Shown one piece after another: positions 1 through 64,000 of a stretch of 64,000 nucleotides of DNA. Position numbers and translations under genes: made by a program. The notes below the pieces were generated by a model. That model ran no database searches. It was not told the origin of the DNA and was given only the letters and a program-made list of their open reading frames with translations. Location of the stretch: positions 62,001 to 126,000 of IMG/VR virus record IMGVR_UViG_3300035698_035310. The stretch is one strand, 5' to 3'. Numbering within the stretch: the stretch's first letter is position 1; the number at the start of each line of letters is the position of its first letter.

Positions 1-1383
1 TGTTCAACTGAAACGAGACGATTAGCGCTTGTTGATGGCATTCTTGTAAAGTGTCACGATGATAAAGCCAACTATACAGATCGTATGGCTAAACTAGCCA
101 GTGAAGAATTGCAAATGGCTGCTGCTGCGGTTGATGGTTATGTTCTTGCAGGTGATGCAGTTAAATATCCGGGCAGTGTTACATTTGTTATCGATGAATC
201 ACAAGGTGGTGATGTTATTATCGCCAACGCAAGTGTAGCAAAAAATATCAATGATTTGAAAAATCGCAGTGGTGTTAAAATTGCATTTACCCCTGATTCA
301 CCAAGTCAGACGTTACTTACTAAATGGAGTAGCGACTTTGATGTTAAAATTAATGATCCCAAGGCGATAACATTGGTTCACGCTAATGGTGCAGCAGACG
401 CTGCTAAAAAACTTCAAAATGGTGAAGTAGATGTTGCAGTTGTTTGGGAACCACACGCATCCAAATTGTTAAGTAATGCAAATTTTGTTAAACTTATTGG
501 CACAGAAAGCACTAAAAACCTTATCGTTGATGTGTTACTCACCAATCAGCGTTATGCAAAAAGCAATCCAGATGTAATGAAGACGGTTGTTAAATCATAC
601 TTTTTAGCATTGGAGCATTATAAAACAAACACCAAAGAATTTGATGATGAGATTATTCGTTATGCTGGTGCCAGCCGTGATCAAGTTGACGCAATTAAAG
701 CGGGTATCAATTGGGTTGATTTACCACACAATGCCGCAGATTGGTTGGGTATTAGTCAAACTGGCGGTAAAGCGCAACGACAGTTGTATGACACCTTCAA
801 CTCTGCGGTTCGTTTATATGTCAATAGTGGTGATTTTACTACAAGCCCTATTCCTGGTGATGATCCGTTTCGTTTGATTGATTCAAGTGCATTCAATGAC
901 GTATATACATTGGGAATGACTGGAAAACTTGGTGTTATGTTTCAACCTATCACAGTTATCAAAGACGTTAGTGTTACACGCCCCTTTAAGAAACTTTCAC
1001 CGGGTCGTTGGGCTAAACTTAAAGATATTGGATCATTGAAATTACAAGCTATTACGTTCAAGCGTGGAACATACGAACTTGAATCAACAGGTCAATCCGC
1101 ATTCAAATCATTGGTTGAAATGCTTGAAACATATCCAAATTATCGCATTAAAGTTGTGGGTCATTCGGGCAAGCGCGGAGATCAAGCGGCTAATATGGTT
1201 CTTTCTAAAAAACGTTCTATATCTGCGGCAAAATATTTGATGGACAAATATGGCATTGACAAAAATCGAATTTACGCGTATGGTGTAGGCAATGGACAGC
1301 CACCTCGCCGTGAAACCGGTGAAACGAAACGTGCATATAATGCAAGGTGGCCTCGTGTTGAACTTATTTTAGTGGAAGGATAA
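1..1383 (+). CDS. ABC-type substrate-binding (NMT1/SsuA-like) + C-terminal OmpA domain protein, 5'-partial
   Basis: Frame is open from base 1. DVAVVWEPH and IVDVL SBP motifs; OmpA C-terminus ITFKRG...IKVVGHS...NMVLSKKR...RIYAYGVG...RVEL. Confidence 0.85.
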   Translation, partial: CSTETRRLALVDGILVKCHDDKANYTDRMAKLASEELQMAAAAVDGYVLAGDAVKYPGSVTFVIDESQGGDVIIANASVAKNINDLKNRSGVKIAFTPDSPSQTLLTKWSSDFDVKINDPKAITLVHANGAADAAKKLQNGEVDVAVVWEPHASKLLSNANFVKLIGTESTKNLIVDVLLTNQRYAKSNPDVMKTVVKSYFLALEHYKTNTKEFDDEIIRYAGASRDQVDAIKAGINWVDLPHNAADWLGISQTGGKAQRQLYDTFNSAVRLYVNSGDFTTSPIPGDDPFRLIDSSAFNDVYTLGMTGKLGVMFQPITVIKDVSVTRPFKKLSPGRWAKLKDIGSLKLQAITFKRGTYELESTGQSAFKSLVEMLETYPNYRIKVVGHSGKRGDQAANMVLSKKRSISAAKYLMDKYGIDKNRIYAYGVGNGQPPRRETGETKRAYNARWPRVELILVEG

Positions 1384-1387
1384 TAAC

Positions 1388-1573
1388 GTGGGCATTTGGA
1401 GAGGTTGCACACAAAAAGATTTGGTCAAGCAGTTTATCATCGATAAAGGCACCCTCGACGCTATATATATTGCTAAACGGTTATGGCCTTCCCATCCACA
1501 ACCATCCGAATGGATTGAGTTTACCGAAGATGATATTAATCAGTTACAACAGTATGAAATGGAGAATAAATGA
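1388..1573 (+). CDS. hypothetical protein
   Basis: 61-aa ORF filling the gap; GAAGGA upstream; overlaps next start (ATGA). Confidence 0.5.
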   Translation: MGIWRGCTQKDLVKQFIIDKGTLDAIYIAKRLWPSHPQPSEWIEFTEDDINQLQQYEMENK

Positions 1574-2400
1574 TGGACGCACAATTTATTGATTTATCAC
1601 AGATGACACCGGAAGCGGTTAAAAGCGCAGTGTTTAAAAATACCGCTACTAACCCATTAACGATTTTTCCAATTCTTGCAAGTTTGCCGATATTGGGTGT
1701 TTGGGCGATTTTTGATGCAGGTTTGTTATTTGTTGCGTTAAGTGTTTTATCGGCTGCGGGTGGTGGTAGCATGTTTGCTATAAATTACTTTGGTCGTTAT
1801 GCAGTGTTCTCTAACAAATATTTCATTCAACTTCGAAAAGATAATGAAGCGAAAGCAAAACAGAAACTCGTCGAAGTTGAAGAATTTCTCGATGAACGCG
1901 AATTTGAGCAAGGTGCAAGACAGGTAACTAAATTGCAAGCATCAATGACTGCTTTTGAAAAGGTTCTTGATCGTAAATTTGAACCGCATGAATTTGCACG
2001 TGCCCGATATCATGGCGTAGCCGAACAAGTTCAATTGAATGCACTTGGCAACCTAGAACAAATTGTGACTATGTTGACGGCGGTTGACGCAATTGATCCA
2101 GAATATATTCAAAGACGTATTGACGAACTTGGCGAAATTGCAAATGATAACGATGGTTTGAATGATTCGCAGTGGGAAGAAAAAGAAGCACTTGAAGCAC
2201 GATGGGAACTTCGTGAAAATCAATTCAAGGGTATTGACGAACTGCTTTCACAGAACGAAAAAGCAATGACTGAACTTGGTAAAATATCAACCAATATTGC
2301 CTCTTCAAATGTTGCGGGTAATAGCGCAGAAGAAGATTTAGAATCAGCAATCGATTCACTTAACAATCTTGGAAAAGACGCCCAAAAGCATTGGGCTTAA
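1570..2400 (+). CDS. membrane protein with two N-terminal TM helices and long coiled coil (XpaC-like architecture)
   Basis: Hydrophobic aa ~30-72, then acidic heptad-rich helix; GGAG SD. Confidence 0.6.
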   Translation: MMDAQFIDLSQMTPEAVKSAVFKNTATNPLTIFPILASLPILGVWAIFDAGLLFVALSVLSAAGGGSMFAINYFGRYAVFSNKYFIQLRKDNEAKAKQKLVEVEEFLDEREFEQGARQVTKLQASMTAFEKVLDRKFEPHEFARARYHGVAEQVQLNALGNLEQIVTMLTAVDAIDPEYIQRRIDELGEIANDNDGLNDSQWEEKEALEARWELRENQFKGIDELLSQNEKAMTELGKISTNIASSNVAGNSAEEDLESAIDSLNNLGKDAQKHWA

Positions 2401-2425
2401 CTGAAACTATAAAGGAGAACTTATT

Positions 2426-3466
2426 ATGCGTAAATTATGTACTTATATGCTTGCTTTCACTGCATTTGCGATAATCGCTATTGTCGTTGCTGAAAGTGTG
2501 AACGCAGCAGAAACTGTTAAAGTTGGGTGGTCGCGATATACAGGATTTGAACCATTGGGCCTTATGCAAAATACCGGAATTATGGAAAAATGGAATAAAA
2601 AGATGGGCACGGATGTCCAACTTGAATTTGTTGGCAATTATGTTGATTCGGTAACATTGTATTCATCCGGTCAATATCAAGGTGTTGCTGTAACCAACAT
2701 GGACGTTTTAGCCATCGCTGGTGTAGGTGGACGACATTCTACCGCAGTTATTGTTGGTGATTATTCGAATGGTAACGACGGGTTGGTTCTTAAAGGGTTT
2801 TCATCGCTTGCGAAAGTTAAATCAAATATCAATTTGGTTGAATATTCGGTATCGCATTATTTACTTGCACGATGTGCAGAAAAAATGGGTGTTGATATAA
2901 ATTCATTCACTCTAGAAAACACGATGGATTCAGACATTCCGGCAGTAGTTGAAGCGAATGATGCGATTGCGGTTGTTGCGTGGAATCCAATGCTTACCAG
3001 TATCAAAGAATTGAACGACGCTAATATCGTTTGCACCAGTTCAGAATTTCCTGGCGAGATCATCGACATGGTTGTTGTAAGCGACGACGTTGATGAAAAT
3101 TCTCGTAAAGCATTGACGGGTGCATGGTATGAAGCAATGGCGTTGATTAAATCTGGCGATGTTGATACATTATCATTTTTGGCTGAACAATCAGGTAGCA
3201 CATTGGAAGATTTTATGTCACAATTGAAAACTACACATTTGTTTTATACTGCCAATGATGCAGTTTCGTTTATTAAAGATGCGGAATTAAAAGCAACGAT
3301 GACTAAGGTTGTTAAGTTTTCGTTTGAGGCTGGTGTATATGATGGTGTTGATGATCCAAATGAAATTGGTGTGAAGTTTGCTGATGGTTCAGTGATGGGT
3401 GATGAAGCAAATGTAATGCTTACGTTTGATCCAAGTGTTACACAGTGGGTATCTACTGCAAAATAA
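2426..3466 (+). CDS. ABC transporter periplasmic substrate-binding protein (urea-carboxylase-associated/NitT-TauT type)
   Basis: Signal peptide; VGWSRYTG, TNMDVL, GDYSNGNDG, VEYSVSHYLLAR, WNP, PGEIID, GAWYE motifs; AAGGAG SD. Confidence 0.9.
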   Translation: MRKLCTYMLAFTAFAIIAIVVAESVNAAETVKVGWSRYTGFEPLGLMQNTGIMEKWNKKMGTDVQLEFVGNYVDSVTLYSSGQYQGVAVTNMDVLAIAGVGGRHSTAVIVGDYSNGNDGLVLKGFSSLAKVKSNINLVEYSVSHYLLARCAEKMGVDINSFTLENTMDSDIPAVVEANDAIAVVAWNPMLTSIKELNDANIVCTSSEFPGEIIDMVVVSDDVDENSRKALTGAWYEAMALIKSGDVDTLSFLAEQSGSTLEDFMSQLKTTHLFYTANDAVSFIKDAELKATMTKVVKFSFEAGVYDGVDDPNEIGVKFADGSVMGDEANVMLTFDPSVTQWVSTAK

Positions 3467-3469
3467 CAC

Positions 3470-3527
3470 TTGACACAATATGTATATATGATAAAATGGT
3501 GTAATAGAAATATTACACCATTTTTTT
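3470..3527 (+). promoter_or_regulatory. sigma70 promoter overlapping a terminator-like hairpin
   Basis: TTGACA(3470)-N16-TAAAAT; hairpin AAAATGGTGTAATA-gaaa-TATTACACCATTTT followed by T run. Confidence 0.6.
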
Positions 3528-3540
3528 ACGAGGAGTGCAA

Positions 3541-3651
3541 ATGATTTATAAAAATAAGTTATTCAGAAATTCAAATTTTAGACTAACGGTAGAAATTGCA
3601 TTTACTATCACAGTTTTTTTATTGGTGGCGTTTTTTGGCGCATATTATTAA
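3541..3651 (+). CDS. small membrane protein (36 aa, not in ORF track)
   Basis: GAGGAG SD; MIYKNKLFRNSNFRLTVEIAFTITVFLLVAFFGAYY*. Confidence 0.55.
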   Translation: MIYKNKLFRNSNFRLTVEIAFTITVFLLVAFFGAYY

Positions 3652-3675
3652 TATAATAAAATAAGGAATAATTAA

Positions 3676-4509
3676 ATGAAAGAATCTAAATTTTTTGGAC
3701 TACATGCAAGACCTGGAAAAAAGTTAGGAATATTTCTAATGTTTATTCCATTCATTTTTGCGTTGTTTGTATATATGGGTGGATCGCAATATCGCCAAAT
3801 GGAAAACGAAAAAGACAAAGTTATGCCTACTATTGCAAAAATGGTAGATTCCACGATCAAATACACAGTTACCGAAGATCGAAAAGGAAATTATCGACTA
3901 TTAAATGACGCTGTTAATAGCGTGCGTCGAATCGTAATAGGTGTTACATTAGCAGCATTGGTTGGTTTGATGTTGGGTATGAATACGGCGTTATTCCCCG
4001 GTATGCGAGAACTTTTAAATCCATTTATTACATTCTTTTCAAATATTCCAGCATTGGCATTAATGCCGATCTTACTTATTACGATGGGGACAGGCGAGGT
4101 TGCAAAAATTGGACTTATATTCATTGGCACCGTGTTTATGATTACACGTGATGTTTTTCGAGCAACAAACGAACTCCCCAAAGAACAAATCACTAAAGCA
4201 CTTACATTAGGCGCAACCGAATTTGAAGTTGTGTATAAAATCGTGCTGCCACAAATCATTCCATCGCTTTTAAGCACTGTGCGACTTAGTTTAGGAGCAG
4301 CATGGTTATTTCTTATTGCTGGTGAAGCAATCGCATCTACTGATGGCTTAGGATATCGTATATACCTTGTGAAGCGGTATATGGCTATGGATGTTATTAT
4401 TCCTTATGTATTGGCTATTACCGGATTGGCGTTTAGTATGGATCGTATATTAAAACGATTTATCGGTTGGAAATATCCTTGGTATGTAGCAACAAGCGGA
4501 GGTAAGTGA
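3676..4509 (+). CDS. ABC transporter permease (NitT/TauT family)
   Basis: Multiple TMs; EAA-like loop KALTLGATEFEVVYKIVLPQIIP; AWLFLIAGEAIASTDGLGYRI. Confidence 0.92.
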   Translation: MKESKFFGLHARPGKKLGIFLMFIPFIFALFVYMGGSQYRQMENEKDKVMPTIAKMVDSTIKYTVTEDRKGNYRLLNDAVNSVRRIVIGVTLAALVGLMLGMNTALFPGMRELLNPFITFFSNIPALALMPILLITMGTGEVAKIGLIFIGTVFMITRDVFRATNELPKEQITKALTLGATEFEVVYKIVLPQIIPSLLSTVRLSLGAAWLFLIAGEAIASTDGLGYRIYLVKRYMAMDVIIPYVLAITGLAFSMDRILKRFIGWKYPWYVATSGGK

Positions 4510-4510
4510 T

Positions 4511-4939
4511 ATGGTTAAATGGACAGATGGCGACGACGATGATAAATTGCGTTCAGCCCCTTTAGCATCACAAGCAGAAGAAATACAAACAACTTTAAAC
4601 AGTTTGATTGAGGAAGGACCAGAAATTGTGAATGGTGTTAGATTGCAGCTTAATGATATGCCAGCAATGATATACGATCCTCAATCGTCTGCAATGGCAT
4701 TAGTTGAAATGCGACGACTTGATAAAGGTGAATCAAAATTGGTAAAAGTCACCTTAATGATGTTGGTGCCAATAGATGTATCATTAAATGTTGTTGAAGA
4801 TAATGTTTCGTGCGCAATAGATAATATCATAGATCAAGATCAGTTTATGGATGATCCGGTAGATGATACATATCCAATTATTGAAAATGTTAAATTGCTT
4901 ACAACAAAAAGTGAAGAAATAACGTTGGAAGGGGAATAA
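4511..4939 (+). CDS. hypothetical acidic protein
   Basis: 142-aa ORF tightly packed between permease and ATPase. Confidence 0.6.
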   Translation: MVKWTDGDDDDKLRSAPLASQAEEIQTTLNSLIEEGPEIVNGVRLQLNDMPAMIYDPQSSAMALVEMRRLDKGESKLVKVTLMMLVPIDVSLNVVEDNVSCAIDNIIDQDQFMDDPVDDTYPIIENVKLLTTKSEEITLEGE

Positions 4940-4941
4940 TA

Positions 4942-5882
4942 ATGATAGCCAAAGCAAACAAACTTAAGAACTCAAACCTTTTACATATTCAAGATGTTTA
5001 TAAGGAATATGACGATAATGTCATTTTGGACAACATTGATTTATCCGTCAGTAAAGGTGCATTCGTGACCGTAGTGGCCCATCTGGATGTGGTAAATCTA
5101 CACTGTTGCGATTAATTCTTGGTCAAGAAACACCCACCAGCGGCAATGTATCATTAGATGGCAAAACCGTTGGTCGTGCTGATGTTAATCGTGGCATCGT
5201 ATATCAAAAATATTCACTATTTCCAAATCTTACCGTTTTGGACAACGTTCTTCTTGGTAAGAAACTTGGAGATAATAAAGATGAATGGTCGCAAAATAAA
5301 CGCATATTGACCGAAGAAGCAATGCATTTTTTATCAAGTGTTAAACTTGGAGAACATGCGAACAAATATCCACACCAACTTTCTGGCGGTATGCAACAGC
5401 GGGTCGCAGTTATGCAAGCACTTATCATGAAACCAAATATTTTGATGATGGACGAACCTTTTGGTGCACTTGATCCAGGCACACGTGAAGATATTCAAAT
5501 TTTTCTTTTAGAGCAATGGAAAGAACATGGTATGACTATTTTCTTTGTGACACACGACTTGGAAGAAGCTGTATTTCTTGGAACTCGCATTATCACATTG
5601 TCGCAATATTATACAGATGATCGTCATGATGATTTGCCCGGTATGCTTTCGTATCAACGCAATTGGCACGGTGCCAAAGTTGTATCTGATCGAAGCGTCG
5701 AACATATGAATGACGACATCAAAGGTTCGGTGACAGAAAAACAAACAAAAGAATTCTCTGAAATCATTGAAGATATTCGCGATGAAGGCTTCAATCCTGA
5801 AAATATTAGACATGTGTCAGAATTTAATCTTACACATCGCAATAGTTTTCAAATATTAACATCAGAGGAGCAAGTAAAATAA
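4942..5882 (+). pseudogene. ABC transporter ATP-binding protein with -1 frameshift at ~5075 (real lesion or sequencing error)
   Basis: ATG 4942 frame reads ...ILDNIDLSVSKGAFVTVV; Walker A GPSGCGKSTLLR continues in the -1 frame from 5076; LSGGMQQR, MDEPFGALD, VTHD downstream. Confidence 0.85.
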
Positions 5883-6160
5883 TGAAAGATTCTAATTTTA
5901 CCGATAATAAACTATATGCACTTATGTGGGTCATTGTGGGTGTTGTATTGTGTTCTTTAATAAGCGGCATAACAATATATAATATTCATAAAAATGAAAT
6001 GCCATTGCGCATGATTAAAAATGGCGTTAACCCTGCGGTATTAGAATGTCTAGACAAAAATTGGACATATGTCTCTGTCCATGAAATATGTAAAAATGTA
6101 TTAACCGATAGCAACTTGACAAACGATGAAGCAAATGAATTGGTTGAAAAACTTCGATGA
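5882..6160 (+). CDS. hypothetical membrane protein
   Basis: Single TM; TAATG coupling. Confidence 0.65.
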   Translation: MKDSNFTDNKLYALMWVIVGVVLCSLISGITIYNIHKNEMPLRMIKNGVNPAVLECLDKNWTYVSVHEICKNVLTDSNLTNDEANELVEKLR

Positions 6161-6501
6161 AATCATATTATATAATATTAGAAATTTGGCGACATTTTTT
6201 AGTAGTATGTTCAATCCTGTTCGGTGTTATTGTTATTATATCAGGAGTAATAGGTTCTGAATATATCAATGTCGTTTATTTCGCTCGTGGTGATTGGGCA
6301 ATGATTTTCCTGATTACTGGCGCACTTGTTATTTCATATTGTATATTTTACTATATTTTACTACCAATAGAAGGAATATTTTTAATATTAGGCGTTGCGT
6401 TTGTGGCTATGATACACAAATATAATAATGGCGTAGTCAGTATCGAAAATTTCGTTAATGATTACATGAATTATGTAATAAGAAAAATGGAGAGAAATTA
6501 A
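6157..6501 (+). CDS. hypothetical multi-TM protein
   Basis: Three hydrophobic segments; ATGA overlap. Confidence 0.6.
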   Translation: MKSYYIILEIWRHFLVVCSILFGVIVIISGVIGSEYINVVYFARGDWAMIFLITGALVISYCIFYYILLPIEGIFLILGVAFVAMIHKYNNGVVSIENFVNDYMNYVIRKMERN

Positions 6502-6502
6502 A

Positions 6503-6820
6503 ATGAAAATATTTATGATATTGATGTTATTGAGTATGACATCAATGATAGGAATCGCAAATGCGGAGACAATCACCATCAATGCTAAACCAATTGTAGA
6601 AGAGGAATGGCTTTGGCATACAGTATGCACCATGATCGTTCCAGGTTATGTTGATAGAATTATGATGGATGAAAAGCATGTGGATACATTTGCTCTTCAA
6701 GTGGCGACAACGATATATCGTCGGACTGTGATATCTAACAAATATAGACGACATTTCATGATAGGCAATAATATTTGGTGCACGACTGCTAATCGTATAG
6801 ATATTGAGGATAATAGGTAA
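6503..6820 (+). CDS. hypothetical exported protein
   Basis: Signal peptide ending ANA; GGAG SD. Confidence 0.6.
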   Translation: MKIFMILMLLSMTSMIGIANAETITINAKPIVEEEWLWHTVCTMIVPGYVDRIMMDEKHVDTFALQVATTIYRRTVISNKYRRHFMIGNNIWCTTANRIDIEDNR

Positions 6821-6826
6821 ATGATA

Positions 6827-6856
6827 TTGACGTAATGTATGGATATCCGGTATAAT
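6827..6856 (+). promoter_or_regulatory. sigma70-type promoter
   Basis: TTGACG-N18-TATAAT. Confidence 0.6.
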
Positions 6857-6890
6857 ACATTTTTTAACGATTACAAAGGTTATATACATT

Positions 6891-7136
6891 ATGATTAAAT
6901 ATTTAGTTGGTGCGATTGCACTATTGGCTATTGGTGCGTGCGCCCCAACATTTCCAGCCGGTCCATCTGGTGGAATACCAGAGTATGTTTGGGTCGGTTG
7001 TCGCACGGTAGATAAAAATCCTGCTAGTGATGGCAGCATCGCTTTTGGGCCATTTGGAACAATGACATCAGTGTTGTTTTTCAAACAAAAAAATAAAGAT
7101 GGTTCGGTAAAACCAACTGTTCAAGAAGAATGTTAA
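6891..7136 (+). CDS. small lipoprotein
   Basis: Lipobox-like IGAC after a hydrophobic signal. Confidence 0.7.
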   Translation: MIKYLVGAIALLAIGACAPTFPAGPSGGIPEYVWVGCRTVDKNPASDGSIAFGPFGTMTSVLFFKQKNKDGSVKPTVQEEC

Positions 7137-7248
7137 TTAAAACCGGTGTAAGTTATTGATATTGCATAATATTGTAAGGGTGTTGTAAGGTTTGAAGTGT
7201 ATACTATTGATAAATACAATAGAACATTCCAAATGAAGGACAAAGGAC

Positions 7249-7737
7249 GTGAATAAGTTACTCTATGCGATAATCGCACTATTAATATCTACAAATCAAG
7301 TTATAGCCGCCGATGCTACCGGAACGGCTTCCGCAACAATTGTTGCACCGATTGCAATTTCTGCTGGCGCAGCAATGAATTTTGGAACAATGGCTCCAAC
7401 TGGTACAGCAGGAACGGTTCTTGTTAATACATCAGGTGGAACAACCGCTACTAATGTTACAGAATTGGGTTCTGGGTCATCGTCACAAGGTGTATTCACT
7501 GTAACAGGTGAAGGTTCCGCGACATACAGTCTTACAGTTCCAACCACCGATGTAACATTAACAAGTGGTTCAGACACAATGGTTGTAAACGCATTTAATC
7601 ACGATGCAGGAGCAACACCAGCAATAGCTAGTGGTGGGACAAGCACCATAAACGTAGGAGCAACGTTGAATGTTGGGTCTGCTCAAGCAGTCGGTTCTTA
7701 TACTGGCACTTACACAGTTACCGTTAACTACAACTAA
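7249..7737 (+). CDS. DUF4402-like secreted pilin-fold protein
   Basis: Signal peptide; ATGTASATIVAPI..MNFG; VGATLNV...GSYTGTYTVTVNY C-terminus; GATAAATA late-type promoter at 7209. Confidence 0.85.
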   Translation: MNKLLYAIIALLISTNQVIAADATGTASATIVAPIAISAGAAMNFGTMAPTGTAGTVLVNTSGGTTATNVTELGSGSSSQGVFTVTGEGSATYSLTVPTTDVTLTSGSDTMVVNAFNHDAGATPAIASGGTSTINVGATLNVGSAQAVGSYTGTYTVTVNYN

Positions 7738-8056
7738 AGCGGCAAGTGTAACGGGTTCAGTTTCTGCTACAATTGTTACACCATCTGGTGTCGCAGTTAT
7801 AACAGTTCCCAATGATGTGGTAATAACTGTGTCAAGTGAATTAAAAAATTTGATACCGAATATACGATCCGAACAAATAATCCAAGCCGTACAGAAAGAA
7901 TTAGTGCGGTTTGGAGGATTTACTATATCGGGGTCGCCTAATCAAGTTATATCGGTTGTTGTTGATGGTATATCATTTGATGCAGTTATCAATTCATTTG
8001 GTTCTGCTATATTTGATAAAAAGGTGAAACGAACATTTATGATACATTATAACTAA
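7670..8056 (+). CDS. DUF4402-like paralogue (divergent/shortened)
   Basis: AGGAG SD at 7656; signal peptide, then ASVTGSVSATIV; FTISGSPNQ; ends in YN like the paralogue. Confidence 0.7.
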   Translation: MLGLLKQSVLILALTQLPLTTTKAASVTGSVSATIVTPSGVAVITVPNDVVITVSSELKNLIPNIRSEQIIQAVQKELVRFGGFTISGSPNQVISVVVDGISFDAVINSFGSAIFDKKVKRTFMIHYN

Positions 8057-8508
8057 TGAAAAATATATTACTCATTATACTTTTTAGTATTTTTGCATTC
8101 CCTGCTATTGCTCAAATGGTAGTTATTGCAAAAACTAATATGAAATTTGGTTCGGTATCTTCCAGCGTGGATGGTAGTGGAACCGTAACGATCTCGCCAA
8201 CATCTGATACAACGACGCTATCTGGTACGATATTTGATTTTGGTGGTACGGTAAAACGAGGCAAATTCAAAATAGAAAATGGAACACCCAAAGCGTTTGT
8301 TACTATCATATTACCTCCTTCGATCACCATCACCAAAGGATCACATACGTTGACGGTGGACCAATTAACCCTAAGTGTTACCAACCCGGTGAAATTGAAT
8401 AACTCGGGTAAGAAAGTTTTTTATGTTGGTGGTAGATTATCAATCCCAACTAATCAAAAAGCTAAAAAAAATTATAATGGTGATTACACCGTAACCGCAG
8501 TAGAATAA
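8056..8508 (+). CDS. DUF4402-like secreted protein
   Basis: Signal peptide AIA; MKFGSV; FYVGGRLSI...YNGDYTVT. Confidence 0.8.
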   Translation: MKNILLIILFSIFAFPAIAQMVVIAKTNMKFGSVSSSVDGSGTVTISPTSDTTTLSGTIFDFGGTVKRGKFKIENGTPKAFVTIILPPSITITKGSHTLTVDQLTLSVTNPVKLNNSGKKVFYVGGRLSIPTNQKAKKNYNGDYTVTAVE

Positions 8509-8599
8509 AATTAATATTTAATCACATTTTAATATATACATTGTCATATTGAATGTGCTATTCTCTTCAAGTAAGTTAAATAAACGAGGAGTACGAATA

Positions 8600-11209
8600 A
8601 TGAGTCAAGAAGATACAGCACGTGGTTCACGCGTCCGTGAATCAGAATTAGTTTTGCCACCTGGAGTATTTGCGTATGTTTTGGATGAAACAAAAGGTAA
8701 CGTAACAACATATTGTGGACCAAACAAATCAAGTTTATCACAAACCGATTCACCAGTTCTATATGATAATAAAACTGGAAGATTCACCCCGTGTAAAATT
8801 GAAAATGCATTACAAGTTAATATAACTGCAAGACAGGGTGAATATATTGTTCTACGCAATACCTCTAATAATGGTTCACATCCTGATGCCGGTAAAGCAG
8901 AACCACTTAATAATGATTTATTGAATATTGGTCAAACAGAAAATATTCCGGGTCCGGTTTCTTTTCCGTTATGGCCTACACAAACATGTGAAGTAGTTCC
9001 TGGACACCACCTTCGTTCTAATCAATATTTGTTAGTTCGTGTTTATGATGAAGAAGCAGCAAAAGATAATTGGGATAAAGCAGTTATTAAAGAAGCATCT
9101 ACTGGTAGCGAAGACACCGCCAGCGAAGATTCTGTTGTAACATCTAGCGAATCTGAAAATCTGGTTACAGGCCGATTGATGACCGTTAAAGGAACGAATG
9201 TAAGTTTCTATATTCCACCAACAGGCATCGAAGTTCTTAAAGATGAAACAGATTCATATGTTCGTGATGCTGTTACTCTTGAACGCCTCGAATATTGCAT
9301 CCTTCTTAATGAAGATGGTAACAAAGATTACAAACGTGGACCAGAAGTTGTATTTCCACAGCCTACTGAAGATTTTGTAACTAGCAATTCGAGCGGAACG
9401 ATAAAGCGCAAATTTCGTGCATATGAGTTGAATGACAACTCTGGACTTTATATTAAAGTTATTGCCGATTATGAAGAAGAAAATAGCCTTGGGGTTGTTG
9501 TTAAGAATAAACAAGGCGATGAATTATTCCTAACAGGCGATGATACTGCCATTTACTTCCCAAGACCTGAACATGCTATTATCAAATATGGCGAACAAGA
9601 AAAGCATTATTCTATTGCTATTCCAAAAGGCGAAGCGCGTTATGTTCTTGACCGAAATACTGGCGACGTTGAGTTAGTTACGGGACCAACTATGTTCCTT
9701 GCCGATCCACGCAAACATGTATCTGTTCGTCGTGTTCTCGATGATAGAATGTGTGGTTTGTATTTCCCTGGAAATACCGACGTATTATCACACAATCGTG
9801 TTCTTCGTGATGCACAAGTTGAAACTGGTGCTAGTTATGTAGAAGAAAATGATTTAGAAATCGCATATGCAGCAAGCAATCTCGACGATGGTGCAGGTTC
9901 TTCAATGACACGTGGATATAGTGCAACCAAACGCCGTTTAGCACCAGAAAAATCTACATTTGGCGACGAAATGAGCCGTGGAACTACATTTACACCACCG
10001 CGTATGATTACATTAGACACCAAGTTTGATGGCGCTGTGACAGTTAATGTATGGACTGGTTATGCAATTCAAGTGGTTAACAAATCTGGCGACAGACGCG
10101 TAATTCAAGGGCCACAAACAGTTTTATTGGAATATGACGAATATCTAGAGCGTTTATCTTTAAGTAAAGGTCGCCCTAAAAATCGTGATAATAAGTTAGA
10201 CACTGTGTATCTACGCGTAATGTCTAATCCAGTTAGTGATAAAATTGTTGTAAAAACTAAAGATTTGGTTGATTTAACCATCGATCTTAAATATTTGGTT
10301 AGATTTGTTGCCGACGAAAGCAATTGGTTCAATGTTGATAATTATGTTCAATATTTGTGCGATCACATGCGTTCACTTATTGGCAATCATGTTCGTCAAC
10401 TTACTATTCAAGAGTTTTATGCAAACGCAGCAGAAATATTGCGTGATTTGACACTTGGTAAAAAAGTTGAGGGTGCCGACGGTAGAGATAACCGTTTGTT
10501 TGGTGAAAATGATATGGAAGTTTACGACCTTGAAGTTATCACGGTTGCCATTGATGATTATGACATTGCTGATTTATTAAGCACTTCGCAACAAGAAGAA
10601 TTGGTTAATAGCATCAAATTGGAAACTGAACAACGCAGTCGTATTTTGATTGAAGGTCAAGAAGTAGCCAAACAGGGTGTATTGATAGCCAGAGAAAAAA
10701 CCAACGAATTGGTCGATCTCACCAAAAAGACGGCAGCGCATCGCGATCATGAAATTCGCACTGATGCAGTTGATCACGAAAATGCTATAGATAAGCTTCG
10801 TGCAGAGAGTAAACTTGATACACAGGCTACATATCAATTGATCAACGAATCGAAGCGTGGTGATAGAAAAGCAGATGAAGAATTGAGTATAAAATTTGCT
10901 GAAAAAGAATTGAGTCGTGAAATCGAACGCATTGTTGCATTAGCAGCCGCTGATGAAACCCGTGCTAAATCTGTAACACCAGGTTTGATTGAAGCACTTG
11001 CATCTATTGCTAAAACTGGCGCGTTTGAAAGCATATCTGAGCATCTTGCTCCATTATCGGTTGTTCGTGGTGAATCCATTGAACACACATTCAAAACGTT
11101 GATGGCTGGAACAGGTATGGAACCCTTGATTGAAAACATAGGTAAATTAGGTTCAAGTAGATTTGTTGCTGGAACCGGAACTGATGGCATGTCTATCAGC
11201 AACGATTAA
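8600..11209 (+). CDS. major vault protein (MVP) homologue
   Basis: Start reassigned to ATG 8600 (GAGGAG SD). Vault-type repeats (LVLPPGVFAYVLDETKGNVTTYCGP; IAIPKGEARYVLDRNTGDVELVTGP; AIQVVNKSGDRRVIQGPQTVLL), LSLSKGRPK motif, SPFH-like shoulder, long C-terminal cap helix. Confidence 0.88.
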   Translation: MSQEDTARGSRVRESELVLPPGVFAYVLDETKGNVTTYCGPNKSSLSQTDSPVLYDNKTGRFTPCKIENALQVNITARQGEYIVLRNTSNNGSHPDAGKAEPLNNDLLNIGQTENIPGPVSFPLWPTQTCEVVPGHHLRSNQYLLVRVYDEEAAKDNWDKAVIKEASTGSEDTASEDSVVTSSESENLVTGRLMTVKGTNVSFYIPPTGIEVLKDETDSYVRDAVTLERLEYCILLNEDGNKDYKRGPEVVFPQPTEDFVTSNSSGTIKRKFRAYELNDNSGLYIKVIADYEEENSLGVVVKNKQGDELFLTGDDTAIYFPRPEHAIIKYGEQEKHYSIAIPKGEARYVLDRNTGDVELVTGPTMFLADPRKHVSVRRVLDDRMCGLYFPGNTDVLSHNRVLRDAQVETGASYVEENDLEIAYAASNLDDGAGSSMTRGYSATKRRLAPEKSTFGDEMSRGTTFTPPRMITLDTKFDGAVTVNVWTGYAIQVVNKSGDRRVIQGPQTVLLEYDEYLERLSLSKGRPKNRDNKLDTVYLRVMSNPVSDKIVVKTKDLVDLTIDLKYLVRFVADESNWFNVDNYVQYLCDHMRSLIGNHVRQLTIQEFYANAAEILRDLTLGKKVEGADGRDNRLFGENDMEVYDLEVITVAIDDYDIADLLSTSQQEELVNSIKLETEQRSRILIEGQEVAKQGVLIAREKTNELVDLTKKTAAHRDHEIRTDAVDHENAIDKLRAESKLDTQATYQLINESKRGDRKADEELSIKFAEKELSREIERIVALAAADETRAKSVTPGLIEALASIAKTGAFESISEHLAPLSVVRGESIEHTFKTLMAGTGMEPLIENIGKLGSSRFVAGTGTDGMSISND

Positions 11210-11227
11210 TATTTAATTGTTATAACG

Positions 11228-11262
11228 AATGGCTACTATATTTCTATAGTAGCCATTTTTTT
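11228..11262 (+). terminator. intrinsic terminator after MVP
   Basis: AATGGCTACTATA-tttc-TATAGTAGCCATT + T run. Confidence 0.85.
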
Positions 11263-11310
11263 GTCTACATACTATAAATACTTATAACCTATTATAATGA
11301 GGATAATATT

Positions 11311-11598
11311 ATGGTAACAAAATATGGACAAACTGATGCACAATTGAGTTATAATCAACCAGTATCCGCAATTGAAGTTGTAACGGATACTGATCCTATG
11401 CCATTAGCAAAACAATCAAGATTGGGTAAGTATGAACTTTATAAATCCAAAAATGGTGAATGGCATTTTCGATTGAAGGCTGGTAATGGCGAAATTATCG
11501 CTATATCGGAAGGATATAAATCCAAAGAGGGTGCATTAAATGGCATCGATTCGGTAAAAAGAAACTCACAAACAAGAAAAACTGTTGAACTTTCTTAA
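11311..11598 (+). CDS. YegP/DUF1508 family protein
   Basis: YELYKSKNGEWHFRLKAGNGEIIAISEGYKSKEGALNGIDSVK; TATAAATA late promoter at ~11273. Confidence 0.9.
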   Translation: MVTKYGQTDAQLSYNQPVSAIEVVTDTDPMPLAKQSRLGKYELYKSKNGEWHFRLKAGNGEIIAISEGYKSKEGALNGIDSVKRNSQTRKTVELS

Positions 11599-11811
11599 CT
11601 AAATACTTATGTACTAATATTATAGAAATATATAGGGAAAAACATGATTTAGCAATTTATGAGTGGACCGACATTGATCGTGAAAACACAAAAAGGGGTT
11701 TGACATCGGTTAAACCCCTACATTTTTGTATTATATTTGGTTTTAAATTGAATTATTTGATAAATATTGGTATAATTGCATAATAATAGCCTAAATTGGT
11801 ATTATAATGCA

Positions 11812-11873
11812 AAGAGTTGCAGAATAGTCTGGACTCAAAAAATTAATACTTGCTTTTAAGGGGTAATAACATG
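11812..11873 (+). promoter_or_regulatory. ROSE-like RNA thermometer in the hsp20 5' leader
   Basis: TACTTGCT-ttta-AGGGGTA pairs a UUGCU motif (bulged G) with the SD; upstream hairpin GAGTTGCAGA-atag-TCTGGACTC. Confidence 0.65.
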
Positions 11874-12329
11874 AATAATAAAAACACAACACTAACAGAA
11901 TTTGATAGATTTGTAGACCAAGTGTCTAACGACCTAGCCAAAACCACAATCGGAATGGGAAGAGTTTTTGATGGCGTAAGAACATCACTCGGAAATTACG
12001 ATTCGTATCCACCATTTAATTTTGAACAACATAGCGAAACGCAATATCGCGTCGTTTTTGCGTTAGCTGGTTTCGAAAAAGAAGATATCACGGTGGAAGT
12101 TAAAAATGGTAATTGGCTTACTATCGTGGGTGAAAAACTCGACGACGAAAATGAAGTTCAACCAACATATTTACATCGTGGTATAGCCAATCGTGCGTTT
12201 AAACGTTTGGTTCAAATTGCCGATGATGTCGAAGTTAAAGATGCGGTAATGAACAATGGATTATTGACTGTAACATTGGAACAACATATTCCAGAATCAA
12301 AACAATCAAAATCTATTAAAATAAAATAA
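11871..12329 (+). CDS. small heat shock protein (Hsp20/IbpA family)
   Basis: SYPPFN, ALAGF, YLHRGIANRAF, NGLLTV motifs. Confidence 0.95.
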   Translation: MNNKNTTLTEFDRFVDQVSNDLAKTTIGMGRVFDGVRTSLGNYDSYPPFNFEQHSETQYRVVFALAGFEKEDITVEVKNGNWLTIVGEKLDDENEVQPTYLHRGIANRAFKRLVQIADDVEVKDAVMNNGLLTVTLEQHIPESKQSKSIKIK

Positions 12330-12334
12330 CTATC

Positions 12335-12368
12335 AAAAATAGAGCAGCATAATCGCTGCTCTATTTTT
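12335..12368 (+). terminator. intrinsic (bidirectional) terminator
   Basis: AAAAATAGAGCAGC-ataatc-GCTGCTCTATTTTT. Confidence 0.85.
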
Positions 12369-12371
12369 CCA

Positions 12372-12400
12372 TTGACATCGTTTTAAAATTGATATATAAT
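12372..12400 (+). promoter_or_regulatory. consensus sigma70 promoter
   Basis: TTGACA-N17-TATAAT. Confidence 0.85.
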
Positions 12401-12435
12401 GACTTTCTAATATTACTTATAAAAGGATTTATTAT

Positions 12436-12846
12436 ATGACAACAGCGATCACAACAGATACACCAGCACTTCGTGTGAAAATAATGGGAATGATCGATTC
12501 AATATTTGAATATTGTGACGAGAATGATACTGACAAAGTTTATAAAAAAATGCATGAAGTGTTGAAATGTCTACACGATAATGGATTTTTGACTCAAGAG
12601 TTGGACGAAGACGATCTATACGAAATCGAAGCGGATTCCAAATATATATTTCATGTAGGTCTTACCGACGGCGTCGATGGTTGGAATTTTAATGATGAAC
12701 GCGCCCTTTCGTCACATTATTCATCGTTTGCCCTATATGTTGTTAGGAATATGGTAAAATGGAATAACTATGCTGCATCTATTACAGATAGTAAATACTG
12801 GGTGCATGTATCAAAAATATATACAAATACGGTAATGAAACTCTAA
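12436..12846 (+). CDS. hypothetical protein
   Basis: AAGGA SD; follows promoter. Confidence 0.7.
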   Translation: MTTAITTDTPALRVKIMGMIDSIFEYCDENDTDKVYKKMHEVLKCLHDNGFLTQELDEDDLYEIEADSKYIFHVGLTDGVDGWNFNDERALSSHYSSFALYVVRNMVKWNNYAASITDSKYWVHVSKIYTNTVMKL

Positions 12847-12858
12847 GAGGTAATATTA

Positions 12859-14616
12859 ATGAACGAATCAATTGGAAATATAGTATCACTTGAAAATGAT
12901 GTAATAGTTATTCGCGATGGTGTTACTATATCTTTGACCGAAGGGGATGAAATATTGCAACAAGATGAAATAGTAACAACAGAAGGTAGTGTCGTAACGA
13001 TACAGTTTACTGATGAATCTATTTTCTCGATGAGTGATAGTGGATCGATGATAATCGATGAAATGATATACGATCCAGCCGAACAAATGGGAAGTATGAC
13101 ATTAGAAATAGGTCACGGTGTGGCTACTTTTGTATCTGGAATGATCGCAAAATCTGACCCAAATGCAATGCTTATCGAAACACCAGTAGCAACAATAGGC
13201 ATTCGTGGAACGAAAGTTGGTGTAGACGTAGCAACCGATGGCATCACACGTGTGGTATTATTGGAAGAACATGATGGGTTCGTTGGTGAAATTGTAATTT
13301 CCACTTCTGTGGATGTTCAAGTAATAAATCGAGCAAATATGTCAACAACTATTTCATATGGCGATATCGTTCTAAGTGATCCAATTTTGATGACTGATGT
13401 ATTAATTGATTCGATATATGGTAATTCTTTATTGCGTGCTAATGAAGCAGTAAAATTTTTAGACGATGTAATACCTGAATTAGATGAAAATAATAATTTA
13501 TTATATGAAACACAAACAGGGTTTGATGAATTTGTAACTGATGCCGGTGGTGACGAATATGATGAAGATTTCACCAACATAGTTGATGAACGAATTAATA
13601 ATGTTGTTAATACATATGGTGCCATTGATCCAATAAGTGAAATTTCTGAAACTGTGACACCAGATGTTGAAATTTTTACTGATGACAAAAATGAAAATGA
13701 TGAAATTATTAATTTAAATATATTTCCTGAACCAGTGCCTACACCTACACCTGAACCCACGTCTGAACCAGTGCCTACACCTACACCTACACCTGAACCC
13801 ACGTCTGAACCAGTGCCTACACCTACACCTACACCTGAACCCACGTCTGAACCAGTGCCTACGCCTACACCTACACCTGAACCAACGTCTGAACCAGTGC
13901 CTATATTGGTGCTTGACCCAGTTAGAATCGATAAGAATAATTTTGATGATATAGACAGCGGATTTAGGGTTGTGGGTAGAGATATTGATGGAGAAATCGC
14001 CGAAGATAATGTAGTTGTATCTAGTGGCGCACTTGGTGTTAGTGGTGCGGTGATTGGAAATGTTGTCCCCAATCAAATTGGACATAATCCAGTTACTGGT
14101 GAAGCCGAAGGTATAATTGTAGAGTTCGACAACAATGTAACACAAGTTGAATTTGGTGTTTCAAGGTTGTATAAAAACGAAGGTGATGGACGTGGATCGT
14201 CTGGCGACGAACAGGGCAAGGTTATACTTTATAGAAATGATGAAATTGTAGGCGAAGTAGAATTTACAGCACAGCAACGACATACTGGAACATTTACAGT
14301 ACAAGCGGATGATGGCGGCACGTTTGACACGATTGAATTTACGGCTACGGATTATTCTGATGATGATGCCAATCAAACTGGTGATAGTTCAGATTATTTA
14401 GTTACGCAAATTACATACACCCCAGTCGCACCCGATGAAAATGAATTTGACATAAATGATATAATTTGTGGCGATGATGAAATGAATTTTCCAGATGATG
14501 AAAATCAAGAAATAATAAATGGCAATAATTCCAATGGTAATGATAGTGGCGTCTCGGGTGACAGTTATACAACTACCGACAACTTCCAAAATGGTACCGT
14601 TATCGATTTTGAATAA
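12859..14616 (+). CDS. FecR-domain protein with Pro/Thr linker and acidic beta-rich C-terminal domain
   Basis: FVSGMIAK...[13 protein letters not shown] FecR motif; [15 protein letters not shown] repeats. Confidence 0.8.
13726..13903 (+). repeat. coding tandem repeat (one 36-bp and three 42-bp units plus a partial)
   Basis: CTGAACCAGTGCCTAC(ACCTAC)nACCTGAACCCACGT units at 13727, 13763, 13805, 13847 and partial at 13889. Confidence 0.95.
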
Positions 14617-14680
14617 AACAACTTGATTAATTATTGTAATTTTGGTATATTAGAATATAATTATTTTAAGGAATATCAAA

Positions 14681-15208
14681 ATGTCGTATGAACAATGCCC
14701 TACCACAAACGAAGATGTAACTATTGGTTTATTTGGAACATGTGGTAACTCGAATTGGCGTGAACCATTCATCAATCAATTCAAGCGTGATAACACACAA
14801 TGGTTTAACCCTAATGTAAAAGATTGGAACCCTGATAATGCAGTGATTGAAGCAAATCATTTAGTTGATGATGATATTGTGTTGTTTCCTATATTGGGTG
14901 ACGAATTGGGAACCGCATCATTATCCGAAACTGCTTTTTCAGTATTACGGGCAATGACAGAAAGAAAATCTAAATTTACTGTAATATTCATTGAGCCAGC
15001 CGACATATCGTTAGAAGAAAAATTTGGAACACATGCATATAAAGCATCAAGAAATGCTCGAACAATTGTTATGGCGCATTTAGATGCAATTAAACATGAT
15101 CATGTTTATGTTGCGGAAAAGTTATCAGATATGTTACCTATTAGTATATTGTTGCATAGAGCGTGCAAGCAATTAAAATCAGCCAGAGGATATTTGAATG
15201 AAAAATGA
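14681..15208 (+). CDS. nucleoside 2-deoxyribosyltransferase-like protein
   Basis: IGLFGTCGNSNWRE...FNPNVKDW...EANHL...SLSE pattern. Confidence 0.65.
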   Translation: MSYEQCPTTNEDVTIGLFGTCGNSNWREPFINQFKRDNTQWFNPNVKDWNPDNAVIEANHLVDDDIVLFPILGDELGTASLSETAFSVLRAMTERKSKFTVIFIEPADISLEEKFGTHAYKASRNARTIVMAHLDAIKHDHVYVAEKLSDMLPISILLHRACKQLKSARGYLNEK

Positions 15209-15932
15209 AAATGTAAAAATAGGTGATGTTGTTTATATGATATCAAAGGAACGAATTTGCGGTACAATATGGGTTCCTACAATAACTGAATCAATCGTTC
15301 AATTTATTGATGACGACGGCGATATTGATATATTAAATTATGATTATTATACATCATTATATTTTAATAAACAAGATGCTATAGATGCGTTCCGATTAGT
15401 CGCAGTGGAACAGGGTGATTATTATGAGAAAATGTCAAGACAAATGGATGCACTCATTGATGAATATACCGATGAATATATTATCGACCATATCGTAGAA
15501 TTAAATGATAAGGAATGGGTTATACCAGAACAAAAATTCAAACAAGGTGATACTGTATATGTTGTTTTGTTGGCAGATGATCGTGGATATTCGGGCGCGA
15601 CACCTAAAAATGGATATGAGATTCATACAACAACTGTTGAAAGTGTATCGTTATATAATCGCGCAGGAAAATTGGAAATTATATACAGATTTGAATCTGC
15701 ATATAAATTTGAACCTGATCGCGCCTTCAAAACATTTGAAGAAGCAAAAATTTATTTGACACAGTTATTAACTGATTTACTTAAATCATATACAATTACA
15801 TTGAAAAACGTCATCGACGATAAACAAAAAGTTGAATCAATTCAAACAAGTTCTGAATACACTGTAGAATTAGGACAAAAGTTACTTAAAGCAGGAATGT
15901 TTGGAAGAAGAAAAGGCACAATAGGTTCATGA
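15198..15932 (+). CDS. hypothetical protein with two SH3-like repeats
   Basis: VKIGDVVY...LYFNKQDA and FKQGDTVY...AFKTFEEA internal duplication. Confidence 0.7.
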   Translation: MKNENVKIGDVVYMISKERICGTIWVPTITESIVQFIDDDGDIDILNYDYYTSLYFNKQDAIDAFRLVAVEQGDYYEKMSRQMDALIDEYTDEYIIDHIVELNDKEWVIPEQKFKQGDTVYVVLLADDRGYSGATPKNGYEIHTTTVESVSLYNRAGKLEIIYRFESAYKFEPDRAFKTFEEAKIYLTQLLTDLLKSYTITLKNVIDDKQKVESIQTSSEYTVELGQKLLKAGMFGRRKGTIGS

Positions 15933-16651
15933 TTAAAGAATATCTATTAATAGAAGATACATTATACCCCATGCTGCCGGATAGTTCCGAAGAAGCAGGA
16001 TTTCACGACTCTAAAATGTGGAATGTGTACAAAGGCGACGAAATGATTGGTATCATAAGCGGTTATACATTTCAACCCGTTTCGGTACAATATATGAAAT
16101 ATGAAGGAATGCAAGTATATCATTTTGATAAAGAAATTGAAGATGGTGAAGCATCAGATTTATACGCGCTAGCACTCCATGATGAGGTAGTAAAAAAATA
16201 TGATTCTTCACAAGACGTAACAGAAAATATTCTTACCGAAACAATGCACATACAAGAAGCGATGCCAGATGAACGAATTATTAATGCCACCGTTGCGCAT
16301 CAAGCGGTGATAGAAGAAAAACAAACACAAGCAAATATTTTATATGAAGCAACCGAACAACCAGCACTAATTGATACATTGCGTGATACCTATGAATCAG
16401 TTCATAATATAACTTTTGTATTTGGTAAAACAATTGCCGAGGCAATAGAATTTCTTAAAGAAGAAGGCGAAGTCGTAGGCGATGATGCAGTTATAGGAAT
16501 ACATGAAGATTATGGTCAACGATGTATCGTAATGCACGAAAGTGAAGAGCATCGAACAGAACGATTGAGAGTCGAAGATGAATTGCGCGAAGCCGCAATG
16601 TCGAAACTTACAATTGAAGAAAAACGTGCGCTTGGTATAGGGAGGAAATAG
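15929..16651 (+). CDS. hypothetical protein
   Basis: Coupled ORF; C-terminal AMSKLTIEEKRALG motif. Confidence 0.7.
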   Translation: MIKEYLLIEDTLYPMLPDSSEEAGFHDSKMWNVYKGDEMIGIISGYTFQPVSVQYMKYEGMQVYHFDKEIEDGEASDLYALALHDEVVKKYDSSQDVTENILTETMHIQEAMPDERIINATVAHQAVIEEKQTQANILYEATEQPALIDTLRDTYESVHNITFVFGKTIAEAIEFLKEEGEVVGDDAVIGIHEDYGQRCIVMHESEEHRTERLRVEDELREAAMSKLTIEEKRALGIGRK

Positions 16652-16863
16652 TGACAGAATCTTTATCTAATATTCGTCGGAGAACTTTGGATATGCCAGC
16701 ATGGAAAAAGTTTTTATGCGCATTGCGACGACACAAATACAACGGTTGGAAAACGATATATCGATCAGGTTTTGAATCACTGTATTCAACTGGTATGAGC
16801 CGTGTATGCACTTATTGCGGTAAAGAAGAAAAAATACTCACGGGTAATAGAAAAGGAGGTTGA
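16651..16863 (+). CDS. small Zn-ribbon protein
   Basis: FLC...HKY...CTYCG. Confidence 0.6.
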   Translation: MTESLSNIRRRTLDMPAWKKFLCALRRHKYNGWKTIYRSGFESLYSTGMSRVCTYCGKEEKILTGNRKGG

Positions 16864-16866
16864 ATA

Positions 16867-17085
16867 ATGTTTTGTTTTCACAAATATGACAAAGAAATAA
16901 AAGATGGCTATCAGTTTTGCACAAAATGCGGTAAAGCACATTCAGTTGTATGTGTACATGAATGGAAAACTATTCATGAATATAACGTGACTACATCAAC
17001 AATAGGGGGTTCAAAACGACAAAGTGTGGAATACCATCTGCAATGTAAAAAATGCGGTAATTTAAAAGTTAGACATCTGGAATAA
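16867..17085 (+). CDS. small Zn-ribbon protein
   Basis: CFHKY..CTKCG..CVHEW..CKKCG; AGGAGG SD. Confidence 0.7.
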   Translation: MFCFHKYDKEIKDGYQFCTKCGKAHSVVCVHEWKTIHEYNVTTSTIGGSKRQSVEYHLQCKKCGNLKVRHLE

Positions 17086-17152
17086 TCTATTGACATCTCC
17101 GCACATTTATGTTATATTGGAATCATTATTAACACAAAGAAAGGATAATATC

Positions 17153-17590
17153 ATGTTGAATAAACTGTCCGCTGCAACCATCCAAGCACGTAAAGATAAA
17201 AACGGAGACGCTAAATTATTGGTTACGTTTCTCTCCGAAGTTCGAATGCGTGCCAAAGATGATGGCAATCGTGAAGTGACTGACACTGATATCGTTAAAG
17301 TTGCGCAAAAATTCATGAAATCAGCAAAAGAAACAGTAGGCATTCTTCAAAAAGACGATAGCCGACCAGATGCCCTTACAGCCGCACTACGTGAAATCGA
17401 AGTGCTTGATGCGTATATTCCTACACTTATGGATGAAGACGCTACACGGGCTGCTGTAGCCGCTGCAATCGAAGCAACTGGCGCTACCGATATGTCTGAT
17501 ATGGGTAGAATTATGGGTGAATTGAAAAAATCACACGGCGTAACCATTAATATGGGTCTTGCTTCCGGTATTTTGAAAACGTCATTCTAA
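17153..17590 (+). CDS. GatB/YqeY domain protein
   Basis: ARKDK...EIEVLDAYIP...DMGRIMGELK; own promoter TTGACA(17090)-N17-TATATT; start moved to the ATG after AAGGA. Confidence 0.9.
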   Translation: MLNKLSAATIQARKDKNGDAKLLVTFLSEVRMRAKDDGNREVTDTDIVKVAQKFMKSAKETVGILQKDDSRPDALTAALREIEVLDAYIPTLMDEDATRAAVAAAIEATGATDMSDMGRIMGELKKSHGVTINMGLASGILKTSF

Positions 17591-18054
17591 TGGATACAAT
17601 CATTGATCCAGACGTAGTTAAAAAGTGGTTAAAAGATAATCATACAACATATGAATCTATTCGTGAAATGGGTTTAATAGATGCATTCAACAACGAAGTA
17701 GGATTTGAAGTATTTAATCCTATCTGCTTTGATGAGGGTGCTGCTTATGCTGATTTTTTAATCACTACTACTGCACTATATGGTCATTCATGGTCATTTA
17801 GTGTATATGAAATTGGTTCGTGGCAGAGTTTTGATCGAAATAATTTATTTGATGTTCCATGTGACTTGGAAATATACATCAACGGATTCATCAAATGGGA
17901 CGGTTGTTCACATTTTTGGTTCGGCGATGAAGATGGATATATTCATATTTGTGGTGCTGATGAATTTGAAAAACATAACAAATTGATGACCTACGTTTAT
18001 AACGAAGCAAACGAAATGATTCAAACTTTTGATCAAAGTGAATTATTAACATAA
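17590..18054 (+). CDS. hypothetical phage protein
   Basis: GFIKWDGCSH...HICG motif; coupled start. Confidence 0.7.
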   Translation: MDTIIDPDVVKKWLKDNHTTYESIREMGLIDAFNNEVGFEVFNPICFDEGAAYADFLITTTALYGHSWSFSVYEIGSWQSFDRNNLFDVPCDLEIYINGFIKWDGCSHFWFGDEDGYIHICGADEFEKHNKLMTYVYNEANEMIQTFDQSELLT

Positions 18055-18064
18055 GGAGAATAAC

Positions 18065-18397
18065 ATGAAGTTTTCATTTAATATGGATATGTATGGCGCA
18101 TTCAATACTAAACTCGACTGGCAATATGAACAACATGGCGAAGGTGACGTATTGATTACCGTGTATCCTACCGAAGAAGCCGATAGTGGTGTAGCTTCAG
18201 TGTTGTCATTCGAAGAAATGTTCACAGAACTCGTTTCGTTGAATATGCTGGTCGGGAAAGACGTTTTTCCTAAAGAAGCAGATAAAATGGAAATGGTGGA
18301 TGAATTATATCGTATTCATGAAAGTTTTATGGATGCATTTAACGCCGCTAAAGATCGTGTGGTTGATGCTAAAGTATCTAAAATTAAAAAGAAATAA
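18065..18397 (+). CDS. hypothetical protein
   Basis: AAGGAG SD. Confidence 0.7.
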   Translation: MKFSFNMDMYGAFNTKLDWQYEQHGEGDVLITVYPTEEADSGVASVLSFEEMFTELVSLNMLVGKDVFPKEADKMEMVDELYRIHESFMDAFNAAKDRVVDAKVSKIKKK

Positions 18398-18426
18398 TTG
18401 ACAGAAAGAGGTAGTTGAGGTAATAT
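18398..18426 (+). promoter_or_regulatory. sigma70 promoter for the tRNA
   Basis: TTGACA-N17-TAATAT. Confidence 0.75.
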
Positions 18427-18447
18427 AAAAATAGATAAACAACCGAT

Positions 18448-18528
18448 GCTGGTAACGCATAGTGGGGGTGCAGCGTGCTCATAACGCGCCGACGAAAGTC
18501 CGGGTTGGTTCGATTCCAACTATCAGTA
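18448..18528 (+). tRNA. tRNA with CAT anticodon (Met or Ile2), long variable arm, no encoded CCA
   Basis: Acceptor GCTGGTA/TATCAGT; D stem GCAT/GTGC; anticodon arm GCGTG-CTCATAA-CGCGC; variable GAC-GAAA-GTC; T arm GTTGG-TTCGATT-CCAAC; terminator-like GTTGGC-ttta-GCCGAC+T run at ~18542-18567. Confidence 0.85.
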
Positions 18529-18548
18529 CATATAAGAAATGGTTGGCT

Positions 18549-19229
18549 TTAGCCGACTATTTTTTTGACTTCAATAAAAGCACTTTCTGGTGAGAAATAA
18601 CGATCTTCAAATATGACTACATTCCATCCATTTTCTTTGAATAGTTTTTGTTTGATTCGGTCTCTATTTTGAACTTGTTTTAAACTATGCACCAAGCCTA
18701 CCATTTCTTTATAATGCCATGGGCCATTCCATAGGATTGCTATTTTATGATCATTTAGTATAATGTCTGCGTCCCATCCATCTACTAAATGTTTATTGTG
18801 GTCTACGTTGTTGTATTTTTGATGACATAAATCATATAATGCCATTTCATCTTTACTTCGCAAACATCGTTTTTGTGCGGATATTTTGCCGCCTATAAGA
18901 CCACCTTTTTTGCCTGCTGCACGTAGTCTATTATTGAAACAACTTGTAGAACAAGTTTTGCGTTTTCTATTTTTCGTTGGATGGTTTTTTGACGGTGTGT
19001 TATAAAACTTGACACCACAACTATTACACTCGCACCATATTATTGGCGAGTAATCACCATCGATGCCGTTATATTTAAGAACGGATAAACGTGTTTTATT
19101 TTTACTGTGTTCTGAACGTTTTCTATTTTTGTTGTTGAATGTCGCGGCACATTGGCGGCTACAATACTTGCGTCTATGATCGTTTGTTTCAAACTCATTT
19201 CCACATTGTTCACATTTTTTGATTTTCAT
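18549..19229 (-). CDS. homing-endonuclease-like protein (Zn-finger repeats + PD-(D/E)XK/Vsr-like domain)
   Basis: CEQCGNEF..YCSRQC, CNSCG..TCSTSC; SKDE...WDADI...AILWNGPWHY...D..K...GWNV. Confidence 0.75.
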   Translation of the reverse strand: MKIKKCEQCGNEFETNDHRRKYCSRQCAATFNNKNRKRSEHSKNKTRLSVLKYNGIDGDYSPIIWCECNSCGVKFYNTPSKNHPTKNRKRKTCSTSCFNNRLRAAGKKGGLIGGKISAQKRCLRSKDEMALYDLCHQKYNNVDHNKHLVDGWDADIILNDHKIAILWNGPWHYKEMVGLVHSLKQVQNRDRIKQKLFKENGWNVVIFEDRYFSPESAFIEVKKIVG

Positions 19230-19265
19230 TTTGACTTACCCTAGTTAAACAGTTATAAATAATGC

Positions 19266-19328
19266 AGCGGGACAGTCTGTCACCCTAGTCAGATTTCCTA
19301 TTTGTTCGAAGCATTTAGGATTACCGCT
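19266..19328 (+). ncRNA. candidate ~63-nt three-way-junction small RNA
   Basis: Promoter TTGACT(19231)-N17-TATAAA(TA); stems AGCGG/CCGCT, AGTCTG/CAGATT, TCCTA/TAGGA; G-U pairs favour the + strand. Confidence 0.5.
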
Positions 19329-19340
19329 ATTAGTATTTAT

Positions 19341-20138
19341 TCAAGTGAATATTTTAAATGCAGGATTTTTTTGTATATTTTCCATCCTTTTTTCTGCTAT
19401 TTCTATATATTTTTCTTCTAAGTCTATACCAATGAAAGACCGATTGTTTTTGAGGCAAGCTACGCCTGTTGTTCCGCTACCCATGAATGGGTCTAATACT
19501 ACGCCTTGTTCCGGTGATAACAGTTTGATCAACCATGATGCTAAATTTTCTGGATATTGCGCTGGATGTGTATTAAATTTGTCTTTGTTAGATTCATGTG
19601 TCCCGACTTCGACGTAATCTTTGCATCTCGCGATTCCTGATTTGGCGGTGCTTACGCTATCGATATATTCATTAACGCCTTTCACTGATTCCATGCCTAT
19701 TCTATCCGAAACCACACCATTCGCTTTAGGATCGCAATAGCTACGCTGATCTAATGAAAACCAATGTATGCTTTCCCAACTTCTTCTAGGGCGATAGTTG
19801 CTACCTAATGGTGCAGATGTAGGTTTAATCCATATCAATTCTTCACACTCGCGCCAACCATCTTCACGTATTGCTAGTCTCATTTTTAATGTATAATCAC
19901 TGATTTGACCTTCTTTGATATGTGGTCTAATCACGATTGCCACATTACCGGCTGGTTTAAGAATTCGTTTGACTTGTTGCATCCATTTTACAGTCCATTC
20001 AGGGTAATCGTGTTCATTGATTCCGTTGTATAATCCATCGCGTTGTTCGGCATACGGTGGTGAAGTTAACACCAAGTCTACAGAATTATCTTCTATATTT
20101 GTTATTTGTTCTAATAAATCACCTTTAAATATAATCAA
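19341..20138 (-). CDS. DNA methyltransferase, beta class (N4-cytosine type)
   Basis: DLVLTSPPY catalytic motif before HPAQYP and VLDPFMGSGTT SAM motif; likely TTG start at 20138 (GGAG SD, ATAAATA upstream); ORF track start 20180. Confidence 0.92.
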   Translation of the reverse strand: MIIFKGDLLEQITNIEDNSVDLVLTSPPYAEQRDGLYNGINEHDYPEWTVKWMQQVKRILKPAGNVAIVIRPHIKEGQISDYTLKMRLAIREDGWRECEELIWIKPTSAPLGSNYRPRRSWESIHWFSLDQRSYCDPKANGVVSDRIGMESVKGVNEYIDSVSTAKSGIARCKDYVEVGTHESNKDKFNTHPAQYPENLASWLIKLLSPEQGVVLDPFMGSGTTGVACLKNNRSFIGIDLEEKYIEIAEKRMENIQKNPAFKIFT

Positions 20139-20398
20139 TTTTAGCACTCCAATAAAATAATTTCCTATTGTATTTATCATTATTAAATACGGTGTTTATT
20201 ATATCAATATGTATATATATCAAATGGTTAGACCCTTGCGCAAAAATTCAATTTCATCATTTAGTTAGTTTTTGATTTTATGCGCAACCATGATTTTTGA
20301 AAATAATTAAAAACAATGCTTGACAATATATAATAATGGATATATGGTGTATATTATATAAATCCAATAATTGAAACTATACAATGAGGTATTAAAAA

Positions 20399-22909
20399 AT
20401 GAGTAACCAACAGCCAAGTATTATCCGTATCGGTGATATACCATCTAATGATGATTCACCTGTAAATGAAACCCTTGCTACTATTGTACCGTTTTCCAAC
20501 GCTTTAAAAAAACAAAGCAATTTCGATAAATTAGTAAATGATCATTTATTGTATATTGATTATTCTTATCCTATAATGTCATATTTAACTTCACATTTAA
20601 AAAATGTTATAATTCCAGAAAAAGATGGTGTTTCAATAGTTGTAAACATGAAACCATATGATAAAAATTTATTTTTAGCAATGAATAGATCAGAGCAACG
20701 AGATATAATTAATAAAGCACATAATTCTGGTTATAAAAAATTAATTACAGCATTGAAAAATGGCGAAAAACATCCCATTGGAACACCACATTTAAACGCT
20801 ATTAGAACATTAGTTGAGCGGGTTATTCCGTCGTTATTGAATGACCCATCTAAATGTAAAAATATTAATGGACCAACACAATCTGGAAAATCTAGTTTGG
20901 CGCATATTATGTCTTGGTTGGAGCCAATTATGTGTTTAATGACAGGTCGTAAATATTTTAATATCAATGTAGGAACAAATAAATTGGCGCATGGATCGCA
21001 ATATCGTGAAGAGCTTGATGTGTTTTTGGATTTGTTCGGCGACGTTGAATTTGAATATGCTAAATCTGAAATTGCATATAAATCATCCAGAGTGTCATTA
21101 AATCAACTTCGTAAACTCAATAACGATGCCATAGATCGTATGTGCAAATCGTATAATGAATATCAATTGTCATTTAAAGAAAACGTCGAAGACGGTGGAA
21201 ATGAATATCTAAAATCTGTATTTGTAGCGAGAACAAATAAACTGCAATGCATTTCAGATATCCAACAATTGTGCCAAAATGCCGATCTCGAAGGATTTGA
21301 TTTATTATATTTGGTTGATGAACATCATTATGGCGCTGACACCGATAGCATATTATATCAAATTATGTCTATACATAACACAGATGGAAATAATCTAGCG
21401 AGTGAAAACTCAAATCATATATGGATAGGGTTTTCCGCTACTGCATATGATTTCAATCATTTGGAAAAAATAGATAATATTAAACAATTTCTCGGTGATA
21501 ATTACTGCGGGTTTAATGTTCTTCAGGGTGATATATATGATACTGATGCGGCAGTTATCAATCCGGTTTTATATACATTCGACGAGGCAGCTAAGATTTA
21601 TGATTGTGAAGGTCTGCAACACATTAATATAAAATTACTTAGTAATAAATCTAAGTATAATAAAAAGCCGCAATTCATTGGTGGGGAAAAATTAACACAT
21701 GATGAATATTATACATATTGCATGAATGCAGTAGATTTATTTATAACCAATGTTTTACTTGACGGAAATGGCGATAATGATAAGACACTAATGTTAATGA
21801 GATGGCATCATTCTAACGCAATTACTGATATAATTGAAAATTATATAGTCAACACGATGGGAATAAAAGTGATCAATTTCAGAATAACGCCATCAACCAC
21901 AAAAAAAGATAAAGAAACATCTATTGCTAAACGTATCGAAAATGAAGTGGGCAATGAAAAAGCTATTATTTTGGTGACTGGTAATGGTAGAATGGCTGAT
22001 TCGTTTCCTATATGTGTAAAATATTATGTCGATTTTACTGAAACTATTGGATCACAAGCGGCATTTATTCAAGGCACCCTTGGGCGTTCTACTGGTTACG
22101 GCAAACAATCTGTTGTGTTCATGAATAGAAAGAATATTGGCGCTATTAGAGCTTATGCTATTGAAGGATTTTATTCAAAACATCCAACAAAAAATTTAAA
22201 ATTGGGGGATAAAGTTGGAAATTCTAAACCTATTATCAATATGGCGTTTAATAGATATGGCAATCTTTTCGATCATCAACCTATTATAGATACTTTTCAA
22301 TCAATTGTTGCCAAATATCTTAGTAATGATGTATCACATATTGATATAAAGAAACAGTTAGCATCCGCGTCAAATAAAGCTAATAAATTAAATGGTATTA
22401 CTGCACGTGGATATATTGATTTATGGAATATATATCTCCCTGAAGATGTGATGCAAACACTAGAAGATATATGCAATAGTTCATTGTTGCGTGCAGGGGT
22501 TGGGCATGTTACGGAAAATCCACTAAAACCTAAATTTAATGGTGAAGGATATGATTATAAAGGTGGTCAGACAGGCGAACCTATTAGACCATCTGATATA
22601 GGATTTAGAAACATGACCGAGAAGGATAATGAAAAAGGGCATATGTCAAAGCGTATGAAAGATGATCGCAACAAAGGTGGTACAAGCGGCAAGAAACCAT
22701 CCGGTTTATCTTTGGCACCACAAATTGGTGTTAAATTTGAAGATGGAAAATGGCTATTTGTCGAGATTGAATTGCGTTTGAAATATGGTTCATATACCCA
22801 ACATAAAACATCTTCTACCGCATATCTTGATCATACCAGCAAATCATCTGCTGTAGAATTCATGAATGATGATGAAATTCAGCACTCAATATTAATGCAA
22901 GGGGTATAA
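20399..22909 (+). CDS. SF2 helicase/ATPase-like protein (Z1-family-like)
   Basis: GPTQSGKS (Walker A), LVDEHHYG (Walker B), GFSATA (motif III), QGTLGRSTGY (motif VI-like); promoter TTGACA at 20320. Confidence 0.65.
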   Translation: MSNQQPSIIRIGDIPSNDDSPVNETLATIVPFSNALKKQSNFDKLVNDHLLYIDYSYPIMSYLTSHLKNVIIPEKDGVSIVVNMKPYDKNLFLAMNRSEQRDIINKAHNSGYKKLITALKNGEKHPIGTPHLNAIRTLVERVIPSLLNDPSKCKNINGPTQSGKSSLAHIMSWLEPIMCLMTGRKYFNINVGTNKLAHGSQYREELDVFLDLFGDVEFEYAKSEIAYKSSRVSLNQLRKLNNDAIDRMCKSYNEYQLSFKENVEDGGNEYLKSVFVARTNKLQCISDIQQLCQNADLEGFDLLYLVDEHHYGADTDSILYQIMSIHNTDGNNLASENSNHIWIGFSATAYDFNHLEKIDNIKQFLGDNYCGFNVLQGDIYDTDAAVINPVLYTFDEAAKIYDCEGLQHINIKLLSNKSKYNKKPQFIGGEKLTHDEYYTYCMNAVDLFITNVLLDGNGDNDKTLMLMRWHHSNAITDIIENYIVNTMGIKVINFRITPSTTKKDKETSIAKRIENEVGNEKAIILVTGNGRMADSFPICVKYYVDFTETIGSQAAFIQGTLGRSTGYGKQSVVFMNRKNIGAIRAYAIEGFYSKHPTKNLKLGDKVGNSKPIINMAFNRYGNLFDHQPIIDTFQSIVAKYLSNDVSHIDIKKQLASASNKANKLNGITARGYIDLWNIYLPEDVMQTLEDICNSSLLRAGVGHVTENPLKPKFNGEGYDYKGGQTGEPIRPSDIGFRNMTEKDNEKGHMSKRMKDDRNKGGTSGKKPSGLSLAPQIGVKFEDGKWLFVEIELRLKYGSYTQHKTSSTAYLDHTSKSSAVEFMNDDEIQHSILMQGV

Positions 22910-22913
22910 CGAC

Positions 22914-23861
22914 ATGTATGATCGCAAATTAAAAAATCTCGCGAGACAAAAAATTCTTGAATATATGGCAATAGATGATGTAATTGTTGGTGATAGTATA
23001 TGGTTTCCTGCCTCGCAAGCATTATGTGTATTACAGGCACAACAAATGGGTTTGCTGACTCAAAATACCATATTGGTAGAGAAAGATGCTTCAATAATTG
23101 ACGATTTTGATCAAATAACTGAACATCTTCCAAATAGAATCATTCATCATGGTGAATTGAGTGCTCTAAAATTAATTAATGACGTATCTTATGCATTTTT
23201 TGATTTAAATGGATGCATGGATGAAAAAATAGCCCGATGGGTTGTCGAAAATTTTATACCATATGTTAAATTCGGTGGAATTTATTCATTTAATTATTTA
23301 TATGGCAATCGTTCTAATATATTTCAGCCTAAAATATTATCAGCATTGAAGAAATTGACAATTTATAAACAACTTAAAAAATATATGAATGAAGAAGATG
23401 ATTTGATAATGGGTCCGTTAGCGCTTTTACATTGTTTGTTTGACGATTTAGATGTATATCATAATGAGCCTATATATTATTGTGACACGGTTCCAATGTG
23501 TACATATACGTTGGAAATTGTATCTGATAAAAAATCTATCAGAGCATGGCCCACCATTGATGAACTAATTGACATGATGGATAATCCATCGCCCATCAGA
23601 CCTGTGAAATCACACAGACCTGTAAAACCCGCGACAATAACGTCGCATATACCAAGGAGAAAGAATATGACTGCAACGCAACAAATTGATGCTCTTGTTA
23701 AGAGTGGCAAAATTACAAAAAAAAGTGCTGGTGCATATAAAGCCAATATCACTAGAAAACATCGTGTTATTGATAATGATAAATCGTTATCATCTGGTAG
23801 CGCGGCGGCAAAAAAAGCTCATATTTCGAGAAAGATTCTATCCTCTGCTAAAGGGATTTAA
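22914..23861 (+). CDS. Rossmann-fold methyltransferase-like protein with basic C-terminal tail
   Basis: ILVEKD, HHGEL, YAFFDLNG, GGIYSFNY strand pattern; tail with AGAYKANITRK/AAAKKAHISRK repeats. Confidence 0.5.
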   Translation: MYDRKLKNLARQKILEYMAIDDVIVGDSIWFPASQALCVLQAQQMGLLTQNTILVEKDASIIDDFDQITEHLPNRIIHHGELSALKLINDVSYAFFDLNGCMDEKIARWVVENFIPYVKFGGIYSFNYLYGNRSNIFQPKILSALKKLTIYKQLKKYMNEEDDLIMGPLALLHCLFDDLDVYHNEPIYYCDTVPMCTYTLEIVSDKKSIRAWPTIDELIDMMDNPSPIRPVKSHRPVKPATITSHIPRRKNMTATQQIDALVKSGKITKKSAGAYKANITRKHRVIDNDKSLSSGSAAAKKAHISRKILSSAKGI

Positions 23862-23866
23862 TATAT

Positions 23867-23899
23867 AAAGTGCCTCATCATAACGGTGGGGCATTTTTT
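23867..23899 (+). terminator. intrinsic terminator
   Basis: AAAGTGCCTCATC-ataac-GGTGGGGCATTTTTT. Confidence 0.75.
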
Positions 23900-23960
23900 A
23901 TTGCGCCACGTTTCCTCATTGTGGTATACTCATGAAATAATAATTTAAAGAGGAAATATC

Positions 23961-24599
23961 ACGAGAACATTTAAAGCCCCGAAATTAACTGGCGTAAGAA
24001 AAAAAGCACAAAAACGATTATCCATAAAAAACGAATTGCTAGATTTAGCAAATAGCAGTGCAACCAAGCCAAGACAGTGCACTGAAATTGGAATGAAATT
24101 GATTAGATTCACAAACCAAAAAAGTTCCACGTTTAATTCGGAATTAAGAGAAGAATTGAAAGCGATTAGACCTGAATGGTTTAAAACTGAAACCGTATCA
24201 TATAAAAAACAAAAACTTGTATTTATGGCTGAGAATAAATTGAGTCGCCCTGTTCATACTAGCAAAATAGGTCAGGCCGTTGGAAACTATACATCTGGAC
24301 ACGGTGGTGCTTATGATGCATCATTCGATGTAGAACTACGGTCACTTTCACCAAAATGGTTTAGAGGTAGACTAGCCAAATACAAAAATACCGATTTTAC
24401 AAAACCGAAGAAACCAAGAGTTCCGGTATCCGAAAAGAAAGCAGAATTGCTTAGACTTGCGTCAACTGGTAAAGGGCGACCTAATTATAGCCATCCTTAT
24501 GGAAATGTTTTGGGTGGATACATTTGTAAAACTTCAAACGGATACGATGAAGCATTCAGTAATCAAATACGTTCGTTGCGTCCAGATTGGTTCAAATAG
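23961..24599 (+). CDS. basic protein of three ~58-aa helical repeats (helicase-associated-domain-like)
   Basis: Repeats KxxLLxLA..RP...G..L..Y....YD..F...LR.LRPxWF; frame open from 23949; start uncertain (ACG 23961 after GAGGA, or TTG 24036). Confidence 0.7.
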   Translation, partial: TRTFKAPKLTGVRKKAQKRLSIKNELLDLANSSATKPRQCTEIGMKLIRFTNQKSSTFNSELREELKAIRPEWFKTETVSYKKQKLVFMAENKLSRPVHTSKIGQAVGNYTSGHGGAYDASFDVELRSLSPKWFRGRLAKYKNTDFTKPKKPRVPVSEKKAELLRLASTGKGRPNYSHPYGNVLGGYICKTSNGYDEAFSNQIRSLRPDWFK

Positions 24600-24609
24600 G
24601 ATAAACACA

Positions 24610-25125
24610 ATGGCTGATAAAAAAACACCAAATGAATTACTTGATATGCTAAGAGAACGAGCAAACCGCCACCCCACAGAAGCGGAGTTGGCACAAAAGC
24701 AAATTGAAGAAGATAATCACATTGAACGGCAAAAAAAGATAGATTGTTTCGTGATTAATACGGTTTATGAAACAGTTGAAAGACCATCATCGTTGACAAC
24801 ATATGTTGTTGGGGTTTTAAGGCCGTTATGTGAACGAATGCCAGAAGATTGTTATCATTTTTCAGAGAATGAATGGCTTGAAATTGCGATGGATTATGCA
24901 TCTGAAAATAACATTGGAATGAATGATCCAGTGATGCGATATTATTATGTTCATAGTGATGATATTCATTGGACATTATCAGCATCGTATGCATCGGATC
25001 ACTATAGCAAATCTCATCCATCCAACTTTGATGACATCAACGATTGGGTTATGTCATGGCTTCTTGATTATGTAGAAGATGAAAAAGAAATAAAAATTAC
25101 CGAGGTTAATGTCACATATAATTAA
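24610..25125 (+). CDS. hypothetical protein
   Basis: AGGA SD before ATG 24610. Confidence 0.7.
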   Translation: MADKKTPNELLDMLRERANRHPTEAELAQKQIEEDNHIERQKKIDCFVINTVYETVERPSSLTTYVVGVLRPLCERMPEDCYHFSENEWLEIAMDYASENNIGMNDPVMRYYYVHSDDIHWTLSASYASDHYSKSHPSNFDDINDWVMSWLLDYVEDEKEIKITEVNVTYN

Positions 25126-25184
25126 TCCTTGACAATATCTGATTATCATATATAATAATCAAATAATCAACGAAAGGTATTATT

Positions 25185-25757
25185 ATGAATAATGAAATGC
25201 AAACACGATTCAAAGAAACTGTATATAGGGTTGAAGCCACGCGCTTTGAAAAAAGTGTGTTATGGCGCAGTCATTCCAATGAGGCGGTTAAGCATAAATT
25301 ATCTACCGCCGATCATCCACATTTGGTTGTTGATTGGGTGCAAATTACTAGTGGATATGGACTGACGGTTGGTTGGATTGAGGATCGTTCTGTGCATGTA
25401 TCGTTTGAGTGGGCCAATATTAACGACAAATTAGTTATGTTTTGGGAGCCAACAAGCTTCCTCGTCGATTATGATATTATTGACAAATGGTTTGAAGTCG
25501 AAATGCCTCATGTAGAAAAATGTGAGGCTGATACTTTTACACACTGTATTGATTGGATTAATAAACAACACAAGGAACCAGATACAATGTCAGATGAAAC
25601 ACCCGATTATAAAACAATAGTAGATTCGATAGTGCGTGATCTTACAGGCAGAGGTGGATTACGCCAATCGTGGGATAACATAGATGAAGAAATTCATGAA
25701 GAGATTAAAGACGCTTGGGCCAAAATCATTGAAAATGGAATGAACGGAAAAACATAA
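25185..25757 (+). CDS. hypothetical protein
   Basis: Promoter TTGACA(25129)-N16-TATAAT; AAGGT SD; C-terminal DLTGRGGLRQSWD module. Confidence 0.75.
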   Translation: MNNEMQTRFKETVYRVEATRFEKSVLWRSHSNEAVKHKLSTADHPHLVVDWVQITSGYGLTVGWIEDRSVHVSFEWANINDKLVMFWEPTSFLVDYDIIDKWFEVEMPHVEKCEADTFTHCIDWINKQHKEPDTMSDETPDYKTIVDSIVRDLTGRGGLRQSWDNIDEEIHEEIKDAWAKIIENGMNGKT

Positions 25758-25861
25758 TGAAAATACAATTGATATTTTTAGCAGTTGTAATGCTTACAAC
25801 ATATACGTGGTTTTGGGTATTCGTTGTTTGGTTATAGCATTTGTTATAGAGGACTGGTAAA

Positions 25862-26254
25862 ATGGATAATAAATATTTCAGGTTTGGAAAGTCATTGGCA
25901 TGTGTTCAATTGGTGATAGAACTTGAAAAACTCCCACGCAAAGATAGCAGAAAAATATCCACACATATTGAAGAATTTTGTCGCGGTTTGAATCAACTCA
26001 GTTCTGTTGATAAATTTTGCCGCCATCGAATGGGAACTATGTGGTTAGATCAATTCACAAATCACGATTTAACTATACCAAAACGTCTCGATTTTAATTA
26101 TGATACCACTCTAAAAAACATTCTTAAATATCGCTATCGGCTTTGGCTTGAAGAAAACAATTTGTTGAATAAGTATGAACTTGCGGATCGCCAAGAAAAA
26201 AATATCCGTGAATCATTAAACGCAGAACGGTGGATTGCTGAAAATATCTCTTGA
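25862..26254 (+). CDS. hypothetical protein
   Basis: GAGGA SD. Confidence 0.65.
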   Translation: MDNKYFRFGKSLACVQLVIELEKLPRKDSRKISTHIEEFCRGLNQLSSVDKFCRHRMGTMWLDQFTNHDLTIPKRLDFNYDTTLKNILKYRYRLWLEENNLLNKYELADRQEKNIRESLNAERWIAENIS

Positions 26255-26307
26255 CAAATACATCATGTATGGTATCTTTAATTATATTTCATTGAAGGAG
26301 ATCGAAC

Positions 26308-26784
26308 ATGCAATATATTATTAATAAATTGCGCAACGAACTTAAAACATTGTTTTCGAATGTTAAAATTTCTAACACGCAAGGAACATTGTATAAAGTG
26401 TCTGCGAAGAACGCATTTCGTGATATTCACGGTGCAACATATGAAGAATTTGTTGTAAAGGCAATTGAAGTTGCAGGATTTGAAGTCGATGCAGTAAACA
26501 TGTCAATGGATGATAATGTTAGTATTATGTGTAGACATGAAAAGGATAATATTGTTCCTGATGATGTTATTACATTTTGGGCTAACTATCAAATCGGTGG
26601 CAGCGGAATGAGCACTTCAACGCAAAGCACGCTTCGCAACATGGCACGTATGATTTACAAAGAGCGTGGCATTGATTATAAAACCATCGAATACTCGATT
26701 GGTAGATATAATGGAACTGATAAAGTTGCGGTCATGGCAAATAACAAATTTATTAGATTTCAAGATGAAGTGGAGATTGCATAA
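26308..26784 (+). CDS. hypothetical protein
   Basis: TTGACA promoter at 26251; AAGGAG SD. Confidence 0.7.
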   Translation: MQYIINKLRNELKTLFSNVKISNTQGTLYKVSAKNAFRDIHGATYEEFVVKAIEVAGFEVDAVNMSMDDNVSIMCRHEKDNIVPDDVITFWANYQIGGSGMSTSTQSTLRNMARMIYKERGIDYKTIEYSIGRYNGTDKVAVMANNKFIRFQDEVEIA

Positions 26785-27239
26785 TGAAAAATCTTGCTGG
26801 TGTAGAAAAATGTGATGACTACATTCGTGACGAACTTGAAAAAGCGGGTATTACTCCGTTTGAAATTCTTAAAGGAACATCAGAAGTTCCATATTCAGTT
26901 ATTGGTTTATTGGGGCATGATGATTATGATGAGCGTGATATTAATTTTTTCAAGCGCCATAAACTCGCTATAAAAATTGCATCATTTCATTTCACACGAA
27001 ATTGGTATTACTGGATAGTTAGTGGTTATGTTCCATTGGATGTGGCTGAAATAATGTACGCTAATCCCAATGGCGTTAAGGATATTCGTGCTGCTGGACA
27101 TTGTGGATGTCCACCACCTTCTGAACAAGTTGATAGAATTTTAGTTTGTGGGAAAAAGGTGGTGTCTTCATATCACATTGACTCACAAGAAGGTTTGAAT
27201 TATTTTGTTCAAACACTCAAAGAACACGGTTTGGTATAA
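26784..27239 (+). CDS. hypothetical phage protein
   Basis: FTRNWYYW..GHCGCPPP..YHIDSQEGL conserved-looking motifs. Confidence 0.75.
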   Translation: MKNLAGVEKCDDYIRDELEKAGITPFEILKGTSEVPYSVIGLLGHDDYDERDINFFKRHKLAIKIASFHFTRNWYYWIVSGYVPLDVAEIMYANPNGVKDIRAAGHCGCPPPSEQVDRILVCGKKVVSSYHIDSQEGLNYFVQTLKEHGLV

Positions 27240-27250
27240 AGGAGAATAAA

Positions 27251-27481
27251 ATGTCTGATTTAACCAATGTTACTACACATGATGCATGGATGGCTTTATT
27301 TAATATTAGAAAAAAAGATTTAGAGTCTGTATTAACACTACTAACAAAAAACAATACACTAGGAATTGATAATTCAAAAATTTCTAAAATTATGGAACAT
27401 CTTGATACCGCTTTTGATGGCATCGAAGCACAAGTTATTATTGCGCAGCGCGACAAACAAATGGAAAAAGGAAAATTATAA
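27251..27481 (+). CDS. hypothetical protein
   Basis: AAGGAG SD. Confidence 0.65.
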   Translation: MSDLTNVTTHDAWMALFNIRKKDLESVLTLLTKNNTLGIDNSKISKIMEHLDTAFDGIEAQVIIAQRDKQMEKGKL

Positions 27482-28480
27482 ATGTCGCATTCTTCTAAAA
27501 AGGTAATTTATTATGCTGCGGTAGCCAATTTTGGTATTGCTATTGCTAAATTTGGTGGTGCATGGCTTACTGGTAGTGCCGCTATGATGTCAGAAGGAAT
27601 TCACTCTTTGGTGGATACCAGCAATCAAGGATTGCTTTTATTGGGGATGAAAAAAGCGAGTAAACCAGCAGATGCCAAACATCCTTCTGGTTATGGTCGT
27701 GAACTTTATTTTTATGCATTTATTGTAGCCATTCTTATTTTTGCAGTTGGTGCAGGTGTATCATTATTGGAAGGTGTAGAAGCATTGATGCATGGTAAAG
27801 CATTATTAATGGGATCGGTTGCATTCGTGGGTTTCAATATTGGATATCAATACATTGTTCTTGGTATTTTATTTTTTGGTATGTTGTTGGAAGGGAAATC
27901 GTGGTTGGTTGCATATCAGGAATTTACTGGATCGTTACCAAATGGTGTAGGTGTGTGGAAAGGTCTTACTGATGTTAAAGACCCGACTGTAGCAGTTATT
28001 TTAGTTGAAGACACTGCTGCTATGTTGGGTTTGTTTGTAGCATTTATTGGTGTAGGGGCAGCATATTATTTTAATAATTCGTTGCTTGATGCTGGTGCAA
28101 CTATTATTATTGGTGTTATTTTAGCATCGGTATCAATGTTTTTGGCGTATGAATGTAAATCGTTATTGATCGGCGAAGCAGCATCACCAGAAGTCCAAAA
28201 AAGTATTGCTGATATTATTTCTGAAATGCCGGGTGTTATTAAAGCGAACGAAGTTATTACTGAACATATTGGGCCAAAAGAAGTTAGAGTATTGATTTCA
28301 TTGGATTTTAAGGATTCTACTTCATCGACGCAAATTGAAGCAATTTCTAGCAGATTGGAAAAGCAAATTAAAAAGAAACACGTCGATGTTACGAGAGTGT
28401 TTGTTGAAGCACAAAGCAGTTATTCGCATGCACGCGATGCTGAAACCGAAGCGGCTGAACATAATGGATTATACGGATGA
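27482..28480 (+). CDS. cation diffusion facilitator (CDF) transporter
   Basis: TGSAAMMSEGIHSLVD, HPSGYGRE, ED-A metal site, ZT dimerisation domain. Confidence 0.93.
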   Translation: MSHSSKKVIYYAAVANFGIAIAKFGGAWLTGSAAMMSEGIHSLVDTSNQGLLLLGMKKASKPADAKHPSGYGRELYFYAFIVAILIFAVGAGVSLLEGVEALMHGKALLMGSVAFVGFNIGYQYIVLGILFFGMLLEGKSWLVAYQEFTGSLPNGVGVWKGLTDVKDPTVAVILVEDTAAMLGLFVAFIGVGAAYYFNNSLLDAGATIIIGVILASVSMFLAYECKSLLIGEAASPEVQKSIADIISEMPGVIKANEVITEHIGPKEVRVLISLDFKDSTSSTQIEAISSRLEKQIKKKHVDVTRVFVEAQSSYSHARDAETEAAEHNGLYG

Positions 28481-29061
28481 AAAAATTAAAAATAGCAGTT
28501 TTAATTTCTGGCAATGGGTCTAACTTACAAGCATTGATAAATTCATGTAGACCGAATGTTTCACCAGTTGAAATCGTATGTGTTATATCTAATGAGGCTT
28601 CTGCATATGGATTAACAAGGGCAAAAGAAAGTGGTATAAGAACATTTGTTGCGCCATATTTATCGACTAAATCGAAGCAAGAAAACGATCAATTTGTGAC
28701 ATATATTTTAAATTATTTTGATGTTGATTTAGTATGTCTTGCCGGATTTATGAAATTATTCACAAATGAATTTTGTGAACGATGGAAAGGTAATTTGATC
28801 AACATACATCCTTCATTGTTGCCCAAGTATAAAGGACTTGACGTATATCAACGAGCACTTGATGACAATGAAACAGTTAGTGGATGCACAATTCATTACG
28901 TGACGGCGAAAATGGACGATGGCCCAATTATTGCTCAATATCAAGTCCCAATTAATGAGGGTGATACATCTGAAGATTTACAAAAACGTATTTTAACAAT
29001 GGAGCATTTGATATATCCTAATGTGGTATATAGAATTGCACATGAACGAGGGTTTGGTTAA
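28477..29061 (+). CDS. purN: phosphoribosylglycinamide formyltransferase
   Basis: LISGNGSNLQA, LAGFM, NIHPSLLP, GCTIH, DDGPII. Confidence 0.95.
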   Translation: MKKLKIAVLISGNGSNLQALINSCRPNVSPVEIVCVISNEASAYGLTRAKESGIRTFVAPYLSTKSKQENDQFVTYILNYFDVDLVCLAGFMKLFTNEFCERWKGNLINIHPSLLPKYKGLDVYQRALDDNETVSGCTIHYVTAKMDDGPIIAQYQVPINEGDTSEDLQKRILTMEHLIYPNVVYRIAHERGFG

Positions 29062-29297
29062 TGCCATTTAGAATGATACGTGTTCGTATACCGATGACAT
29101 TGATGGACTATCAACAGCTTCCAAATTTGTATCAAGCTGATTCTCCTGGTGATTATGAGAAACCGATGTCGATTATGATGGGGCAATATTATGTCCAAGA
29201 AGATAGATATCACGTTGGTGATAAATCATTCATTATGCATTATGGTGCCATTTGGTATCCAAAACAAAAATATTTTATAAAATGGTTAAGGGGATAA
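29061..29297 (+). CDS. hypothetical protein
   Basis: Coupled 78-aa ORF. Confidence 0.55.
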   Translation: MPFRMIRVRIPMTLMDYQQLPNLYQADSPGDYEKPMSIMMGQYYVQEDRYHVGDKSFIMHYGAIWYPKQKYFIKWLRG

Positions 29298-29377
29298 TAC
29301 TATGGAAAGAAAATAAAAGAAAAAGAACAATTAGAGAAACAAATAGCAACGTTAAATAAAAAATTGGAGAAAATGTA

Positions 29378-29968
29378 ATGTCTGATATAAAACCCAAAAT
29401 AACGCTACCAAAAAAACAATATATGCCCGAATATGGCGACATTGACGTTTATGGTGAATATTGCAAATATTTAGAAAAGGTTGATTGGGAGTTATTTCGT
29501 ACCATGAATCCAATGCCCATTCTTGGCATATTCTCAAGTAATCCATGGAACGCAATGCTTGGTTTTGGTATTGATAAAACTTCTGTCGAAAATTTGAAAC
29601 AATGGTCTAGAAATTACTGCCCTTGTTCTGATATGAATTATAATTCCATTGTTCCAGTAAGCATTTTAACATCAGACGCAGATCGATATATTGGTGGTGA
29701 TAAAGCGCATTGGTTTTACGACCTTCTTAGTGATGGCGATTGGAATAGATATCAAAACTGGGGTATTAGTAATGAAGACTCTTCTAAAGATAAATCACGT
29801 GAAACACCAGAAGATTATCTTAGTACGGTGAGTAGAGCAATACTTGGTAGCGGCTATACTGAATGTATTTTACCTAGCGATGGTGGGCATGATTTAATCT
29901 TTGCGATGATTCCTCTTGACAATGGTGATAAAATTGTTACAATAGGATGGGAATGGTATAACAAATAA
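29378..29968 (+). CDS. hypothetical protein
   Basis: 196-aa ORF, GGAG SD; C-terminal WEWYNK. Confidence 0.7.
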   Translation: MSDIKPKITLPKKQYMPEYGDIDVYGEYCKYLEKVDWELFRTMNPMPILGIFSSNPWNAMLGFGIDKTSVENLKQWSRNYCPCSDMNYNSIVPVSILTSDADRYIGGDKAHWFYDLLSDGDWNRYQNWGISNEDSSKDKSRETPEDYLSTVSRAILGSGYTECILPSDGGHDLIFAMIPLDNGDKIVTIGWEWYNK

Positions 29969-30033
29969 AGGACACCAATACAAGTATTGGCAGATAAAAA
30001 ATTCGACTTGGAATATGATTGAAGGGATATAAA

Positions 30034-30966
30034 ATGATTAATAAAGACGCAAAAATTTTAGTAGCAGTATCTGGTGGTGTTGACTCTGTCTATATGTTAC
30101 ATTTGTTATTGAAACTTGGATATTCAAATCTTGGTGTTGTTAATTTCAATCATCAACATCGCGATGAATCTATGATGGAACAACAATTTGTTAGAACGTT
30201 GGCAGAAAATAGCAAACTCGTATTTCACGCCGCAGGTACTAATGTAGATACTCATTGTAAAATGAGAAACGAATCATTCGAGTTAGTGGCAAGAGATTTG
30301 CGGCGCACGTATTTTAATGCTATTATTGAAGAGCATGAATATGAATGGCTTGCATTGGGTCAACATAGTGATGACCAAGCAGAAACTGTTTTATTGAATT
30401 TGTTTCGTGGTTCGGGCGTCCATGGATTGGCTGGAATGCTTGGTGAAGATGAAGAACAAAAAATCTTTCGACCACTACTTCAAATGTCAAAGCATGAAAT
30501 TTATACAAGTGCGATTGCTGCTAATCTCGAATGGCACGAAGATCACACCAATCATGAAACGGAACACGATAGAAATTGGTTGCGCAATGAAATTATTCCA
30601 CAGTTGGAAACTCGCCGCAGTGGATTAAAAACAGTATTGAATGATACTGCTACACGTATGCAAGATATGAGTGATTATATCAAAAGTGAAGCACATCATT
30701 GGTTTGAAAATTATTTTTTAGGAACTGGTTATCAACTTTCAGCCAATCATTACATGGTAGAACATAAAGTTTTACGTGCTGAAATTTTAGGTTTTATTTG
30801 GGTATACTGTAATGGTTCACGTAAAAACTTTAACAACAAAGTAGTGTTTGAAATTGAAAAATGGTTATCGTCTAATCCAGAAGGTGGAACCAAAGTCTAT
30901 TTTGGTGACACATATTTGACTATTAAACATGGATTGGTAACAGTAATTTATGATAAAACAACGTAG
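30034..30966 (+). CDS. tilS: tRNA(Ile)-lysidine synthetase
   Basis: VAVSGGVDS PP-loop, NH..R, ARDLR, HSDDQAETVL, RGSG..GL, RPLL, EDHTN..RN.LR. Confidence 0.93.
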   Translation: MINKDAKILVAVSGGVDSVYMLHLLLKLGYSNLGVVNFNHQHRDESMMEQQFVRTLAENSKLVFHAAGTNVDTHCKMRNESFELVARDLRRTYFNAIIEEHEYEWLALGQHSDDQAETVLLNLFRGSGVHGLAGMLGEDEEQKIFRPLLQMSKHEIYTSAIAANLEWHEDHTNHETEHDRNWLRNEIIPQLETRRSGLKTVLNDTATRMQDMSDYIKSEAHHWFENYFLGTGYQLSANHYMVEHKVLRAEILGFIWVYCNGSRKNFNNKVVFEIEKWLSSNPEGGTKVYFGDTYLTIKHGLVTVIYDKTT

Positions 30967-31234
30967 CTCATTTCCTAGAACTGTATTGGTTGGCAAAGAA
31001 CGCCGACTAATGTTGATGAAATCCATGATGAATGGTATAGAGCAACGGTTGTTGGTCAATCGCGAGGGATGTTATAATATTAAAGATGTTGATATTAAAG
31101 CAATGATGAAAAAAGGTCATGTAACGCTTTTTCGTGTGAAATCGCATTCATTTTGTTGTGAACATAGACAATTATCATATATCAAGATGACTAGAAAAGG
31201 TCGCGTATATTATCGAAAACACATTAAGTGTTGA
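30950..31234 (+). CDS. hypothetical basic protein
   Basis: 94-aa ORF overlapping the tilS end. Confidence 0.5.
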   Translation: MIKQRSSFPRTVLVGKERRLMLMKSMMNGIEQRLLVNREGCYNIKDVDIKAMMKKGHVTLFRVKSHSFCCEHRQLSYIKMTRKGRVYYRKHIKC

Positions 31235-31287
31235 CGGTTAATAATATAGATGATATGATTATTGAAATATGAAAAAGGAAATATAAT

Positions 31288-32538
31288 ATGTCGCATGTTT
31301 TTAAAAATGATTTAATGGTGGATTTGACCGATAGAGGTTTTATACACTCTACTACGGCTGACACCAATCTCGAAAACGCATTAAGTGAGCCATGCGTCAT
31401 TTACTGTGGATTTGATTGCACTGCTGATTCTTTGCATATTGGTAGTTTAGTCCAACTTAAAATGTTAAAAAAGTTTAAAGACGCTGGTCATGTAGTGGTT
31501 CCAGTTATTGGAACTGCTACGACTAAAATTGGCGATCCATCTGGTCGCGATACGGCAAGACCGTTACTTACAGATGAAGAAATTGATCGTAATGCTAGGG
31601 GCATCGAATTCAGCATTTCTAATGTGGTTGATGCTGATGAAGTTATACACAATCATGAATTTATTGAAGAACTTGACGTCGTTGATTTCATGCGCAATAT
31701 CGGTAGTAAGATATCCATCAACACAATGATGAATCTTGAAAGCGTTCGTTCGAGAATGGAAGGCGACGAAGGAATGTCATTTCTTGAATTTTCATACAGT
31801 TTATTTCAAGCATACGATTTCTACAATATCATCAATGAAAACCCAACCATGCATGTAATTCAAATAGGCGGCAGTGATCAATGGGGTAATATCACCATGG
31901 GTTTGGAGTTGGCTAAAAAAATGTGGGATAGCAAAAATCCAATGAAAGAAGCATTTGGCATTACAACGCCATTGTTGACATCGTCTAATGGTCAAAAAAT
32001 GGGCAAAACTGCGGATGGTGTAGTATGGCTCAATGGGAGCAAAATGACTGCATTGGATTTCTGGCAATTTTGGAGAAATATTCCAGATGATGATCTATTC
32101 CATTTGTTGCGATTATTTAGCGATTCAAGTCTTGAATTAATAAACCATATGGATGAGCACGGCAGTGAAACAGATGGTTACATCAACATGATGAAAAAAT
32201 CATTCGCTTGTGAAATGACTTCTATGATTCGCGGTAACGATGAATCATTAAAAGCGGCAAAAATGGCAGAAAGCATATTTGAAGATAAATCAGATATTGA
32301 TTTACCAGAACATAAAGTTGATCGAGAATGCATGGTTAGTAATCTTGCATTGACTGTCTTTTTACGCGAAGAAGGATTTATGAAATCATCCGGCGAAGCC
32401 AAACGCATGATTCAACAAGGTGGAATTCGTATAGACAACGTTAAGGTCGACGATGTCAATACTATTATATCATCAAAAGGTGAATCATTCAAACTAAGCA
32501 TAGGACAAAAGAAACATTACAGGATTGAATTTGAATGA
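31288..32538 (+). CDS. tyrS: tyrosine--tRNA ligase
   Basis: YCGFDCTADSLHIG (HIGH), IGDPSG, QIGGSDQWGNI, KMGKT (KMSKS), C-terminal S4 domain; promoter TTGACG(31231)-N17-TATGAT. Confidence 0.96.
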   Translation: MSHVFKNDLMVDLTDRGFIHSTTADTNLENALSEPCVIYCGFDCTADSLHIGSLVQLKMLKKFKDAGHVVVPVIGTATTKIGDPSGRDTARPLLTDEEIDRNARGIEFSISNVVDADEVIHNHEFIEELDVVDFMRNIGSKISINTMMNLESVRSRMEGDEGMSFLEFSYSLFQAYDFYNIINENPTMHVIQIGGSDQWGNITMGLELAKKMWDSKNPMKEAFGITTPLLTSSNGQKMGKTADGVVWLNGSKMTALDFWQFWRNIPDDDLFHLLRLFSDSSLELINHMDEHGSETDGYINMMKKSFACEMTSMIRGNDESLKAAKMAESIFEDKSDIDLPEHKVDRECMVSNLALTVFLREEGFMKSSGEAKRMIQQGGIRIDNVKVDDVNTIISSKGESFKLSIGQKKHYRIEFE

Positions 32539-32879
32539 TATTTAAAGACGCAGATATTACCCGATTTTGGAGTAAAGTAAAAAGAGAAAAAGAAAACGAC
32601 TGTTGGCATTGGCAAGGTGGAATTCACTGGGCAAGTTCATTGGAAGTTCGTAATCGATATGGTGTATTTCATGCAAATAATAAAAAATATAGAGCACATC
32701 GTGTTTCTTATGCTATAATAAATGGAATAATACCAGATGGGCATGTTGTTAGACATAAGTGCGATAATCCTAAATGTTGCAATCCAGCACATTTGGAAAC
32801 TGGCACACAACAGGAAAACGATATGGATAGAATTATTCGTGGTAGAACGAGGAACGGACATACAGGGAGAATAAAATGA
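32535..32879 (+). CDS. HNH endonuclease
   Basis: RFWSKV..CWHW..YG..AHRVSY..VRHKCDNPKCCNPAHL..GT..EN. Confidence 0.92.
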   Translation: MIFKDADITRFWSKVKREKENDCWHWQGGIHWASSLEVRNRYGVFHANNKKYRAHRVSYAIINGIIPDGHVVRHKCDNPKCCNPAHLETGTQQENDMDRIIRGRTRNGHTGRIK

Positions 32880-33169
32880 AAAAATATATGATTTTGTTAG
32901 TTGGAGTATTAGCGTTGGCTGGTTGTGACAATACCGAAATAGTGAGTGATTGTAGCAATTTAACCACCGAACCGAGACTGGAAATGGAAAAAACTTTCTC
33001 CATGTGTTTGATAAAAACTGACGTTGGCACATGCAAACGCAACGTTGAAGATTTGTATTGTGAAAAACGCATCGTTGAAACAAATAGCGATGGCGCAGTA
33101 GTAAAAATTCATCGTATTTTAGATGGCAAACAAATAATGTCAAATGAGGTCAAACTTGATGTTGAGTAA
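32876..33169 (+). CDS. lipoprotein
   Basis: LAGC lipobox. Confidence 0.75.
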   Translation: MKKYMILLVGVLALAGCDNTEIVSDCSNLTTEPRLEMEKTFSMCLIKTDVGTCKRNVEDLYCEKRIVETNSDGAVVKIHRILDGKQIMSNEVKLDVE

Positions 33170-33494
33170 TAAAAATGCCAATTTAATAGGTGCGGCAATG
33201 GTGTGTTTGACAATTGTTATTGTTGTTAATGTGATAACACCCAATGAGCCGGTAGTGTTCCCACCAATATCTCTAACAAATGTTGAAATGGATTGTGGTT
33301 CTATTACTGCCACCGGGGCAACACGAATGGATGTATATATTAGAACATGCCCATCGGTAGAACTCAGTGCAGGAAGAACGTGTGTTCATCGCGCACCACA
33401 TTTGTTTTGTCCAAAAGTAGTTATCGAACTTAATGTTGATGAAACAGTAAAATCAATTCGTAAGTTTTCCAATATAGAGGTTGAAAATGAGTAA
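33159..33494 (+). CDS. membrane-anchored hypothetical protein
   Basis: GAGGT SD; N-terminal TM. Confidence 0.6.
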   Translation: MLSNKNANLIGAAMVCLTIVIVVNVITPNEPVVFPPISLTNVEMDCGSITATGATRMDVYIRTCPSVELSAGRTCVHRAPHLFCPKVVIELNVDETVKSIRKFSNIEVENE

Positions 33495-33981
33495 ATCGAT
33501 TGCGGTATACGCGGGAAGTTTTTCGCCAATAACTCTGGGACACTTAGATATCATCGAAAAAGCGCGTAATCTGTTTGATGTTATATATGTTTCGGTTGGG
33601 CATAATGAAAATAAAACCAGTTTGTTTACAGTCAACGAACGTATTAAATTGATTAAGTGTTCCATGGAAGAATATGGTATATCAAATGATACAGTTAATG
33701 TTACTTCATTCGATGGATTATTAATTGATCATGCCGAATTGAAAAATGCCACACATTTGGTTCGTGGATTGCGTGCTGCATCTGATTTTGACGCGGAGTT
33801 CACATTGAATGGAACTAACTCCAGAATGAATAATGATATTGTTACAACGTTTTTCATGGCACCACAAGATTTTCTATTTGTGTCATCAAGTACGGTAAAA
33901 GTGTTAGCACCAAGTGGAAAAGATATTTCGTGGATGGTTACGCCGTGTGTTGAAGCAGCACTTAAGGAGAAATTCAAATGA
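33487..33981 (+). CDS. coaD: pantetheine-phosphate adenylyltransferase
   Basis: YAGSFSPITLGHLDII, VRGLRAASDF, VSSSTVK. Confidence 0.95.
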   Translation: MSKSIAVYAGSFSPITLGHLDIIEKARNLFDVIYVSVGHNENKTSLFTVNERIKLIKCSMEEYGISNDTVNVTSFDGLLIDHAELKNATHLVRGLRAASDFDAEFTLNGTNSRMNNDIVTTFFMAPQDFLFVSSSTVKVLAPSGKDISWMVTPCVEAALKEKFK

Positions 33982-34262
33982 CAAAAAAATGGCTAGTTAC
34001 AGTTACAACAACGGATCATTTTTATGTGAAATCATTGAATAGGCGTGATACTTGTTTAATAAACTGGGTTAACAGTTATATCATTGATGATCATCCGGTG
34101 GTATGGTTTAATAATACTATCCGATTATATAATGAATGGTATATGTCCGATGAACGTGATGAACGAAAGGGTGTTATGGAAGTTCATAATATTTTATATT
34201 CTATCGAAATTCCTGATGGTTTAAATGTTGATAAAATCAGAGTATGGAATGACATGGATTAA
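33978..34262 (+). CDS. hypothetical protein
   Basis: AAGGAG SD. Confidence 0.6.
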   Translation: MTKKWLVTVTTTDHFYVKSLNRRDTCLINWVNSYIIDDHPVVWFNNTIRLYNEWYMSDERDERKGVMEVHNILYSIEIPDGLNVDKIRVWNDMD

Positions 34263-34294
34263 TACGCGTTCAGCCATAATGATAAATAATATCT

Positions 34295-34549
34295 ATGGGG
34301 CTACCAATATTAAAATGGGAAAAAATAAATTCCACCAACATTAAACGAACTTCATGGATTCCAGAAGAAGACCCTGAAGCCGACGGTGGCAATATGTATG
34401 TCGATTTTCATTCTGGTTGGATGTATGTTTATTTTGAAGTTCCTAGCGAAGTATATGATGCATTCAAAAAAGCACCATCACGCGGAAAATTTCACGCACA
34501 GCATATTAAATGGAAATATGACTATTCCGTTCTAAATAAGAAAAAATAA
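34295..34549 (+). CDS. KTSC domain protein
   Basis: STNI...VDFHSG..YVYFEVP..VYDAF..APSRGKF...IK; GATAAATA upstream. Confidence 0.85.
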   Translation: MGLPILKWEKINSTNIKRTSWIPEEDPEADGGNMYVDFHSGWMYVYFEVPSEVYDAFKKAPSRGKFHAQHIKWKYDYSVLNKKK

Positions 34550-34619
34550 TATTTGACATAATACCCCCCCCACTGTGATATACTTATATAAGTTTAAAAA
34601 ATATAGGAGAGATATTAGT

Positions 34620-35636
34620 ATGGGATTTTTAACACTATGGTTTATTATTATTATAATTACCGGATTTGCGATGTATATAATGCGCAATGTAAAATTATCA
34701 AAATTAAAACAAAAAATTGAAAAAAGTCACCGTTATCGTGATGACGAGAAAGCGCCTGTTGCGGTTCTTGCTAAATCAGAATGGATGGCATTACCAGGAA
34801 CAATAGGTGGTCTTTTACTCGCAATTACATATGCAATCTGTGCAATTTATATTATTTCTCCTGGACACATCGGTGTTCCAGTATGGTTTGGTAATGTGCA
34901 AGAAACATCACTTGATGATGGTATAATATGGATCAATCCAATGGCTAATATTGATATTATGGATGGTCGACGTTTTGCTTATGAATTCTCTGGCGATTCT
35001 AAACTATTATCAGTTTCTAAAAAACAAAATCCATTAACTGTTGAAGTAGCATTTCCGTTTAACTTGAATACCACTTATGCATGGAAATTACGCCAAAAAA
35101 TTGGCAAGGATGATCGGTATCGTGAACAATTCAAATCATCAGCCCGTTCCGCTGTGCGTTCTGCTATTGCTGAATATGAATGGGGCGAAGTAACTAGCAA
35201 ATTAGAAGAAATTTCTGAAAAAATGCGTAAATATTTCAAACGTAATGTAACGCGTGATTTGGTTGGATTGGGATTCACCACAGAAGAAGCATCTGCCACG
35301 TTTACATTCTTGAATGTTCAGTTGCGCGAGATTGTTCCTGATGAAAAGATTTTAGCAGCAACTGCTGAAAAAATGGCTGCATTGCAAGATTTGGAACGTC
35401 AATCAACATTGACCGAGATTGCTGGCGAGATTGCCGAGCGACGTGAAGCAGAAGGTCGTGGTGTTAGTAAGTTGTTTAACGCACTTCCTGATGGATTTAA
35501 ACCAAGTGAAATCCAAATGGTTCTTGAAGCATTGGCAAATAAAACCCGTGCAGATGCTATGATGAAAGCGGTTGAAACAGGACAAGTTGATACCATCATC
35601 ATGGGAGCAGCAGTTCCTTCGATACCGGCTAAGTAA
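34620..35636 (+). CDS. SPFH/prohibitin (band 7) membrane protein
   Basis: Two TMs; ISPGHIGV..FG.V...L.DG; RSAVRSAIA; coiled coil AERREAEG. Confidence 0.85.
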   Translation: MGFLTLWFIIIIITGFAMYIMRNVKLSKLKQKIEKSHRYRDDEKAPVAVLAKSEWMALPGTIGGLLLAITYAICAIYIISPGHIGVPVWFGNVQETSLDDGIIWINPMANIDIMDGRRFAYEFSGDSKLLSVSKKQNPLTVEVAFPFNLNTTYAWKLRQKIGKDDRYREQFKSSARSAVRSAIAEYEWGEVTSKLEEISEKMRKYFKRNVTRDLVGLGFTTEEASATFTFLNVQLREIVPDEKILAATAEKMAALQDLERQSTLTEIAGEIAERREAEGRGVSKLFNALPDGFKPSEIQMVLEALANKTRADAMMKAVETGQVDTIIMGAAVPSIPAK

Positions 35637-35652
35637 TACACAATGAATGACG

Positions 35653-35677
35653 AAGGCGGGAGAAATCCCGCCTTTTT
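35653..35677 (+). terminator. intrinsic terminator
   Basis: AAGGCGGGA-gaaa-TCCCGCCTTTTT. Confidence 0.9.
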
Positions 35678-35748
35678 CTCACAATTGTTATTGACAAATA
35701 TTATAGATATGGTATCATGAATGAAATTTATTATAAAGGATTATTATT

Positions 35749-36066
35749 ATGAGCGACATTGATGTCATTGACAGAGTGGAAACTGTGGTTATAACTAAAG
35801 TCATAAAACCCAAAAAATACGCGGTGTTGTTGCATAACGATGATTTTACACCAATGGAATTTGTGGTTGTAGTTCTAGAAAAAATATTCAATAAAGGCGC
35901 TGAAGACGCGGTTGAAGTTATGCTTACAATTCATAAATCTGGAAAGGCTGCTGTGGGTTTATACTCTAAAGAAATTGCTGAACAAAAAGTGTTTGACACA
36001 GAGGAATTCGCAAGAATTAATGATTATCCATTAAAAGCCACGATTGAAGAGCAAGGTGAAGATTAA
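35749..36066 (+). CDS. clpS: ATP-dependent Clp protease adaptor
   Basis: YAVLLHNDDFTPMEFVV..MLTIH..G.A.VG.Y.KEIAE.K..YPL. Confidence 0.95.
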   Translation: MSDIDVIDRVETVVITKVIKPKKYAVLLHNDDFTPMEFVVVVLEKIFNKGAEDAVEVMLTIHKSGKAAVGLYSKEIAEQKVFDTEEFARINDYPLKATIEEQGED

Positions 36067-36539
36067 CTGTTAGATGAGTCTTTTGATACACGTGGTGGAA
36101 TGCCACCGTCTGTAATATCAAAACCCATTTGTTTACCATTCTTTTTTAATGTTCCTGGTTTTACATCAACAGTTGAGTTTTGTTTAGTCAATATACCAAC
36201 ACCAGCACTTTCTTCTATATCAGCTTCCATAAATGCATCAAATGATTCTTTATACATTTCATATTTTTCATCATATTTGTGTGACTGTTGGGCATTATTT
36301 ATTGTCGTTTTAGAACTTTCAGAAATTGAAGCAGAACATTCATTCATATTTCTATTACCAGTGCGTTCACCGCAATCACAACAACATCCTTTACTGCCAC
36401 ACTTAGCACCACATTTGCCACCACATTTACAATCAGGGCCACATCCACACGATTCTATTTTGGATTCAGTTATTGTTTTTTTAGAATCAGCAATAATTGG
36501 TAATCCAGCATTCATGAGAACTCTATTTAGATCGTCCAT
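36063..36539 (-). CDS. hypothetical (probably late/virion) protein with metallothionein-like Cys cluster
   Basis: AAGGA SD and ATAAATA upstream on the - strand; CGCGPDCKCGGKCGAKCGSKGCCCDC. Confidence 0.7.
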   Translation of the reverse strand: MDDLNRVLMNAGLPIIADSKKTITESKIESCGCGPDCKCGGKCGAKCGSKGCCCDCGERTGNRNMNECSASISESSKTTINNAQQSHKYDEKYEMYKESFDAFMEADIEESAGVGILTKQNSTVDVKPGTLKKNGKQMGFDITDGGIPPRVSKDSSNS

Positions 36540-36608
36540 AATATTTTCCTTGACAAATTTGATATTTACTTATATATTATTTATATTTATTGGATTTAGG
36601 AGACTGTC

Positions 36609-37241
36609 ATGCAAAAGCAAATCGACTATCAGGAGTTGGCAAACGCCGATGTATCTGCTGGTTTGTCGCACACCAACGTTCACGATCATTTGAAGCAGAA
36701 TTCGGTGGAAGTCAATCGTGCATTGACAGTTGATGACAGGGCACCATTTGGTGTTTGTGTGCTGAATATTACCGGCGAGTTGAATGTGGGCACTGTCGTG
36801 CGAACTGCGCACCTTACAGGCGCTTCTAAGGTGGGAATTATTGGTCGCAAAAAGTATGATTCTAGGGGCGAAGTCGGTTCTTCGAAGTATTTCGACGTTG
36901 AGCGTATTTCAGGTCTTAATGATGATGGTTTAACTATCAATCCTGACGTATTTTGGGATTGGATTGACACCAATCGATTTAGCCCGATATTTGTTGAGCA
37001 AGGTGGTACGTTGTTAAAGGATGTTAATTGGGAGTTACGATGTCGTGATATGCGCATGCTTTCGCAACGACCATGTTTAGTATTTGGCAACGAGAATCGC
37101 GGCATTCAAGATGATATTTTACATGATTCACGTGGAACTATTGTTTCATTAAGCCAATGTGGTGTTATTCGATCTTATAACGTAGCATCGACGGCGGCAA
37201 TTGTTATGTATCATTTAACGAGTTATATGGGGTGGTTTTGA
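36609..37241 (+). CDS. TrmH/SpoU-family SPOUT RNA methyltransferase
   Basis: NVGTVVRTA, LVFGNENRGI, SYNVASTAAI. Confidence 0.9.
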   Translation: MQKQIDYQELANADVSAGLSHTNVHDHLKQNSVEVNRALTVDDRAPFGVCVLNITGELNVGTVVRTAHLTGASKVGIIGRKKYDSRGEVGSSKYFDVERISGLNDDGLTINPDVFWDWIDTNRFSPIFVEQGGTLLKDVNWELRCRDMRMLSQRPCLVFGNENRGIQDDILHDSRGTIVSLSQCGVIRSYNVASTAAIVMYHLTSYMGWF

Positions 37242-37537
37242 TGTCTGATTGCCCCATATGTCGTCGTGAGATGATAGACGGTAAATCAATTGATGAACAT
37301 CATCTTATACCAAAGGCGTTTAAAGGTAAAGAAACAGTCACGATTCATCGCATTTGCCATTCAAAATTGCATTCTGTCATAAGCGAGCGTGAAATGCTTA
37401 AATATTACCATACGATAGAACGTATATTAGAAAATGAAGAAATTCAAAAATTCATTAAATGGGTGTCAAAAAAAGACCCTGAATTTTACAGCAGCAACAA
37501 AGAAACCGCTAGTCGAAAGAAAAAACGACGTAGATAA
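37241..37537 (+). CDS. small HNH-family protein
   Basis: CPICRR...HHLIPK..G...HRICH..LH. Confidence 0.85.
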   Translation: MSDCPICRREMIDGKSIDEHHLIPKAFKGKETVTIHRICHSKLHSVISEREMLKYYHTIERILENEEIQKFIKWVSKKDPEFYSSNKETASRKKKRRR

Positions 37538-37547
37538 GGATAATAAT

Positions 37548-37826
37548 ATGAGAAAACGATACGGACAGGTGATTAGCGTATATAAAACACCAGATGACGA
37601 CGATATGGCATTAATATATGATTTTATAAATGAAAAGTCGACACGTGGCACATATACATGTGAAACACCACTGAAGTTAGGTAACGCGGTTCAATATGTT
37701 AAGGCATCAGATGCCGTCGGAAGAATTTATTTTGCTTGCAATGTGATATCGTTTACAAAACTCCCCAAATCATATGTTCCTGTAATGGAAGAATATGCGG
37801 AGCCGTTCATACCAAAAGAATTTTAA
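37548..37826 (+). CDS. hypothetical protein
   Basis: AAGGA SD before ATG 37548. Confidence 0.6.
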   Translation: MRKRYGQVISVYKTPDDDDMALIYDFINEKSTRGTYTCETPLKLGNAVQYVKASDAVGRIYFACNVISFTKLPKSYVPVMEEYAEPFIPKEF

Positions 37827-37837
37827 TAAATATATAT

Positions 37838-38062
37838 ATGAGAGCACATGAAATTATAAACGAAGATGAAGAGCAAATAAGTTGCAGGTCAGAAGAAGGC
37901 ATTACTGTAGGTATTATTGACTCTATGATAACTAATCTTCGGTTAATAAAATCACGCGATTTATCTCCCAAATCAGTTCAAGAAGCACTTCTTGATATCG
38001 GCGACGACCCTGATTTAGAATTTTTACTTGACGCAATAGAAAAAAATAAAGAAAAAAATTAA
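37838..38062 (+). CDS. hypothetical late protein
   Basis: AATAAATA immediately upstream; MRAHEIINE N-terminus of a type common in large-phage late proteins. Confidence 0.6.
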   Translation: MRAHEIINEDEEQISCRSEEGITVGIIDSMITNLRLIKSRDLSPKSVQEALLDIGDDPDLEFLLDAIEKNKEKN

Positions 38063-38127
38063 AATACCGTATTTGTATATTTGATATTCAATAAATATAA
38101 GTGTACCATCATAGGAATACTTATTAA

Positions 38128-41100
38128 ATGGCAGAAGACAAGCGTTATATCATAAGAGTTAAAAGTGAATCAGTATTAGGCACATTTTTGTCTGTTGCTA
38201 TGAACTTGGGTATTAAAATAGAGCATGTTTATCGACGTGTATTTTATGGGTTTTCTGCCCCATTAACAGAAGAACAATTTGAAATTATATCGGCTGACGC
38301 TCGAGTGATAGCAATCGAAGAAGCAACAGCGGTGTTTTGTTATGCACGACAAGATGAAGCACCTTGGCACTTGGATCGTATAGATCAACGTGAATTACCA
38401 TTAAGTGGGTCATATACTTATAGTTCTGATGGAACGGGCGTTATTGCATATGTTTTAGATTCTGGTTGTGTATTTTATAATGAAAATAAAACTGCATCTG
38501 ATACCGCCAATTTTGATCATATAGATTTCAGTGGAAGAGTCTCACCAGTAAATGAATTGGATGGTGTTGGTATACCAAAGACTGGAGTTGCGTTTGATCC
38601 CATATATAACAGACTACAAGCGACTGATCCAGAAAATGGTAGATTGTCATCGCCGCGTGGATTTGATCATTTTGGTCACGGAACTCACGTTGCTGGTATA
38701 ATCGGTAGTGACACTTATGGTGTTGCTAAAAATGTAGATATTAGAACGGCAAAAGTATTGGATATATTTGGTGCTGGCACAACATCTGATGTCATTGCTG
38801 GTATTGAAGCTATATTATCCGATTTTGCAAATAATAATCCATCGGTATTGCCTGCTGTATGTAATATGAGTTTAGGTACATCAGCACCATCATCACCAGC
38901 ACCATTTGGTGGATTTGAACTAGCAATTGAAGCATTAGTTGCTGCGGGTGTGACAGTTGTTGTTGCCGCTGGCAATGAAGGTCAAGATGCAAATAATATA
39001 TCACCCGCCAGAATGGATAGTGTTATAACCGTTGGTGCTACATCTAAAGTTGTTGATTCAAATGGCGTAGTTATAGAAGATACTATTGCTAATTTTTCTA
39101 ATTTTGGCGATACTGAAGATATCATTGCAGATGATACATTTGGTTTTAATGATTCTGTTGCGACAAATACGGGTTCGGCGCTTGATATGTTTGCTCCGGG
39201 TGTTCGTATCGTATCAACATATAAAACTAATCCTACTTCAACTAATACGTTCAGCGGAACGAGTATGGCATCACCATTGGTTGCTGGTGTTGCTGCATTG
39301 GTGTTAGAAAATAATCCCACCTTGTCACCAACCGATGTTTTGGAATTAATGATAACCAACTCAGTAGAAGATATTATTACCGGTGTTCCAGTTGGAACTC
39401 CGAATCGTATGGTATTTTCTACATTTGTTGATCACGAAATAGAATGGACAACACCTGCGGGTGATTTGGGTGATTATGCAGAAGGATACACTTTAAACCC
39501 ACAAGTAAAAGTTGAAGCGGTTGGATTTAGTGGTCAGTTAATTACTTATTCCAATCAAGGTGGTGGACTACCAATCGGAATTACTGTTAATGCGGCAACG
39601 GGCGTATTGGAGGGCGTTGTTGGTGCGGTATTATTAGACACTGTTTATAATTTCACCATACGTGCATCCGATAGTTCTGGATTTGTTGATAGAGCATTTA
39701 GTTTAACCATATTAGATAGCGAACTCCCACCAAGATGGGTTACAGCGTCTAATTTATCAACTGTTGACGAGGGTGAATTATTATCTATACAATTTTCCGC
39801 AACCTCGCAAAATTTTCCACAAAACCCCGATATAACATACGATTCGATTGATCCAGATACTGATGGCGTTATACCATTACCGTATGGTTGGAGCATAACA
39901 GCAGAAGGATTGATGACTGGTGATATACCTGTAGTAATTAATAACGAACACGATATAGAATTTAATATTAGAGCATTTGACGATAGCGTGTTTTCTGATC
40001 AATTATTTTCATTAACAATCAATCAATCGTCCTTTACCGAACCACCATTATGGCAAACTAGTGCAAACTTAGGATCGATAGTTAAATATGAGCCAGTAGC
40101 ATTAGAAGTAGTTGCCACTGATGCGGATGGAAATCCAAGACCTATAACATATCATGAAACCTTTACATCTGGTGATGGATCAATATTTGGTGTTAATAAT
40201 AGCTTGCCACTAGGTCTAACATTACAAAATGATGGAGTTATCACGGGTGCTTTCACTGGTTTATTAACTGATGGGGTGTTAGATAATCCTACCACTTTTG
40301 ATAATATTACAACAACTTTTGATAATAATACAACATTATCTGATAGTGATTTAGCCGTATTTGAATTTCAAATATTTGCAGAGGATGGATCACACGTAAT
40401 AGGTAAAATATTTACTATATCAATTCACAATGCAGCCGAAAATGAACCAGTAAATTGGATAACGCCGTCGCATAGAATTGCCATATTCGATGCATTGGTA
40501 TTCTCTTCTGTTACCGTTGAAGCTACTGATATTGATTCATCACCAAATGATTTGATATATACATTAGTTTCGGGTGATATTCCGTTAGGAATGAATTTAG
40601 ATAATAATACTGGTGAAATATTTGGTGTTCCAGAAAATATTAATGATATTGAAAAATTGTCTATATTTGGCATAGAAGCATCAGATGGATTATCTAAGGT
40701 TGTGCGAACTTTTTCTATAACTGTGTTACGGTCTAACAGACAGCCCGTATGGATAACTCCAATGGGTGCATTAATGCAGCCTATCAATGAAGGTACATTG
40801 TTTTCTAAACAATTAGAAGCAACGGACCCTAATACAAACGATGCATTGAGATATAGAGTTATAACTATTGAGCCATTTGAAGTGCAATTAGATAATAACA
40901 CAACTACATTTGATGGCGATACAACTACTATATCAGATACGATAGATTTGAATAGCGAATTGCCTAATGATATATCATTGAGTTTATCTGGCATGCTTAC
41001 TGGTGTAATAAATGATATTAATGAAGATACAACATATGAATTTACTGTGCGAGTTGATGACAGTTTATCAAATATAGATTATCTTTTTTCTGATAGAACA

Positions 41101-43611
41101 TTTTCAATTACTGTAGTAGACGGAGCTTTAAATACAAATATATCACCATTATGGGTGACACCGGCTGGCGCTTTGCCTGATGGCATAGAAAATGAGTTAT
41201 ATATATATGAATTATTGGCGTCAGATATCGATGGTCCAGACCCGCTTAAATTTATATTAATTGCTGGAAATTTACCACATGGATTAACATTAAACACCGA
41301 TACTGGTGTTATTTCTGGATATTCAAATGATTTAGATGTAGTAGATACTACATCGTTATTCATTGTTAGATTATTTGATGGTGCTAAATCGGTTGATAGA
41401 TCATTTAGTATAAAAATAGAAGATTCTGCTGTACCCAATTTACCACCAACGTGGATTACAGAAGAAGGCAATCTTGGCTCATTTGATGAATTAATTTCTA
41501 TAGTTATAGCTGTTCGGGCTATTGATCCAGAAGGCAGCAATGTTACTTATTTTGACGTTAATAGTGGTTTACCCGATGGATTGGTTATTACAATAGATGG
41601 AATTATCAATGGTATTACACCACAAGTCTCATCAGATCAAGAATTAGAGTTTACTATAGAAGCACGTGATGAAGAGGGTGGTATATCAGAGCGTATTTTT
41701 TCTATAACCGTTAATGATGTTGCTAATATACCACCAGTCTGGACTACCAATTCTTCGCTTGGTTCATTTCTAGAAGGAATATTCACGCCTATTGTTTTGA
41801 CGGCTATTGATCCAGATTCAGGACCATCGACGGATTTGATATACACTGATACTAGTGGTTCAACGACACACCTTAATAATGCTCCAGTAGGCGCTACAAT
41901 TGGATTGCCACCAGGATTAACGGTTAGTGCATCTGGTATATTAAGTGGATTTTCAACGGTGACTATAGATACAATATTCTCATTTGAAGTTACAGTATTT
42001 GATGGCAGTGCTAATGTACAACAACAATTTACAATAACAATAACCGATAACGCAGCAACGTCGAGCGAGTTGAGTTCATTGAATGTTAGATTAACAGGCA
42101 ATATTAATAAAGAATTTAAAAATTGGAATACTTCAGATTTGATTTATGACGTAGAGTTATTTGCCGCTGATATTGAGGGATTTGGCAGAGTTGTTGAACC
42201 AGATGTATATGTAATGAATAATATACATTCGTTAAATCCTACAACAATTGCAGAGTCATTCAATATGCATCACAAAACATTTGATTCGCTGATTGGTATG
42301 CCAACATTTGCAGTTGTTCGTGATGTAAATGATAATATTATATATGAAGTAGTATATGTTAATATAATAGACCCGCAACTTGGATCGTCATTTGATATAA
42401 TAGATGATTATTCAATGCGCGATGATTCATTAATATTGTCTCCTAAAACAGTTTCACAGAGTTTCACGCATCTTCGCACAGAGCTTCAGGTATTGCCAAA
42501 TTCTGATGAATTACCCAGTTGGATGAGCGCCGAACAAATATTGGGTGATTCTTCTTCGATTATTGGGTATAATCCTTCGCTTGTATTAGCATATGTTAAA
42601 CCAGGATTTGGCGATATTATAATAGATCGTTTGAATACGATAGAAACAACAACTGTTATTACACCAGCATCTGAAACCACATTCGACGATACTGCGGTAT
42701 TCGGTGATGAATTTTCACCCGTAGTTAGTCCGGGCGATACATTAACAATCAAAAATGGCACAGCGGCAATGGAAACCGTAACATTTAATGCACCTGGAAC
42801 ATTGTTACAAATAGTACAAGATATTAATGACGAAACCATAGACGGCGTTCACGCCGCAGTAAGAATAATAGAGCAATTTATTCCAGACAGTCCACCAGCC
42901 ACTTGGCCAGGAACATTTCAAATAGGTCAAGTATTAGTATTAACATATGATGAAAAAACTATAGATTTGGGTGGCACCGCATTAACTATTTTGGGATTAC
43001 CCGCTGTTGGAAGAGAAACATTATGGGATGATGGCACCTCTTTTGATGCATCCACGGGTACGGAAATTATAATTACTAAAGGTTTAGGATATCAACTTAC
43101 TGGTCGAAATTTAATCATAGATCGTTATTTATTTGAAGATAATTCATCAGCAGTAACAGACCTTACTAGTTTTGATGGTGCTACAACGACATTTGACGGC
43201 AATTCTACAGCATTCGATTTAGTATTTGGAGTACAAAAATGGATTAAATTCAATTCAGATATAGATAATCCAGTATGGATAACAAACAAAGGTGTGATTG
43301 GCGGTTTTGATACTGGTGATACAGTGTCTATTCAACTAGAAACTGTTAATGATTCTGGTTTGACTATATCTTATTCATTAATTTATGGTGCGCTACCAGA
43401 TGGTTTAACATTAGATAGCGATGGATTGATAAGTGGAACAATAACAGGTAGTTTATACACTTCTATCTATTTTGTGGTGCACGCAATTGATTCAGATGGT
43501 AATTTTTCTGATAGAGGATTTGAGATCGTTGTTGATGGACCAACCACATTCGACACCAATCTGACAACATTTACCGATTTGGGCGTTCCAATGACTTTGG
43601 ATGTTACATAA
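38128..43611 (+). CDS. S8 subtilisin-like protease fused to tandem Ig-like repeats; probable baseplate/tail structural protein
   Basis: I9-like propeptide; LDSG, HGTHVAG, AAGN, GTSMASP; about nine P.W.T...LP.GL....G.I.G...F..RA.D...DR.F repeats; TTFD repeats; late promoter at ~38090. Confidence 0.88.
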   Translation: MAEDKRYIIRVKSESVLGTFLSVAMNLGIKIEHVYRRVFYGFSAPLTEEQFEIISADARVIAIEEATAVFCYARQDEAPWHLDRIDQRELPLSGSYTYSSDGTGVIAYVLDSGCVFYNENKTASDTANFDHIDFSGRVSPVNELDGVGIPKTGVAFDPIYNRLQATDPENGRLSSPRGFDHFGHGTHVAGIIGSDTYGVAKNVDIRTAKVLDIFGAGTTSDVIAGIEAILSDFANNNPSVLPAVCNMSLGTSAPSSPAPFGGFELAIEALVAAGVTVVVAAGNEGQDANNISPARMDSVITVGATSKVVDSNGVVIEDTIANFSNFGDTEDIIADDTFGFNDSVATNTGSALDMFAPGVRIVSTYKTNPTSTNTFSGTSMASPLVAGVAALVLENNPTLSPTDVLELMITNSVEDIITGVPVGTPNRMVFSTFVDHEIEWTTPAGDLGDYAEGYTLNPQVKVEAVGFSGQLITYSNQGGGLPIGITVNAATGVLEGVVGAVLLDTVYNFTIRASDSSGFVDRAFSLTILDSELPPRWVTASNLSTVDEGELLSIQFSATSQNFPQNPDITYDSIDPDTDGVIPLPYGWSITAEGLMTGDIPVVINNEHDIEFNIRAFDDSVFSDQLFSLTINQSSFTEPPLWQTSANLGSIVKYEPVALEVVATDADGNPRPITYHETFTSGDGSIFGVNNSLPLGLTLQNDGVITGAFTGLLTDGVLDNPTTFDNITTTFDNNTTLSDSDLAVFEFQIFAEDGSHVIGKIFTISIHNAAENEPVNWITPSHRIAIFDALVFSSVTVEATDIDSSPNDLIYTLVSGDIPLGMNLDNNTGEIFGVPENINDIEKLSIFGIEASDGLSKVVRTFSITVLRSNRQPVWITPMGALMQPINEGTLFSKQLEATDPNTNDALRYRVITIEPFEVQLDNNTTTFDGDTTTISDTIDLNSELPNDISLSLSGMLTGVINDINEDTTYEFTVRVDDSLSNIDYLFSDRTFSITVVDGALNTNISPLWVTPAGALPDGIENELYIYELLASDIDGPDPLKFILIAGNLPHGLTLNTDTGVISGYSNDLDVVDTTSLFIVRLFDGAKSVDRSFSIKIEDSAVPNLPPTWITEEGNLGSFDELISIVIAVRAIDPEGSNVTYFDVNSGLPDGLVITIDGIINGITPQVSSDQELEFTIEARDEEGGISERIFSITVNDVANIPPVWTTNSSLGSFLEGIFTPIVLTAIDPDSGPSTDLIYTDTSGSTTHLNNAPVGATIGLPPGLTVSASGILSGFSTVTIDTIFSFEVTVFDGSANVQQQFTITITDNAATSSELSSLNVRLTGNINKEFKNWNTSDLIYDVELFAADIEGFGRVVEPDVYVMNNIHSLNPTTIAESFNMHHKTFDSLIGMPTFAVVRDVNDNIIYEVVYVNIIDPQLGSSFDIIDDYSMRDDSLILSPKTVSQSFTHLRTELQVLPNSDELPSWMSAEQILGDSSSIIGYNPSLVLAYVKPGFGDIIIDRLNTIETTTVITPASETTFDDTAVFGDEFSPVVSPGDTLTIKNGTAAMETVTFNAPGTLLQIVQDINDETIDGVHAAVRIIEQFIPDSPPATWPGTFQIGQVLVLTYDEKTIDLGGTALTILGLPAVGRETLWDDGTSFDASTGTEIIITKGLGYQLTGRNLIIDRYLFEDNSSAVTDLTSFDGATTTFDGNSTAFDLVFGVQKWIKFNSDIDNPVWITNKGVIGGFDTGDTVSIQLETVNDSGLTISYSLIYGALPDGLTLDSDGLISGTITGSLYTSIYFVVHAIDSDGNFSDRGFEIVVDGPTTFDTNLTTFTDLGVPMTLDVT

Positions 43612-43653
43612 ATATAATAAATAGTTTATAGGTTAAACACGGAGAAAATAACG

Positions 43654-44772
43654 ATGTCCATTACTGAAATAAATTTAATTGATGAAGCTTTTCCTATCGC
43701 CGGAATAGATCAACCATCTGACGGATATAGAGATAACTTTAACAATATTAAAATATCATTGACTGATCTGGATACAGCAGTCATCACCGAAATGGATGAT
43801 ATTAGTGATGTTGATACAACTAGTGTTGCGCCCATATTAAATGATATATTCACATTTGATAGCACAAATTGGGTTCCTATAGCATTCGAGATTGTGAATG
43901 ATATTACCCCACAATTAGGTGGATTATTAGACCTTAATGGATTTGGATTGGGTGATGGAACAAATATTATTATTAGTTTAGTTGAAGCTGCTACCCCTGT
44001 TAACTATCTTGCTTTTGGTAATGCGGATACGGGCGTTTCGCCTATCATTGCATCGATTGGCACAGATACAGATGTTGGATTAGTATTAAAACCAAAAAAT
44101 GCTGGTAAAGTAACCATAAGTTCAGATGATGCAGAAGCAGATATAACAACCGATGGAGTTTTGCCGTTGTTAATTAGACCTGCTAATTCATTGACATTGC
44201 GTTCTGGTGGTAATACATCGGGTAATGGTTATTCCACTGTACTTCGCGGTGGTGATAGCACAGGTGGCGATGGTGATGGTGGTGAAGTAATTATTAAACC
44301 TGGCGTATTCGATGGTTCTGGTAGTCAAGGCGGCGTGACGGTTAGAGATGAAACAGATGATGAAATAATTAGATTTAGAGGAACAAGCACAGGTACACCA
44401 GTAAATTCAATTTTGATTGTTAACTCTATAACCACAGAAGGACCAGCATTGTTAACAATTGGCGACGACGCCAATGTAGATTTTCTTATTGTTCCCAAAG
44501 GAACTGGAAAATTAGATGTTTCTGGTATTTTATATCCAAACACCGATGGAACAACTGATGGCGATGTTATGAAAACTGATGCTGCTGGTGTTCTTTCGTT
44601 TGACGCACCAACCGATTTAGGTGAATTTACAGTTGCTGGCTTGCCTGCTGCTGCTACGAATGCCGATTCATGGGCGCTGGCAACAGATGCTAGTGGCGGA
44701 AGAACAATCGTGCGTAGCGATGGCACCGCATGGAAGGTGATAGCGTTAGAGAGTGCAACAGTAGTAACATAA
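43654..44772 (+). CDS. tail fibre-like structural protein
   Basis: IDEAFPIAGIDQPSDGYRDNF N-terminus; DITPQLGGLLDLNG; Gly-rich beta repeats. Confidence 0.7.
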   Translation: MSITEINLIDEAFPIAGIDQPSDGYRDNFNNIKISLTDLDTAVITEMDDISDVDTTSVAPILNDIFTFDSTNWVPIAFEIVNDITPQLGGLLDLNGFGLGDGTNIIISLVEAATPVNYLAFGNADTGVSPIIASIGTDTDVGLVLKPKNAGKVTISSDDAEADITTDGVLPLLIRPANSLTLRSGGNTSGNGYSTVLRGGDSTGGDGDGGEVIIKPGVFDGSGSQGGVTVRDETDDEIIRFRGTSTGTPVNSILIVNSITTEGPALLTIGDDANVDFLIVPKGTGKLDVSGILYPNTDGTTDGDVMKTDAAGVLSFDAPTDLGEFTVAGLPAAATNADSWALATDASGGRTIVRSDGTAWKVIALESATVVT

Positions 44773-44787
44773 GGCATATAAATATAA

Positions 44788-45090
44788 ATGGCTTCTTCAA
44801 TAATAGAAACAGACCCACAATCAGGTATAGATCAACCAGCATCAGTTGTTAGAAATAATTTTGTTCGAGCGAAAATCGAAATAGAAGAGTTGCAGGATGA
44901 AAAAATTAATAAATCAGGCGACACTATGTCAGGATTGTTAAAACTTGCTGCCTTAAATATTGCTGAACTCCCCGATCCAGCAACAAACTTAGCAGGTATT
45001 GCAGTAGTAACAGACTCTGGCCCTAACCCTATTCCAGTTTATAGTAATGGTATAGCTTGGCTTAAATTTTCGGATGATTCTGCTATATAA
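44788..45090 (+). CDS. small structural protein paralogous to the upstream fibre termini
   Basis: GIDQPASVVRNNF..AK.EI; KSGDTMSG; YSNGIAW. Confidence 0.7.
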   Translation: MASSIIETDPQSGIDQPASVVRNNFVRAKIEIEELQDEKINKSGDTMSGLLKLAALNIAELPDPATNLAGIAVVTDSGPNPIPVYSNGIAWLKFSDDSAI

Positions 45091-45152
45091 ATTGACATTA
45101 ATACAGTAATCATGTAGTATTCATCAAATAATTAAACTAAAGGTGAATAATA

Positions 45153-45590
45153 ATGACTGATTTAAACAATACATTTAAACAATATCAAACATTCGTAGAG
45201 GGTGTAACTAGTGAAACAAGTAAAGATACTGAAATGTTTCAAAAACGCATTACAGAATTAGAACAAGCTGGTATTAATTTTGCAGAATTTGATACTGCTA
45301 TTGCTGGCATCGGCGGTGAAGCGGGTGAGATTGGCGATTTATGGAAAAAATTAAAATATCATGGTAAGCCATGGAATGAAGAAAATAGACAAAATTTTAT
45401 TGACGAAGCAGGAGATATGTTTTGGTATCTAGCAAAATATATGCAATCATTGAATATCACGATAGAAGAAGTATTAGATAGAAATGTTGCAAAATTAGAA
45501 TCGAGATATCCCGGTGGAACTTTTTCAATAGAACGATCAGAAGTTCGTGATAGAGAAATTGATCCGAGTTACGAAGGTAAAAATACATAA
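45153..45590 (+). CDS. MazG-like nucleotide pyrophosphohydrolase
   Basis: GEAGEI.D..KK...DEAGDMFWY...N.AKL..RYP. Confidence 0.9.
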   Translation: MTDLNNTFKQYQTFVEGVTSETSKDTEMFQKRITELEQAGINFAEFDTAIAGIGGEAGEIGDLWKKLKYHGKPWNEENRQNFIDEAGDMFWYLAKYMQSLNITIEEVLDRNVAKLESRYPGGTFSIERSEVRDREIDPSYEGKNT

Positions 45591-45603
45591 GAGGTATTTA
45601 AAA

Positions 45604-45888
45604 ATGCATCCAGGTTTAGAAAAAGAAAAAGCAAGCGAAATGTCTATAGAAGATTGTCACGAAAAGATAACTGAAATAGATAGACGCATGGGAATAGCAT
45701 ATCAATTAACGCACACTGACGTATTGCCGCAAATGCGATTATTAAAAGAGCATTATCAAATGATAATAAAAGATAAAATGGACGCAGAGATGCAAGAAAT
45801 GATAGATTCTGATCCTAAACTTGGACGCACCGTTATTGATATAGATTGGCCCGATCCTGCTGATGAAGAAGATGAAGACACGTTTTAA
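45604..45888 (+). CDS. hypothetical protein
   Basis: GAGGT SD; helical protein starting MHP. Confidence 0.65.
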   Translation: MHPGLEKEKASEMSIEDCHEKITEIDRRMGIAYQLTHTDVLPQMRLLKEHYQMIIKDKMDAEMQEMIDSDPKLGRTVIDIDWPDPADEEDEDTF

Positions 45889-45943
45889 CTTGACAGGTGT
45901 ATAACAAATATATTATATTTGTTAACTCTAAAAGAGGATAAAA

Positions 45944-46159
45944 GTGATGACAAAAGTTTCACATGTTGTATTGAGTGCAGAAGACCAAACCAAGAAAGAT
46001 ATCGAATCTTTAAAAACTATATTTACTGAACATGGTATATCGATTGGGTTAAATATTTTACATAATGCATGGTCATATAGTTTAATAGAACAATGCCATA
46101 TCAATCAAAGTGTTGTACACGCAGTAGATGAATATAATACATCAGTAACGGATAAATAG
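45944..46159 (+). CDS. hypothetical protein
   Basis: TTGACA promoter at ~45890; GAGGA SD. Confidence 0.55.
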   Translation: MMTKVSHVVLSAEDQTKKDIESLKTIFTEHGISIGLNILHNAWSYSLIEQCHINQSVVHAVDEYNTSVTDK

Positions 46160-46161
46160 TA

Positions 46162-46698
46162 GTGATTAAAGAGTTAAAAGATAGATATATTGATGATATA
46201 GGCAGGGTGATAATGACCACCGATGGTCTTATTGATATGTTAATGAAGCAACAATCAATCGAAGGTTTATTGGTTGAAGAATGTGACGACACACTTAAAT
46301 ATAATACAAATATCGATAACAACAAACAGTTAGAAATATACTCAGACGAGAAAGCGAACGAAACACCTGATATATATGATTCAATTGCCACAACTAGGTG
46401 GAAAACACCAGAGAAATATCAAATTGCAGATGATGCATTAGTAACGTGGTTATTTGAGAAATGTAAATCTGAAAATGAATACAACAGAGTTTTAATGGAA
46501 TTAGAAATGTTTGATGATCGTGGGTTATATCCATTACTTAAACATTTAATATTTTTGGTAGATCATTTTAGAAAAAACAATATTGTATGGGGTATAGGGC
46601 GCGGATCGAGTGTTTCATCATATATTTTATTTCTCATTGGAATACACAGAGTTAATTCGATTGATTTTAATTTAAACATCAACGATTTTTTAAAATAA
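46162..46698 (+). CDS. DNA polymerase III alpha (DnaE)-like fragment
   Basis: RVLMELE...WGIGRGSSVSSYILFLIGIHRVN matches the DnaE GxGRGS region; only 178 aa. Confidence 0.85.
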   Translation: MIKELKDRYIDDIGRVIMTTDGLIDMLMKQQSIEGLLVEECDDTLKYNTNIDNNKQLEIYSDEKANETPDIYDSIATTRWKTPEKYQIADDALVTWLFEKCKSENEYNRVLMELEMFDDRGLYPLLKHLIFLVDHFRKNNIVWGIGRGSSVSSYILFLIGIHRVNSIDFNLNINDFLK

Positions 46699-46709
46699 GG
46701 AAAAATTAA

Positions 46710-47072
46710 ATGGTAAAAAGACATAAAAGTGCTAAAGGTGATCAAATAGATTTTGATCTTTTGCAACTTAATAATAAAGAAGTGGTAGCCATTGGTAATG
46801 CCAGCATGAATGCAAACGGCGATACATTAGGAAGGGGTGGAGTAATTGTTCGAAAAGTAGACGATATCCCCAAATCACAATTAGCAGACCCTAATGCAGC
46901 ATACAATCAACAAAATCCAAAATCGACTAAATTAGTTAGTTTAAAGAGTGCAGTTGTAGTTGATGACGTTGTTGTAGAAGCGACACCCGAAGTGGTGGTT
47001 GAAGAAACAGTCGTTGATGAAATCGAAAAAAAGCAAAAATCTAAAAGAAAAATAATTGACAGCGAAGAGTAA
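46710..47072 (+). CDS. hypothetical phage protein
   Basis: SAKGDQID..AIGN...NANGD.LGRGG motif. Confidence 0.7.
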   Translation: MVKRHKSAKGDQIDFDLLQLNNKEVVAIGNASMNANGDTLGRGGVIVRKVDDIPKSQLADPNAAYNQQNPKSTKLVSLKSAVVVDDVVVEATPEVVVEETVVDEIEKKQKSKRKIIDSEE

Positions 47073-47117
47073 AATGTAGTATACTTCATTATAATAAAGT
47101 ATTAATGGAGTATACAA

Positions 47118-47507
47118 ATGGCTACCGATTTTGATTATAGTACAACTGGTGTATTAACACCAATTCGCGATCATGTTATAGTTACAGAAATGGACAACGA
47201 AGATGAGCGAATAGTTAACGGCATCATTCTGTTAAGTGAAACAGGATCAGACCGTGGCATCCACCCAAGACAAGCATATGTAACCGCAGTAGGGCCAGAT
47301 CAATCAGATGTGGCACCCGGCGATTGGATATTGGTCGAACACGGACGATGGACACGTGGTGTAAAATTAGACGATGGAAATATATATCGCAAAGTTGACC
47401 CATCTTGCATATTGGGAATAACTGGCGATAAGACTGACGATCTTCAGGTAATGGGCGACAAAGTTGTTAATAATTCTAGACATAATATGGGCGGGTTTGA
47501 CGAATAA
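47118..47507 (+). CDS. groES: co-chaperonin GroES-like protein
   Basis: LTPIRDHVIV...GIIL...VTAVGP...V.PGD.ILV. Confidence 0.85.
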   Translation: MATDFDYSTTGVLTPIRDHVIVTEMDNEDERIVNGIILLSETGSDRGIHPRQAYVTAVGPDQSDVAPGDWILVEHGRWTRGVKLDDGNIYRKVDPSCILGITGDKTDDLQVMGDKVVNNSRHNMGGFDE

Positions 47508-47558
47508 ATCAAACGATTATACCAGTAAGTTATAACCCCCAATAAAGAGAAATAAAGT

Positions 47559-48482
47559 ATGTCAATTAAAGAATTATGGACCGAAAAATATCGTCCAAAA
47601 CGAATCGAAGATTATGTATTTCGTGATGAAAAACAGAAAAAACAAATAGAAGCATGGGTTTCAGAAAAAGCAATACCACATTTGCTATTATCTGGCACCC
47701 AAGGTATCGGCAAAACAACAATCGCGAAGGTTTTATTTCGTGAATTAGAAGTTCCACCAGAAGATATATTAGAGTTGAATGCCAGTGATAACACTGGTGT
47801 TGACGATATGAGAAATCGCGTTGGTAGTTTTGCAAGCAGAATGCCATTTGGTGAATTTAGATATATTTTATTAGATGAAGCAGATTATTTAACACCTAAC
47901 TCACAAGCAGTATTGCGTGGATATTTAGAGAAATATTCGGCAACCTCGAGATTTGTGTTGACCTGCAATTACGATTATAAAATCATACCAGCATTGAAAA
48001 GTAGAACGCAAGGGTTTCATTTAGAAAAACTTGATCGTGGTGAATTCGATATTCGAATTGCTACCATATTGGCGTCAGAAGGCGTTGAATTTGATGCATC
48101 ACTTATGGATTCATTTATTGAAGCCACATATCCAGATTTGCGCAAGTGTATTAATGATTTACAACAAAACGTCGTTGATGGAATATTGACATTACCAGTG
48201 GTAAGTTCAGGCAATGATGATTATAAAATATTAATGGTTGAATTGTTTAAAGATAAAAAAATAAGAGAAGCAAGAAAATTGATTTGCACACAAGCAAGAC
48301 CAGAAGAATATGATGATATATATAGATTTTTATATCAAAACTTGCAATATTTTGGTAATGAACAAAATCAAGAAACTGCCATTATTAAAATAAAAGAAGG
48401 TTTGGTTAATCACGCTATTTGTGCCGATCCTGAAATAAATCTTGCCGCTACAATGGTAGAACTAGGATATTTGATGGAATAA
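47559..48482 (+). CDS. clamp loader AAA+ subunit (RFC-small/T4 gp44-like)
   Basis: LWTEKYRP, GTQGIGKTT, ELNASD, LDEAD, LKSR, PDLRK.IN. Confidence 0.93.
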   Translation: MSIKELWTEKYRPKRIEDYVFRDEKQKKQIEAWVSEKAIPHLLLSGTQGIGKTTIAKVLFRELEVPPEDILELNASDNTGVDDMRNRVGSFASRMPFGEFRYILLDEADYLTPNSQAVLRGYLEKYSATSRFVLTCNYDYKIIPALKSRTQGFHLEKLDRGEFDIRIATILASEGVEFDASLMDSFIEATYPDLRKCINDLQQNVVDGILTLPVVSSGNDDYKILMVELFKDKKIREARKLICTQARPEEYDDIYRFLYQNLQYFGNEQNQETAIIKIKEGLVNHAICADPEINLAATMVELGYLME

Positions 48483-48528
48483 TCATGAAAGAAAACGAAT
48501 AGTTACACAAAAAACACGAGGACATGAT

Positions 48529-48861
48529 ATGAAATTAGTTATTATAGAAAGCCCATTCGCCGCCCCCACCGATGAAGGTGTTCAAGAAAATATTATATAT
48601 GCAAGGAGATGCGTTCGTGATAGTCTTGACAAAGGTGAAGCACCAATAGCATCACATTTGCTTTATACGCAAGATGGTATATTAGACGATACGATACAAC
48701 ATGAACGCGATTGGGGCATAAATGCCGGATTGGCGTGGCGGAAAGTGGCTGAAGGATCGGTTGTATATACTGATAAAGGTATAACAAAAGGAATGGAATA
48801 TGGCATTAAAGCCGCAGAAAGTTCTGGTATATCGGTTGAATACCGAAAACTCGATAATTAA
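48529..48861 (+). CDS. conserved phage protein (deoxyribosyltransferase-like fold)
   Basis: VIIESPFA..YARRC..GEAPIASHLLY..RDWGI..D.GIT.GM. Confidence 0.7.
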   Translation: MKLVIIESPFAAPTDEGVQENIIYARRCVRDSLDKGEAPIASHLLYTQDGILDDTIQHERDWGINAGLAWRKVAEGSVVYTDKGITKGMEYGIKAAESSGISVEYRKLDN

Positions 48862-48875
48862 AAAGGATAAAATAA

Positions 48876-49304
48876 ATGGTTTTTTCAAAATATGACAAAG
48901 GTCGCCCATTTTTGGTGGTAACACAAAATTCAAGACCCGCAGAAGGCGAGAATACTTCAACAAAAAACTGGGGCAAAACTGGCAAGAAAGTAATACAAGA
49001 AATGGTTTCAATTGTTGATACCGTCAAAGATAAGCATCTTTTCGAAGCCGCAGTTATTGTTGATGTTTTACAACGACGCATCGTTAAATCAAGATTTTCT
49101 GATGATAATAGCGCCACATTAACTCATTATTTGACACAATACAAAAAAGAAATTGCTGAAGGTATTCAGGTTTGGATGAGTAGACAATATGAAAATCAAG
49201 ATGAAGCCCAAGCATTCATGGATAATCTTGATTCAGAAATAGTAAAAATGGATGTACCAACTGATATAGTGGATGTAGTACCAGATGAAACAGTTAGCGA
49301 ATAA
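48876..49304 (+). CDS. hypothetical protein
   Basis: AAGGA SD. Confidence 0.7.
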   Translation: MVFSKYDKGRPFLVVTQNSRPAEGENTSTKNWGKTGKKVIQEMVSIVDTVKDKHLFEAAVIVDVLQRRIVKSRFSDDNSATLTHYLTQYKKEIAEGIQVWMSRQYENQDEAQAFMDNLDSEIVKMDVPTDIVDVVPDETVSE

Positions 49305-49905
49305 TATAATACTTTGCGATATCGATGGATGCTTGCTAAATTGGCTTGATTCATTCATTGATTATATGAAAACCCAATGGGGCTATACATGGAACCATGA
49401 ATTGGGTGAGCCACATCAATATGATATGGCACCACATTTTGGAATAACACATGACGAAGTTGTTATACATATAACAAACTTCAATGTTGGGTTCTGGCAG
49501 TTTGGTGCGTTAAAACCGACTGATGGTGCACAGGATGCTATGATTAAACTTTCTGATATGGGATATAGATTTGTTGCTATCAGCAGTTGTTCCACTGATA
49601 ATAGAACTGTTGCACTTAGAAAAGCAAATTTATATAATCATTTTGGTGATATATTCGATGATGTGCACTGTATTGACATACATGAAAACAAAAAATCATA
49701 CTTAACAAAGCATCAACCAACGTTTTGGATTGAAGATAATTTCAACAATTGCGTTGATGGATTGCAGTATGGTCACAATTGTATACTTGTAAATAGAAAT
49801 TGGAACGAAAATGATCATCATGATGAAATAACTCGATTTGATGAATGGTCGCAAATAGTTGATTTCATTGGAGAAAATAAAAATTTTAATAAAGTCCGCA
49901 CTTAA
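49285..49905 (+). CDS. HAD-family 5'(3')-deoxyribonucleotidase (T4 30.2-like)
   Basis: CDIDGCLLNW, K, WIED motifs. Confidence 0.85.
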   Translation: MKQLANNIILCDIDGCLLNWLDSFIDYMKTQWGYTWNHELGEPHQYDMAPHFGITHDEVVIHITNFNVGFWQFGALKPTDGAQDAMIKLSDMGYRFVAISSCSTDNRTVALRKANLYNHFGDIFDDVHCIDIHENKKSYLTKHQPTFWIEDNFNNCVDGLQYGHNCILVNRNWNENDHHDEITRFDEWSQIVDFIGENKNFNKVRT

Positions 49906-49984
49906 TAGCACCCAATATTAGACTAAATACTATTAGGTTGAATGGCCGTTCGCCGCTTTCTTTTAACATAAGCAAAGGAGCATT

Positions 49985-50737
49985 ATGGTGACTAGACATA
50001 AAGCGAAACATAAAAAAAACAACCAAGGAAATCAACGATCTAACGATAATATCGTTAATATCAATGATTATAAGACCCCAACGAAGAGTAGAAAGACAAA
50101 AGTAGATATTATACCACGAAATGAAGCACAGGAAGATTATATTTTCGCAATAGAAGATTGCAGAGTTGTGTTTGGTGTTGGCCCTGCTGGCACCGGTAAA
50201 ACATATATTCCGACATTGATGGCAATCAAATCCCTTAAAGCAGGCGAAGTTGAAAAAATTGTAATGACTCGACCGATGGTAAGCGTGGATGAAGATATAG
50301 GTGCATTGCCAGGTGCATTGCCAGGTGATATTGTGGCAAAAACTGCACCATGGGCTAGACCCATTGTTGATATATTAGAAGAATTTTACCACCCAACTCA
50401 AATAGCATCAATGATGGAATCGGGAATTATAGAATTTTCACCATTAGGATTTATGAGAGGTAGAACATTTAAGAACAGCTTTATCATCTTCGACGAAGCA
50501 CAAAATGCTACCGTATCGCAGATGAAAATGGTATTAACACGGATTGGTCAAGGAAGTCAGATGGTTATTATTGGCGACTTGAACCAACATGACAGAGGAT
50601 TTGAGGCGAATGGCCTTAAAGATTTTATTGATCGTTCTATTAATTCAGAAAATATCGACGTAATCGAATTTAGCAGGGGTGACATTGAGCGCGACGAGGT
50701 TGTTGCAGATGTTCTAGAAATTTACGGCGAAGAATAA
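49985..50737 (+). CDS. phoH: PhoH-family ATPase
   Basis: GPAGTGKT, FMRGRTF, DEAQN, LTRIG, GDLNQ.D; CTAAATA late promoter at 49923. Confidence 0.95.
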   Translation: MVTRHKAKHKKNNQGNQRSNDNIVNINDYKTPTKSRKTKVDIIPRNEAQEDYIFAIEDCRVVFGVGPAGTGKTYIPTLMAIKSLKAGEVEKIVMTRPMVSVDEDIGALPGALPGDIVAKTAPWARPIVDILEEFYHPTQIASMMESGIIEFSPLGFMRGRTFKNSFIIFDEAQNATVSQMKMVLTRIGQGSQMVIIGDLNQHDRGFEANGLKDFIDRSINSENIDVIEFSRGDIERDEVVADVLEIYGEE

Positions 50738-50751
50738 CAAAATCTCCTAAT

Positions 50752-50791
50752 TGGTTAGGTGCAGATATAAAAATTCTGCACCTAACTATTT
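50752..50791 (+). terminator. intrinsic terminator
   Basis: GTTAGGTGCAGA...TCTGCACCTAAC-TATTT. Confidence 0.75.
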
Positions 50792-50846
50792 GACATATCA
50801 TCATTTTTAGTGTATTATATCGAAAATATGAGATAAATCAATAATG

Positions 50847-50895
50847 TTTTTTATGTATGTATAAATAGTATTACAGTTATTACATACATAAAAGG
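50847..50895 (+). promoter_or_regulatory. RBS-sequestering hairpin with an internal late promoter
   Basis: TTTTTTATGTATGTA / TACATACATAAAAGG arms; TATAAATA at 50860-50867. Confidence 0.75.
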
Positions 50896-50902
50896 ATTTA
50901 TT

Positions 50903-51796
50903 ATGAAATGCGAAAATGGTTGCGGCAAAGAATCTATATATATAACCAAGCGTGGAAGGCATATATGCGCCAAATCTGGAAATTCATGTCCCGCTGTTAA
51001 AGAGAGAAAAAAACTATCGTATTTGAAAAAATATGGAGTTGAAAATCCGCAACAATCAAAAGAAATAAAAGATAAAACAAAAAAAACAAATCTTGACCGA
51101 TATGGTTCAGAATATATTGTTATTTCTAAAGATTTTAATAAAAAAAGCAAAAAAACATTAATGGAAAATTATGGTGTCGAATATAATATGCAATCGGATA
51201 TAATACAAAATAACAGAAGAAAAAAATCATTAGATATATATGGCGTAGATCATCAAAGTAAACGTGAAGACATTAAAGATAAAAAAAGGCAGACGTCATT
51301 AAAACGATATGGGGTAGAAAGTTATTTTCAAACCGATGAATTTAGAGAAAAATATATAAAAACAATGTTGGATAGATATGGCGTCGAGAATCCCATGCAT
51401 GATAAAAAAATAAGAGAAAAATGTATTAAAGCTGCCATATCTTCATATTATAAAAAGGGCATAGGTATATCGTCTAACGGTGAACAGCGATGGCTTGATA
51501 GCCATAATATAGATATAAAAAATAGACAAAAAGTTATTGAATGTAACAGTGGCAAAATTTATAGTGTTGATGCATTAGTTGATAATACGGTTTATGAATA
51601 TTTGGGTGTTTTTTGGCACGGACATCCAAAATATTTTGATCATGAAAAAATTAATACAGTCGTTGATATATCATTTGGCGAGTTATATATAAAAACAACA
51701 CAGCGCATTAATGATATTATTGACACTGGATATGAAATTATTGTAGTATGGGAAGATGGAACAAATTTTACAGGAAATGAAATACATGAGACGTGA
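50903..51796 (+). CDS. homing-endonuclease-like protein (YGV repeats + PD-(D/E)XK domain)
   Basis: Six (K/R/N/I)YG(V/S)(E/D) repeats; SNGE..WL...VDAL...YEYLG.FWHG...VVWE. Confidence 0.8.
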   Translation: MKCENGCGKESIYITKRGRHICAKSGNSCPAVKERKKLSYLKKYGVENPQQSKEIKDKTKKTNLDRYGSEYIVISKDFNKKSKKTLMENYGVEYNMQSDIIQNNRRKKSLDIYGVDHQSKREDIKDKKRQTSLKRYGVESYFQTDEFREKYIKTMLDRYGVENPMHDKKIREKCIKAAISSYYKKGIGISSNGEQRWLDSHNIDIKNRQKVIECNSGKIYSVDALVDNTVYEYLGVFWHGHPKYFDHEKINTVVDISFGELYIKTTQRINDIIDTGYEIIVVWEDGTNFTGNEIHET

Positions 51797-53147
51797 TATG
51801 ACATCAAGTGAATATATTTTAGATACATCAAAAGAATATTCTATATACACTTGCCACAAGCGCGGAATCCCAAGAGTCACCGATGGGCTAAAAAATGGTC
51901 AACGGCAAGCATTATGGCTTATTAGAAACAAAACAGAAAAAATAAAAGTTATTGCACTAGCGGGTGCAATGATTGAATCTGAATTATATCTTCACGGTGA
52001 TAAATCTGCCGCTGATTCGATATCAAAACTTGCTGCACCTTTTTGTAATAACGTTCCTTATCTTGTTGGAAAAGGAAACTTTGGAACACGTGTATCACCC
52101 GTTGGTGGTATTGGTGCGCCAAGATATGTTTCAGTCAAAAAAGGCCAAGCAGTCGAACGGTTGATATATCCTGATTTGGACATAGTTCCATTAATGGATA
52201 ATCACGATGGTTCAACCAAAGAGCCTGAAACGTTCCTTCCTATCATTCCCACCGTTCTATTAAATGGGGTAGCAGGAATTGCCGTAGGTTGGTCAACTGA
52301 TATCCTGCCACATAAGTTAGAAGATTTAATAAAGGCTACCAAAGCAGCACTAGAAGGCAAGAAAGTGCCTAAATTGATACCATCATATGATTATTTTGAT
52401 ATCACAGTCAAAAAAGTTCCAGGTGTTGAAAATTCTTGGGAGTTTACTGGAAAAGTGGAAATCATTAGCACAAGTGTCGCACGAGTTACCGAGTTACCGC
52501 CAGATTTGACATTAGAAAATTTTAGAGCACAGTTAGCACAAATGGAAGATAATGGCGCAATTATGGATTATACTGACAAATCCACGAAAGCAATCAATAT
52601 CGAAATTAAATTCAGACGTGGTTCACTTAAAGATATGTCACCTGAACAATTAATTGATACTCTTAAATTGAAATCTCGAAAAAAAGAACGCATCGTTGTT
52701 ATTGATTGGGATGGACAAGCAATTCGCACATATGATAATCCCGAACAAGTTGTGGTTGATTTTGTTGCGTGGAGATTTACAAAATATATTGAACGTTATG
52801 AAAAATTGCGAGATGTAACTAATAGTGAAATAAAATTTTGGAAGGGTGTGCAAATGTGCTATCTTGATGATCTACCAGATAGATTAACAAAAATGGCAAA
52901 CAAAGCGGAAATGGACAAAGAAATTCAAGATATAACAAAATCAGTCAAATTATCTGACGCACAGATTGATCGTATTTCGAATTTTGCATCATATAGATGG
53001 ACTAAAGATGGATATAAACAATGTGTTGAAAAAATACATGAATTAGAACAACAATATAAAGAATATATTAGATTGTTAAAAAATCCTGATGATATCAAAG
53101 ATATTTTCATTGAAGAAATAGATGCATTAAAAAAGGTTAAGTTCTAA
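51786..53147 (+). CDS. type IIA topoisomerase, GyrA/T4 gp52-like subunit
   Basis: DGLKNGQR, YLHGD, GNFG, APRY catalytic Tyr, P.VLLNG..GIAVGW.T. Confidence 0.93.
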   Translation: MRRDMTSSEYILDTSKEYSIYTCHKRGIPRVTDGLKNGQRQALWLIRNKTEKIKVIALAGAMIESELYLHGDKSAADSISKLAAPFCNNVPYLVGKGNFGTRVSPVGGIGAPRYVSVKKGQAVERLIYPDLDIVPLMDNHDGSTKEPETFLPIIPTVLLNGVAGIAVGWSTDILPHKLEDLIKATKAALEGKKVPKLIPSYDYFDITVKKVPGVENSWEFTGKVEIISTSVARVTELPPDLTLENFRAQLAQMEDNGAIMDYTDKSTKAINIEIKFRRGSLKDMSPEQLIDTLKLKSRKKERIVVIDWDGQAIRTYDNPEQVVVDFVAWRFTKYIERYEKLRDVTNSEIKFWKGVQMCYLDDLPDRLTKMANKAEMDKEIQDITKSVKLSDAQIDRISNFASYRWTKDGYKQCVEKIHELEQQYKEYIRLLKNPDDIKDIFIEEIDALKKVKF

Positions 53148-53389
53148 TGAGCGATCCACACAAATATATAATAACATATGGGCCATGCACGGGCAATCCA
53201 TCCAATCATTTAAATTTTCAAAAAAAACATGACGGAAATAAAGTGAAAGAAATAAATGACACACATGGATTGAATGTCAAAGTTGAATATGATATGGAAT
53301 TTCATGGTAATGATCTTCATACACTTACCGTTATATACAGTTCGGATGAAGAATCAGATTTGGTTGCATTTAAATTGTTAACAATATGA
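53147..53389 (+). CDS. small protein of the D.xAFK(L/I) paralogue family
   Basis: C-terminal DLVAFKL. Confidence 0.65.
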   Translation: MSDPHKYIITYGPCTGNPSNHLNFQKKHDGNKVKEINDTHGLNVKVEYDMEFHGNDLHTLTVIYSSDEESDLVAFKLLTI

Positions 53390-53649
53390 CATTTGAAATA
53401 ATAGATGCAGATGGTACCAAACCGCAATATATCGACGGCAAAGAAATATATGGATGCACACATTATGTTGATTTTGACGGATATGTAAAAGACAAATATG
53501 ATTGGATGCTTGACAATGTTGCCTTATGGTATTATGATGTTCAGCACGAGCCAATGGATAGAAACGGTGATTGTGGCGGTGGTGAATTATTGACAATATA
53601 TTTTACTACGATTGAAGACGCGATGGCGTTTAAATTAGCATGGACTTAA
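53386..53649 (+). CDS. small protein of the D.xAFK(L/I) paralogue family
   Basis: C-terminal FTTIEDAMAFKLAW. Confidence 0.7.
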   Translation: MTFEIIDADGTKPQYIDGKEIYGCTHYVDFDGYVKDKYDWMLDNVALWYYDVQHEPMDRNGDCGGGELLTIYFTTIEDAMAFKLAWT

Positions 53650-53653
53650 CGAA

Positions 53654-53902
53654 ATGGTGTTAAAGAATATGAAAAAACAATATGAATATATGTTTTATGG
53701 CGACAATTATGATTTCGAAGATGTTCGCGAAATAGAAGAATGGTGTGTGGAAAATATTGTTGACATTAATGATTGGTGGTTTGATGAAAAAATAACAAGA
53801 CATTCTGAAGGTATTAATTATATTGGCACTCAATATGAATATGTATTTGGCTTCAAACACGATACAGATGCAATGGCATTTAAAATATTATGGGTTTTTT
53901 AG
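53654..53902 (+). CDS. small protein of the D.xAFK(L/I) paralogue family
   Basis: WCVEN...FKHDTDAMAFKILW. Confidence 0.7.
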   Translation: MVLKNMKKQYEYMFYGDNYDFEDVREIEEWCVENIVDINDWWFDEKITRHSEGINYIGTQYEYVFGFKHDTDAMAFKILWVF

Positions 53903-53915
53903 AGAGGAATATATC

Positions 53916-54119
53916 ATGACAACTGCTACGAAAGAAGAACAAATAATGTCTGCTTTTTATCTTGTTGGTAATAACGATACCGAACATGATATTAGAGCAT
54001 GGTGGAAACAATATGGTGATTTATACGACGAAGTATTTGCCGATGAAAATAACAGAAAACGATCCCAAGAAATAGCCGATGAGTTATGGATTGAAAAATG
54101 TCCACTTGACAAATCATAA
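53916..54119 (+). CDS. hypothetical protein
   Basis: GAGGA SD before ATG 53916. Confidence 0.6.
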   Translation: MTTATKEEQIMSAFYLVGNNDTEHDIRAWWKQYGDLYDEVFADENNRKRSQEIADELWIEKCPLDKS

Positions 54120-54164
54120 ATAATGTAGTATAATCAATACATTAACATAATAAAGGACGGCTTA

Positions 54165-56045
54165 ATGGTCAATAAAGATGAAGAAATTGATGCACTCAAT
54201 CCATATCAACACTCGCGGTTGCGTACAGAAGTGTATAGTGGTTCAAGACAACCACACACCCAAGAAGTTATCATATACAATGAAAAACATGAACCAATAA
54301 TCGAAGAAGTTACGTGGATTCCTGCATTATTAACATATTATAGAGAAATAGTCGATAACGCTTGTGATGAAGTTATCGGTCTTGGCAATGGCAATCGCGT
54401 CGACATAAACTTTGATAAAGACACCTTCGTGTTTAGTTGCACGGATAATGGTAGAGGTATTCCTATAAAGCCGGTTTCGAAAACTGATGATACACCGATG
54501 GCAACCGCCGTATTGACTAGAACTATGATGGGAAGAAATTTTAGAGAGCGCAAACAAGTTGGTGGACAGAATGGTATGGGTGTAGCCATTTCTGTATATT
54601 GCAGCAAGTGGTCTAAGGTAGAAATTCGCCGTGATAAAAAATTGTTTACACAAAGTTTCGCGGAACACGATATTGAATTAATGATCGAGTTTCCTAAAAC
54701 AAAAAAAGATAAAAATGTTACCACTGGAACAAAAATAACTGTATCACCAAGTGAAAAGGTGTTTCATGGTGGATTGATTATGCCTGAACAATTTTTATAT
54801 TCACGTATATTTGATGTAGCATTGGCTAATCCTACTGTGCAAATATTTTATAACGGTAAGCGCATTCGTGTTAGACCGGCAAGTGAAAAAACATTATTTC
54901 CTAACGATGATACCGTGTATATCGACATTCGTGAAAATGCATTTCGATCACGATTTATATTGAAACCAGATTTTCGTGTTGGTGATGTAATGATGCATTC
55001 GATTGTAAATAACATACCTGTTTTTGATGGTGGTTCACATATCGATGCTTTCACCACCGCGTTCTATTCTGGCTTACTTAATGCTATGGCATCGCAAGCA
55101 AAGAAACGCAAATTGACGTTGCATAGAAACGACGTCAACAGCGGATTATTAATATACAATATCACAACTATGGATGCTCCTGATTTTAACTCACAAGCCA
55201 AAACAAAATTGATCAATGAAGATGTTGGTAAGATAATCAAAAATTATTTTACTGATGAAAAAGTATTCAAAGATATTATTAAAAAGAATCCAACATGGGC
55301 CGAATCGATATTAGAACGTTGTGAAGCAAGAACGCAGAAAAAAGAAGAAAAGGATGTTGCAAAATTATCCAAGAAAAATCTACGAGGGCGCGTTCCTGAA
55401 TTGCTAGATGCTGCTGGTAAAGATAGAAGCAAGTGCATACTATTGCTTGGTGAGGGCGATTCTGCTGTATCAGGCATACCACCAGTGCGCGATCCTGACA
55501 TTCATGGCGTATTGGGCATTCAAGGTAAGATCATGAACGTTAACGGCGAACGTCCAAAGAAAGTATTAGATAGTGCAACGCTGTCATCATTGATGACAAC
55601 CATTGGCTTAGTTATGGGGCAAGTAACTGTTCGCAAAGAAATGAACTACGGTAAAGTTTACTTTGCTACTGATGCTGACCCTGATGGATTAAATATTGCT
55701 GCATTGTTAGCCAATTTCTTTTATACTTATTGGCCTGAATTATTTGACCCTGATAAAGAACCTGTGTTCTACATCTTCAATACGCCGTTTATTATTGCCC
55801 GTAAAGGAAAACAAAATAAATATTGGTATTCACACGACTTTAATGATTTCATACCAACTGAATTTAAAGGATGGGAAATAACAAGAGCAAAAGGTTTAGC
55901 GGCATTGGAAGAACCTGATTGGATTTATTCATTGGCTAAACCCGATTTATACCCGCTAACTGATGATGGCAGAATGGTAGAAGCATTAGATTTGATATTT
56001 AATTCGGATTTAGCGGACGCACGCAAATTATGGATCGGACTTTAA
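54165..56045 (+). CDS. type IIA topoisomerase, GyrB/T4 gp39+60-like subunit
   Basis: EIVDNACDE, DNGRGIP, GGQNGMG, EGDSA, GKIMN, TDADPDG, KGL; promoter TTGACA(54106)-N17-TATAAT. Confidence 0.95.
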   Translation: MVNKDEEIDALNPYQHSRLRTEVYSGSRQPHTQEVIIYNEKHEPIIEEVTWIPALLTYYREIVDNACDEVIGLGNGNRVDINFDKDTFVFSCTDNGRGIPIKPVSKTDDTPMATAVLTRTMMGRNFRERKQVGGQNGMGVAISVYCSKWSKVEIRRDKKLFTQSFAEHDIELMIEFPKTKKDKNVTTGTKITVSPSEKVFHGGLIMPEQFLYSRIFDVALANPTVQIFYNGKRIRVRPASEKTLFPNDDTVYIDIRENAFRSRFILKPDFRVGDVMMHSIVNNIPVFDGGSHIDAFTTAFYSGLLNAMASQAKKRKLTLHRNDVNSGLLIYNITTMDAPDFNSQAKTKLINEDVGKIIKNYFTDEKVFKDIIKKNPTWAESILERCEARTQKKEEKDVAKLSKKNLRGRVPELLDAAGKDRSKCILLLGEGDSAVSGIPPVRDPDIHGVLGIQGKIMNVNGERPKKVLDSATLSSLMTTIGLVMGQVTVRKEMNYGKVYFATDADPDGLNIAALLANFFYTYWPELFDPDKEPVFYIFNTPFIIARKGKQNKYWYSHDFNDFIPTEFKGWEITRAKGLAALEEPDWIYSLAKPDLYPLTDDGRMVEALDLIFNSDLADARKLWIGL

Positions 56046-57158
56046 TTTTATTTTCTTCCAGTCTCTTTCCCACATTGTAATGACATTATATCCTGCATTT
56101 ATTAACATTAATTCTTTTTTAATAGTATTATCATATAATTCACCCATTGTGCATTTTGTTCGTTTATTATAAACCGATCTATCAAATATTTCTGGATTGC
56201 CGTGCCAATAATCGCCATTGAATTCATAAACAGTGTTGGTTATTGGGTTATAACCATCTACAAATTTATCATTGATTTTTTGTTCTAATATTATATTTTT
56301 ATCATTTAAACTATTGAACCATTCGGTTGCTGGTTTTGATATACGATACCTACATGATGGACATCCGGTACCCATTTTGTGTGAATTTGCCTCTTGATAA
56401 AATTCGCCATGTTTTGGACATATTATAATTATTTTTTCAACGCATCCATTATATTCGGTTTTTGAATAATTGTATTTGTAATTATGTATAATTTCTACCT
56501 GTTTAATGTATTCTTCGGTTGATATTAATTTGTCTTTATAAAAGCATTTGATGCATCCACCGCCATTATAATGCGTATCGATTCGTTTTTTAAAAATTCC
56601 ATGTGTTTTACATATTATTTTTATTTCTTGTTTATAGTTAGTATATTGATTGATTAACGAATAGTCATATTTATTATCGTGTACAATATTAAATAAATTT
56701 ATCATATCGATGTGTGTTTCAAATTGTTTTAATTTATTTCGTCTTATTATTTCACTACATTGTTGACAGCCTTGACCTTCTAAATGCCTTGACGCTTGTG
56801 TGATGAATTTTCCATGCTTTTTGCATATAATTGTAATTTTATCATGTGAGTGTGTGTAGACAGTATCCGTGTAATCATATTCATTATCAAATATTTTTTT
56901 TGATTTTTTAATAAATTCTTGAATATTGCTTTTGTTTTTGATTTTATTTTTAATTCCTGCGCTTATTCTACCGCATTTATAACAGCCGACCCCTTTTTTA
57001 TGTTGCCATGCCATTAATTCAAAAATGCCATGTTCTTGACATATAATTTTAATTTTTGTATCTGCATTTTTATAATCAACTAATGAATAATCAAATCGAT
57101 TATTCCATTTTTTAACAAATCGATCAATAACAATAGCAGTGGTTAATTTGCTTGACAT
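56028..57158 (-). CDS. homing-endonuclease-like protein (Cys/His repeats + PD-(D/E)XK domain)
   Basis: Four YDYS...IIC..HG.F....H..G.GC..C repeats; VDGY...YEFNGDYWHG...MWE.DW. Confidence 0.85.
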   Translation of the reverse strand: MSSKLTTAIVIDRFVKKWNNRFDYSLVDYKNADTKIKIICQEHGIFELMAWQHKKGVGCYKCGRISAGIKNKIKNKSNIQEFIKKSKKIFDNEYDYTDTVYTHSHDKITIICKKHGKFITQASRHLEGQGCQQCSEIIRRNKLKQFETHIDMINLFNIVHDNKYDYSLINQYTNYKQEIKIICKTHGIFKKRIDTHYNGGGCIKCFYKDKLISTEEYIKQVEIIHNYKYNYSKTEYNGCVEKIIIICPKHGEFYQEANSHKMGTGCPSCRYRISKPATEWFNSLNDKNIILEQKINDKFVDGYNPITNTVYEFNGDYWHGNPEIFDRSVYNKRTKCTMGELYDNTIKKELMLINAGYNVITMWERDWKKIKLKSDP

Positions 57159-57180
57159 GGTTTATATACCTTGATATAAT
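57152..57180 (+). promoter_or_regulatory. consensus sigma70 promoter overlapping the start of the divergent nuclease gene
   Basis: TTGACA-N17-(TGA)TATAAT; the -35 box overlaps the CAT of the - strand start codon. Confidence 0.75.
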
Positions 57181-57255
57181 GTATTACTATACTTATTTAG
57201 TCTTTTTTATAGATAATGTATAAATAAAAGAAATAACTTGATAGGAATGATAAAT

Positions 57256-57654
57256 ATGACATCTAAAATATTGCGTTTTCAAAAAACATTAACCCCAAAA
57301 TACGTTAGAGTAATGGCGGATTTTGGTGCCGATGGATTGTGGGACAGCCAAGGTCGCATGAGTGATTGTGATATCGACCTACCCGATGATATTGGATTTC
57401 GTTTAGACGAATGGCAGACATGGTTTAGTAGCAAATATGATTGCGAGTTAGACGATAGGTACTTAACAGAAGTATTTAAAGTTAGAGATTTTGCCGATGA
57501 AGGGTTAGAAATCGCACGCGATCTTAAAATTTATTTGGGTGATGCATGGACTGTAGTTTATTTTGATGCATTTCGATCTATGGTTCATAGCCGTGACAAA
57601 CTAACTGTAAATAGAACATTTTTTGAGTATGAAATAATATGCGATACAGAGTAA
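57256..57654 (+). CDS. hypothetical protein
   Basis: RVMADFG..GLWD...L..W...F..EG..IA..LK pattern. Confidence 0.7.
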   Translation: MTSKILRFQKTLTPKYVRVMADFGADGLWDSQGRMSDCDIDLPDDIGFRLDEWQTWFSSKYDCELDDRYLTEVFKVRDFADEGLEIARDLKIYLGDAWTVVYFDAFRSMVHSRDKLTVNRTFFEYEIICDTE

Positions 57655-57857
57655 CAACATTATTGCGCGAAGGAATCAGAGATAATGCCGGTGTGGCATC
57701 AACACTTGCTTTACATCGATTAGGGTTTCCTGACGTCACCAGTGTCCTCATTGGTAATACTTATGAATTTGATTACGAAGGAGACGTTGACGAAATCGTA
57801 AAAGAGTTGTATAATCCAGTAATGGAAGATTATACAGTGGAGGTTATTGAAGAATGA
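57639..57857 (+). CDS. purS: phosphoribosylformylglycinamidine synthase subunit PurS
   Basis: LREGIRDNAG.A...AL..LGF..V..V.IG...L.NPVMEDY. Confidence 0.85.
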   Translation: MRYRVTTLLREGIRDNAGVASTLALHRLGFPDVTSVLIGNTYEFDYEGDVDEIVKELYNPVMEDYTVEVIEE

Positions 57858-58201
57858 AAGTATATTTAGATGATTATCGTAAAATACCAGATGACACTTG
57901 GACTTTGGCTACGTCATATCAAAACTTTAGACATGTTATTGAAGATGGCGATGAAGAGATAACTGAAATATCATTCGACCACGATTTGGGGGTAGATAGT
58001 AGCAACCATGTAGCCTTAACAGGCATGGATGCAGTTAAATGGCTAATCAGCCATATAGAATGCTTTGCACCAGAATTAAATAGATCATTAAAAGCCATAT
58101 ATGTTCATAGTGCAAATCCAGTTGGTGCAGAAAATATACGTTCATACTGCAAAAGCGCACAAAAGCACGGAATTTTAAATATGGACGTGGTCGTTAAATA
58201 G
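57854..58201 (+). CDS. cyclic-phosphate-processing receiver-like domain protein
   Basis: VYLDDYR, ISFDHDLG, TG.D...W, VHSANPVG. Confidence 0.85.
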   Translation: MKVYLDDYRKIPDDTWTLATSYQNFRHVIEDGDEEITEISFDHDLGVDSSNHVALTGMDAVKWLISHIECFAPELNRSLKAIYVHSANPVGAENIRSYCKSAQKHGILNMDVVVK

Positions 58202-58245
58202 TATTATAATAAATATATTATACACGATTTAACGAGGATAAGCAA

Positions 58246-58554
58246 ATGAAGCACTTATTACTATCATTATCTATACTTATGGGTTTAACGTATACAACAA
58301 CATCAGCACACGCACAAGCGGTATGTGGACCACGCGATAGCATGGTAAAACAGCTAGGTAAGGGTTATACAGAAACACAAAAAATGATAGGTTTAGCGGC
58401 AAATGGCAGTTTGATGGAAATATTTACATCAGACATTTCTGGATCGTGGACTATTATGTTAACTGCGCCAAATGATACCACGTGTTTAATGGCGGCAGGA
58501 AAATTTTTTGGTATGGTTAAGGAAACAAAAAAGCCAAATAGTAAAGAAAATTAA
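58246..58554 (+). CDS. secreted protein (alphaproteobacterial-type family)
   Basis: Signal peptide AHA; CGPR...L...Y.E....G...EIF.S...GSWT....P...CL.A.G. Confidence 0.75.
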   Translation: MKHLLLSLSILMGLTYTTTSAHAQAVCGPRDSMVKQLGKGYTETQKMIGLAANGSLMEIFTSDISGSWTIMLTAPNDTTCLMAAGKFFGMVKETKKPNSKEN

Positions 58555-58570
58555 CAATTAAAGGTGATTG

Positions 58571-59032
58571 ATGAAAATTAGATATAAAATAGGAGATTTG
58601 TTGGATTGTCCTGAACAAACAATATTGCAGGGAGTTAATATGCAGATCAAAATGCGATCTGGGATAGCCAAAGCAATTCGTGAAAAATACCCAGAAGTTT
58701 ACGAAGAATATAAAAAAGTCGCAGAAACAAAGGGTTTACACCTTGGTGATGTTATATGGGTGGCAACAGATGATAAATTGATAGCCAATGGTGTCACACA
58801 AGAATTTTATGGCAGAGATAATAAGTGCTATATTGATTACGAGGCGATACGAACGGTAATGAAAACTATTAATTCTTGTGCTATATTGAGTAATATTACG
58901 CATGTATCCATGCCATTAATAGGTGCAGGATTGGGCGGCGGCGATTTTAGTATAATTTCAAAAATTATTGAAGAAGAGTCCAAGAATTTTCAACCGGTTG
59001 TGTATGTATTAACAGAATCTGATCTTCCGTGA
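58571..59032 (+). CDS. macro-domain (ADP-ribose hydrolase) protein
   Basis: GDLL, QGVN...M.SGIA.AI, TQ.FYG, MPLIGAGLGGG. Confidence 0.9.
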   Translation: MKIRYKIGDLLDCPEQTILQGVNMQIKMRSGIAKAIREKYPEVYEEYKKVAETKGLHLGDVIWVATDDKLIANGVTQEFYGRDNKCYIDYEAIRTVMKTINSCAILSNITHVSMPLIGAGLGGGDFSIISKIIEEESKNFQPVVYVLTESDLP

Positions 59033-59900
59033 GTTTTTTACATTGCCAATTTTTTAATAGTCCGCGATTGGGTTTATAGTTTTCGTTTTTCCACATTTTG
59101 GTTAAAGTCCATATTGGCAAGTTCAAATCTTCCGAAAACGTGATTAAAGTTCCGTATGCTAAATATATATTGTTATCGGGTGCAACAATCCTCCAAATAT
59201 GTTTTTTTGCATTATTATATTTTAATGTATCTGTTCTTTTTTTAATAGACTGTGGTGATAATGGGTTAGTTTTTATACCTTTATTCCATGGAATATTACC
59301 TTTTAGTGTGTTGCTTATTTTCTGTCTCACATCTAATCGTTTTGATGAACTAAGAGCGCCCGTTCTGCCAGTTGGTCTACCGGTCAAAGTTTTGCTTATT
59401 TTTTGTTTTATATTATCTGCATTAGAACCAAATCGTTCCATAAATGATTTTCCTTTATGGCGTAAACTCATTTCATATTTTATTTGCGTCGCTTTTTCTT
59501 TTCCGTATCTTTGTTCTAATGTTATACCTTTTAATTTTTCTCTAAGTAAATTTTTTGTATATTCTGAAGTTTTGCTACCTTTTCTGTTTGGTGGTCTAAG
59601 ACCAAGGCATATATTGGTTAATATTCCGTTTTTTTCAAAATCTATTCTGCCATATTGACGAATTAATTTATCTTCTAAATCATATGCATCATTTTCAGAT
59701 AAATGTTTTGATACAATATGTATAATAGGATGTTGACCATTTTTCAATATATTTTGTATTTTTTTAAACTTTCTTTTATTATCAGCATTGGCTTCAGTTT
59801 CCGTCAAATGTATGAGATAGCGATTTTTGCATCCTTTGCCGATATAAAACGGCTCATTGGTATATGGATCATAATAAATATAGACATAATAAGTATTCAT
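58965..59900 (-). CDS. GIY-YIG homing endonuclease with NUMOD3-like repeats
   Basis: YVYIY.DP....FYIGKG...R...H, E..LI..YGR..G.LTN; KISKTLTG, PWNKG; start at 59900 (AGGAG SD). Confidence 0.88.
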   Translation of the reverse strand: MNTYYVYIYYDPYTNEPFYIGKGCKNRYLIHLTETEANADNKRKFKKIQNILKNGQHPIIHIVSKHLSENDAYDLEDKLIRQYGRIDFEKNGILTNICLGLRPPNRKGSKTSEYTKNLLREKLKGITLEQRYGKEKATQIKYEMSLRHKGKSFMERFGSNADNIKQKISKTLTGRPTGRTGALSSSKRLDVRQKISNTLKGNIPWNKGIKTNPLSPQSIKKRTDTLKYNNAKKHIWRIVAPDNNIYLAYGTLITFSEDLNLPIWTLTKMWKNENYKPNRGLLKNWQCKKLTEDQILLIHTQPVENSWTLLQ

Positions 59901-59954
59901 GCTGTAAACTCCTGTATAGTTTATAGTGTAATTGGGTGTTCCATCACCGCGAAT

Positions 59955-59986
59955 TACATTACTATTTATTAATAAATAGTAATGTA
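59955..59986. repeat. perfect 32-bp palindrome containing divergent late promoters
   Basis: TACATTACTATTTATT|AATAAATAGTAATGTA. Confidence 0.95.
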
Positions 59987-60032
59987 TCCAACAATTGAGG
60001 ATTAATATTATGCAGGTGAATGACACAATATA

Positions 60033-60647
60033 ATGGCAAATAATGATATACATCAACTTTTAGTTGAATCAAAACAACGAATATCCAAGTATGATGATAT
60101 GCTAAACGAAGCAGAACGCACTTTTCGTGAATTAAACTCCCGTAATATGCAAGCAACGTTAATACAGATCGAAGATTTCTTTGACTCCAATAATCTATAT
60201 GCATTTAATAATTGGTTTGAAGGTATCGTTTGGGATGGCCCAAATATTACCAAATATTGGATTGAATTAACGTTGAAATATACGTATGAATCAATGCCAG
60301 AGCCAGTTGCGATGAATCGTTTCAGTGAAATGGGCGTTCAATATGATTTTGTTGATACCATAATAATGAAATCCAAAAAAGTTCAAAATCCTGACGACCT
60401 TGATCCAGTGACACGTAAGCCAAAAGAAGAAAAAGAACGTATATGGTTGGTTTCACTTAAGATTCCTAGACATTTAGTTGAAGACCCAATGCCTGATGAT
60501 TCAGAAGATGTTGATAATGTTCAAAACTTAGAAGCCACTGCGAACGCTGAAGAAGAAGCTAAAGGCAATCCAGACATGGAAGAAGCAGATGATATGACTG
60601 CGGACGATGGCGCAAGCGATGAAGGCGGCGACGAACTTGATTTATAA
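60033..60647 (+). CDS. conserved large-phage late protein with acidic tail
   Basis: LYAFNNW.EG...GP...YW...MP.P...WLV...IP; late promoter upstream. Confidence 0.7.
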   Translation: MANNDIHQLLVESKQRISKYDDMLNEAERTFRELNSRNMQATLIQIEDFFDSNNLYAFNNWFEGIVWDGPNITKYWIELTLKYTYESMPEPVAMNRFSEMGVQYDFVDTIIMKSKKVQNPDDLDPVTRKPKEEKERIWLVSLKIPRHLVEDPMPDDSEDVDNVQNLEATANAEEEAKGNPDMEEADDMTADDGASDEGGDELDL

Positions 60648-61389
60648 CATTAACATAAACGAAGGCTTGAAAGTAGCCGATCTCAATGATTTAGTTGATG
60701 AAACTATATCAATAGACAAATTTGCCAGCAAGATTGATACTGACGCAATCGTTGTTGCATTTAAATCACATAGCACCATAACATTACCAATGGATGACTT
60801 ATCAGAATTTATAGAAACCGGTAAGAACGAAGTTTTAGATACAGAAGTGAGTGCTGGCCCAGATAAAGATGGAAAATACCTATTGTTTGTAGAGTTTTTA
60901 AGAAATGAAAATTTTCCTAAAAATTTAATAGAAGTTTTAGATAGTATGAGATCACTAACATTAATAAAAAATTGGTCATATACATTTTATGGCGACTCAG
61001 ATGAAATAAAGGACGTGACGATGGAAAATTTAACCAATGACATTAGATTAGAGAAATTAGACCGCGATGTTACACCAGATGAAATCAAAGAAACGGTTGA
61101 ATTCTTCAAAAATAGCGATTTAGATGATATAAATTTCGATGGCGACAATCAAATATGTTTTGAACAAACGGGTCAAACCATAGTAAAACAACAAATAGCA
61201 TTAGGTGACCCAACAATGGTTCTTGATGCATTAAACATGAGAGTTTCTCCTATTCAATTAGATAATGACAGTCTTCGCGAATGTAGATACTTGAGGGGTT
61301 TTCTTGGGTCGAACTGGGAAGTTACTAAAATAAATGAACATTTCGTTCTAGCCAACGATGCAGATGAGAGAGTAATGATTATAAAATAA
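60607..61389 (+). CDS. hypothetical large-phage protein (start uncertain, possibly TTG 60637)
   Basis: NEGL...DL..LV...ISIDKF.SKI...FIE.G...LD.EVS...LFVEF.R. Confidence 0.7.
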   Translation: MAQAMKAATNLIYNININEGLKVADLNDLVDETISIDKFASKIDTDAIVVAFKSHSTITLPMDDLSEFIETGKNEVLDTEVSAGPDKDGKYLLFVEFLRNENFPKNLIEVLDSMRSLTLIKNWSYTFYGDSDEIKDVTMENLTNDIRLEKLDRDVTPDEIKETVEFFKNSDLDDINFDGDNQICFEQTGQTIVKQQIALGDPTMVLDALNMRVSPIQLDNDSLRECRYLRGFLGSNWEVTKINEHFVLANDADERVMIIK

Positions 61390-61459
61390 TAATACTTGAC
61401 ATCACCAAAGCCTTCGTTTAAGATATACATAATGTAATAATCTAAACGGAGGTTTTTTT

Positions 61460-62092
61460 ATGCCAAATACACTAGATGAATGCGCCACCATTGAACAAGT
61501 TGCCGAGTTTTATGAAACAAATACGGGAGATGAAGATTTTGACACTGATGTTGTTTATCGCATGGCTGAAATTTCGGCTGAAACAGACGAAAATTTAGAT
61601 AATTCATTAAGTTACCGAAATATGATGATCGGTGCGGATGAATACTGTGAACAACTTATCGGTGAGATCAATGAAGCAATTGCCGCGTTAGATGAAGCAT
61701 ATGATGCCGAACAATGGGATCAATTAACCGATGACATATTTACTGATTGGGAAAGCGATGAAGCAATGTCTGATGCCGCAGCGGAAATCGACGATGTAAA
61801 CAACCTACTACACGACTTTAAAGGATATCTTAATGATATCGGCGAATCAGTAACTGGTTTGTATGGCTCCGATTTTGATTTCGGATTCGGCGACATGATG
61901 AATGAATCATTTTTTGGTGACTTTTGGGGAACCGAAATGAACATGAATAAAATCCAACAATCACAAGACGAAATGGTATTGCTGTTAAATCGCATCATCA
62001 ATGCACAAGAGAAATTTGTCGATAATTTAGATGATATTGAAACAGAAATTCAAGATCACGTTAATGGTGTTTGGGACGATATCGCTGCGTAA
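61460..62092 (+). CDS. highly acidic helical hypothetical protein
   Basis: TTGACA promoter at 61396; GGAGG SD. Confidence 0.7.
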   Translation: MPNTLDECATIEQVAEFYETNTGDEDFDTDVVYRMAEISAETDENLDNSLSYRNMMIGADEYCEQLIGEINEAIAALDEAYDAEQWDQLTDDIFTDWESDEAMSDAAAEIDDVNNLLHDFKGYLNDIGESVTGLYGSDFDFGFGDMMNESFFGDFWGTEMNMNKIQQSQDEMVLLLNRIINAQEKFVDNLDDIETEIQDHVNGVWDDIAA

Positions 62093-62118
62093 TTTAATTT
62101 TATATAAGGAGAAATAAT

Positions 62119-62370
62119 ATGACTGAAGAACAGAAAAAAGCAGAACAAAAGAAAAACACTACAAATGCTGCCGTAGGTGGTAGTGCAGGAATTGCTGGCG
62201 AGGACGTTGTTGATACAATTCTTGGTATCGGCGAAACCGCACTGGATGTAACATTGGATGTGTTATCTGCTGGTACTGAAGTTGCTGGTGATGCATTAGG
62301 CGTTGCAGGTGATGTTGCTGAAGGTGCCGCAGAAATCGTTGGTGGCGTGCTTGGCGCAATAGCAGATTAA
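62119..62370 (+). CDS. Gly/Ala-rich low-complexity protein
   Basis: AAGGAG SD; repeated VAGD/AEG. Confidence 0.65.
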   Translation: MTEEQKKAEQKKNTTNAAVGGSAGIAGEDVVDTILGIGETALDVTLDVLSAGTEVAGDALGVAGDVAEGAAEIVGGVLGAIAD

Positions 62371-62372
62371 TC

Positions 62373-62591
62373 ATGGCTGAACAAAAATTGATTAATGCGC
62401 TAGAACGTGAAACCGAAGGGCTACGAATTGATTACATGGATCACTTAAAGGTGCTGACGATGGTTAAAGATAATGACCATGATGGCGTTCGTGACCAACT
62501 GTATGATATGGACACATGCCAACGTGATTCAATTTATAGCGAAATAGAACGATATGATACAGTGTTTTTTGAAGCATTAGGAGATATGTAA
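62373..62591 (+). CDS. hypothetical protein
   Basis: Coupled ORF. Confidence 0.6.
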   Translation: MAEQKLINALERETEGLRIDYMDHLKVLTMVKDNDHDGVRDQLYDMDTCQRDSIYSEIERYDTVFFEALGDM

Positions 62592-63130
62592 TGGATGAAC
62601 GTGAATTTACCAAAACGTGGTGGAAAAATTTGTGTGCAGACGAAGATCGATTGATTAAATGGCTCCAGAAACTGCAACATACAGAACGACACGGTTTCTA
62701 CGATAATCACGATGCGATAGAACGATTTACTGATCCAATGAAGGATAAAAATGCAATCAAAGTTCTTACACAAACCGCTATTGATGAATGGCGTCATGCC
62801 GATTTGTTAGTAGGGTTGATTCATAATCGCGGTCTTGCTATTACCGCACCAGTGAAAAGTTTGTATTGGGACGAAATGGAAAAAGTTATCGTCGACCTTG
62901 ATACATGCATGGCTGCATTTCACTTGGCAGAGACACTTGCCGCATGGAGATTTGAAATATTCTATGAATATGAAAATACACCCAATGATGTGAAACAATG
63001 GCTGGAGACAGTTATACCAGATGAACAATATCATGGCAAAATCTTTCGCAAATTAACATCCGAAGATACTATTGCACGAATTAAAATCGAACAGCAACGT
63101 GTCATCGAACTTATGAAATCTAAAAAATAA
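62591..63130 (+). CDS. ferritin-like di-iron protein
   Basis: TE...DEWRH and AE...DEQYH paired E..DE..H motifs. Confidence 0.8.
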   Translation: MDEREFTKTWWKNLCADEDRLIKWLQKLQHTERHGFYDNHDAIERFTDPMKDKNAIKVLTQTAIDEWRHADLLVGLIHNRGLAITAPVKSLYWDEMEKVIVDLDTCMAAFHLAETLAAWRFEIFYEYENTPNDVKQWLETVIPDEQYHGKIFRKLTSEDTIARIKIEQQRVIELMKSKK

Positions 63131-63211
63131 TGGAGAGACAAATGGGATTAAATCATAGAAACACTTATATCGTGGTGAATATTGATACAGGAATAACATC
63201 TATTCTTGACA

Positions 63212-64000
63212 ATGATGAACAACTACAACAGTTTTTATAAAGATTCAGTAGAATATTATGAAAGTGAAGAAAAATTTAATAGAAATAATGTTGTGATTGC
63301 AGGTGGTAACATCGTTGAATTGAAAACTAGTGTTATCGTTGTTACTCCTAAAAAAGAACCGGTAACACGCGATTCTATGATTGAAGATTTATTAGGTGAC
63401 GCTGGTGTAAAACGCACTCGTATGCGTAATTCTGGTAATGAATTTGTGAAATATACCAAGCTACCCAATGACGATGACATCGATGACGATTTGACAGAAG
63501 AAGATTATATAAATGAATACGATATTGAAACCGTCGCGTATGATAACAAACAACGAATAAGTGGCGTTGACGAGGGATTGCTTTACGGTGGTTCAACCGC
63601 CAAATTGAATAATGAATTAGCCAAATCTATTGTAGATGATATGGACGACACAGGTAATACAACGGATAAACTTGACGAAGTGCTTGATCGCATAGGAAAA
63701 CGCGTTGAAACACCAACCGAAATCAATAAAATGATTGATCCTATTGTCGAAATAGCCGAAGATACAATCAATAAAGTTACCGATGCAGCACGTGAAGGAA
63801 TCGTCAGTGCACTTGATCGTATTTCATCACCCGATTATCCTGATTTCATTAATGAAATAGTCAATAAAAACATTGATCTTGAAATAGAAAATGATGATAC
63901 ATCATTAGGATCAATGCCACGAGCGTCTGATCCCAAACCACAGGTTGACAAATTGGGTGAAATAGACGATACGGAATATTTTAACAGCGATATCATTCGT
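63212..64000 (+). CDS. acidic hypothetical protein, 3'-partial (may really start at 63142 via a +1 shift)
   Basis: Frame open from ATG 63212 to the window end (…YKDSVEYYESEE…EYFNSDIIR). Confidence 0.65.
   Translation, partial: MMNNYNSFYKDSVEYYESEEKFNRNNVVIAGGNIVELKTSVIVVTPKKEPVTRDSMIEDLLGDAGVKRTRMRNSGNEFVKYTKLPNDDDIDDDLTEEDYINEYDIETVAYDNKQRISGVDEGLLYGGSTAKLNNELAKSIVDDMDDTGNTTDKLDEVLDRIGKRVETPTEINKMIDPIVEIAEDTINKVTDAAREGIVSALDRISSPDYPDFINEIVNKNIDLEIENDDTSLGSMPRASDPKPQVDKLGEIDDTEYFNSDIIR

Follow-up and report, generated by a model that had tools for sequence, protein, structure and literature searches.

A full-length major vault protein homologue in a huge T4-related phage and the RNA-repair setting of its relatives

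The locus and its phage genome

The window (the whole analysed stretch of 64,000 nucleotides, positions 62,001 to 126,000 of IMG/VR record IMGVR_UViG_3300035698_035310) holds an open reading frame on the plus strand (8549-11209, by ORF calling on the window), in which translation from the ATG at 8600 yields a protein of 869 amino acids homologous to major vault protein (MVP), and this gene possesses its own Shine-Dalgarno sequence and terminator-like hairpin, as a preliminary description of this DNA had proposed (Table 1). The genes within 10 kb encode OmpA-like, ABC-transporter-like, DUF4402, DUF1508, HSP20 and FecR proteins, none of them a phage hallmark, and genes of unmistakable phage type, namely T4-type topoisomerase II, a clamp loader and a homing endonuclease, begin about 36 kb downstream of MVP; the earlier view that the gene sits among unambiguous jumbo-phage genes thus holds only loosely.

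Table 1. Coordinates of the MVP gene, its signals and protein regions, and other genes of the window
Feature	Position	Strand	Basis or remark
MVP homologue CDS	8600..11209	+	869 aa, stop included in coordinates; Pfam, PDB sequence and fold matches
Shine-Dalgarno GAGGAG	8586..8591	+	8 nt upstream of ATG 8600; direct sequence reading
N-terminal all-beta repeat region, aa 14-380	8639..9739	+	AF2 secondary structure, Foldseek, weak reciprocal repeat cross-matches
Insert, aa 381-470	9740..10009	+	short helices and disordered stretch; pLDDT <50 at aa 418-470
Last vault repeat (Pfam Vault_3), aa 480-538	10037..10213	+	2.1e-12; LSLSKGRPK motif at end
SPFH-like shoulder domain, aa 543-651	10226..10552	+	MVP_shoulder 2.8e-22; pLDDT 80-90; SPFH cages as secondary fold matches
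Cap helix, aa 654-791	10559..10972	+	one continuous predicted helix, 138 residues, 38% charged, pLDDT 79-88
C-terminal region, aa 792-869	10973..11206	+	predicted short helices and disordered tail, at cap-ring position
Intrinsic terminator-like hairpin	11227..11258	+	14-bp stem then T run, directly past MVP stop
DUF1508 gene	11311..11598	+	order MVP ... DUF1508 ... HSP20 also in L167
HSP20 small heat-shock protein	11850..12329	+	within same conserved local order
Ordinary SPFH gene	34575..35636		separate from MVP
cREC_REC (cyclic-phosphate-processing receiver) gene	57854..58201	+	E 5.1e-24; 47 kb from MVP
Macro-domain gene	58568..59032	+	E 2.5e-06; 47 kb from MVP

The MVP locus is present, with identical flanks, on a 359,044-bp IMG/VR contig, a 570,549-bp ENA contig (ERZ27315719 k141_202852) and a 74-kb Logan contig, and independent assemblies reproduce the same gene order in no fewer than five contigs of different origin, of which four measure 0.2-1 Mb. 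Phage-type genes on the contig include phrog_543 (3.8e-147), phrog_551 (1.7e-129) and a clamp loader (2.1e-72), and the best matches of the topoisomerase are to the jumbo phages Atu_ph07, Phosso and K64-1. These data support the assignment of the contig, which is not chimeric at the MVP locus, to a huge T4-related phage whose genome measures at least 570 kb. That the locus might instead be cellular DNA or a chimeric assembly join, as the cellular-looking genes within 10 kb (OmpA, ABC transporter parts, DUF4402, HSP20, FecR) and a window in which no capsid or terminase gene was seen could suggest, has a practically negligible probability in view of the independent assemblies, the T4-type replication genes on the same contig, the phage clade mates of this MVP, and the GC content, GC skew and strand bias, all uniform across the window. 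A megablast search of window positions 1-25000 against phage records returned no match.

The 570-kb genome was viewed over the 64-kb window and 10 kb past either end. Beyond the cREC and Macro genes, whose families adjoin MVP in other phage clades, the window encodes an NMNAT-like cytidylyltransferase; an RNA ligase of the same genome lies 15.5 kb upstream of MVP and an SmpB gene lies past the window. Homologues of TROVE, RtcB and PARP were not found in the window, and RNA-repair or NAD partner genes were found within 10 kb of MVP neither in the window nor in its own clade of 14-22 members. Searches with Rfam revealed no non-coding RNA in the whole window at the gathering score, and no non-coding RNA, including any Y-like RNA, around MVP (window 6000-13000) at E values up to 0.5. 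The window also carries an ordinary SPFH gene, separate from MVP.

Identity and anatomy of the protein

The protein encoded at this locus is a genuine full-length MVP homologue, with the domain order of vault repeats, SPFH-like shoulder and long cap helix. It matches the Pfam model MVP_shoulder (PF11978) over profile positions 3-116 of 118 (E 2.8e-22, 79.4 bits against a cut-off of 25) and Vault_3 (E 2.1e-12, 47.4 bits against a cut-off of 28.8). A phmmer search of the PDB matched MVP chains only (best E 1.7e-14), and with a 30-sequence family profile the match to PDB MVP reached E 4.4e-28, all six PDB sequence matches being MVP. Relatives of the protein are named 'major vault protein' by JGI; PHROGs has no family for it, the single weak match being phrog_29775 (0.0045).

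Significant homology at the sequence level is confined to aa 475-796, from the last repeat through the cap helix. In this stretch the last repeat aligns with rat MVP 467-519 and its LSLSxGRPK motif with rat residues 498-506, which bears out the parallel that had been drawn for ERLSLSKGRPK; the cap helix directly follows the shoulder and aligns with its rat counterpart as far as residue 802, and both the SPFH-like shoulder and the long charged helix were correctly anticipated. All motifs quoted in the preliminary description are indeed present, namely LVLPPGVFAYVLDETKGNVTTYCGP at aa 17, GPEVVFP at 247, GPTMFL at 362, GPQTVLL at 504 and ERLSLSKGRPK at 517, together with three shoulder strings at aa 577, 602 and 632.

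The tandem vault repeats that had been claimed are established by sequence for the last one, whereas the earlier ones are indicated by fold and by weak cross-matches. The Pfam models Vault, Vault_2 and Vault_4 do not match the protein and leave repeats 1-8 unrecognised; GP-ending motifs occur in the N-terminal beta region at aa 40, 118, 247 and 362, and weak internal cross-matches occur in the N-terminal half; the protein would have roughly 7-9 repeats. Comparison of the predicted single-chain model with Foldseek placed vault chains at the 12 best PDB matches (E 1.8e-22 to 6.7e-16, some 900-970 aligned columns), followed by murine MVP R1-R7 (E 6.9e-07, from a region of the model with pLDDT 40-80) and then by SPFH cages at about 1e-4 (prohibitin, HflK/C, flotillin and stomatin). 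The model is of middling quality, with a mean pLDDT of 61.7, a pTM of 0.28 and global TM-scores to vault chains of only 0.13-0.15; the predicted fold, with the weak internal cross-matches, supports putative vault repeats N-terminal of aa 475.

Animal MVP has nine vault repeats and forms a barrel of 78 copies arranged in two 39-fold halves. The phage protein belongs to the same length class as eukaryotic MVP (869 versus 861-893 aa in rat, human and rabbit; PDB 4V60, 9BW6) and shares with it the domain order and the LSLSxGRPK motif, but the two are only 16-19% identical in the fold alignment. It differs further by two inserts, an acidic Ser/Glu-rich one at aa 165-190 inside the N-terminal beta region and the longer one at aa 381-470, whose columns are variable across the family alignment and have no aligned counterpart in animal MVP. 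SPFH-family cages (HflK/C, prohibitin, flotillin, stomatin, erlin) likewise combine an SPFH-like domain with a long helix, which in them builds a closed dome, but they are membrane-anchored and have no N-terminal repeat wall, whereas the phage MVP has no hydrophobic anchor.

Spread and phylogeny of phage MVPs

In total, 268 IMG/VR contigs encode an MVP relative; of the 80 best, 43 reach a length of 100 kb or more and 13 one of 200 kb or more, and GenBank phages of 462 kb and 735 kb, the latter the record phage, likewise encode MVP. The MVP family is therefore shown to be a regular feature of huge phages, one that published surveys do not discuss. Phage and bacterial MVPs stand apart on the tree (4 label changes versus a shuffled mean of 62, with IQ-TREE concordant), although its backbone has no resolution in IQ-TREE, and 76 of the 80 closest bacterial MVPs form one clade distinct from those of phages. 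The window MVP is thereby shown to belong to a deep phage-specific lineage, in which a clade mate on a 374-kb contig (P0021) carries MVP 4-10 kb from the baseplate genes gp5, gp25, gp6 and wedge.

Bacterial homologues had been called sporadic in the preliminary description, a view that no longer holds since 443 species genomes carry one. They are 42-49% identical to the window MVP over its full length, share its architecture and occur in Cytophagales, Myxococcota, Sericytochromatia, Chloroflexota and others.

Neighbours of MVP in related phages

No conserved operon partner is universal across the 80 IMG/VR loci compared, and the neighbourhood in the window is unique to it. In at least five phage clades MVP lies near genes for Ro60-like TROVE+vWA proteins, RtcB or RNA ligase, PARP, Macro, cREC, tRNA arrays or tmRNA. 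In one clade of 24 members, 22 loci share a single same-strand order around MVP: tRNA array, Ro60-like DUF2828/DUF7788, MVP, cREC, RlaP, phosphoesterase, RNA ligase and Macro. The Ro60-like protein is the commonest neighbour (in one clade 19 loci have it, as do L078, L012 and L013), whereas the domains that process NAD or ADP-ribose (Macro, cREC, PARP) recur most widely across clades. The resemblance of the DUF2828 protein to Ro60 is visible only via the modelled fold, since phmmer with this protein found nothing in the PDB, while its model has the Ro60/TROVE plus vWA fold, with Thermus phage phiLo Ro60 included in the top 13 PDB matches.

Other loci present different subsets of these partners. 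In L078 a Ro60-type TROVE+vWA gene has beside it a stem of the Y/sbRNA type together with part of a YrlA-like module, and an SPFH gene directly follows MVP, as it does in L039. The stem matches RF01656, which we take to be the stem-bulge/Y-RNA group, although its folding is no better than that of shuffled sequences (z -1.37) and the Rfam score is what identifies it. In L065, RtcB directly follows MVP with a tmRNA 2.6 kb further on; in L041 a WGR-PARP gene lies 1.4 kb upstream of MVP; and in L001 and L040 PARP-like, cREC and Macro genes are near. These RNA-repair neighbours are absent, by BLAST and HMM searches, from the 8-kb flanks of the 80 closest bacterial MVP loci, in a census that is rough because a simple ORF caller also took antisense ORFs in high-GC loci.

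Most of the linkage between MVP and RNA repair comes from one phage lineage, the other clades contributing single examples, and shared ancestry rather than selection could hold these genes together. Translation and RNA genes are in any case plentiful in huge phages, and the neighbour counts given here are raw counts.

Possible roles of the phage MVP

The reading that we tentatively favour, granting it somewhat less than an even chance, is that an MVP cage forms the shell or scaffold of a phage particle for the quality control and repair of RNA, with ties to NAD/ADP-ribose chemistry. MVP would be made in the infected cell and would pack side by side via its shoulder and cap helix, giving what may be, by analogy with MVP and SPFH relatives, a closed cage or dome. 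The gene context of related phages suggests that this cage could serve as shell or scaffold for an RNA repair particle, with an RNA-binding protein resembling Ro60, RNA ligases and end-healing enzymes as its partners, and that tRNAs and translation might in this way be maintained while the host, defending itself against the phage, cleaves its own RNAs. Tight, operon-like linkage to RNA ligase and end-healing genes is a feature of other phage clades only; in the window phage the link is weaker than in its relatives because the partners are scattered (15.5 kb and 47 kb away, and past the window), and a repair function of this MVP, whose gene stands alone in the window, is inferred from them. A further-reaching version, which we regard as unlikely, holds that huge phages build a true vault-like ribonucleoprotein organelle in the bacterial cytoplasm (an MVP cage housing a Ro60-like protein, a Y- or tRNA-like RNA, and enzymes of the RNA-ligase or PARP type); such an organelle would repair tRNAs cut by host anticodon nucleases, and the window MVP would be its shell, with the partners encoded elsewhere in the 570-kb genome.

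The same neighbours could be read without any RNA cargo, the MVP assembly binding or enclosing NAD, ADP-ribose and related signalling nucleotides and thereby weakening those defences of the host that use up NAD or rely on ADP-ribose derivatives as signals. Animal vaults bind NAD, ADP and ADP-ribose at a pocket in the shoulder (PMC12280208; bioRxiv 10.64898/2026.05.01.722283), Macro, cREC and PARP are the widest-recurring neighbours, and the window itself has cREC, Macro and the NMNAT-like cytidylyltransferase. However, the human pocket residues R507, P508, H509 and R511 are conserved neither in the window MVP nor in the family consensus, and the Ro60-like proteins, RNA ligases, RtcB, tRNA arrays and tmRNA favour RNA over free nucleotides, which makes a nucleotide sponge of this kind quite improbable. 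No better placed is a general protective compartment, in which the shell, unconnected with RNA repair, would shield phage proteins or RNAs or trap effectors of host defence. It accords with the full MVP architecture, with a solitary gene that has its own Shine-Dalgarno sequence and terminator, and with neighbours that vary between clades, as expected of a self-sufficient module, but it points to no particular cargo and leaves the RNA-repair/NAD context of at least five clades unexplained, and we likewise consider it quite improbable. The earlier suggestion that the shell shields RNA or sequesters effectors is too vague, the context in relatives (not that beside the window gene) pointing specifically to RNA (tRNA) repair and NAD/ADP-ribose chemistry.

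It is very unlikely that the protein is a component of the virion or ejected from it, an amino-acid store as has been proposed for bacterial MVPs, or a passenger gene with no role in infection. The baseplate genes close to MVP in P0021 and the auxiliary metabolic or storage role proposed in 2023 (bioRxiv 10.1101/2023.11.10.566534) are in line with such roles, but most loci have no structural-gene neighbours, and the deep phage-specific clades and full-length conservation speak against a recent passenger. Hardly any weight can be given to a membrane-associated scaffold of the SPFH type, an inner-membrane dome like those of HflK/C, flotillin or prohibitin that would organise or regulate membrane proteins or proteases: the shoulder is SPFH-like, the SPFH fold matches and the SPFH genes directly after MVP in L078 and L039 fit it, and Band_7 matches at E 0.0015, but at 19.1 bits that match falls under the Pfam cut-off of 23.6, animal MVP is cytosolic, the phage has a separate ordinary SPFH gene, and the window MVP is devoid of hydrophobic or membrane-spanning stretches (over 19 residues the hydropathy peaks at 0.95). 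The earlier idea that it might organise membrane rafts therefore finds no support.

Relation to known vaults and compartments

Phage MVPs have been reported before, in silico, which qualifies the novelty that had been supposed. The gut Caudoviricetes ctOa11 and ct2Ri15 were described in 2023 from sequence and AlphaFold models only; they group with Firmicutes phages, their MVPs nest among bacterial ones, one of the two may be a Clostridium prophage, and phage MVPs were presented as rare, with an auxiliary metabolic or storage role proposed (bioRxiv 10.1101/2023.11.10.566534). These proteins are likewise phage-encoded full-length homologues, but the window MVP comes from a phage genome of 570 kb or more and belongs to a large, deep set of phage clades; ctOa11 and ct2Ri15 were not among the matches in a tblastn search of the phage collection. 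What is new here is that 268 IMG/VR contigs, the 735-kb record phage included, have MVP in deep clades of their own, and that MVP lies beside RNA-repair/NAD genes in at least five of these phage clades. It still holds that a characterised vault is known from neither phages nor bacteria: the MVP chains in the PDB are from animals only, with no bacterial or phage structure among them, and BFVD has no full-length viral MVP, the search there returning SPFH proteins only.

What vaults do has been a standing question since 1986. In animals the MVP shell is combined with TEP1, which has a TROVE domain, with a PARP and with a small RNA; no TEP1 or PARP4 orthologue was found in the window, whereas several relatives have a Ro60-like protein, a PARP or a Y-like RNA. 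The TROVE module of TEP1 has been described in animal vaults (bioRxiv 10.1101/872010), and Ro60/Y-RNA particles (bacterial Rsr-YrlA; phiLo Ro60, PDB 9L5Y) offer a parallel through the TROVE+vWA neighbours, one which concerns the relatives and not the window, where there is neither a TROVE gene nor a Y-like RNA. A connection of bacterial MVP homologues with RNA repair and RtcB operons was made by Burroughs and Aravind in 2016, as far as the quotation in PMC13404743 conveys, and to that extent the RtcB/RNA-repair link matches several of the phage clades. A vault-like parts list (MVP, Ro60-like TROVE+vWA, PARP, Y-like RNA and RNA ligases) thus recurs in several large-phage lineages.

The jumbo-phage nucleus (chimallin, Chimalliviridae) is also a phage-built compartment in the bacterial cell and serves counter-defence (mentioned in PMC7824862), but its protein and phage lineage are unrelated and it encloses replicating DNA, whereas nothing hints at DNA enclosure by MVP. 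If phage MVPs form cages, they would represent a second kind of phage-built compartment, and a phage with a laboratory bacterium would provide a simple genetic system for the RNA-repair idea of vaults; if the vault-like ribonucleoprotein reading were true, the eukaryotic vault would descend from phage and bacterial versions of the particle. The gain from the window alone is smaller, namely one MVP, well supported, that is encoded by a phage genome of 570 kb or more.

As a minor observation, a relative whose MVP is 58% identical (L167) keeps the order MVP ... DUF1508 ... HSP20 found in the window, where the HSP20 protein might, speculatively, act as a holdase.

Architecture of the window MVP

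The major vault protein (MVP) of the window is encoded by a single open frame which gives 869 aa from its ATG and which, as the preliminary description had stated, carries its own SD (GAGGAG, 8 nt 5' of the ATG) and a terminator-like hairpin, and all peptide strings quoted there were found in the translation, each at its expected place. Pfam analysis returned MVP_shoulder (2.8e-22, aa 543-651) and Vault_3 (2.1e-12, aa 480-538), both well over their curated cut-offs, together with a sub-threshold Band_7 match. Among all PDB sequences, only animal MVPs were matched (best 1.7e-14, improving to 4.4e-28 with a 30-sequence family profile), with aa 481-796 aligned to residues 459-802 of rat MVP and LSLSKGRPK placed opposite the rat LSLSAGRPK. 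In the AlphaFold2 model (mean pLDDT 61.7, pTM 0.28), the N-terminal half is all-beta, the shoulder is confident alpha/beta and aa 654-791 form a single unbroken 138-residue helix (pLDDT about 80-88). The 12 top PDB matches in a fold search were full-length vault chains (E 1.8e-22 to 6.7e-16) spanning about 900-970 aligned columns, followed by murine R1-R7 repeat crystal structures (about 1e-06) and SPFH cage proteins (about 1e-04); global TM-scores were low (0.13-0.15) because the extended domain arrangement is not reproduced by the model. The proposal of a full-length MVP is thus confirmed by Pfam, PDB sequence and fold, although repeats 1-8 show no significant sequence similarity and are supported by the fold and weak internal cross-matches. 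One alternative function for this protein is that of a membrane scaffold; no hydrophobic segment was found in it.

Phage origin of the contig

The viral nature of the contig is borne out by T4-type replication genes in the window, namely a clamp loader (phrog_168, 2.1e-72) and topoisomerase II (medium subunit 1.7e-129, large subunit 3.8e-147), the large subunit of which matches 2,257 phage records, headed by the jumbo phages Atu_ph07 (490 kb), Phosso (469 kb) and K64-1 (347 kb). The gene had been described as lying among jumbo-phage genes, which holds for the T4-type genes further along the window but not for those within 10 kb of MVP (OmpA/NMT1-like, ABC-transporter parts, three of DUF4402 type, DUF1508, HSP20 and a FecR-domain protein), which are not typical of phage. 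A non-phage origin of the gene was accordingly among the alternatives considered. The window is uniform throughout in GC (0.30-0.39), positive GC skew and strong plus-strand bias. Furthermore, the identical protein is also encoded on a 359,044-bp IMG/VR contig and on five assembled contigs that all share the flanking genes; four of these five span 0.2-1 Mb, among them one from ENA of 570,549 bp. This makes it very improbable that the locus arose through a chimeric join.

Distribution and phylogeny of relatives

Relatives were detected in three of 50,697 phage records, all uncultured huge phages, and no cultured phage in this set gave a match. These MVPs, from LR756500 (462 kb) and LR756501/LR756503 (735,411 bp), share about 41% identity with the window MVP over 96% of the protein. 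In size, LR756501/LR756503 matches the 735-kb genome reported as the largest phage known by Al-Shayeb et al. (2020), in a study whose main text does not mention vaults. More than 6,500 relatives emerged when 5.8 billion proteins were searched through a word index. An exhaustive search of 1.84 billion representatives yielded 1,112 clusters (50% identity), of which 572 reached E 1e-30 or better. A profile-guided scan of IMG/VR showed that 268 contigs encode a relative, the best 80 including 43 of at least 100 kb and 13 of at least 200 kb. Scanning one genome per species revealed 443 bacterial carriers, mostly Cytophagales/Microscillaceae, Myxococcota/Polyangia, Sericytochromatia, Chloroflexota and Desulfobacterales.

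In a 195-protein tree, only four changes between phage and bacterial labels are required (shuffled mean 62), 76 of the 80 bacterial MVPs form one clade, and phage MVPs split into at least eight separate, well-supported clades. IQ-TREE on a subsample agrees with this separation, with a backbone that lacks the resolution to give a direction of phage-bacteria transfer. The window clade (SH-aLRT 100) includes IMG/VR phage contigs, of which one measures 405 kb, as well as P0021, on whose contig (374,748 bp; L165) the genes for gp5, gp25, gp6 and the baseplate wedge lie 4-10 kb away from MVP; the window order ABC_tran, MVP, DUF1508, HSP20 recurs in a relative with a 58% identical MVP. A full MVP architecture is present in a huge phage and belongs to an old phage lineage within the family. 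A single 'bacterial' MVP falls within this clade (L085, JAKFUT010000352.1). It lies on a 20-kb contig assigned to an 'Obscuribacterales' MAG, and probably either this contig is of phage origin and was binned wrongly with bacterial DNA or the gene was transferred recently.

Gene context of phage MVPs

No neighbour is common to all MVP loci, and the window neighbourhood is unique among those compared. In a phage clade of 24 members (MVP identity 38-100%, median 64%), 22 loci contain at least one component of an island which in its fullest form is all on the same strand and runs from an array of 3-6 tRNA genes through a 510-aa DUF2828/DUF7788 protein, MVP, cREC_REC, an RlaP nucleotidyltransferase, a calcineurin-like phosphoesterase and an RNA ligase to a Macro-domain protein. 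The 13 best PDB matches to the DUF2828 model are TROVE/Ro60 proteins, aligned along their entire length and including Ro60 of Thermus phage phiLo, which makes it, as modelled, a Ro60-like TROVE+vWA protein.

Pfam searches with 70 genes that flank MVP in the remaining phage clades revealed comparable partners. In L078 (IMGVR_UViG_3300005533_000001), a Ro60-type TROVE+vWA gene (7.2e-41 and 4.1e-52) lies 5' of MVP and an SPFH gene immediately 3', the latter as in L039. The Ro60-MVP interval of L078 matches Rfam RF01656 (40.2 bits, gathering 38), which we take to be a stem-bulge/Y-type RNA, and, below threshold, a partial YrlA-like tRNA-like module (32.3 bits, gathering 69); it is a candidate phage Y RNA with a fold stability no better than that of shuffles (z -1.37). 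Ro60-like proteins also occur near MVP in L012 and L013, PARP-like and Macro proteins in L040, and both together with cREC in L001 (LR756500); RtcB, tmRNA and PARP loci are listed in the table. Few jumbo phages possess a TROVE protein according to the survey PMC7824862, which does not mention vaults, and from this rarity the repeated adjacency of such proteins to MVP is judged unlikely to be due to chance.

In the window's own genome, no RNA-repair or NAD partner adjoins MVP, the window holds no TROVE, RtcB or PARP gene, and no ncRNA signal was found around MVP; cREC (5.1e-24) and Macro occur together 47 kb 3' of it.

Features of the window and of related loci (L168 and L169, the window's own genome beyond its ends)
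Locus	Position	Strand	Feature	Remarks
Window	85-5882	+	Transporter-like genes	OmpA/NMT1-like periplasmic-binding fusion, ABC permease, ABC ATPase
Window	7249-8508	+	Three small tandem genes	Just 5' of MVP; two DUF4402 (4.4e-28, 2.6e-20)
Window	8549-11209	+	MVP open frame	ATG at 8600
Window	11227-11258		Terminator-like hairpin	14-bp stem and T run, 3' of MVP stop
Window	12859-14616	+	FecR-domain protein	Tandem repeat at 13738-13903
Window	17090-37241		Translation/tRNA cluster	YqeY, tRNA-Met (18448-18529), formyltransferase, TilS-like PP-loop ATPase, TyrRS, SpoU methylase
Window	33481-33981		NMNAT-like cytidylyltransferase	Homologue near MVP in LR756500
Window	34575-35636	+	Separate ordinary SPFH/Band_7 gene	9.7e-16
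Window	38128-43611	+	1,827-aa protein	N-terminal subtilase (4.3e-32), seven He_PIG Ig-like domains
Window	50903-51796		Homing endonuclease	Overlaps start of topoisomerase II medium subunit
Window	56028-57158	-	Zinc-ribbon/DUF723 gene	Flanks topoisomerase II genes (stretch 50903-57158)
L168	1768-3616		RNA ligase (PF09414), ribosomal protein S21	About 15.5 kb 5' of MVP, outside window
L169	15916-16356		SmpB	About 5 kb past window end, near FliG_M/FliM-like matches
L041	7280-8590		WGR-PARP_reg-PARP protein	1.4 kb 5' of MVP
L065	12672-13850		RtcB	Immediately 3' of MVP; 4.7e-122
L065	16465-16843		tmRNA	2.6 kb further downstream
L078	8453-8525, 8875-8939		RNA matches	Between Ro60-like gene and MVP
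L165	13016-13390		124-aa RF-1-domain protein	450 nt 3' of MVP

Possible role and relation to earlier work

Knowledge of MVP and SPFH cages suggests that copies of the protein would pack laterally by shoulder and cap helix to give a closed cytoplasmic shell. From the gene context of relatives, such a shell might scaffold a particle that surveys and repairs RNA (tRNA), is linked to NAD/ADP-ribose chemistry and could counter RNA-cutting host defences. For the window MVP this reading is tentative and falls somewhat short of probable; a general shield, a nucleotide sponge and a virion or storage role are further alternatives to such a repair scaffold.

Bacterial MVP homologues were described in 2013-2019, their link to RtcB and RNA repair goes back to Burroughs and Aravind (2016, quoted in PMC13404743), and MVPs of two gut phages were described in silico in 2023 (bioRxiv 10.1101/2023.11.10.566534). 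The earlier remark that no characterized phage vault was known of stands, as no solved or purified bacterial or phage vault was found in the PDB or the literature searched, but the novelty of a phage MVP is reduced by the 2023 work. What is added here is the breadth of the family (268 viral contigs, the largest known phage included by size match), deep MVP clades specific to phages, and the recurrence of vault parts (MVP, TROVE+vWA, PARP, small RNA) and RNA ligases around phage MVP genes.

Additional observations

Huge phages are rich in translation genes (PMC7162821), and so is the window. On the contig of P0021, a close relative of the window phage, the RF-1-domain protein is possibly an ArfB-like ribosome-rescue factor. 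The first and third tandem genes 5' of the window MVP have hydrophobic, signal-peptide-like N-termini, judged by eye from their translations, and the products of the three genes resemble proteins that are secreted or displayed at the surface, an unusual trait in a phage. The FecR-domain protein contains four 42-nt (14-aa) Pro/Thr/Glu-rich copies with 98% matches and measures 585 aa in the window versus 557 aa on the ENA contig, a difference of two repeat units, which suggests that assemblies differ in the number of copies.

What the first reader, a model, noticed from the sequence alone, without database searches (positions are those of the whole stretch)
18448..18528. Non-canonical class II-like tRNA with CAU anticodon, in a genome carrying its own TilS
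Seen: a CAU anticodon on a body with a 14-nt variable region (GAC-GAAA-GTC stem), A instead of the invariant U8, G at position 48, two G-U pairs in the acceptor stem, a possible eighth acceptor pair (T18447-A18528) giving an 8/5 fold, and no CCA. It has its own promoter and terminator. Established: long variable arms normally mark Leu/Ser/Tyr/Sec tRNAs, while Met/Ile2 tRNAs are class I; TilS converts CAU to the AUA-reading form. Inference: a private TilS/tRNA-Ile2 pair for an AUA-rich genome that evades host anticodon nucleases, or a tRNA charged by an anticodon-blind synthetase.
Basis: partly seen in the sequence, partly recalled or inferred. Interest (0 to 1): 0.62.

Follow-up and report, generated by a model that had tools for sequence, protein, structure and literature searches.

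The report
Phage CAU tRNA with extra hairpin
A giant phage carries a separately transcribed tRNA with the Met/Ile2 anticodon CAU and a small extra hairpin; that hairpin turns out to be common in phage tRNAs of many amino acids, so it does not mark a leucine/serine/tyrosine tRNA, and this one is most likely the AUA-reading isoleucine tRNA served by the phage's own TilS enzyme.

Summary
Window 18448-18528 (+) is a tRNA gene (ARAGORN; Rfam 38.2 bits). It has a CAU anticodon, a 14-nt variable region (GAC-GAAA-GTC hairpin), A8, G48, two G·U acceptor pairs and no CCA. A promoter-like site lies upstream and a strong hairpin-U-tract terminator downstream.

The class II reading does not hold. The same hairpin occurs in at least 93 phage tRNAs with Thr, Cys, Lys, Asn, Trp, Arg, Gly, His, Ile and Met/Ile2 anticodons. 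Their discriminator bases follow the anticodon's amino acid. Three more such tRNAs lie in this genome. About 30 distinct 86-89-nt CAU tRNAs with this hairpin form a covarying phage family. None was found as a tRNA in 185,579 bacterial species genomes.

The Ile2 reading is supported but not proven:
- The phage encodes a short, type II TilS 11.5 kb downstream.
- AUA is 30.7 per 1000 codons.
- Two other phage lineages place a lone, Ile2-like CAU tRNA 1.3-2.4 kb upstream of the same TilS clade.
- The window tRNA lacks the Met-type C3-G70.

Against it, a second CAU tRNA in the genome looks more Ile-like, so elongator Met remains a serious rival. Nuclease evasion is untested.

The parts
18398..18426 (+). 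Sigma-70-like promoter TTGACA-17 nt-TAATAT. It starts directly after the stop codon of the upstream ORF and ends 22 nt before the tRNA 5' end.
   Evidence: 10 of 12 consensus positions. The number of such matches in the region is not above shuffles, so the support is positional only.
18448..18528 (+). tRNA gene, anticodon CAU (18480-18482). It has a 14-nt variable region with a GAC-GAAA-GTC hairpin (18491-18500), A8, G15·G48 and A73, and no encoded CCA.
   Evidence: ARAGORN; Rfam 38.2 bits; 56.8 bits on the model of the phage V-arm CAU family.
18534..18565 (.). Intrinsic-terminator-like element made of an A-tract, a hairpin and a U-tract. It is shared with the converging endonuclease gene, so it is probably bidirectional.
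   Evidence: Fold of -15.8 kcal/mol, z -4.97; not listed by the simple terminator scan.
18549..19229 (-). 226-aa HNH/Vsr-like free-standing endonuclease gene that converges on the tRNA 3' end.
   Evidence: phrog_1271 HNH endonuclease and phrog_7140 intron-encoded nuclease. There are 713 homologues, some named very-short-patch-repair endonuclease. Homologues abut tRNA genes in L161 and L162-164.
19341..20180 (-). N6/N4 DNA methyltransferase, paired with the endonuclease.
   Evidence: PF01555, E 4e-41. The same gene order is seen in the 256-kb relative.
30019..30966 (+). Short (315 aa, type II) tRNA(Ile)-lysidine synthetase TilS, the proposed modifier of the tRNA.
   Evidence: PF01171, E 2e-44; TIGR02432, 162 bits against a cut-off of 93.6. 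The family profile best matches the 317-aa Aquifex aeolicus TilS, 1wy5, E 9e-59.
31288..32538 (+). Tyrosyl-tRNA synthetase next to TilS. It is context only and is not proposed to charge this tRNA.
   Evidence: TIGR00234, 324 bits; PF00579.
17090..17590 (+). YqeY/GatB-like protein upstream of the tRNA (translation-related context).
   Evidence: PF09424, E 2e-20; phrog_1460.

Best explanation
The locus is a working, separately transcribed phage tRNA gene with anticodon CAU.

Its long variable region is a 3-bp, GNRA-capped mini-hairpin of a kind that phages attach to tRNAs of many amino acids. It is an architectural add-on, not a Leu/Ser/Tyr identity mark.

The most likely job is tRNA-Ile2. In outline:
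1. The transcript is trimmed by RNase P and a 3' nuclease.
2. Because the gene has no CCA and no phage CCA enzyme was found, the host enzyme adds CCA.
3. C34 is converted to lysidine by the phage's own type II TilS, which reads the anticodon arm and elbow rather than the acceptor stem.
4. Host IleRS then charges it, and it reads the phage's very frequent AUA codons.

Shown here: the gene, its fold, the TilS, the AUA load, the recurrence of the hairpin and the recurrence of TilS-CAU tRNA linkage. Inferred: expression, processing, lysidinylation, Ile charging, and any benefit of the hairpin.
For: The tRNA is real. Transcription signals.

The hairpin is not an identity mark:
- A GAC-GAAA-GTC plus T-arm pattern with no anticodon fixed hit at least 119 viral contigs.
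- It gave 93 tRNAs spread over about 19 anticodons, 15 each for Thr(UGU) and Cys.
- Discriminators of long-V tRNAs follow the anticodon's isotype: Asn G 5/5, His C 3/3, Cys U 2/2, Ile A 7/7.
- With that hairpin excluded, 36 of 852 other non-Leu/Ser/Tyr phage tRNAs still have long V arms.
- Three more lie in this genome: Asn, Trp and Gly.

A selected CAU family with the same hairpin exists:
- 30 distinct sequences; 98.8% of cells paired; 19 of 25 pairs with changes on both sides; 0 of 500 shuffles as good.
- The 8-14 and 15-48 tertiary pairs covary.
- Its 3:70 pair is G-C or A-U in 30 of 30 and never C-G. Silva et al. 2006 (PMC1635315) found that pattern to exclude Met and fMet.

Pointers to Ile2 for the window tRNA:
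- TilS is in the genome.
- AUA is 30.7 per 1000 codons.
- No MetRS or IleRS is encoded by the phage, so host enzymes must charge it.
- U3-A70 and C2-G71 replace the Met-type C3-G70 and G2-C71. U3-A70 is the second commonest pair in bona fide phage Ile(GAU/UAU) tRNAs, 9 of 30.
- The acceptor-only log-odds, Ile versus Met-type, is +6.1 bits.

Linkage:
- In a complete 543-kb phage, the only CAU tRNA among about 60 tRNAs has an Ile2-like body. It sits with an Ile(GAU) tRNA 2.4 kb upstream of a TilS of the same clade.
- In L162-164, a G3-C70/C4-G69 CAU tRNA lies 1.3 kb upstream of a TilS homologue, with the same endonuclease between them.
- The closest relative keeps a 196-bp gap at the syntenic spot.
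Against:
- No orthologue of this exact tRNA was found, so its own conservation is untested.
- The genome has a second CAU tRNA (39739-39813, with CCA, in the main tRNA array). It scores more Ile-like: +16.9 acceptor-only and +7.3 to +15.4 overall, against -9.1 to -1.1 overall for the window tRNA.
- The window tRNA has G4-C69 and G5·U68, not the C4-G69/C5-G68 frequent in Ile2.
- A8·A14 and G15·G48 break the two tertiary pairs that covary in the family.
- Its fold is no more stable than shuffles (z -0.40).
- It lacks CCA, unlike 30 of 32 tRNAs in the genome.
- Three other contigs with this TilS clade have no tRNA within 10 kb upstream.
- A 336-kb phage has a V-arm CAU tRNA but no TilS.
- The Ile/Met classifier is weak, with about 70% leave-one-out accuracy.
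Confidence: 0.5

Rival explanations
1. It is an elongator tRNA-Met. C34 stays unmodified, host MetRS charges it through the CAU anticodon, and it reads AUG. The other CAU tRNA (genome 39739-39813) is then the TilS substrate.
For: - Two CAU tRNAs in one genome split naturally into Met and Ile2.
- The 39739 tRNA has C4-G69 and C29-G41 and scores clearly Ile-like, while the window tRNA scores slightly Met-like once the D and T arms are included.
- In L004/L005/L008 the V-arm CAU tRNA coexists with an initiator-like tRNA and with a CAU tRNA whose acceptor stem matches a phage Ile(GAU) tRNA. By elimination, that leaves Met for the V-arm one.
- A 336-kb phage with a V-arm CAU tRNA has no TilS.
- From established knowledge: MetRS accepts almost any tRNA body carrying CAU.
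Against: - It lacks C3-G70 and G2-C71, which Met and fMet tRNAs of 234 bacterial genomes usually have.
- 23 of 37 short phage CAU tRNAs have C3-G70, against 1 of 32 V-arm ones.
- It is the tRNA nearest to TilS, and the linkage recurs.
- The overall-profile scores are confounded by the unusual D arm, A8 and C9.
Confidence: 0.3
2. It is a decaying or non-translational tRNA gene. For example, it may be a remnant kept only as the landing site of the neighbouring homing-endonuclease/methylase cassette, or serve as a processing signal.
For: - No CCA, unlike nearly all tRNAs of this genome.
- A8·A14 and G15·G48 tertiary mismatches, and four G·U pairs in the stems.
- The fold is no better than shuffles.
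- No orthologue was found.
- An HNH-like endonuclease abuts it, and homologues abut tRNA genes elsewhere.
Against: - All four stems are intact and the anticodon loop and T loop are canonical. Scores are 38 bits on Rfam and 57 bits on the family model.
- A promoter and a strong terminator are placed exactly around it.
- Other tRNAs of this phage are just as loose: the 39739 tRNA has a U·U mismatch, and G1·U72 also occurs in its Val tRNAs.
- Two family members also have A8·A14.
- From memory, G15·G48 occurs naturally in E. coli tRNA-Cys, and CCA-less phage tRNA genes are known in T4.
Confidence: 0.12
3. It is a miscoding tRNA. The class II-like body is charged by LeuRS, SerRS or the phage TyrRS, so AUG (or AUA) is read as another amino acid.
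For: - It has a long variable region and A73.
- LeuRS and SerRS ignore the anticodon.
- The phage has a TyrRS but no tRNA-Tyr.
- Allo-tRNAs with mismatched anticodons exist in bacteria and phages.
Against: - The E. coli LeuRS set needs A15-U48 and A20a. Here the pair is G15·G48 and the short D loop has no 20a.
- The SerRS-type G73 and a long V stem are absent: it has A73 and a 3-bp stem.
- TyrRS needs U35; here it is A35.
- The same hairpin sits on tRNAs whose discriminators fit their own anticodons.
- Proteome-wide misreading of AUG would hurt the phage itself.
Confidence: 0.04

Closest known systems
Bacterial tRNA-Ile2(CAU) with TilS (E. coli ileX/TilS; Aquifex aeolicus type II TilS, PDB 1wy5)
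   Same: - CAU anticodon, loop CUCAUAA with A37 and A38, and A73.
- A TilS encoded in the same genome.
- The phage enzyme is the short type II form, like the Aquifex one. That form does not read the acceptor stem (PMC11947777).
   Different: - The 14-nt variable hairpin replaces a 5-nt loop.
- A8 replaces U8.
- G4-C69 and G5·U68 replace C4-G69 and C5-G68.
- No CCA is encoded.
- The tRNA and enzyme are phage-encoded and lie 11.5 kb apart.
TilS genes of jumbo phages (Pseudomonas phages PA5oct and MIJ3, PMC6892783)
   Same: A large phage that carries its own lysidine synthetase alongside many tRNAs.
   Different: - Only about 29% identity over the N-terminal domain.
- The clade here is about 300 aa and is found on uncultured 110-570-kb contigs.
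- No link to a hairpin-bearing CAU tRNA has been described.
Phage family of 86-89-nt CAU tRNAs with the GAC-GAAA-GTC variable hairpin
   Same: Identical anticodon loop and variable hairpin, the A8-C9-G10-C11 start, A26 and A73. The window tRNA is the best hit of the family model in its own genome.
   Different: - The family has a 3-bp D stem with a 12-nt loop, A8-U14, A15-U48 or G15-C48, G3-C70 or A3-U70, and an encoded CCA.
- The window tRNA has a 4-bp D stem with a 7-nt loop, A8·A14, G15·G48, U3-A70 and no CCA.
- The model also scores unrelated tRNAs at 50-54 bits, so membership is not shown.
Allo-tRNAs and other irregular tRNAs (Mukai et al. 2017, PMC5389517)
   Same: Non-canonical tRNA bodies found in bacteria and phages, in which the anticodon and the body type seem to disagree.
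   Different: - Allo-tRNAs have 8/4 or 9/3 acceptor/T branches and Ser identity.
- This tRNA has a 7/5 branch, and its relatives keep the identity marks of their anticodons.
Phage tRNA-Tyr of T5 with a distinctive variable loop that escapes Retron-Eco7; SegB homing endonuclease in the T4/T6 tRNA region (PMC13096335, PMC11555353)
   Same: - A precedent that the variable region of a phage tRNA can decide its survival against host tRNA nucleases.
- A precedent that free-standing homing endonucleases sit next to phage tRNA genes.
   Different: - Those cases concern a genuine class II tRNA-Tyr.
- No nuclease is known or tested for CAU tRNAs here.
- The endonuclease here is HNH/Vsr-like, not GIY-YIG.

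Membership tests
tRNA (Rfam RF00005) | Cloverleaf scoring above the family's gathering score of 29 bits | tested here: met
   38.2 bits, E 1e-6, full-length match of positions 1-71; ARAGORN also calls it. The 64-kb gathering scan missed it.
tRNA-Ile2 (lysidine-dependent AUA decoder) | CAU anticodon with A37, A38 and A73 | tested here: met
   Loop CUCAUAA and discriminator A18528. These features are shared with tRNA-Met, so they do not discriminate.
tRNA-Ile2 (lysidine-dependent AUA decoder) | Acceptor marks: G3 or A3 with C70 or U70; C4-G69 and C5-G68 frequent (Silva 2006, PMC1635315) | tested here: not met
   The window tRNA has U3-A70, G4-C69 and G5·U68. However, U3-A70 occurs in 9 of 30 bona fide phage Ile(GAU/UAU) tRNAs, and type II TilS does not read the acceptor stem.
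tRNA-Ile2 (lysidine-dependent AUA decoder) | A TilS available to modify it | tested here: met
   Phage TilS at 30019-30966.
tRNA-Ile2 (lysidine-dependent AUA decoder) | Lysidine at position 34 and charging with Ile | not testable with these tools
   This needs tRNA mass spectrometry or in vitro assays.
Elongator tRNA-Met | C3-G70 (and G2-C71) in the acceptor stem together with CAU and A73 | tested here: not met
   The window tRNA has U3-A70 and C2-G71. C3-G70 is usual in Met and fMet. It is present in 23 of 37 short phage CAU tRNAs.
Initiator tRNA-fMet | 1:72 mismatch, A11-U24, and R29-G30-G31 with Y39-C40-Y41 | tested here: not met
   The window tRNA has G1·U72, C11-G24, and G29-U30-G31 with C39-G40-C41 (criteria).
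Class II tRNA-Leu | A73 plus the A15-U48 Levitt pair, G18G19 and A20a (E. coli set, PMC9976931) | tested here: not met
   A73 and GG are present, but the Levitt pair is G15·G48 and the 7-nt D loop has no 20a.
Class II tRNA-Ser / tRNA-Tyr | Ser: G73 and a long variable stem. Tyr: U35 (G34) with A73 and a variable arm | tested here: not met
   The window tRNA has A73, a 3-bp variable stem and anticodon C34-A35-U36. The identity rules are taken from PMC9976931 and from general knowledge.
tRNA-Sec (8/5) | 8-bp acceptor stem, 6-bp D stem, UCA anticodon, G73 | tested here: not met
   Only a possible U(-1)-A73 pair exists. The D stem is 4 bp, the anticodon is CAU and the discriminator is A73.
   The model score of 56.8 bits does not discriminate, since other tRNAs of the genome reach 50-54 bits.

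The most novel reading that the evidence does not exclude
The GNRA-capped variable-arm mini-hairpin is a phage-wide device. Grafted onto tRNAs of many amino acids, it marks them as phage tRNAs. It might let them escape host nucleases or modification enzymes that act on the variable loop and core, or it might be a handle for phage enzymes. In the CAU case, it would let a private type II TilS, which touches the anticodon stem and elbow, pick the phage tRNA-Ile2 without reading its acceptor stem.
Probability: 0.15. Interest if true: 0.8.

Novelty: new variant of a known kind. Interest (0 to 1): 0.55.

Why it matters
- Textbook tRNA classification ties long variable arms to Leu, Ser, Tyr and Sec. 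Here a compact hairpin arm recurs in phage tRNAs for Thr, Cys, Lys, Asn, Trp, Gly, His, Ile and Met/Ile2, with identity marks that fit the anticodon. One CAU family shows full covariation, including a swapped 8-14 tertiary pair.
- I found no description of this in the papers I could search.
- It affects how phage tRNAs are annotated. Isotype callers may flag such tRNAs as mismatched or as pseudogenes.
- It offers natural scaffolds for tRNA engineering.
- Together with a phage TilS and an AUA-heavy genome, it gives a concrete and testable case of a virus bringing both the AUA decoder and its modifying enzyme.

Tried and rejected
- Similar DNA in cultured phages: only the methylase matched.
- Related loci through the neighbouring 154-aa and 836-aa proteins in viral contigs: none.
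- DNA of the closest relative (256,814-bp contig, 69-73% protein identity): not retrievable, so conservation of the tRNA there could not be checked.
- Whole-record searches of contigs found by the look-up of encoding contigs: not held.
- Stop-codon recoding as an explanation for the two CTA tRNAs: reading TAG through raises ORF cover less than TGA or TAA do, so code 11 was kept.
- The shared GCU...AGU-A acceptor end of the two CAU tRNAs as an Ile mark: rejected, because the same end occurs on Glu, His, Leu, Arg and Val tRNAs.
- The family covariance model as a membership test: not discriminating.
- The naive-Bayes Ile/Met profile: only about 70% leave-one-out accuracy, and confounded by the odd D arm.
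- TilS-tRNA linkage is not universal: three contigs of the TilS clade have no tRNA within 10 kb upstream.
- The bacterial pattern hits in genome contigs (28, many in Paenibacillus) are not tRNAs.
- No contig taken for human was met. Two loci come from human-gut metagenomes and are microbial or viral contigs.

Full report
**Setting.** The window is bases 62001-126000 of a 359,044-bp viral record, about 36% G+C, which IMG/VR classes as a provirus. Its metagenome contig is 570,750 bp long. The genome holds 32 (ARAGORN) to 36 (Rfam) tRNA genes. Nearly all lie at 18-49 kb of the genome, and 30 of 32 encode CCA. The tRNA in question is isolated from that array.

**The observation.** ARAGORN finds one tRNA in the window, at 18448-18529, with anticodon CAT. 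Rfam's tRNA model gives 38.2 bits (E 1e-6) in a local scan, although the 64-kb gathering scan missed it.
- a 7-bp acceptor stem with G1·U72 and G5·U68;
- A8;
- a 4-bp D stem;
- an anticodon stem with one U·G pair, and loop CUCAUAA;
- a 14-nt variable region, C-GAC-GAAA-GUC-CGG, so position 48 is G;
- a canonical T arm and A73;
- no encoded CCA.

The proposed eighth acceptor pair is possible on paper but has no support. A TTGACA-17-TAATAT site begins right after the stop codon of the upstream ORF (such matches are not enriched over shuffles). An A-tract/hairpin/U-tract folds at -15.8 kcal/mol, z -4.97, between the tRNA and the converging gene.

**The long variable arm is not a class II identity mark.**
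- Searching viral contigs for the CAU loop plus this hairpin gave 14 loci, 13 of them 86-88-nt CAU tRNAs.
- Those loci gave 93 tRNAs with the hairpin. Thr(UGU) and Cys had 15 each, Lys 13 and Asn 6, followed by Trp, Arg, Gly, Gln, Pro, His and Ile(GAU). Only 19 were ordinary Leu, Ser or Tyr tRNAs.
- Among tRNAs with encoded CCA, the discriminator of long-arm tRNAs follows the anticodon's amino acid: Asn G 5/5, His C 3/3, Cys U 2/2, Ile A 7/7, and Gly U, Trp G and Asp G in one case each. These are therefore tRNAs of their anticodon's isotype carrying an added hairpin.
- With this particular hairpin set aside, 36 of 852 distinct non-Leu/Ser/Tyr tRNAs in the same loci still have long arms with other small hairpins.
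- The window's own genome has three more: Asn at 23684, Trp at 27455 and Gly at 31845. A complete 543-kb relative has ten.
- As controls, the CAU-plus-hairpin pattern matched 28 places in 185,579 bacterial and archaeal species genomes, and none is a tRNA. The hairpin-plus-T-arm pattern matched 0 and 1 genomes in two samples of 401 bacterial genomes.

**A covarying CAU family.** With metagenome contigs added, 30 distinct 86-89-nt CAU tRNAs carry the hairpin.
- On their alignment, 98.8% of cells form standard pairs, and 19 of 25 pairs change on both sides.
- No shuffle and no slid register comes close.
- The tertiary pairs covary too. Pair 8-14 is A-U in 24, U-A in 4 and other in 2. Pair 15-48 is A-U in 20 and G-C in 8.
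- This is a selected, functional tRNA family seen only in viral or metagenome DNA.
- The window tRNA shares its loop, its hairpin and A8. It differs in the D arm, in both tertiary pairs (A8·A14, G15·G48), at 3:70 and in lacking CCA.
- A covariance model of the family ranks the window tRNA first in its genome (56.8 bits), but scores unrelated tRNAs at 50-54 bits. I therefore treat it as a divergent or convergent relative, not a proven member.

**Which amino acid?** Sequence alone cannot separate Ile2 from elongator Met with confidence, and the evidence is mixed.

For Ile2:
- The phage encodes a TilS of 315 aa (TIGR02432, 162 bits against a cut-off of 93.6). Its family profile best matches the 317-aa type II enzyme of Aquifex. 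Type II enzymes lack the domain that reads the acceptor stem.
- AUA is 30.7 per 1000 codons and 40% of Ile codons, more frequent than AUG.
- No phage MetRS, IleRS or CCA-adding enzyme was found; there are only a TyrRS and a CysRS.
- Silva et al. found that bacterial Met and fMet tRNAs usually have C3-G70, and that G3, A3, C70 or T70 indicate Ile. The family has G-C or A-U at 3:70 in 30 of 30 members.
- The window tRNA has U3-A70. This is not Met-like, and it is the second commonest pair in phage Ile(GAU/UAU) tRNAs, 9 of 30.
- The linkage recurs. In a complete 543-kb phage, the single CAU tRNA among about 60 tRNAs has an Ile2-like body. It follows an Ile(GAU) tRNA and lies 2.4 kb upstream of a TilS of this clade.
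- In three small contigs, a CAU tRNA with G3-C70 and C4-G69 lies 1.3 kb upstream of a TilS homologue (46% identity over the 81 residues present). The same HNH-like endonuclease sits between them on the other strand.
- In the window, the arrangement is the same but stretched to 11.5 kb. The closest relative keeps the gene order and a 196-bp gap where the tRNA would be.

Against Ile2:
- The genome's other CAU tRNA (39739-39813) has C4-G69 and scores more Ile-like on every profile I built.
- The window tRNA scores slightly Met-like when the D and T arms are counted. Those positions are confounded by its unusual core, and the classifier is weak.
- Three contigs of the TilS clade show no tRNA within 10 kb upstream.
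- A 336-kb phage has a V-arm CAU tRNA, no other CAU tRNA and no TilS.

**Other readings.**
- The LeuRS, SerRS, TyrRS, Sec and initiator feature sets all fail (see the membership table).
- A decaying gene cannot be excluded. There is no CCA, there are two broken tertiary pairs, and the fold is no better than shuffles. However, the stems and loops are intact, the transcription signals frame the gene exactly, and other tRNAs of this phage are equally loose.

[quoted passage not shown] Nothing here tests that for CAU tRNAs.

**Verdict.**
- The class II inference is wrong in an instructive way.
- The pairing of TilS with a tRNA-Ile2 is the best-supported function, at about even odds. Elongator Met is the main rival.
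- The wider pattern of hairpin-bearing phage tRNAs seems under-described and is the more interesting result.

Noticed in passing
G000:C1:23684-23769, 27455-27541 and 31845-31928 (own genome, outside the window): Three more tRNAs with class I anticodons (Asn GUU, Trp CCA, Gly UCC) carry long variable-arm hairpins. Their discriminators (G, G, U) fit the anticodon.
   Followed up: partly
G000:C1:126381-126457 (381 nt past the window end): The converse case: a tRNA with the Leu anticodon UAA on a short-variable-loop, class I-shaped body of 74 nt plus CCA.
   Followed up: no
G000:C1:28369-28446 and 221822-221895: Two tRNAs with the amber-reading anticodon CUA. A crude ORF-cover test gave no sign of TAG recoding: cover is 0.769 under the standard code, 0.781 with TAG read through, and 0.811 and 0.838 with TGA and TAA read through.
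   Followed up: partly
L161:3789-4045 (-), a 110,778-bp related contig: Two tandem tRNAs behind one promoter-like site each carry an insertion of about 53 nt in the anticodon loop, with a shared 25-nt core. The flanks read CU-C...AU-AA, so both could be CAU tRNAs split after position 34. No Rfam family matches the insert. They lie next to a homologue of the window's endonuclease.
   Followed up: partly
G000:C1:34932-35039 and 18169-18286: Rfam tRNA hits of 108 and 118 nt in the phage's own genome. These look like tRNAs with large internal insertions.
   Followed up: no
window 18549-20180 (-): An HNH/Vsr-like endonuclease plus an N6/N4 DNA methylase form a cassette that converges on the tRNA. 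Endonuclease homologues (53-55% identity) also abut tRNA genes in two other phage lineages. This suggests a homing element that targets or travels with tRNA genes.
   Followed up: partly
window 31288-32538 (+); G000:C1:153235-154536: The phage encodes a TyrRS but no tRNA-Tyr was found in the genome. It also encodes a CysRS and two tRNA-Cys.
   Followed up: partly
L178 (contig Ga0222634_1000003): The window's sequence lies on a 570,750-bp metagenome contig, while the viral record is a 359,044-bp 'provirus' cut from it. Whether the remaining 211 kb is host or phage was not examined.
   Followed up: no
window 27482-28480 (+): A cation-efflux family transporter gene (PF01545) lies in the phage between the tRNA and TilS. 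It is conserved at about 70-75% (tblastx) upstream of TilS in a 211-kb relative (L160).
   Followed up: no
L019, L036, L042, L095 and L218 (viral and metagenome loci): Five of 13 distinct phage tRNA-Ile(UAU) genes, which are unambiguous AUA decoders, also have long variable arms (89-94 nt in total). AUA decoders therefore seem especially prone to this architecture.
   Followed up: no

Follow-up and report, generated by a model that had tools for sequence, protein, structure and literature searches.

A widespread phage family of three-way-junction RNAs with loops that match the start regions of homing endonuclease genes

Introduction

Homing endonuclease genes are the commonest selfish elements in large phages, and we know of only a few cases, all T-even, in which restraint of their expression is understood. 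Related logic appears in other phages and mobile elements. The C4 RNA of phages P1 and P7 and the CI RNA of P4 are small structured RNAs whose loops pair with short repeats over ribosome-binding sites (RBSs); C4, which controls an antirepressor operon, is cut from its target's own transcript, and its loop and target co-vary between related phages. In IS10 (RNA-OUT/RNA-IN) and in type I antisense systems such as SymR/SymE, an RNA from a facing promoter occludes the translation start, and for RNA-OUT and SymR the complementarity arises from physical overlap of the genes.

In the T-even homing endonuclease genes I-TevI, I-TevII, I-TevIII and segB, and in Aeh1 mobE, the RBS is sequestered by RNA structures; T4 messages initiated at upstream promoters stay translationally silent, and translation proceeds from late messages whose start lies past the structure (PMC2988022). 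A 2010 review regarded the regulation of free-standing endonuclease genes as an open area (PMC2988022). An antisense RNA, CfrI, linked to the endonuclease F-CphI in cyanophage S-PM2, has also been described (Millard et al. 2010, ISME J; as cited in PMC10690425).

The RNA described here, from a giant phage, resembles the T-even structures in that a phage RNA structure is predicted to hide the Shine–Dalgarno (SD) sequence of a homing endonuclease gene, and one of two layouts in its family (class B, below) runs, as theirs does, from a promoter through the RNA and a TATAAAT-like box to the SD. The T-even structures, however, are simple, unrelated local hairpins with the SD inside, whereas here a conserved three-way-junction scaffold with an anti-SD loop recurs in many phages and beside many nuclease families; the arrangement for T4-type sequestration in cis is found in class B members and not at the locus studied first, where the RNA occupies the opposite strand. 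With C4 and CI the RNA shares predicted loop-to-RBS pairing and loop–target co-variation, but unlike C4 it is divergent from its target, tied to nuclease genes and without an Rfam match at E ≤ 10. RNA-OUT and SymR, too, are small antisense RNAs, and they hold down a gene that belongs to a mobile element or encodes a toxic nuclease-like protein; the contact proposed here, however, is made through an evolved copy of the start region that stands apart from it, in a loop, on a scaffold that is also used in cis. CfrI is likewise antisense and associated with a homing endonuclease gene of a phage; it is said to be a long RNA overlapping that gene, and is not known to form a conserved three-way junction or to dedicate a loop to the SD. 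The logic is thus known from T-even RBS occlusion, C4 and RNA-OUT, while the RNA, with a different architecture and no Rfam match, is a member of none of these families.

Results

The window, as we call the whole 64,000-nt stretch that was analysed, comprises bases 62001–126000 of a 359-kb IMG/VR virus record, the genome of a giant phage from a salt lake with 32 tRNA genes. Salt-lake metagenome runs contain the identical sequence; the runs found for this salt-lake sample and its sisters are all of DNA and, being identical, supply no variants. Almost all genes in the window lie on the + strand; the exception is a two-gene − strand island encoding a methyltransferase and a nuclease-like protein, which are separated by the 111-nt gap that holds the RNA locus. 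The nuclease gene, the predicted target of regulation (18549..19229, −; 226 aa), matches the PHROG families of HNH and intron-encoded nucleases. Upstream of the RNA locus on the same strand, an N6/N4 DNA methyltransferase gene (19341..20180, −) provides context; in other phages it lies outside the RNA/nuclease module. Neither megablast nor blastn found close DNA relatives among deposited phages, and a search of IMG/VR for synteny via neighbouring proteins returned nothing.

The nuclease was originally read as a zinc-finger protein with a PD-(D/E)XK domain, and structure prediction agrees: two N-terminal Zn ribbons precede a C-terminal Vsr-like PD-(D/E)XK domain (residues ~96–225), modelled by AlphaFold with pLDDT above 85 and matched by Foldseek, with probability 1.0, to 1vsr (E = 1.2e-3), to 3r3p (I-Bth0305I; E = 4.6e-3) and to V.NaeI (1.8e-5). 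On these models the protein is free-standing and homing-endonuclease-like, with a Vsr-type (I-Bth0305I-like) fold. Its homologues sit in phage tRNA arrays, and in the window a tRNA-Met(CAU) gene (18448..18529, +) is convergent with it, 19 nt from its stop codon. Other phages have this neighbour too, and it may be a flank of the homing site for the nuclease gene.

Several features of this neighbourhood deserve mention in their own right. The Vsr-like gene is repeatedly convergent on tRNA-Met(CAU), in the window and on contigs L004, L005, L007, L011, L012, L013 and L021, with a 3′ end that often abuts or overlaps the tRNA gene; in several phages the nuclease ORF enters the complement of the tRNA T arm, producing C-terminal '...GFEP...' tails, and several of the adjoining tRNA-Met genes are unusually long, at 82–93 nt. 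A gene for a YqeY/GatB-like protein (window 17090–17590, +) adjoins the tRNA-Met gene, and a TilS-like (PF01171) protein is encoded nearby in a relative (L024:116-1036), so that with a ThrRS-like gene and the 32 tRNAs the phage's translation-related genes form a sizeable set. ARAGORN also reports tRNAs with anticodon CUA, the amber suppressor type, at G000:C1:28369-28446 and 221822-221895 (both outside the window) and at L024:9456-9531. Because the genome has tRNA(CUA) genes we checked for stop-codon recoding; ORF statistics gave no sign of TAG recoding, with 59 of 490 long ORFs ending in TAG.

On the + strand of the gap lies a 63-nt three-way-junction RNA (19266..19328, +), delimited by its fold, by covariance-model matches and by pair counts. 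Helix P1 (19266-70/19324-28, AGCGG/CCGCT) leads through J12 (GAC, 19271-73) into P2 (19274-79/19290-95, AGTCTG/CAGATT), which is capped by the 10-nt loop L2 (19280-89, TCACCCTAGT), with its anti-SD part at 19282-89; P3 follows (19296-19304/19312-20, TCCTA(TTTG)/(CA TT)TAGGA) with loop L3 (19305-11), and J31 (UUA, 19321-23) returns to P1. This closed fold is found where the original prediction had placed it. Its energy, −19.9 kcal/mol (z = −3.15), is matched by 1 of 200 shuffles, whereas the − strand of the same region folds no better than shuffles (z = −0.94). As was also first noted, no + strand reading frame follows the RNA: the only ORFs there, of 39 and 90 codons, are both antisense inside the methyltransferase gene.

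A promoter-like site (19231..19261, +) precedes the RNA, with a −35 element TTGACT (19231-19236), a 17-nt spacer and a −10 element TATAAA that sits inside TATAAATA (19254-19261), placing the predicted start near 19266. It had been read as a sigma70 and a late-type promoter at once. The first half of this reading fits the genome, in which sigma70-type promoters, this one among them, occur about 3 times above chance and are oriented with genes; the second does not clearly extend to the genome, where 23% of the 57 copies of TATAAATA lie 0–60 nt upstream of a gene vs 1–21% for words of the same composition. A search for an intrinsic terminator at the RNA locus gave no clean candidate. Bordering the RNA gene on its 3′ side, the nuclease strand has a AATAAATA box (19334..19341, −) that may be the nuclease promoter, the nuclease leader then being the complement of the RNA; if this NATAAATA box is indeed a promoter, the RNA would also be fully antisense to that leader. 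Alternatively, the box belongs to the RNA, as an AU-rich 3′ end signal (UAUUUAU). We also examined a further helix, P0, that would join the two ATAAATA boxes, and discarded it, since what is conserved in the boxes is their sequence and not their pairing.

Homology to this region was traced through the methyltransferase, whose 84%-identical homologue led to contig L024, with the same order of methyltransferase, gap and nuclease. The intergenic gap is 89% identical between the two and the fold 92%, compared with 75% for the nuclease, 80.5% for the methyltransferase and 49% for the next (divergent) intergenic region. Both promoter hexamers and both copies of an 8-mer shared by L2 and the nuclease start region are unchanged, whereas the promoter spacer differs, and changes within the fold are confined to two U.U mismatches in P3, which become G.U and A-U, and to replacement of the TTCGAAG loop. 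That the RNA is better conserved than its flanking genes and the next intergenic region suggests, from sequence comparison, that its fold is under selection. The exact 18-mer of L2/P2 had no match in IMG/VR. Identity within the nuclease gene is itself mosaic, with 44–70% in the middle (18850–19150, the Zn-ribbon linker region) and 86–96% at both ends and in the RNA gene, which points to recombination or to fast change in the part that binds DNA.

The element has no match in Rfam 15 at the gathering score, and at E ≤ 10 the search proposed at the outset, covering the window and L007, L043, L056, L030 and L001, returned only the flanking tRNAs. These results bear on whether the RNA might be a degenerate tRNA or tRNA-like RNA, or a Y or vault-type RNA, derived from a tRNA array and without a part in nuclease regulation. 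Members of the family do lie inside phage tRNA arrays, oriented as the tRNAs are, and the P3 loop of the window copy, G-TTCGAAG-C, resembles a T-loop, a likeness on which the original prediction had speculated. That likeness is already lost in the closest relative, L024, where TTCGAA has become TTGGTG, and P3 loops vary freely across the family. ARAGORN finds only the tRNA-Met in the window, the Rfam models for tRNA, Y RNA and others find nothing at E ≤ 10, and the shape is foreign to a tRNA, with no D arm, a P1 of 5 bp, an L2 of 10 nt and 3 nt between P3 and P1; the co-variation of loop and target described below would also go unexplained. With no Rfam match and no conservation of TTCGAAG, we reject a tRNA, Y RNA or vault RNA identity, and give the wider idea next to no credence. 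As a separate observation, L007:2690-2740 (−), about 30 nt downstream of the RNA there, holds a piece resembling a tRNA 3′ half (GTAGG-TTCGATT-CCTAC, ACTCGCT, TCCA) for which the matching 5′ half is absent.

A covariance model (R1) was built from the window and L024 sequences and run on loci encoding nuclease homologues of 35–45% identity; a second model (R2) yielded 14 distinct members beside homologues of the window nuclease. R1 scores the window copy at 99 bits and R2 at 81.5 bits, and matches to both models fall only just upstream of the nuclease ORF, on the opposite strand, in 13 lineages. As about 13 lineages have the RNA among roughly 160 loci of the window's nuclease family, it is not obligatory for that family. 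One homologue without the three-way junction, on L011, has upstream of it, on the opposite strand, CAT-TTGACT-N17-TATAAT and then a simple hairpin (L011:2680-2763, −), perhaps another small RNA that occupies this position.

We also surveyed IMG/VR blind to proteins, with a sequence pattern combining the conserved core and one common P1. Within the 80 pattern-matching loci listed, 52 matches pass R2, 34 of them distinct, and the RNA occurs two or three times on some contigs. On contigs of cellular genomes R2 is passed by 3 of 80 pattern-matching loci; the pattern therefore does not by itself yield model matches, and the family is essentially viral. R2 gave no credible match in T4, T5, KVP40, phage G or S-PM2, the last returning only an 18-bit match inside a CDS, nor did the RNA turn up in Lak-C1, the sole deposited phage found with the nuclease. 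The RNA family is widespread in phages, has no Rfam 15 match and is new for phage annotation; a limited check of the literature found no earlier description of it.

Conservation of the structure in homologues, a check set beforehand, is pronounced. Across the 14 members, pairing is retained in 97.7% of alignment cells, with compensatory changes at 17 of 20 pairs; for the independent members from IMG/VR the values are 96.3% and 16 of 20. These alignments are fitted to the model, which favours pairing, yet the stems differ completely in sequence between lineages; none of 500 shuffles reaches the observed pairing values, and slid controls pair in about 40% of cells. Model-based alignments were used because MAFFT mis-registered P2 and P3. 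The invariant parts are GGGACAG (P1/J12/P2), UUAC or UAAC (J31/P1) and a G.U at the second pair of P2, present in 10 of 13 and 21 of 32 sequences. On the other strand this G.U would be an A.C mismatch, and therefore the functional strand is the window's +, as G-U pairs had been taken to indicate from the single sequence.

What, then, might L2 contact? The loop is predicted to be 81–88% unpaired, and its anti-SD part, ACCCTAGT, occurs exactly twice in the 64 kb, at 19282 within the loop and at 19238 upstream of the nuclease, the repeat from which the original prediction set out. Taken alone this repeat is weak, two or more matches arising in 7 of 100 shuffles. The complement of the upstream copy is the predicted target of L2, ACUAGGGU (19238..19245, −) on the nuclease mRNA; it is, as claimed, the SD region of that gene, as it contains the SD (AGGG) and ends 9 nt before the AUG at 19229. 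The duplex of L2 with the start region has a predicted energy of −12.9 kcal/mol (8 bp) vs −6.1 ± 2.2 for shuffled loops, 5 of 1000 of which do as well. Duplex energies for the whole RNA (own start regions −16.9 vs foreign −15.1) are dominated by long interior loops, and for this reason that test was replaced by exact-word and loop-only tests. At 8 bp the contact between L2 and SD is short, which counts against the pairing model, and we know of no chaperone for it.

Evidence for the contact comes from its change across lineages. In nine independent lineages of the nuclease family L2 differs, and each version recurs in the start region of its own nuclease gene. The shared words are ACCCTAGT, CTCTAGC, CTCCAAG, TAATCTGT, AAACCTCA, ACCTGTA, GTTGTTACCTT and TCCGTA, and in the ninth lineage the match is GTaTCCG, a 7-mer with one mismatch. 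The L2 word, of 6–11 nt, recurs 13–26 nt upstream of the RNA, over the nuclease SD; in two lineages it matches codons 3–5 instead. With one representative per lineage, the match sum for a gene's own loop is 66 vs 39.1 ± 2.4 (maximum 50) for derangements, none of which, among 133,496, reaches the observed value. That the loop tracks the RBS, as foreseen from one genome, is thus seen across the nuclease family and again in 18 members found without any protein as reference.

Those 18 members form class A of the IMG/VR survey and have the window's layout, in which the nuclease gene is divergent from the RNA and L2 matches its start region: 17 of the 18 have a divergent ORF that starts 19–35 nt upstream (once 68 nt), and matching of L2 to the start region there sums to 124 vs 76.8 ± 4.3, a value reached in 0 of 7,374 permutations. 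A (c/t)ATAAATA-like box stands 4–7 nt before P1 in nearly all class A members, and ATTTAT directly follows the RNA in 15 of 18, as it also does in members near the window's nuclease family. The remaining 16 members, class B, have a short L2 and a strong TTGACA-N17-TATAAT promoter that puts the start at P1. In most, a gene on the same strand follows after ~17–40 nt, and it is the P3 loop that is complementary to sequence overlapping the downstream SD (106 vs 66.3 ± 3.9; 0 of 7,459 permutations); many also have a TATAAAT-like box between RNA and SD. Crossed combinations of loop and target between the two classes gave no signal. A variant arrangement occurs at L161:2140-2345, where a tRNA-Met, the RNA 8 nt later and the nuclease gene all lie on one strand; here TATAAATA overlaps the 3′ strand of P1, and the 6-nt L2 is complementary to the leader ~45 nt before the AUG, not to the SD.

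Since class B members are cis leaders, one may ask whether in the window, too, the functional structure belongs to the − strand, as a leader or inter-cistronic element of the methyltransferase–nuclease transcript that acts in cis on translation or stops transcription. Both flanking genes are on that strand, so the region is probably transcribed that way as well, and the AATAAATA box lies on it just upstream. We nevertheless regard this reading as very improbable: besides the poor − strand fold and the A.C mismatch that would replace the conserved G.U, the strand-specific covariance model in class A always matches the strand opposite the nuclease, and no terminator-like site was found at the locus. 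Moreover, loop and SD region on one transcript would be identical, not complementary, so no pairing in cis is possible. A class A RNA, encoded on the opposite strand, would have to work on the nuclease mRNA in trans.

The association is not confined to one nuclease. A second copy of the RNA in the same genome, outside the window (L189:1501-1564, equivalent to G000:C1:160199-160262, +; an R2 match), is divergent from a gene for a GIY-YIG/NUMOD3 homing endonuclease (L189:738-1460, −) that is unrelated to the window nuclease, and lies 27 nt upstream of the ThrRS-like gene (L189:1591-2808, +). Its L2 shares TTCCTTGGC with the SD region of the GIY-YIG/NUMOD3 gene; none of the IMG/VR homologues of this endonuclease has the RNA. 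Neighbours in the survey include HNH (L297, L291), GIY-YIG (L269, L316, L260), DUF559/Vsr-like (L263), DUF7487 (L302, L285, L278, L329, L296, L272, L264) and NUMOD3 (L306) proteins, as well as a TnpB (IS605 OrfB/Cas12f-like; L278:252-1505, −) with a class B member upstream. The P3 loop of this member complements sequence beside the SD of the TnpB gene; the RNA occurs three times on L278. Linked nucleases span at least four unrelated folds.

Tight linkage to nuclease genes, one of them TnpB, and an invariant core that suggests a bound factor could point instead to an RNA that serves the nuclease as partner or guide, in the way omega RNAs serve TnpB and IscB, and does not regulate its mRNA. The diversity of folds makes such a role highly unlikely, as do the small size of the RNA, its position 5′ of or divergent from the gene, and variable loops complementary to the RBS of the linked gene itself, whether in cis or in trans. 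The two 8-mers might also be read as DNA operators for a protein, for instance a nuclease that represses its own promoter or that of the RNA. I-TevI binds an operator overlapping its own promoter (PMC2988022), and one 8-mer does lie between the −35 and −10 elements of the + strand promoter. We consider operators extremely unlikely: one copy always sits in a hairpin loop, and compensatory changes preserve that hairpin; even close homologues of one nuclease have different words, and the repeated word accompanies four unrelated nuclease folds; and in two lineages the target lies in codons 3–5, not in a promoter spacer.

Finally, the RNA and tRNA-Met could be landmarks for homing, the similarity of loop and start region being a by-product of insertion or duplication rather than a regulatory contact. 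In many phages the nuclease gene does lie between a convergent tRNA-Met and the RNA, and in L161 the RNA follows tRNA-Met within 8 nt on the same strand, resembling an uninterrupted site. But the shared word is confined to the loop, with dissimilar flanks; it differs from lineage to lineage, always matches its own gene and covers the SD or the first codons; and the second copy adjoins GIY-YIG and ThrRS genes with no tRNA nearby. As a substitute for pairing the landmark idea is improbable, and it may be an addition to pairing.

Discussion

The reading we favour, with a probability of roughly 0.72, is that of a scaffold RNA whose anti-SD loop represses translation of a homing endonuclease, acting in trans in the window. 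An RNA of ~63 nt would start at or near 19266 on the + strand, from a sigma70-type promoter overlapping the nuclease start region, and fold into a three-way junction in which the conserved core, GGGACAG ... UUACC, holds two variable hairpins. Single-stranded L2, ACCCUAGU, would pair with ACUAGGGU on the mRNA of the divergent Vsr-like endonuclease, covering the SD, blocking 30S binding and possibly triggering decay, so that expression of a DNA-cutting selfish gene would be kept low or delayed. In class A generally, the RNA would be divergent from the nuclease gene and use L2 as a trans-acting loop against the start region; in class B it would form the 5′ leader of the nuclease mRNA and hide the SD in cis with its P3 loop. 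The structure, its strand, the family, its association with nuclease genes and the co-variation of loop and target come directly from comparative genomics; we infer that the RNA is transcribed, where it ends, that the direction of its effect is repression, and its timing. A further point counts against the proposal: if the AATAAATA box is the nuclease promoter, a separate contact between loop and start region is left without an explanation. 'Antitoxin', the term first attached to the RNA, is a label by analogy only.

More tentatively, the invariant core could dock a dedicated factor, such as the ribosome, an RNase or a protein of phage or host origin, making the RNA a portable, reprogrammable 'anti-SD display' module, an extension that we find doubtful. 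If it were true, homing endonuclease and TnpB genes would carry the module along or recruit it, any invading nuclease gene could be tamed by retuning 6–11 loop bases, and the family would represent a general RNA-based domestication of selfish nuclease genes, with cis and trans modes.

New here is a widespread RNA family that accompanies selfish nuclease genes and is used in two ways, in cis and in trans. As a conserved element that can be searched for, it marks homing endonuclease control in many uncultivated phages, adds an RNA family to phage annotation and flags as functional the small intergenic regions beside homing endonuclease genes. One scaffold serves both modes across at least four nuclease folds, and offers a natural, compact means of presenting a short, programmable anti-SD loop.
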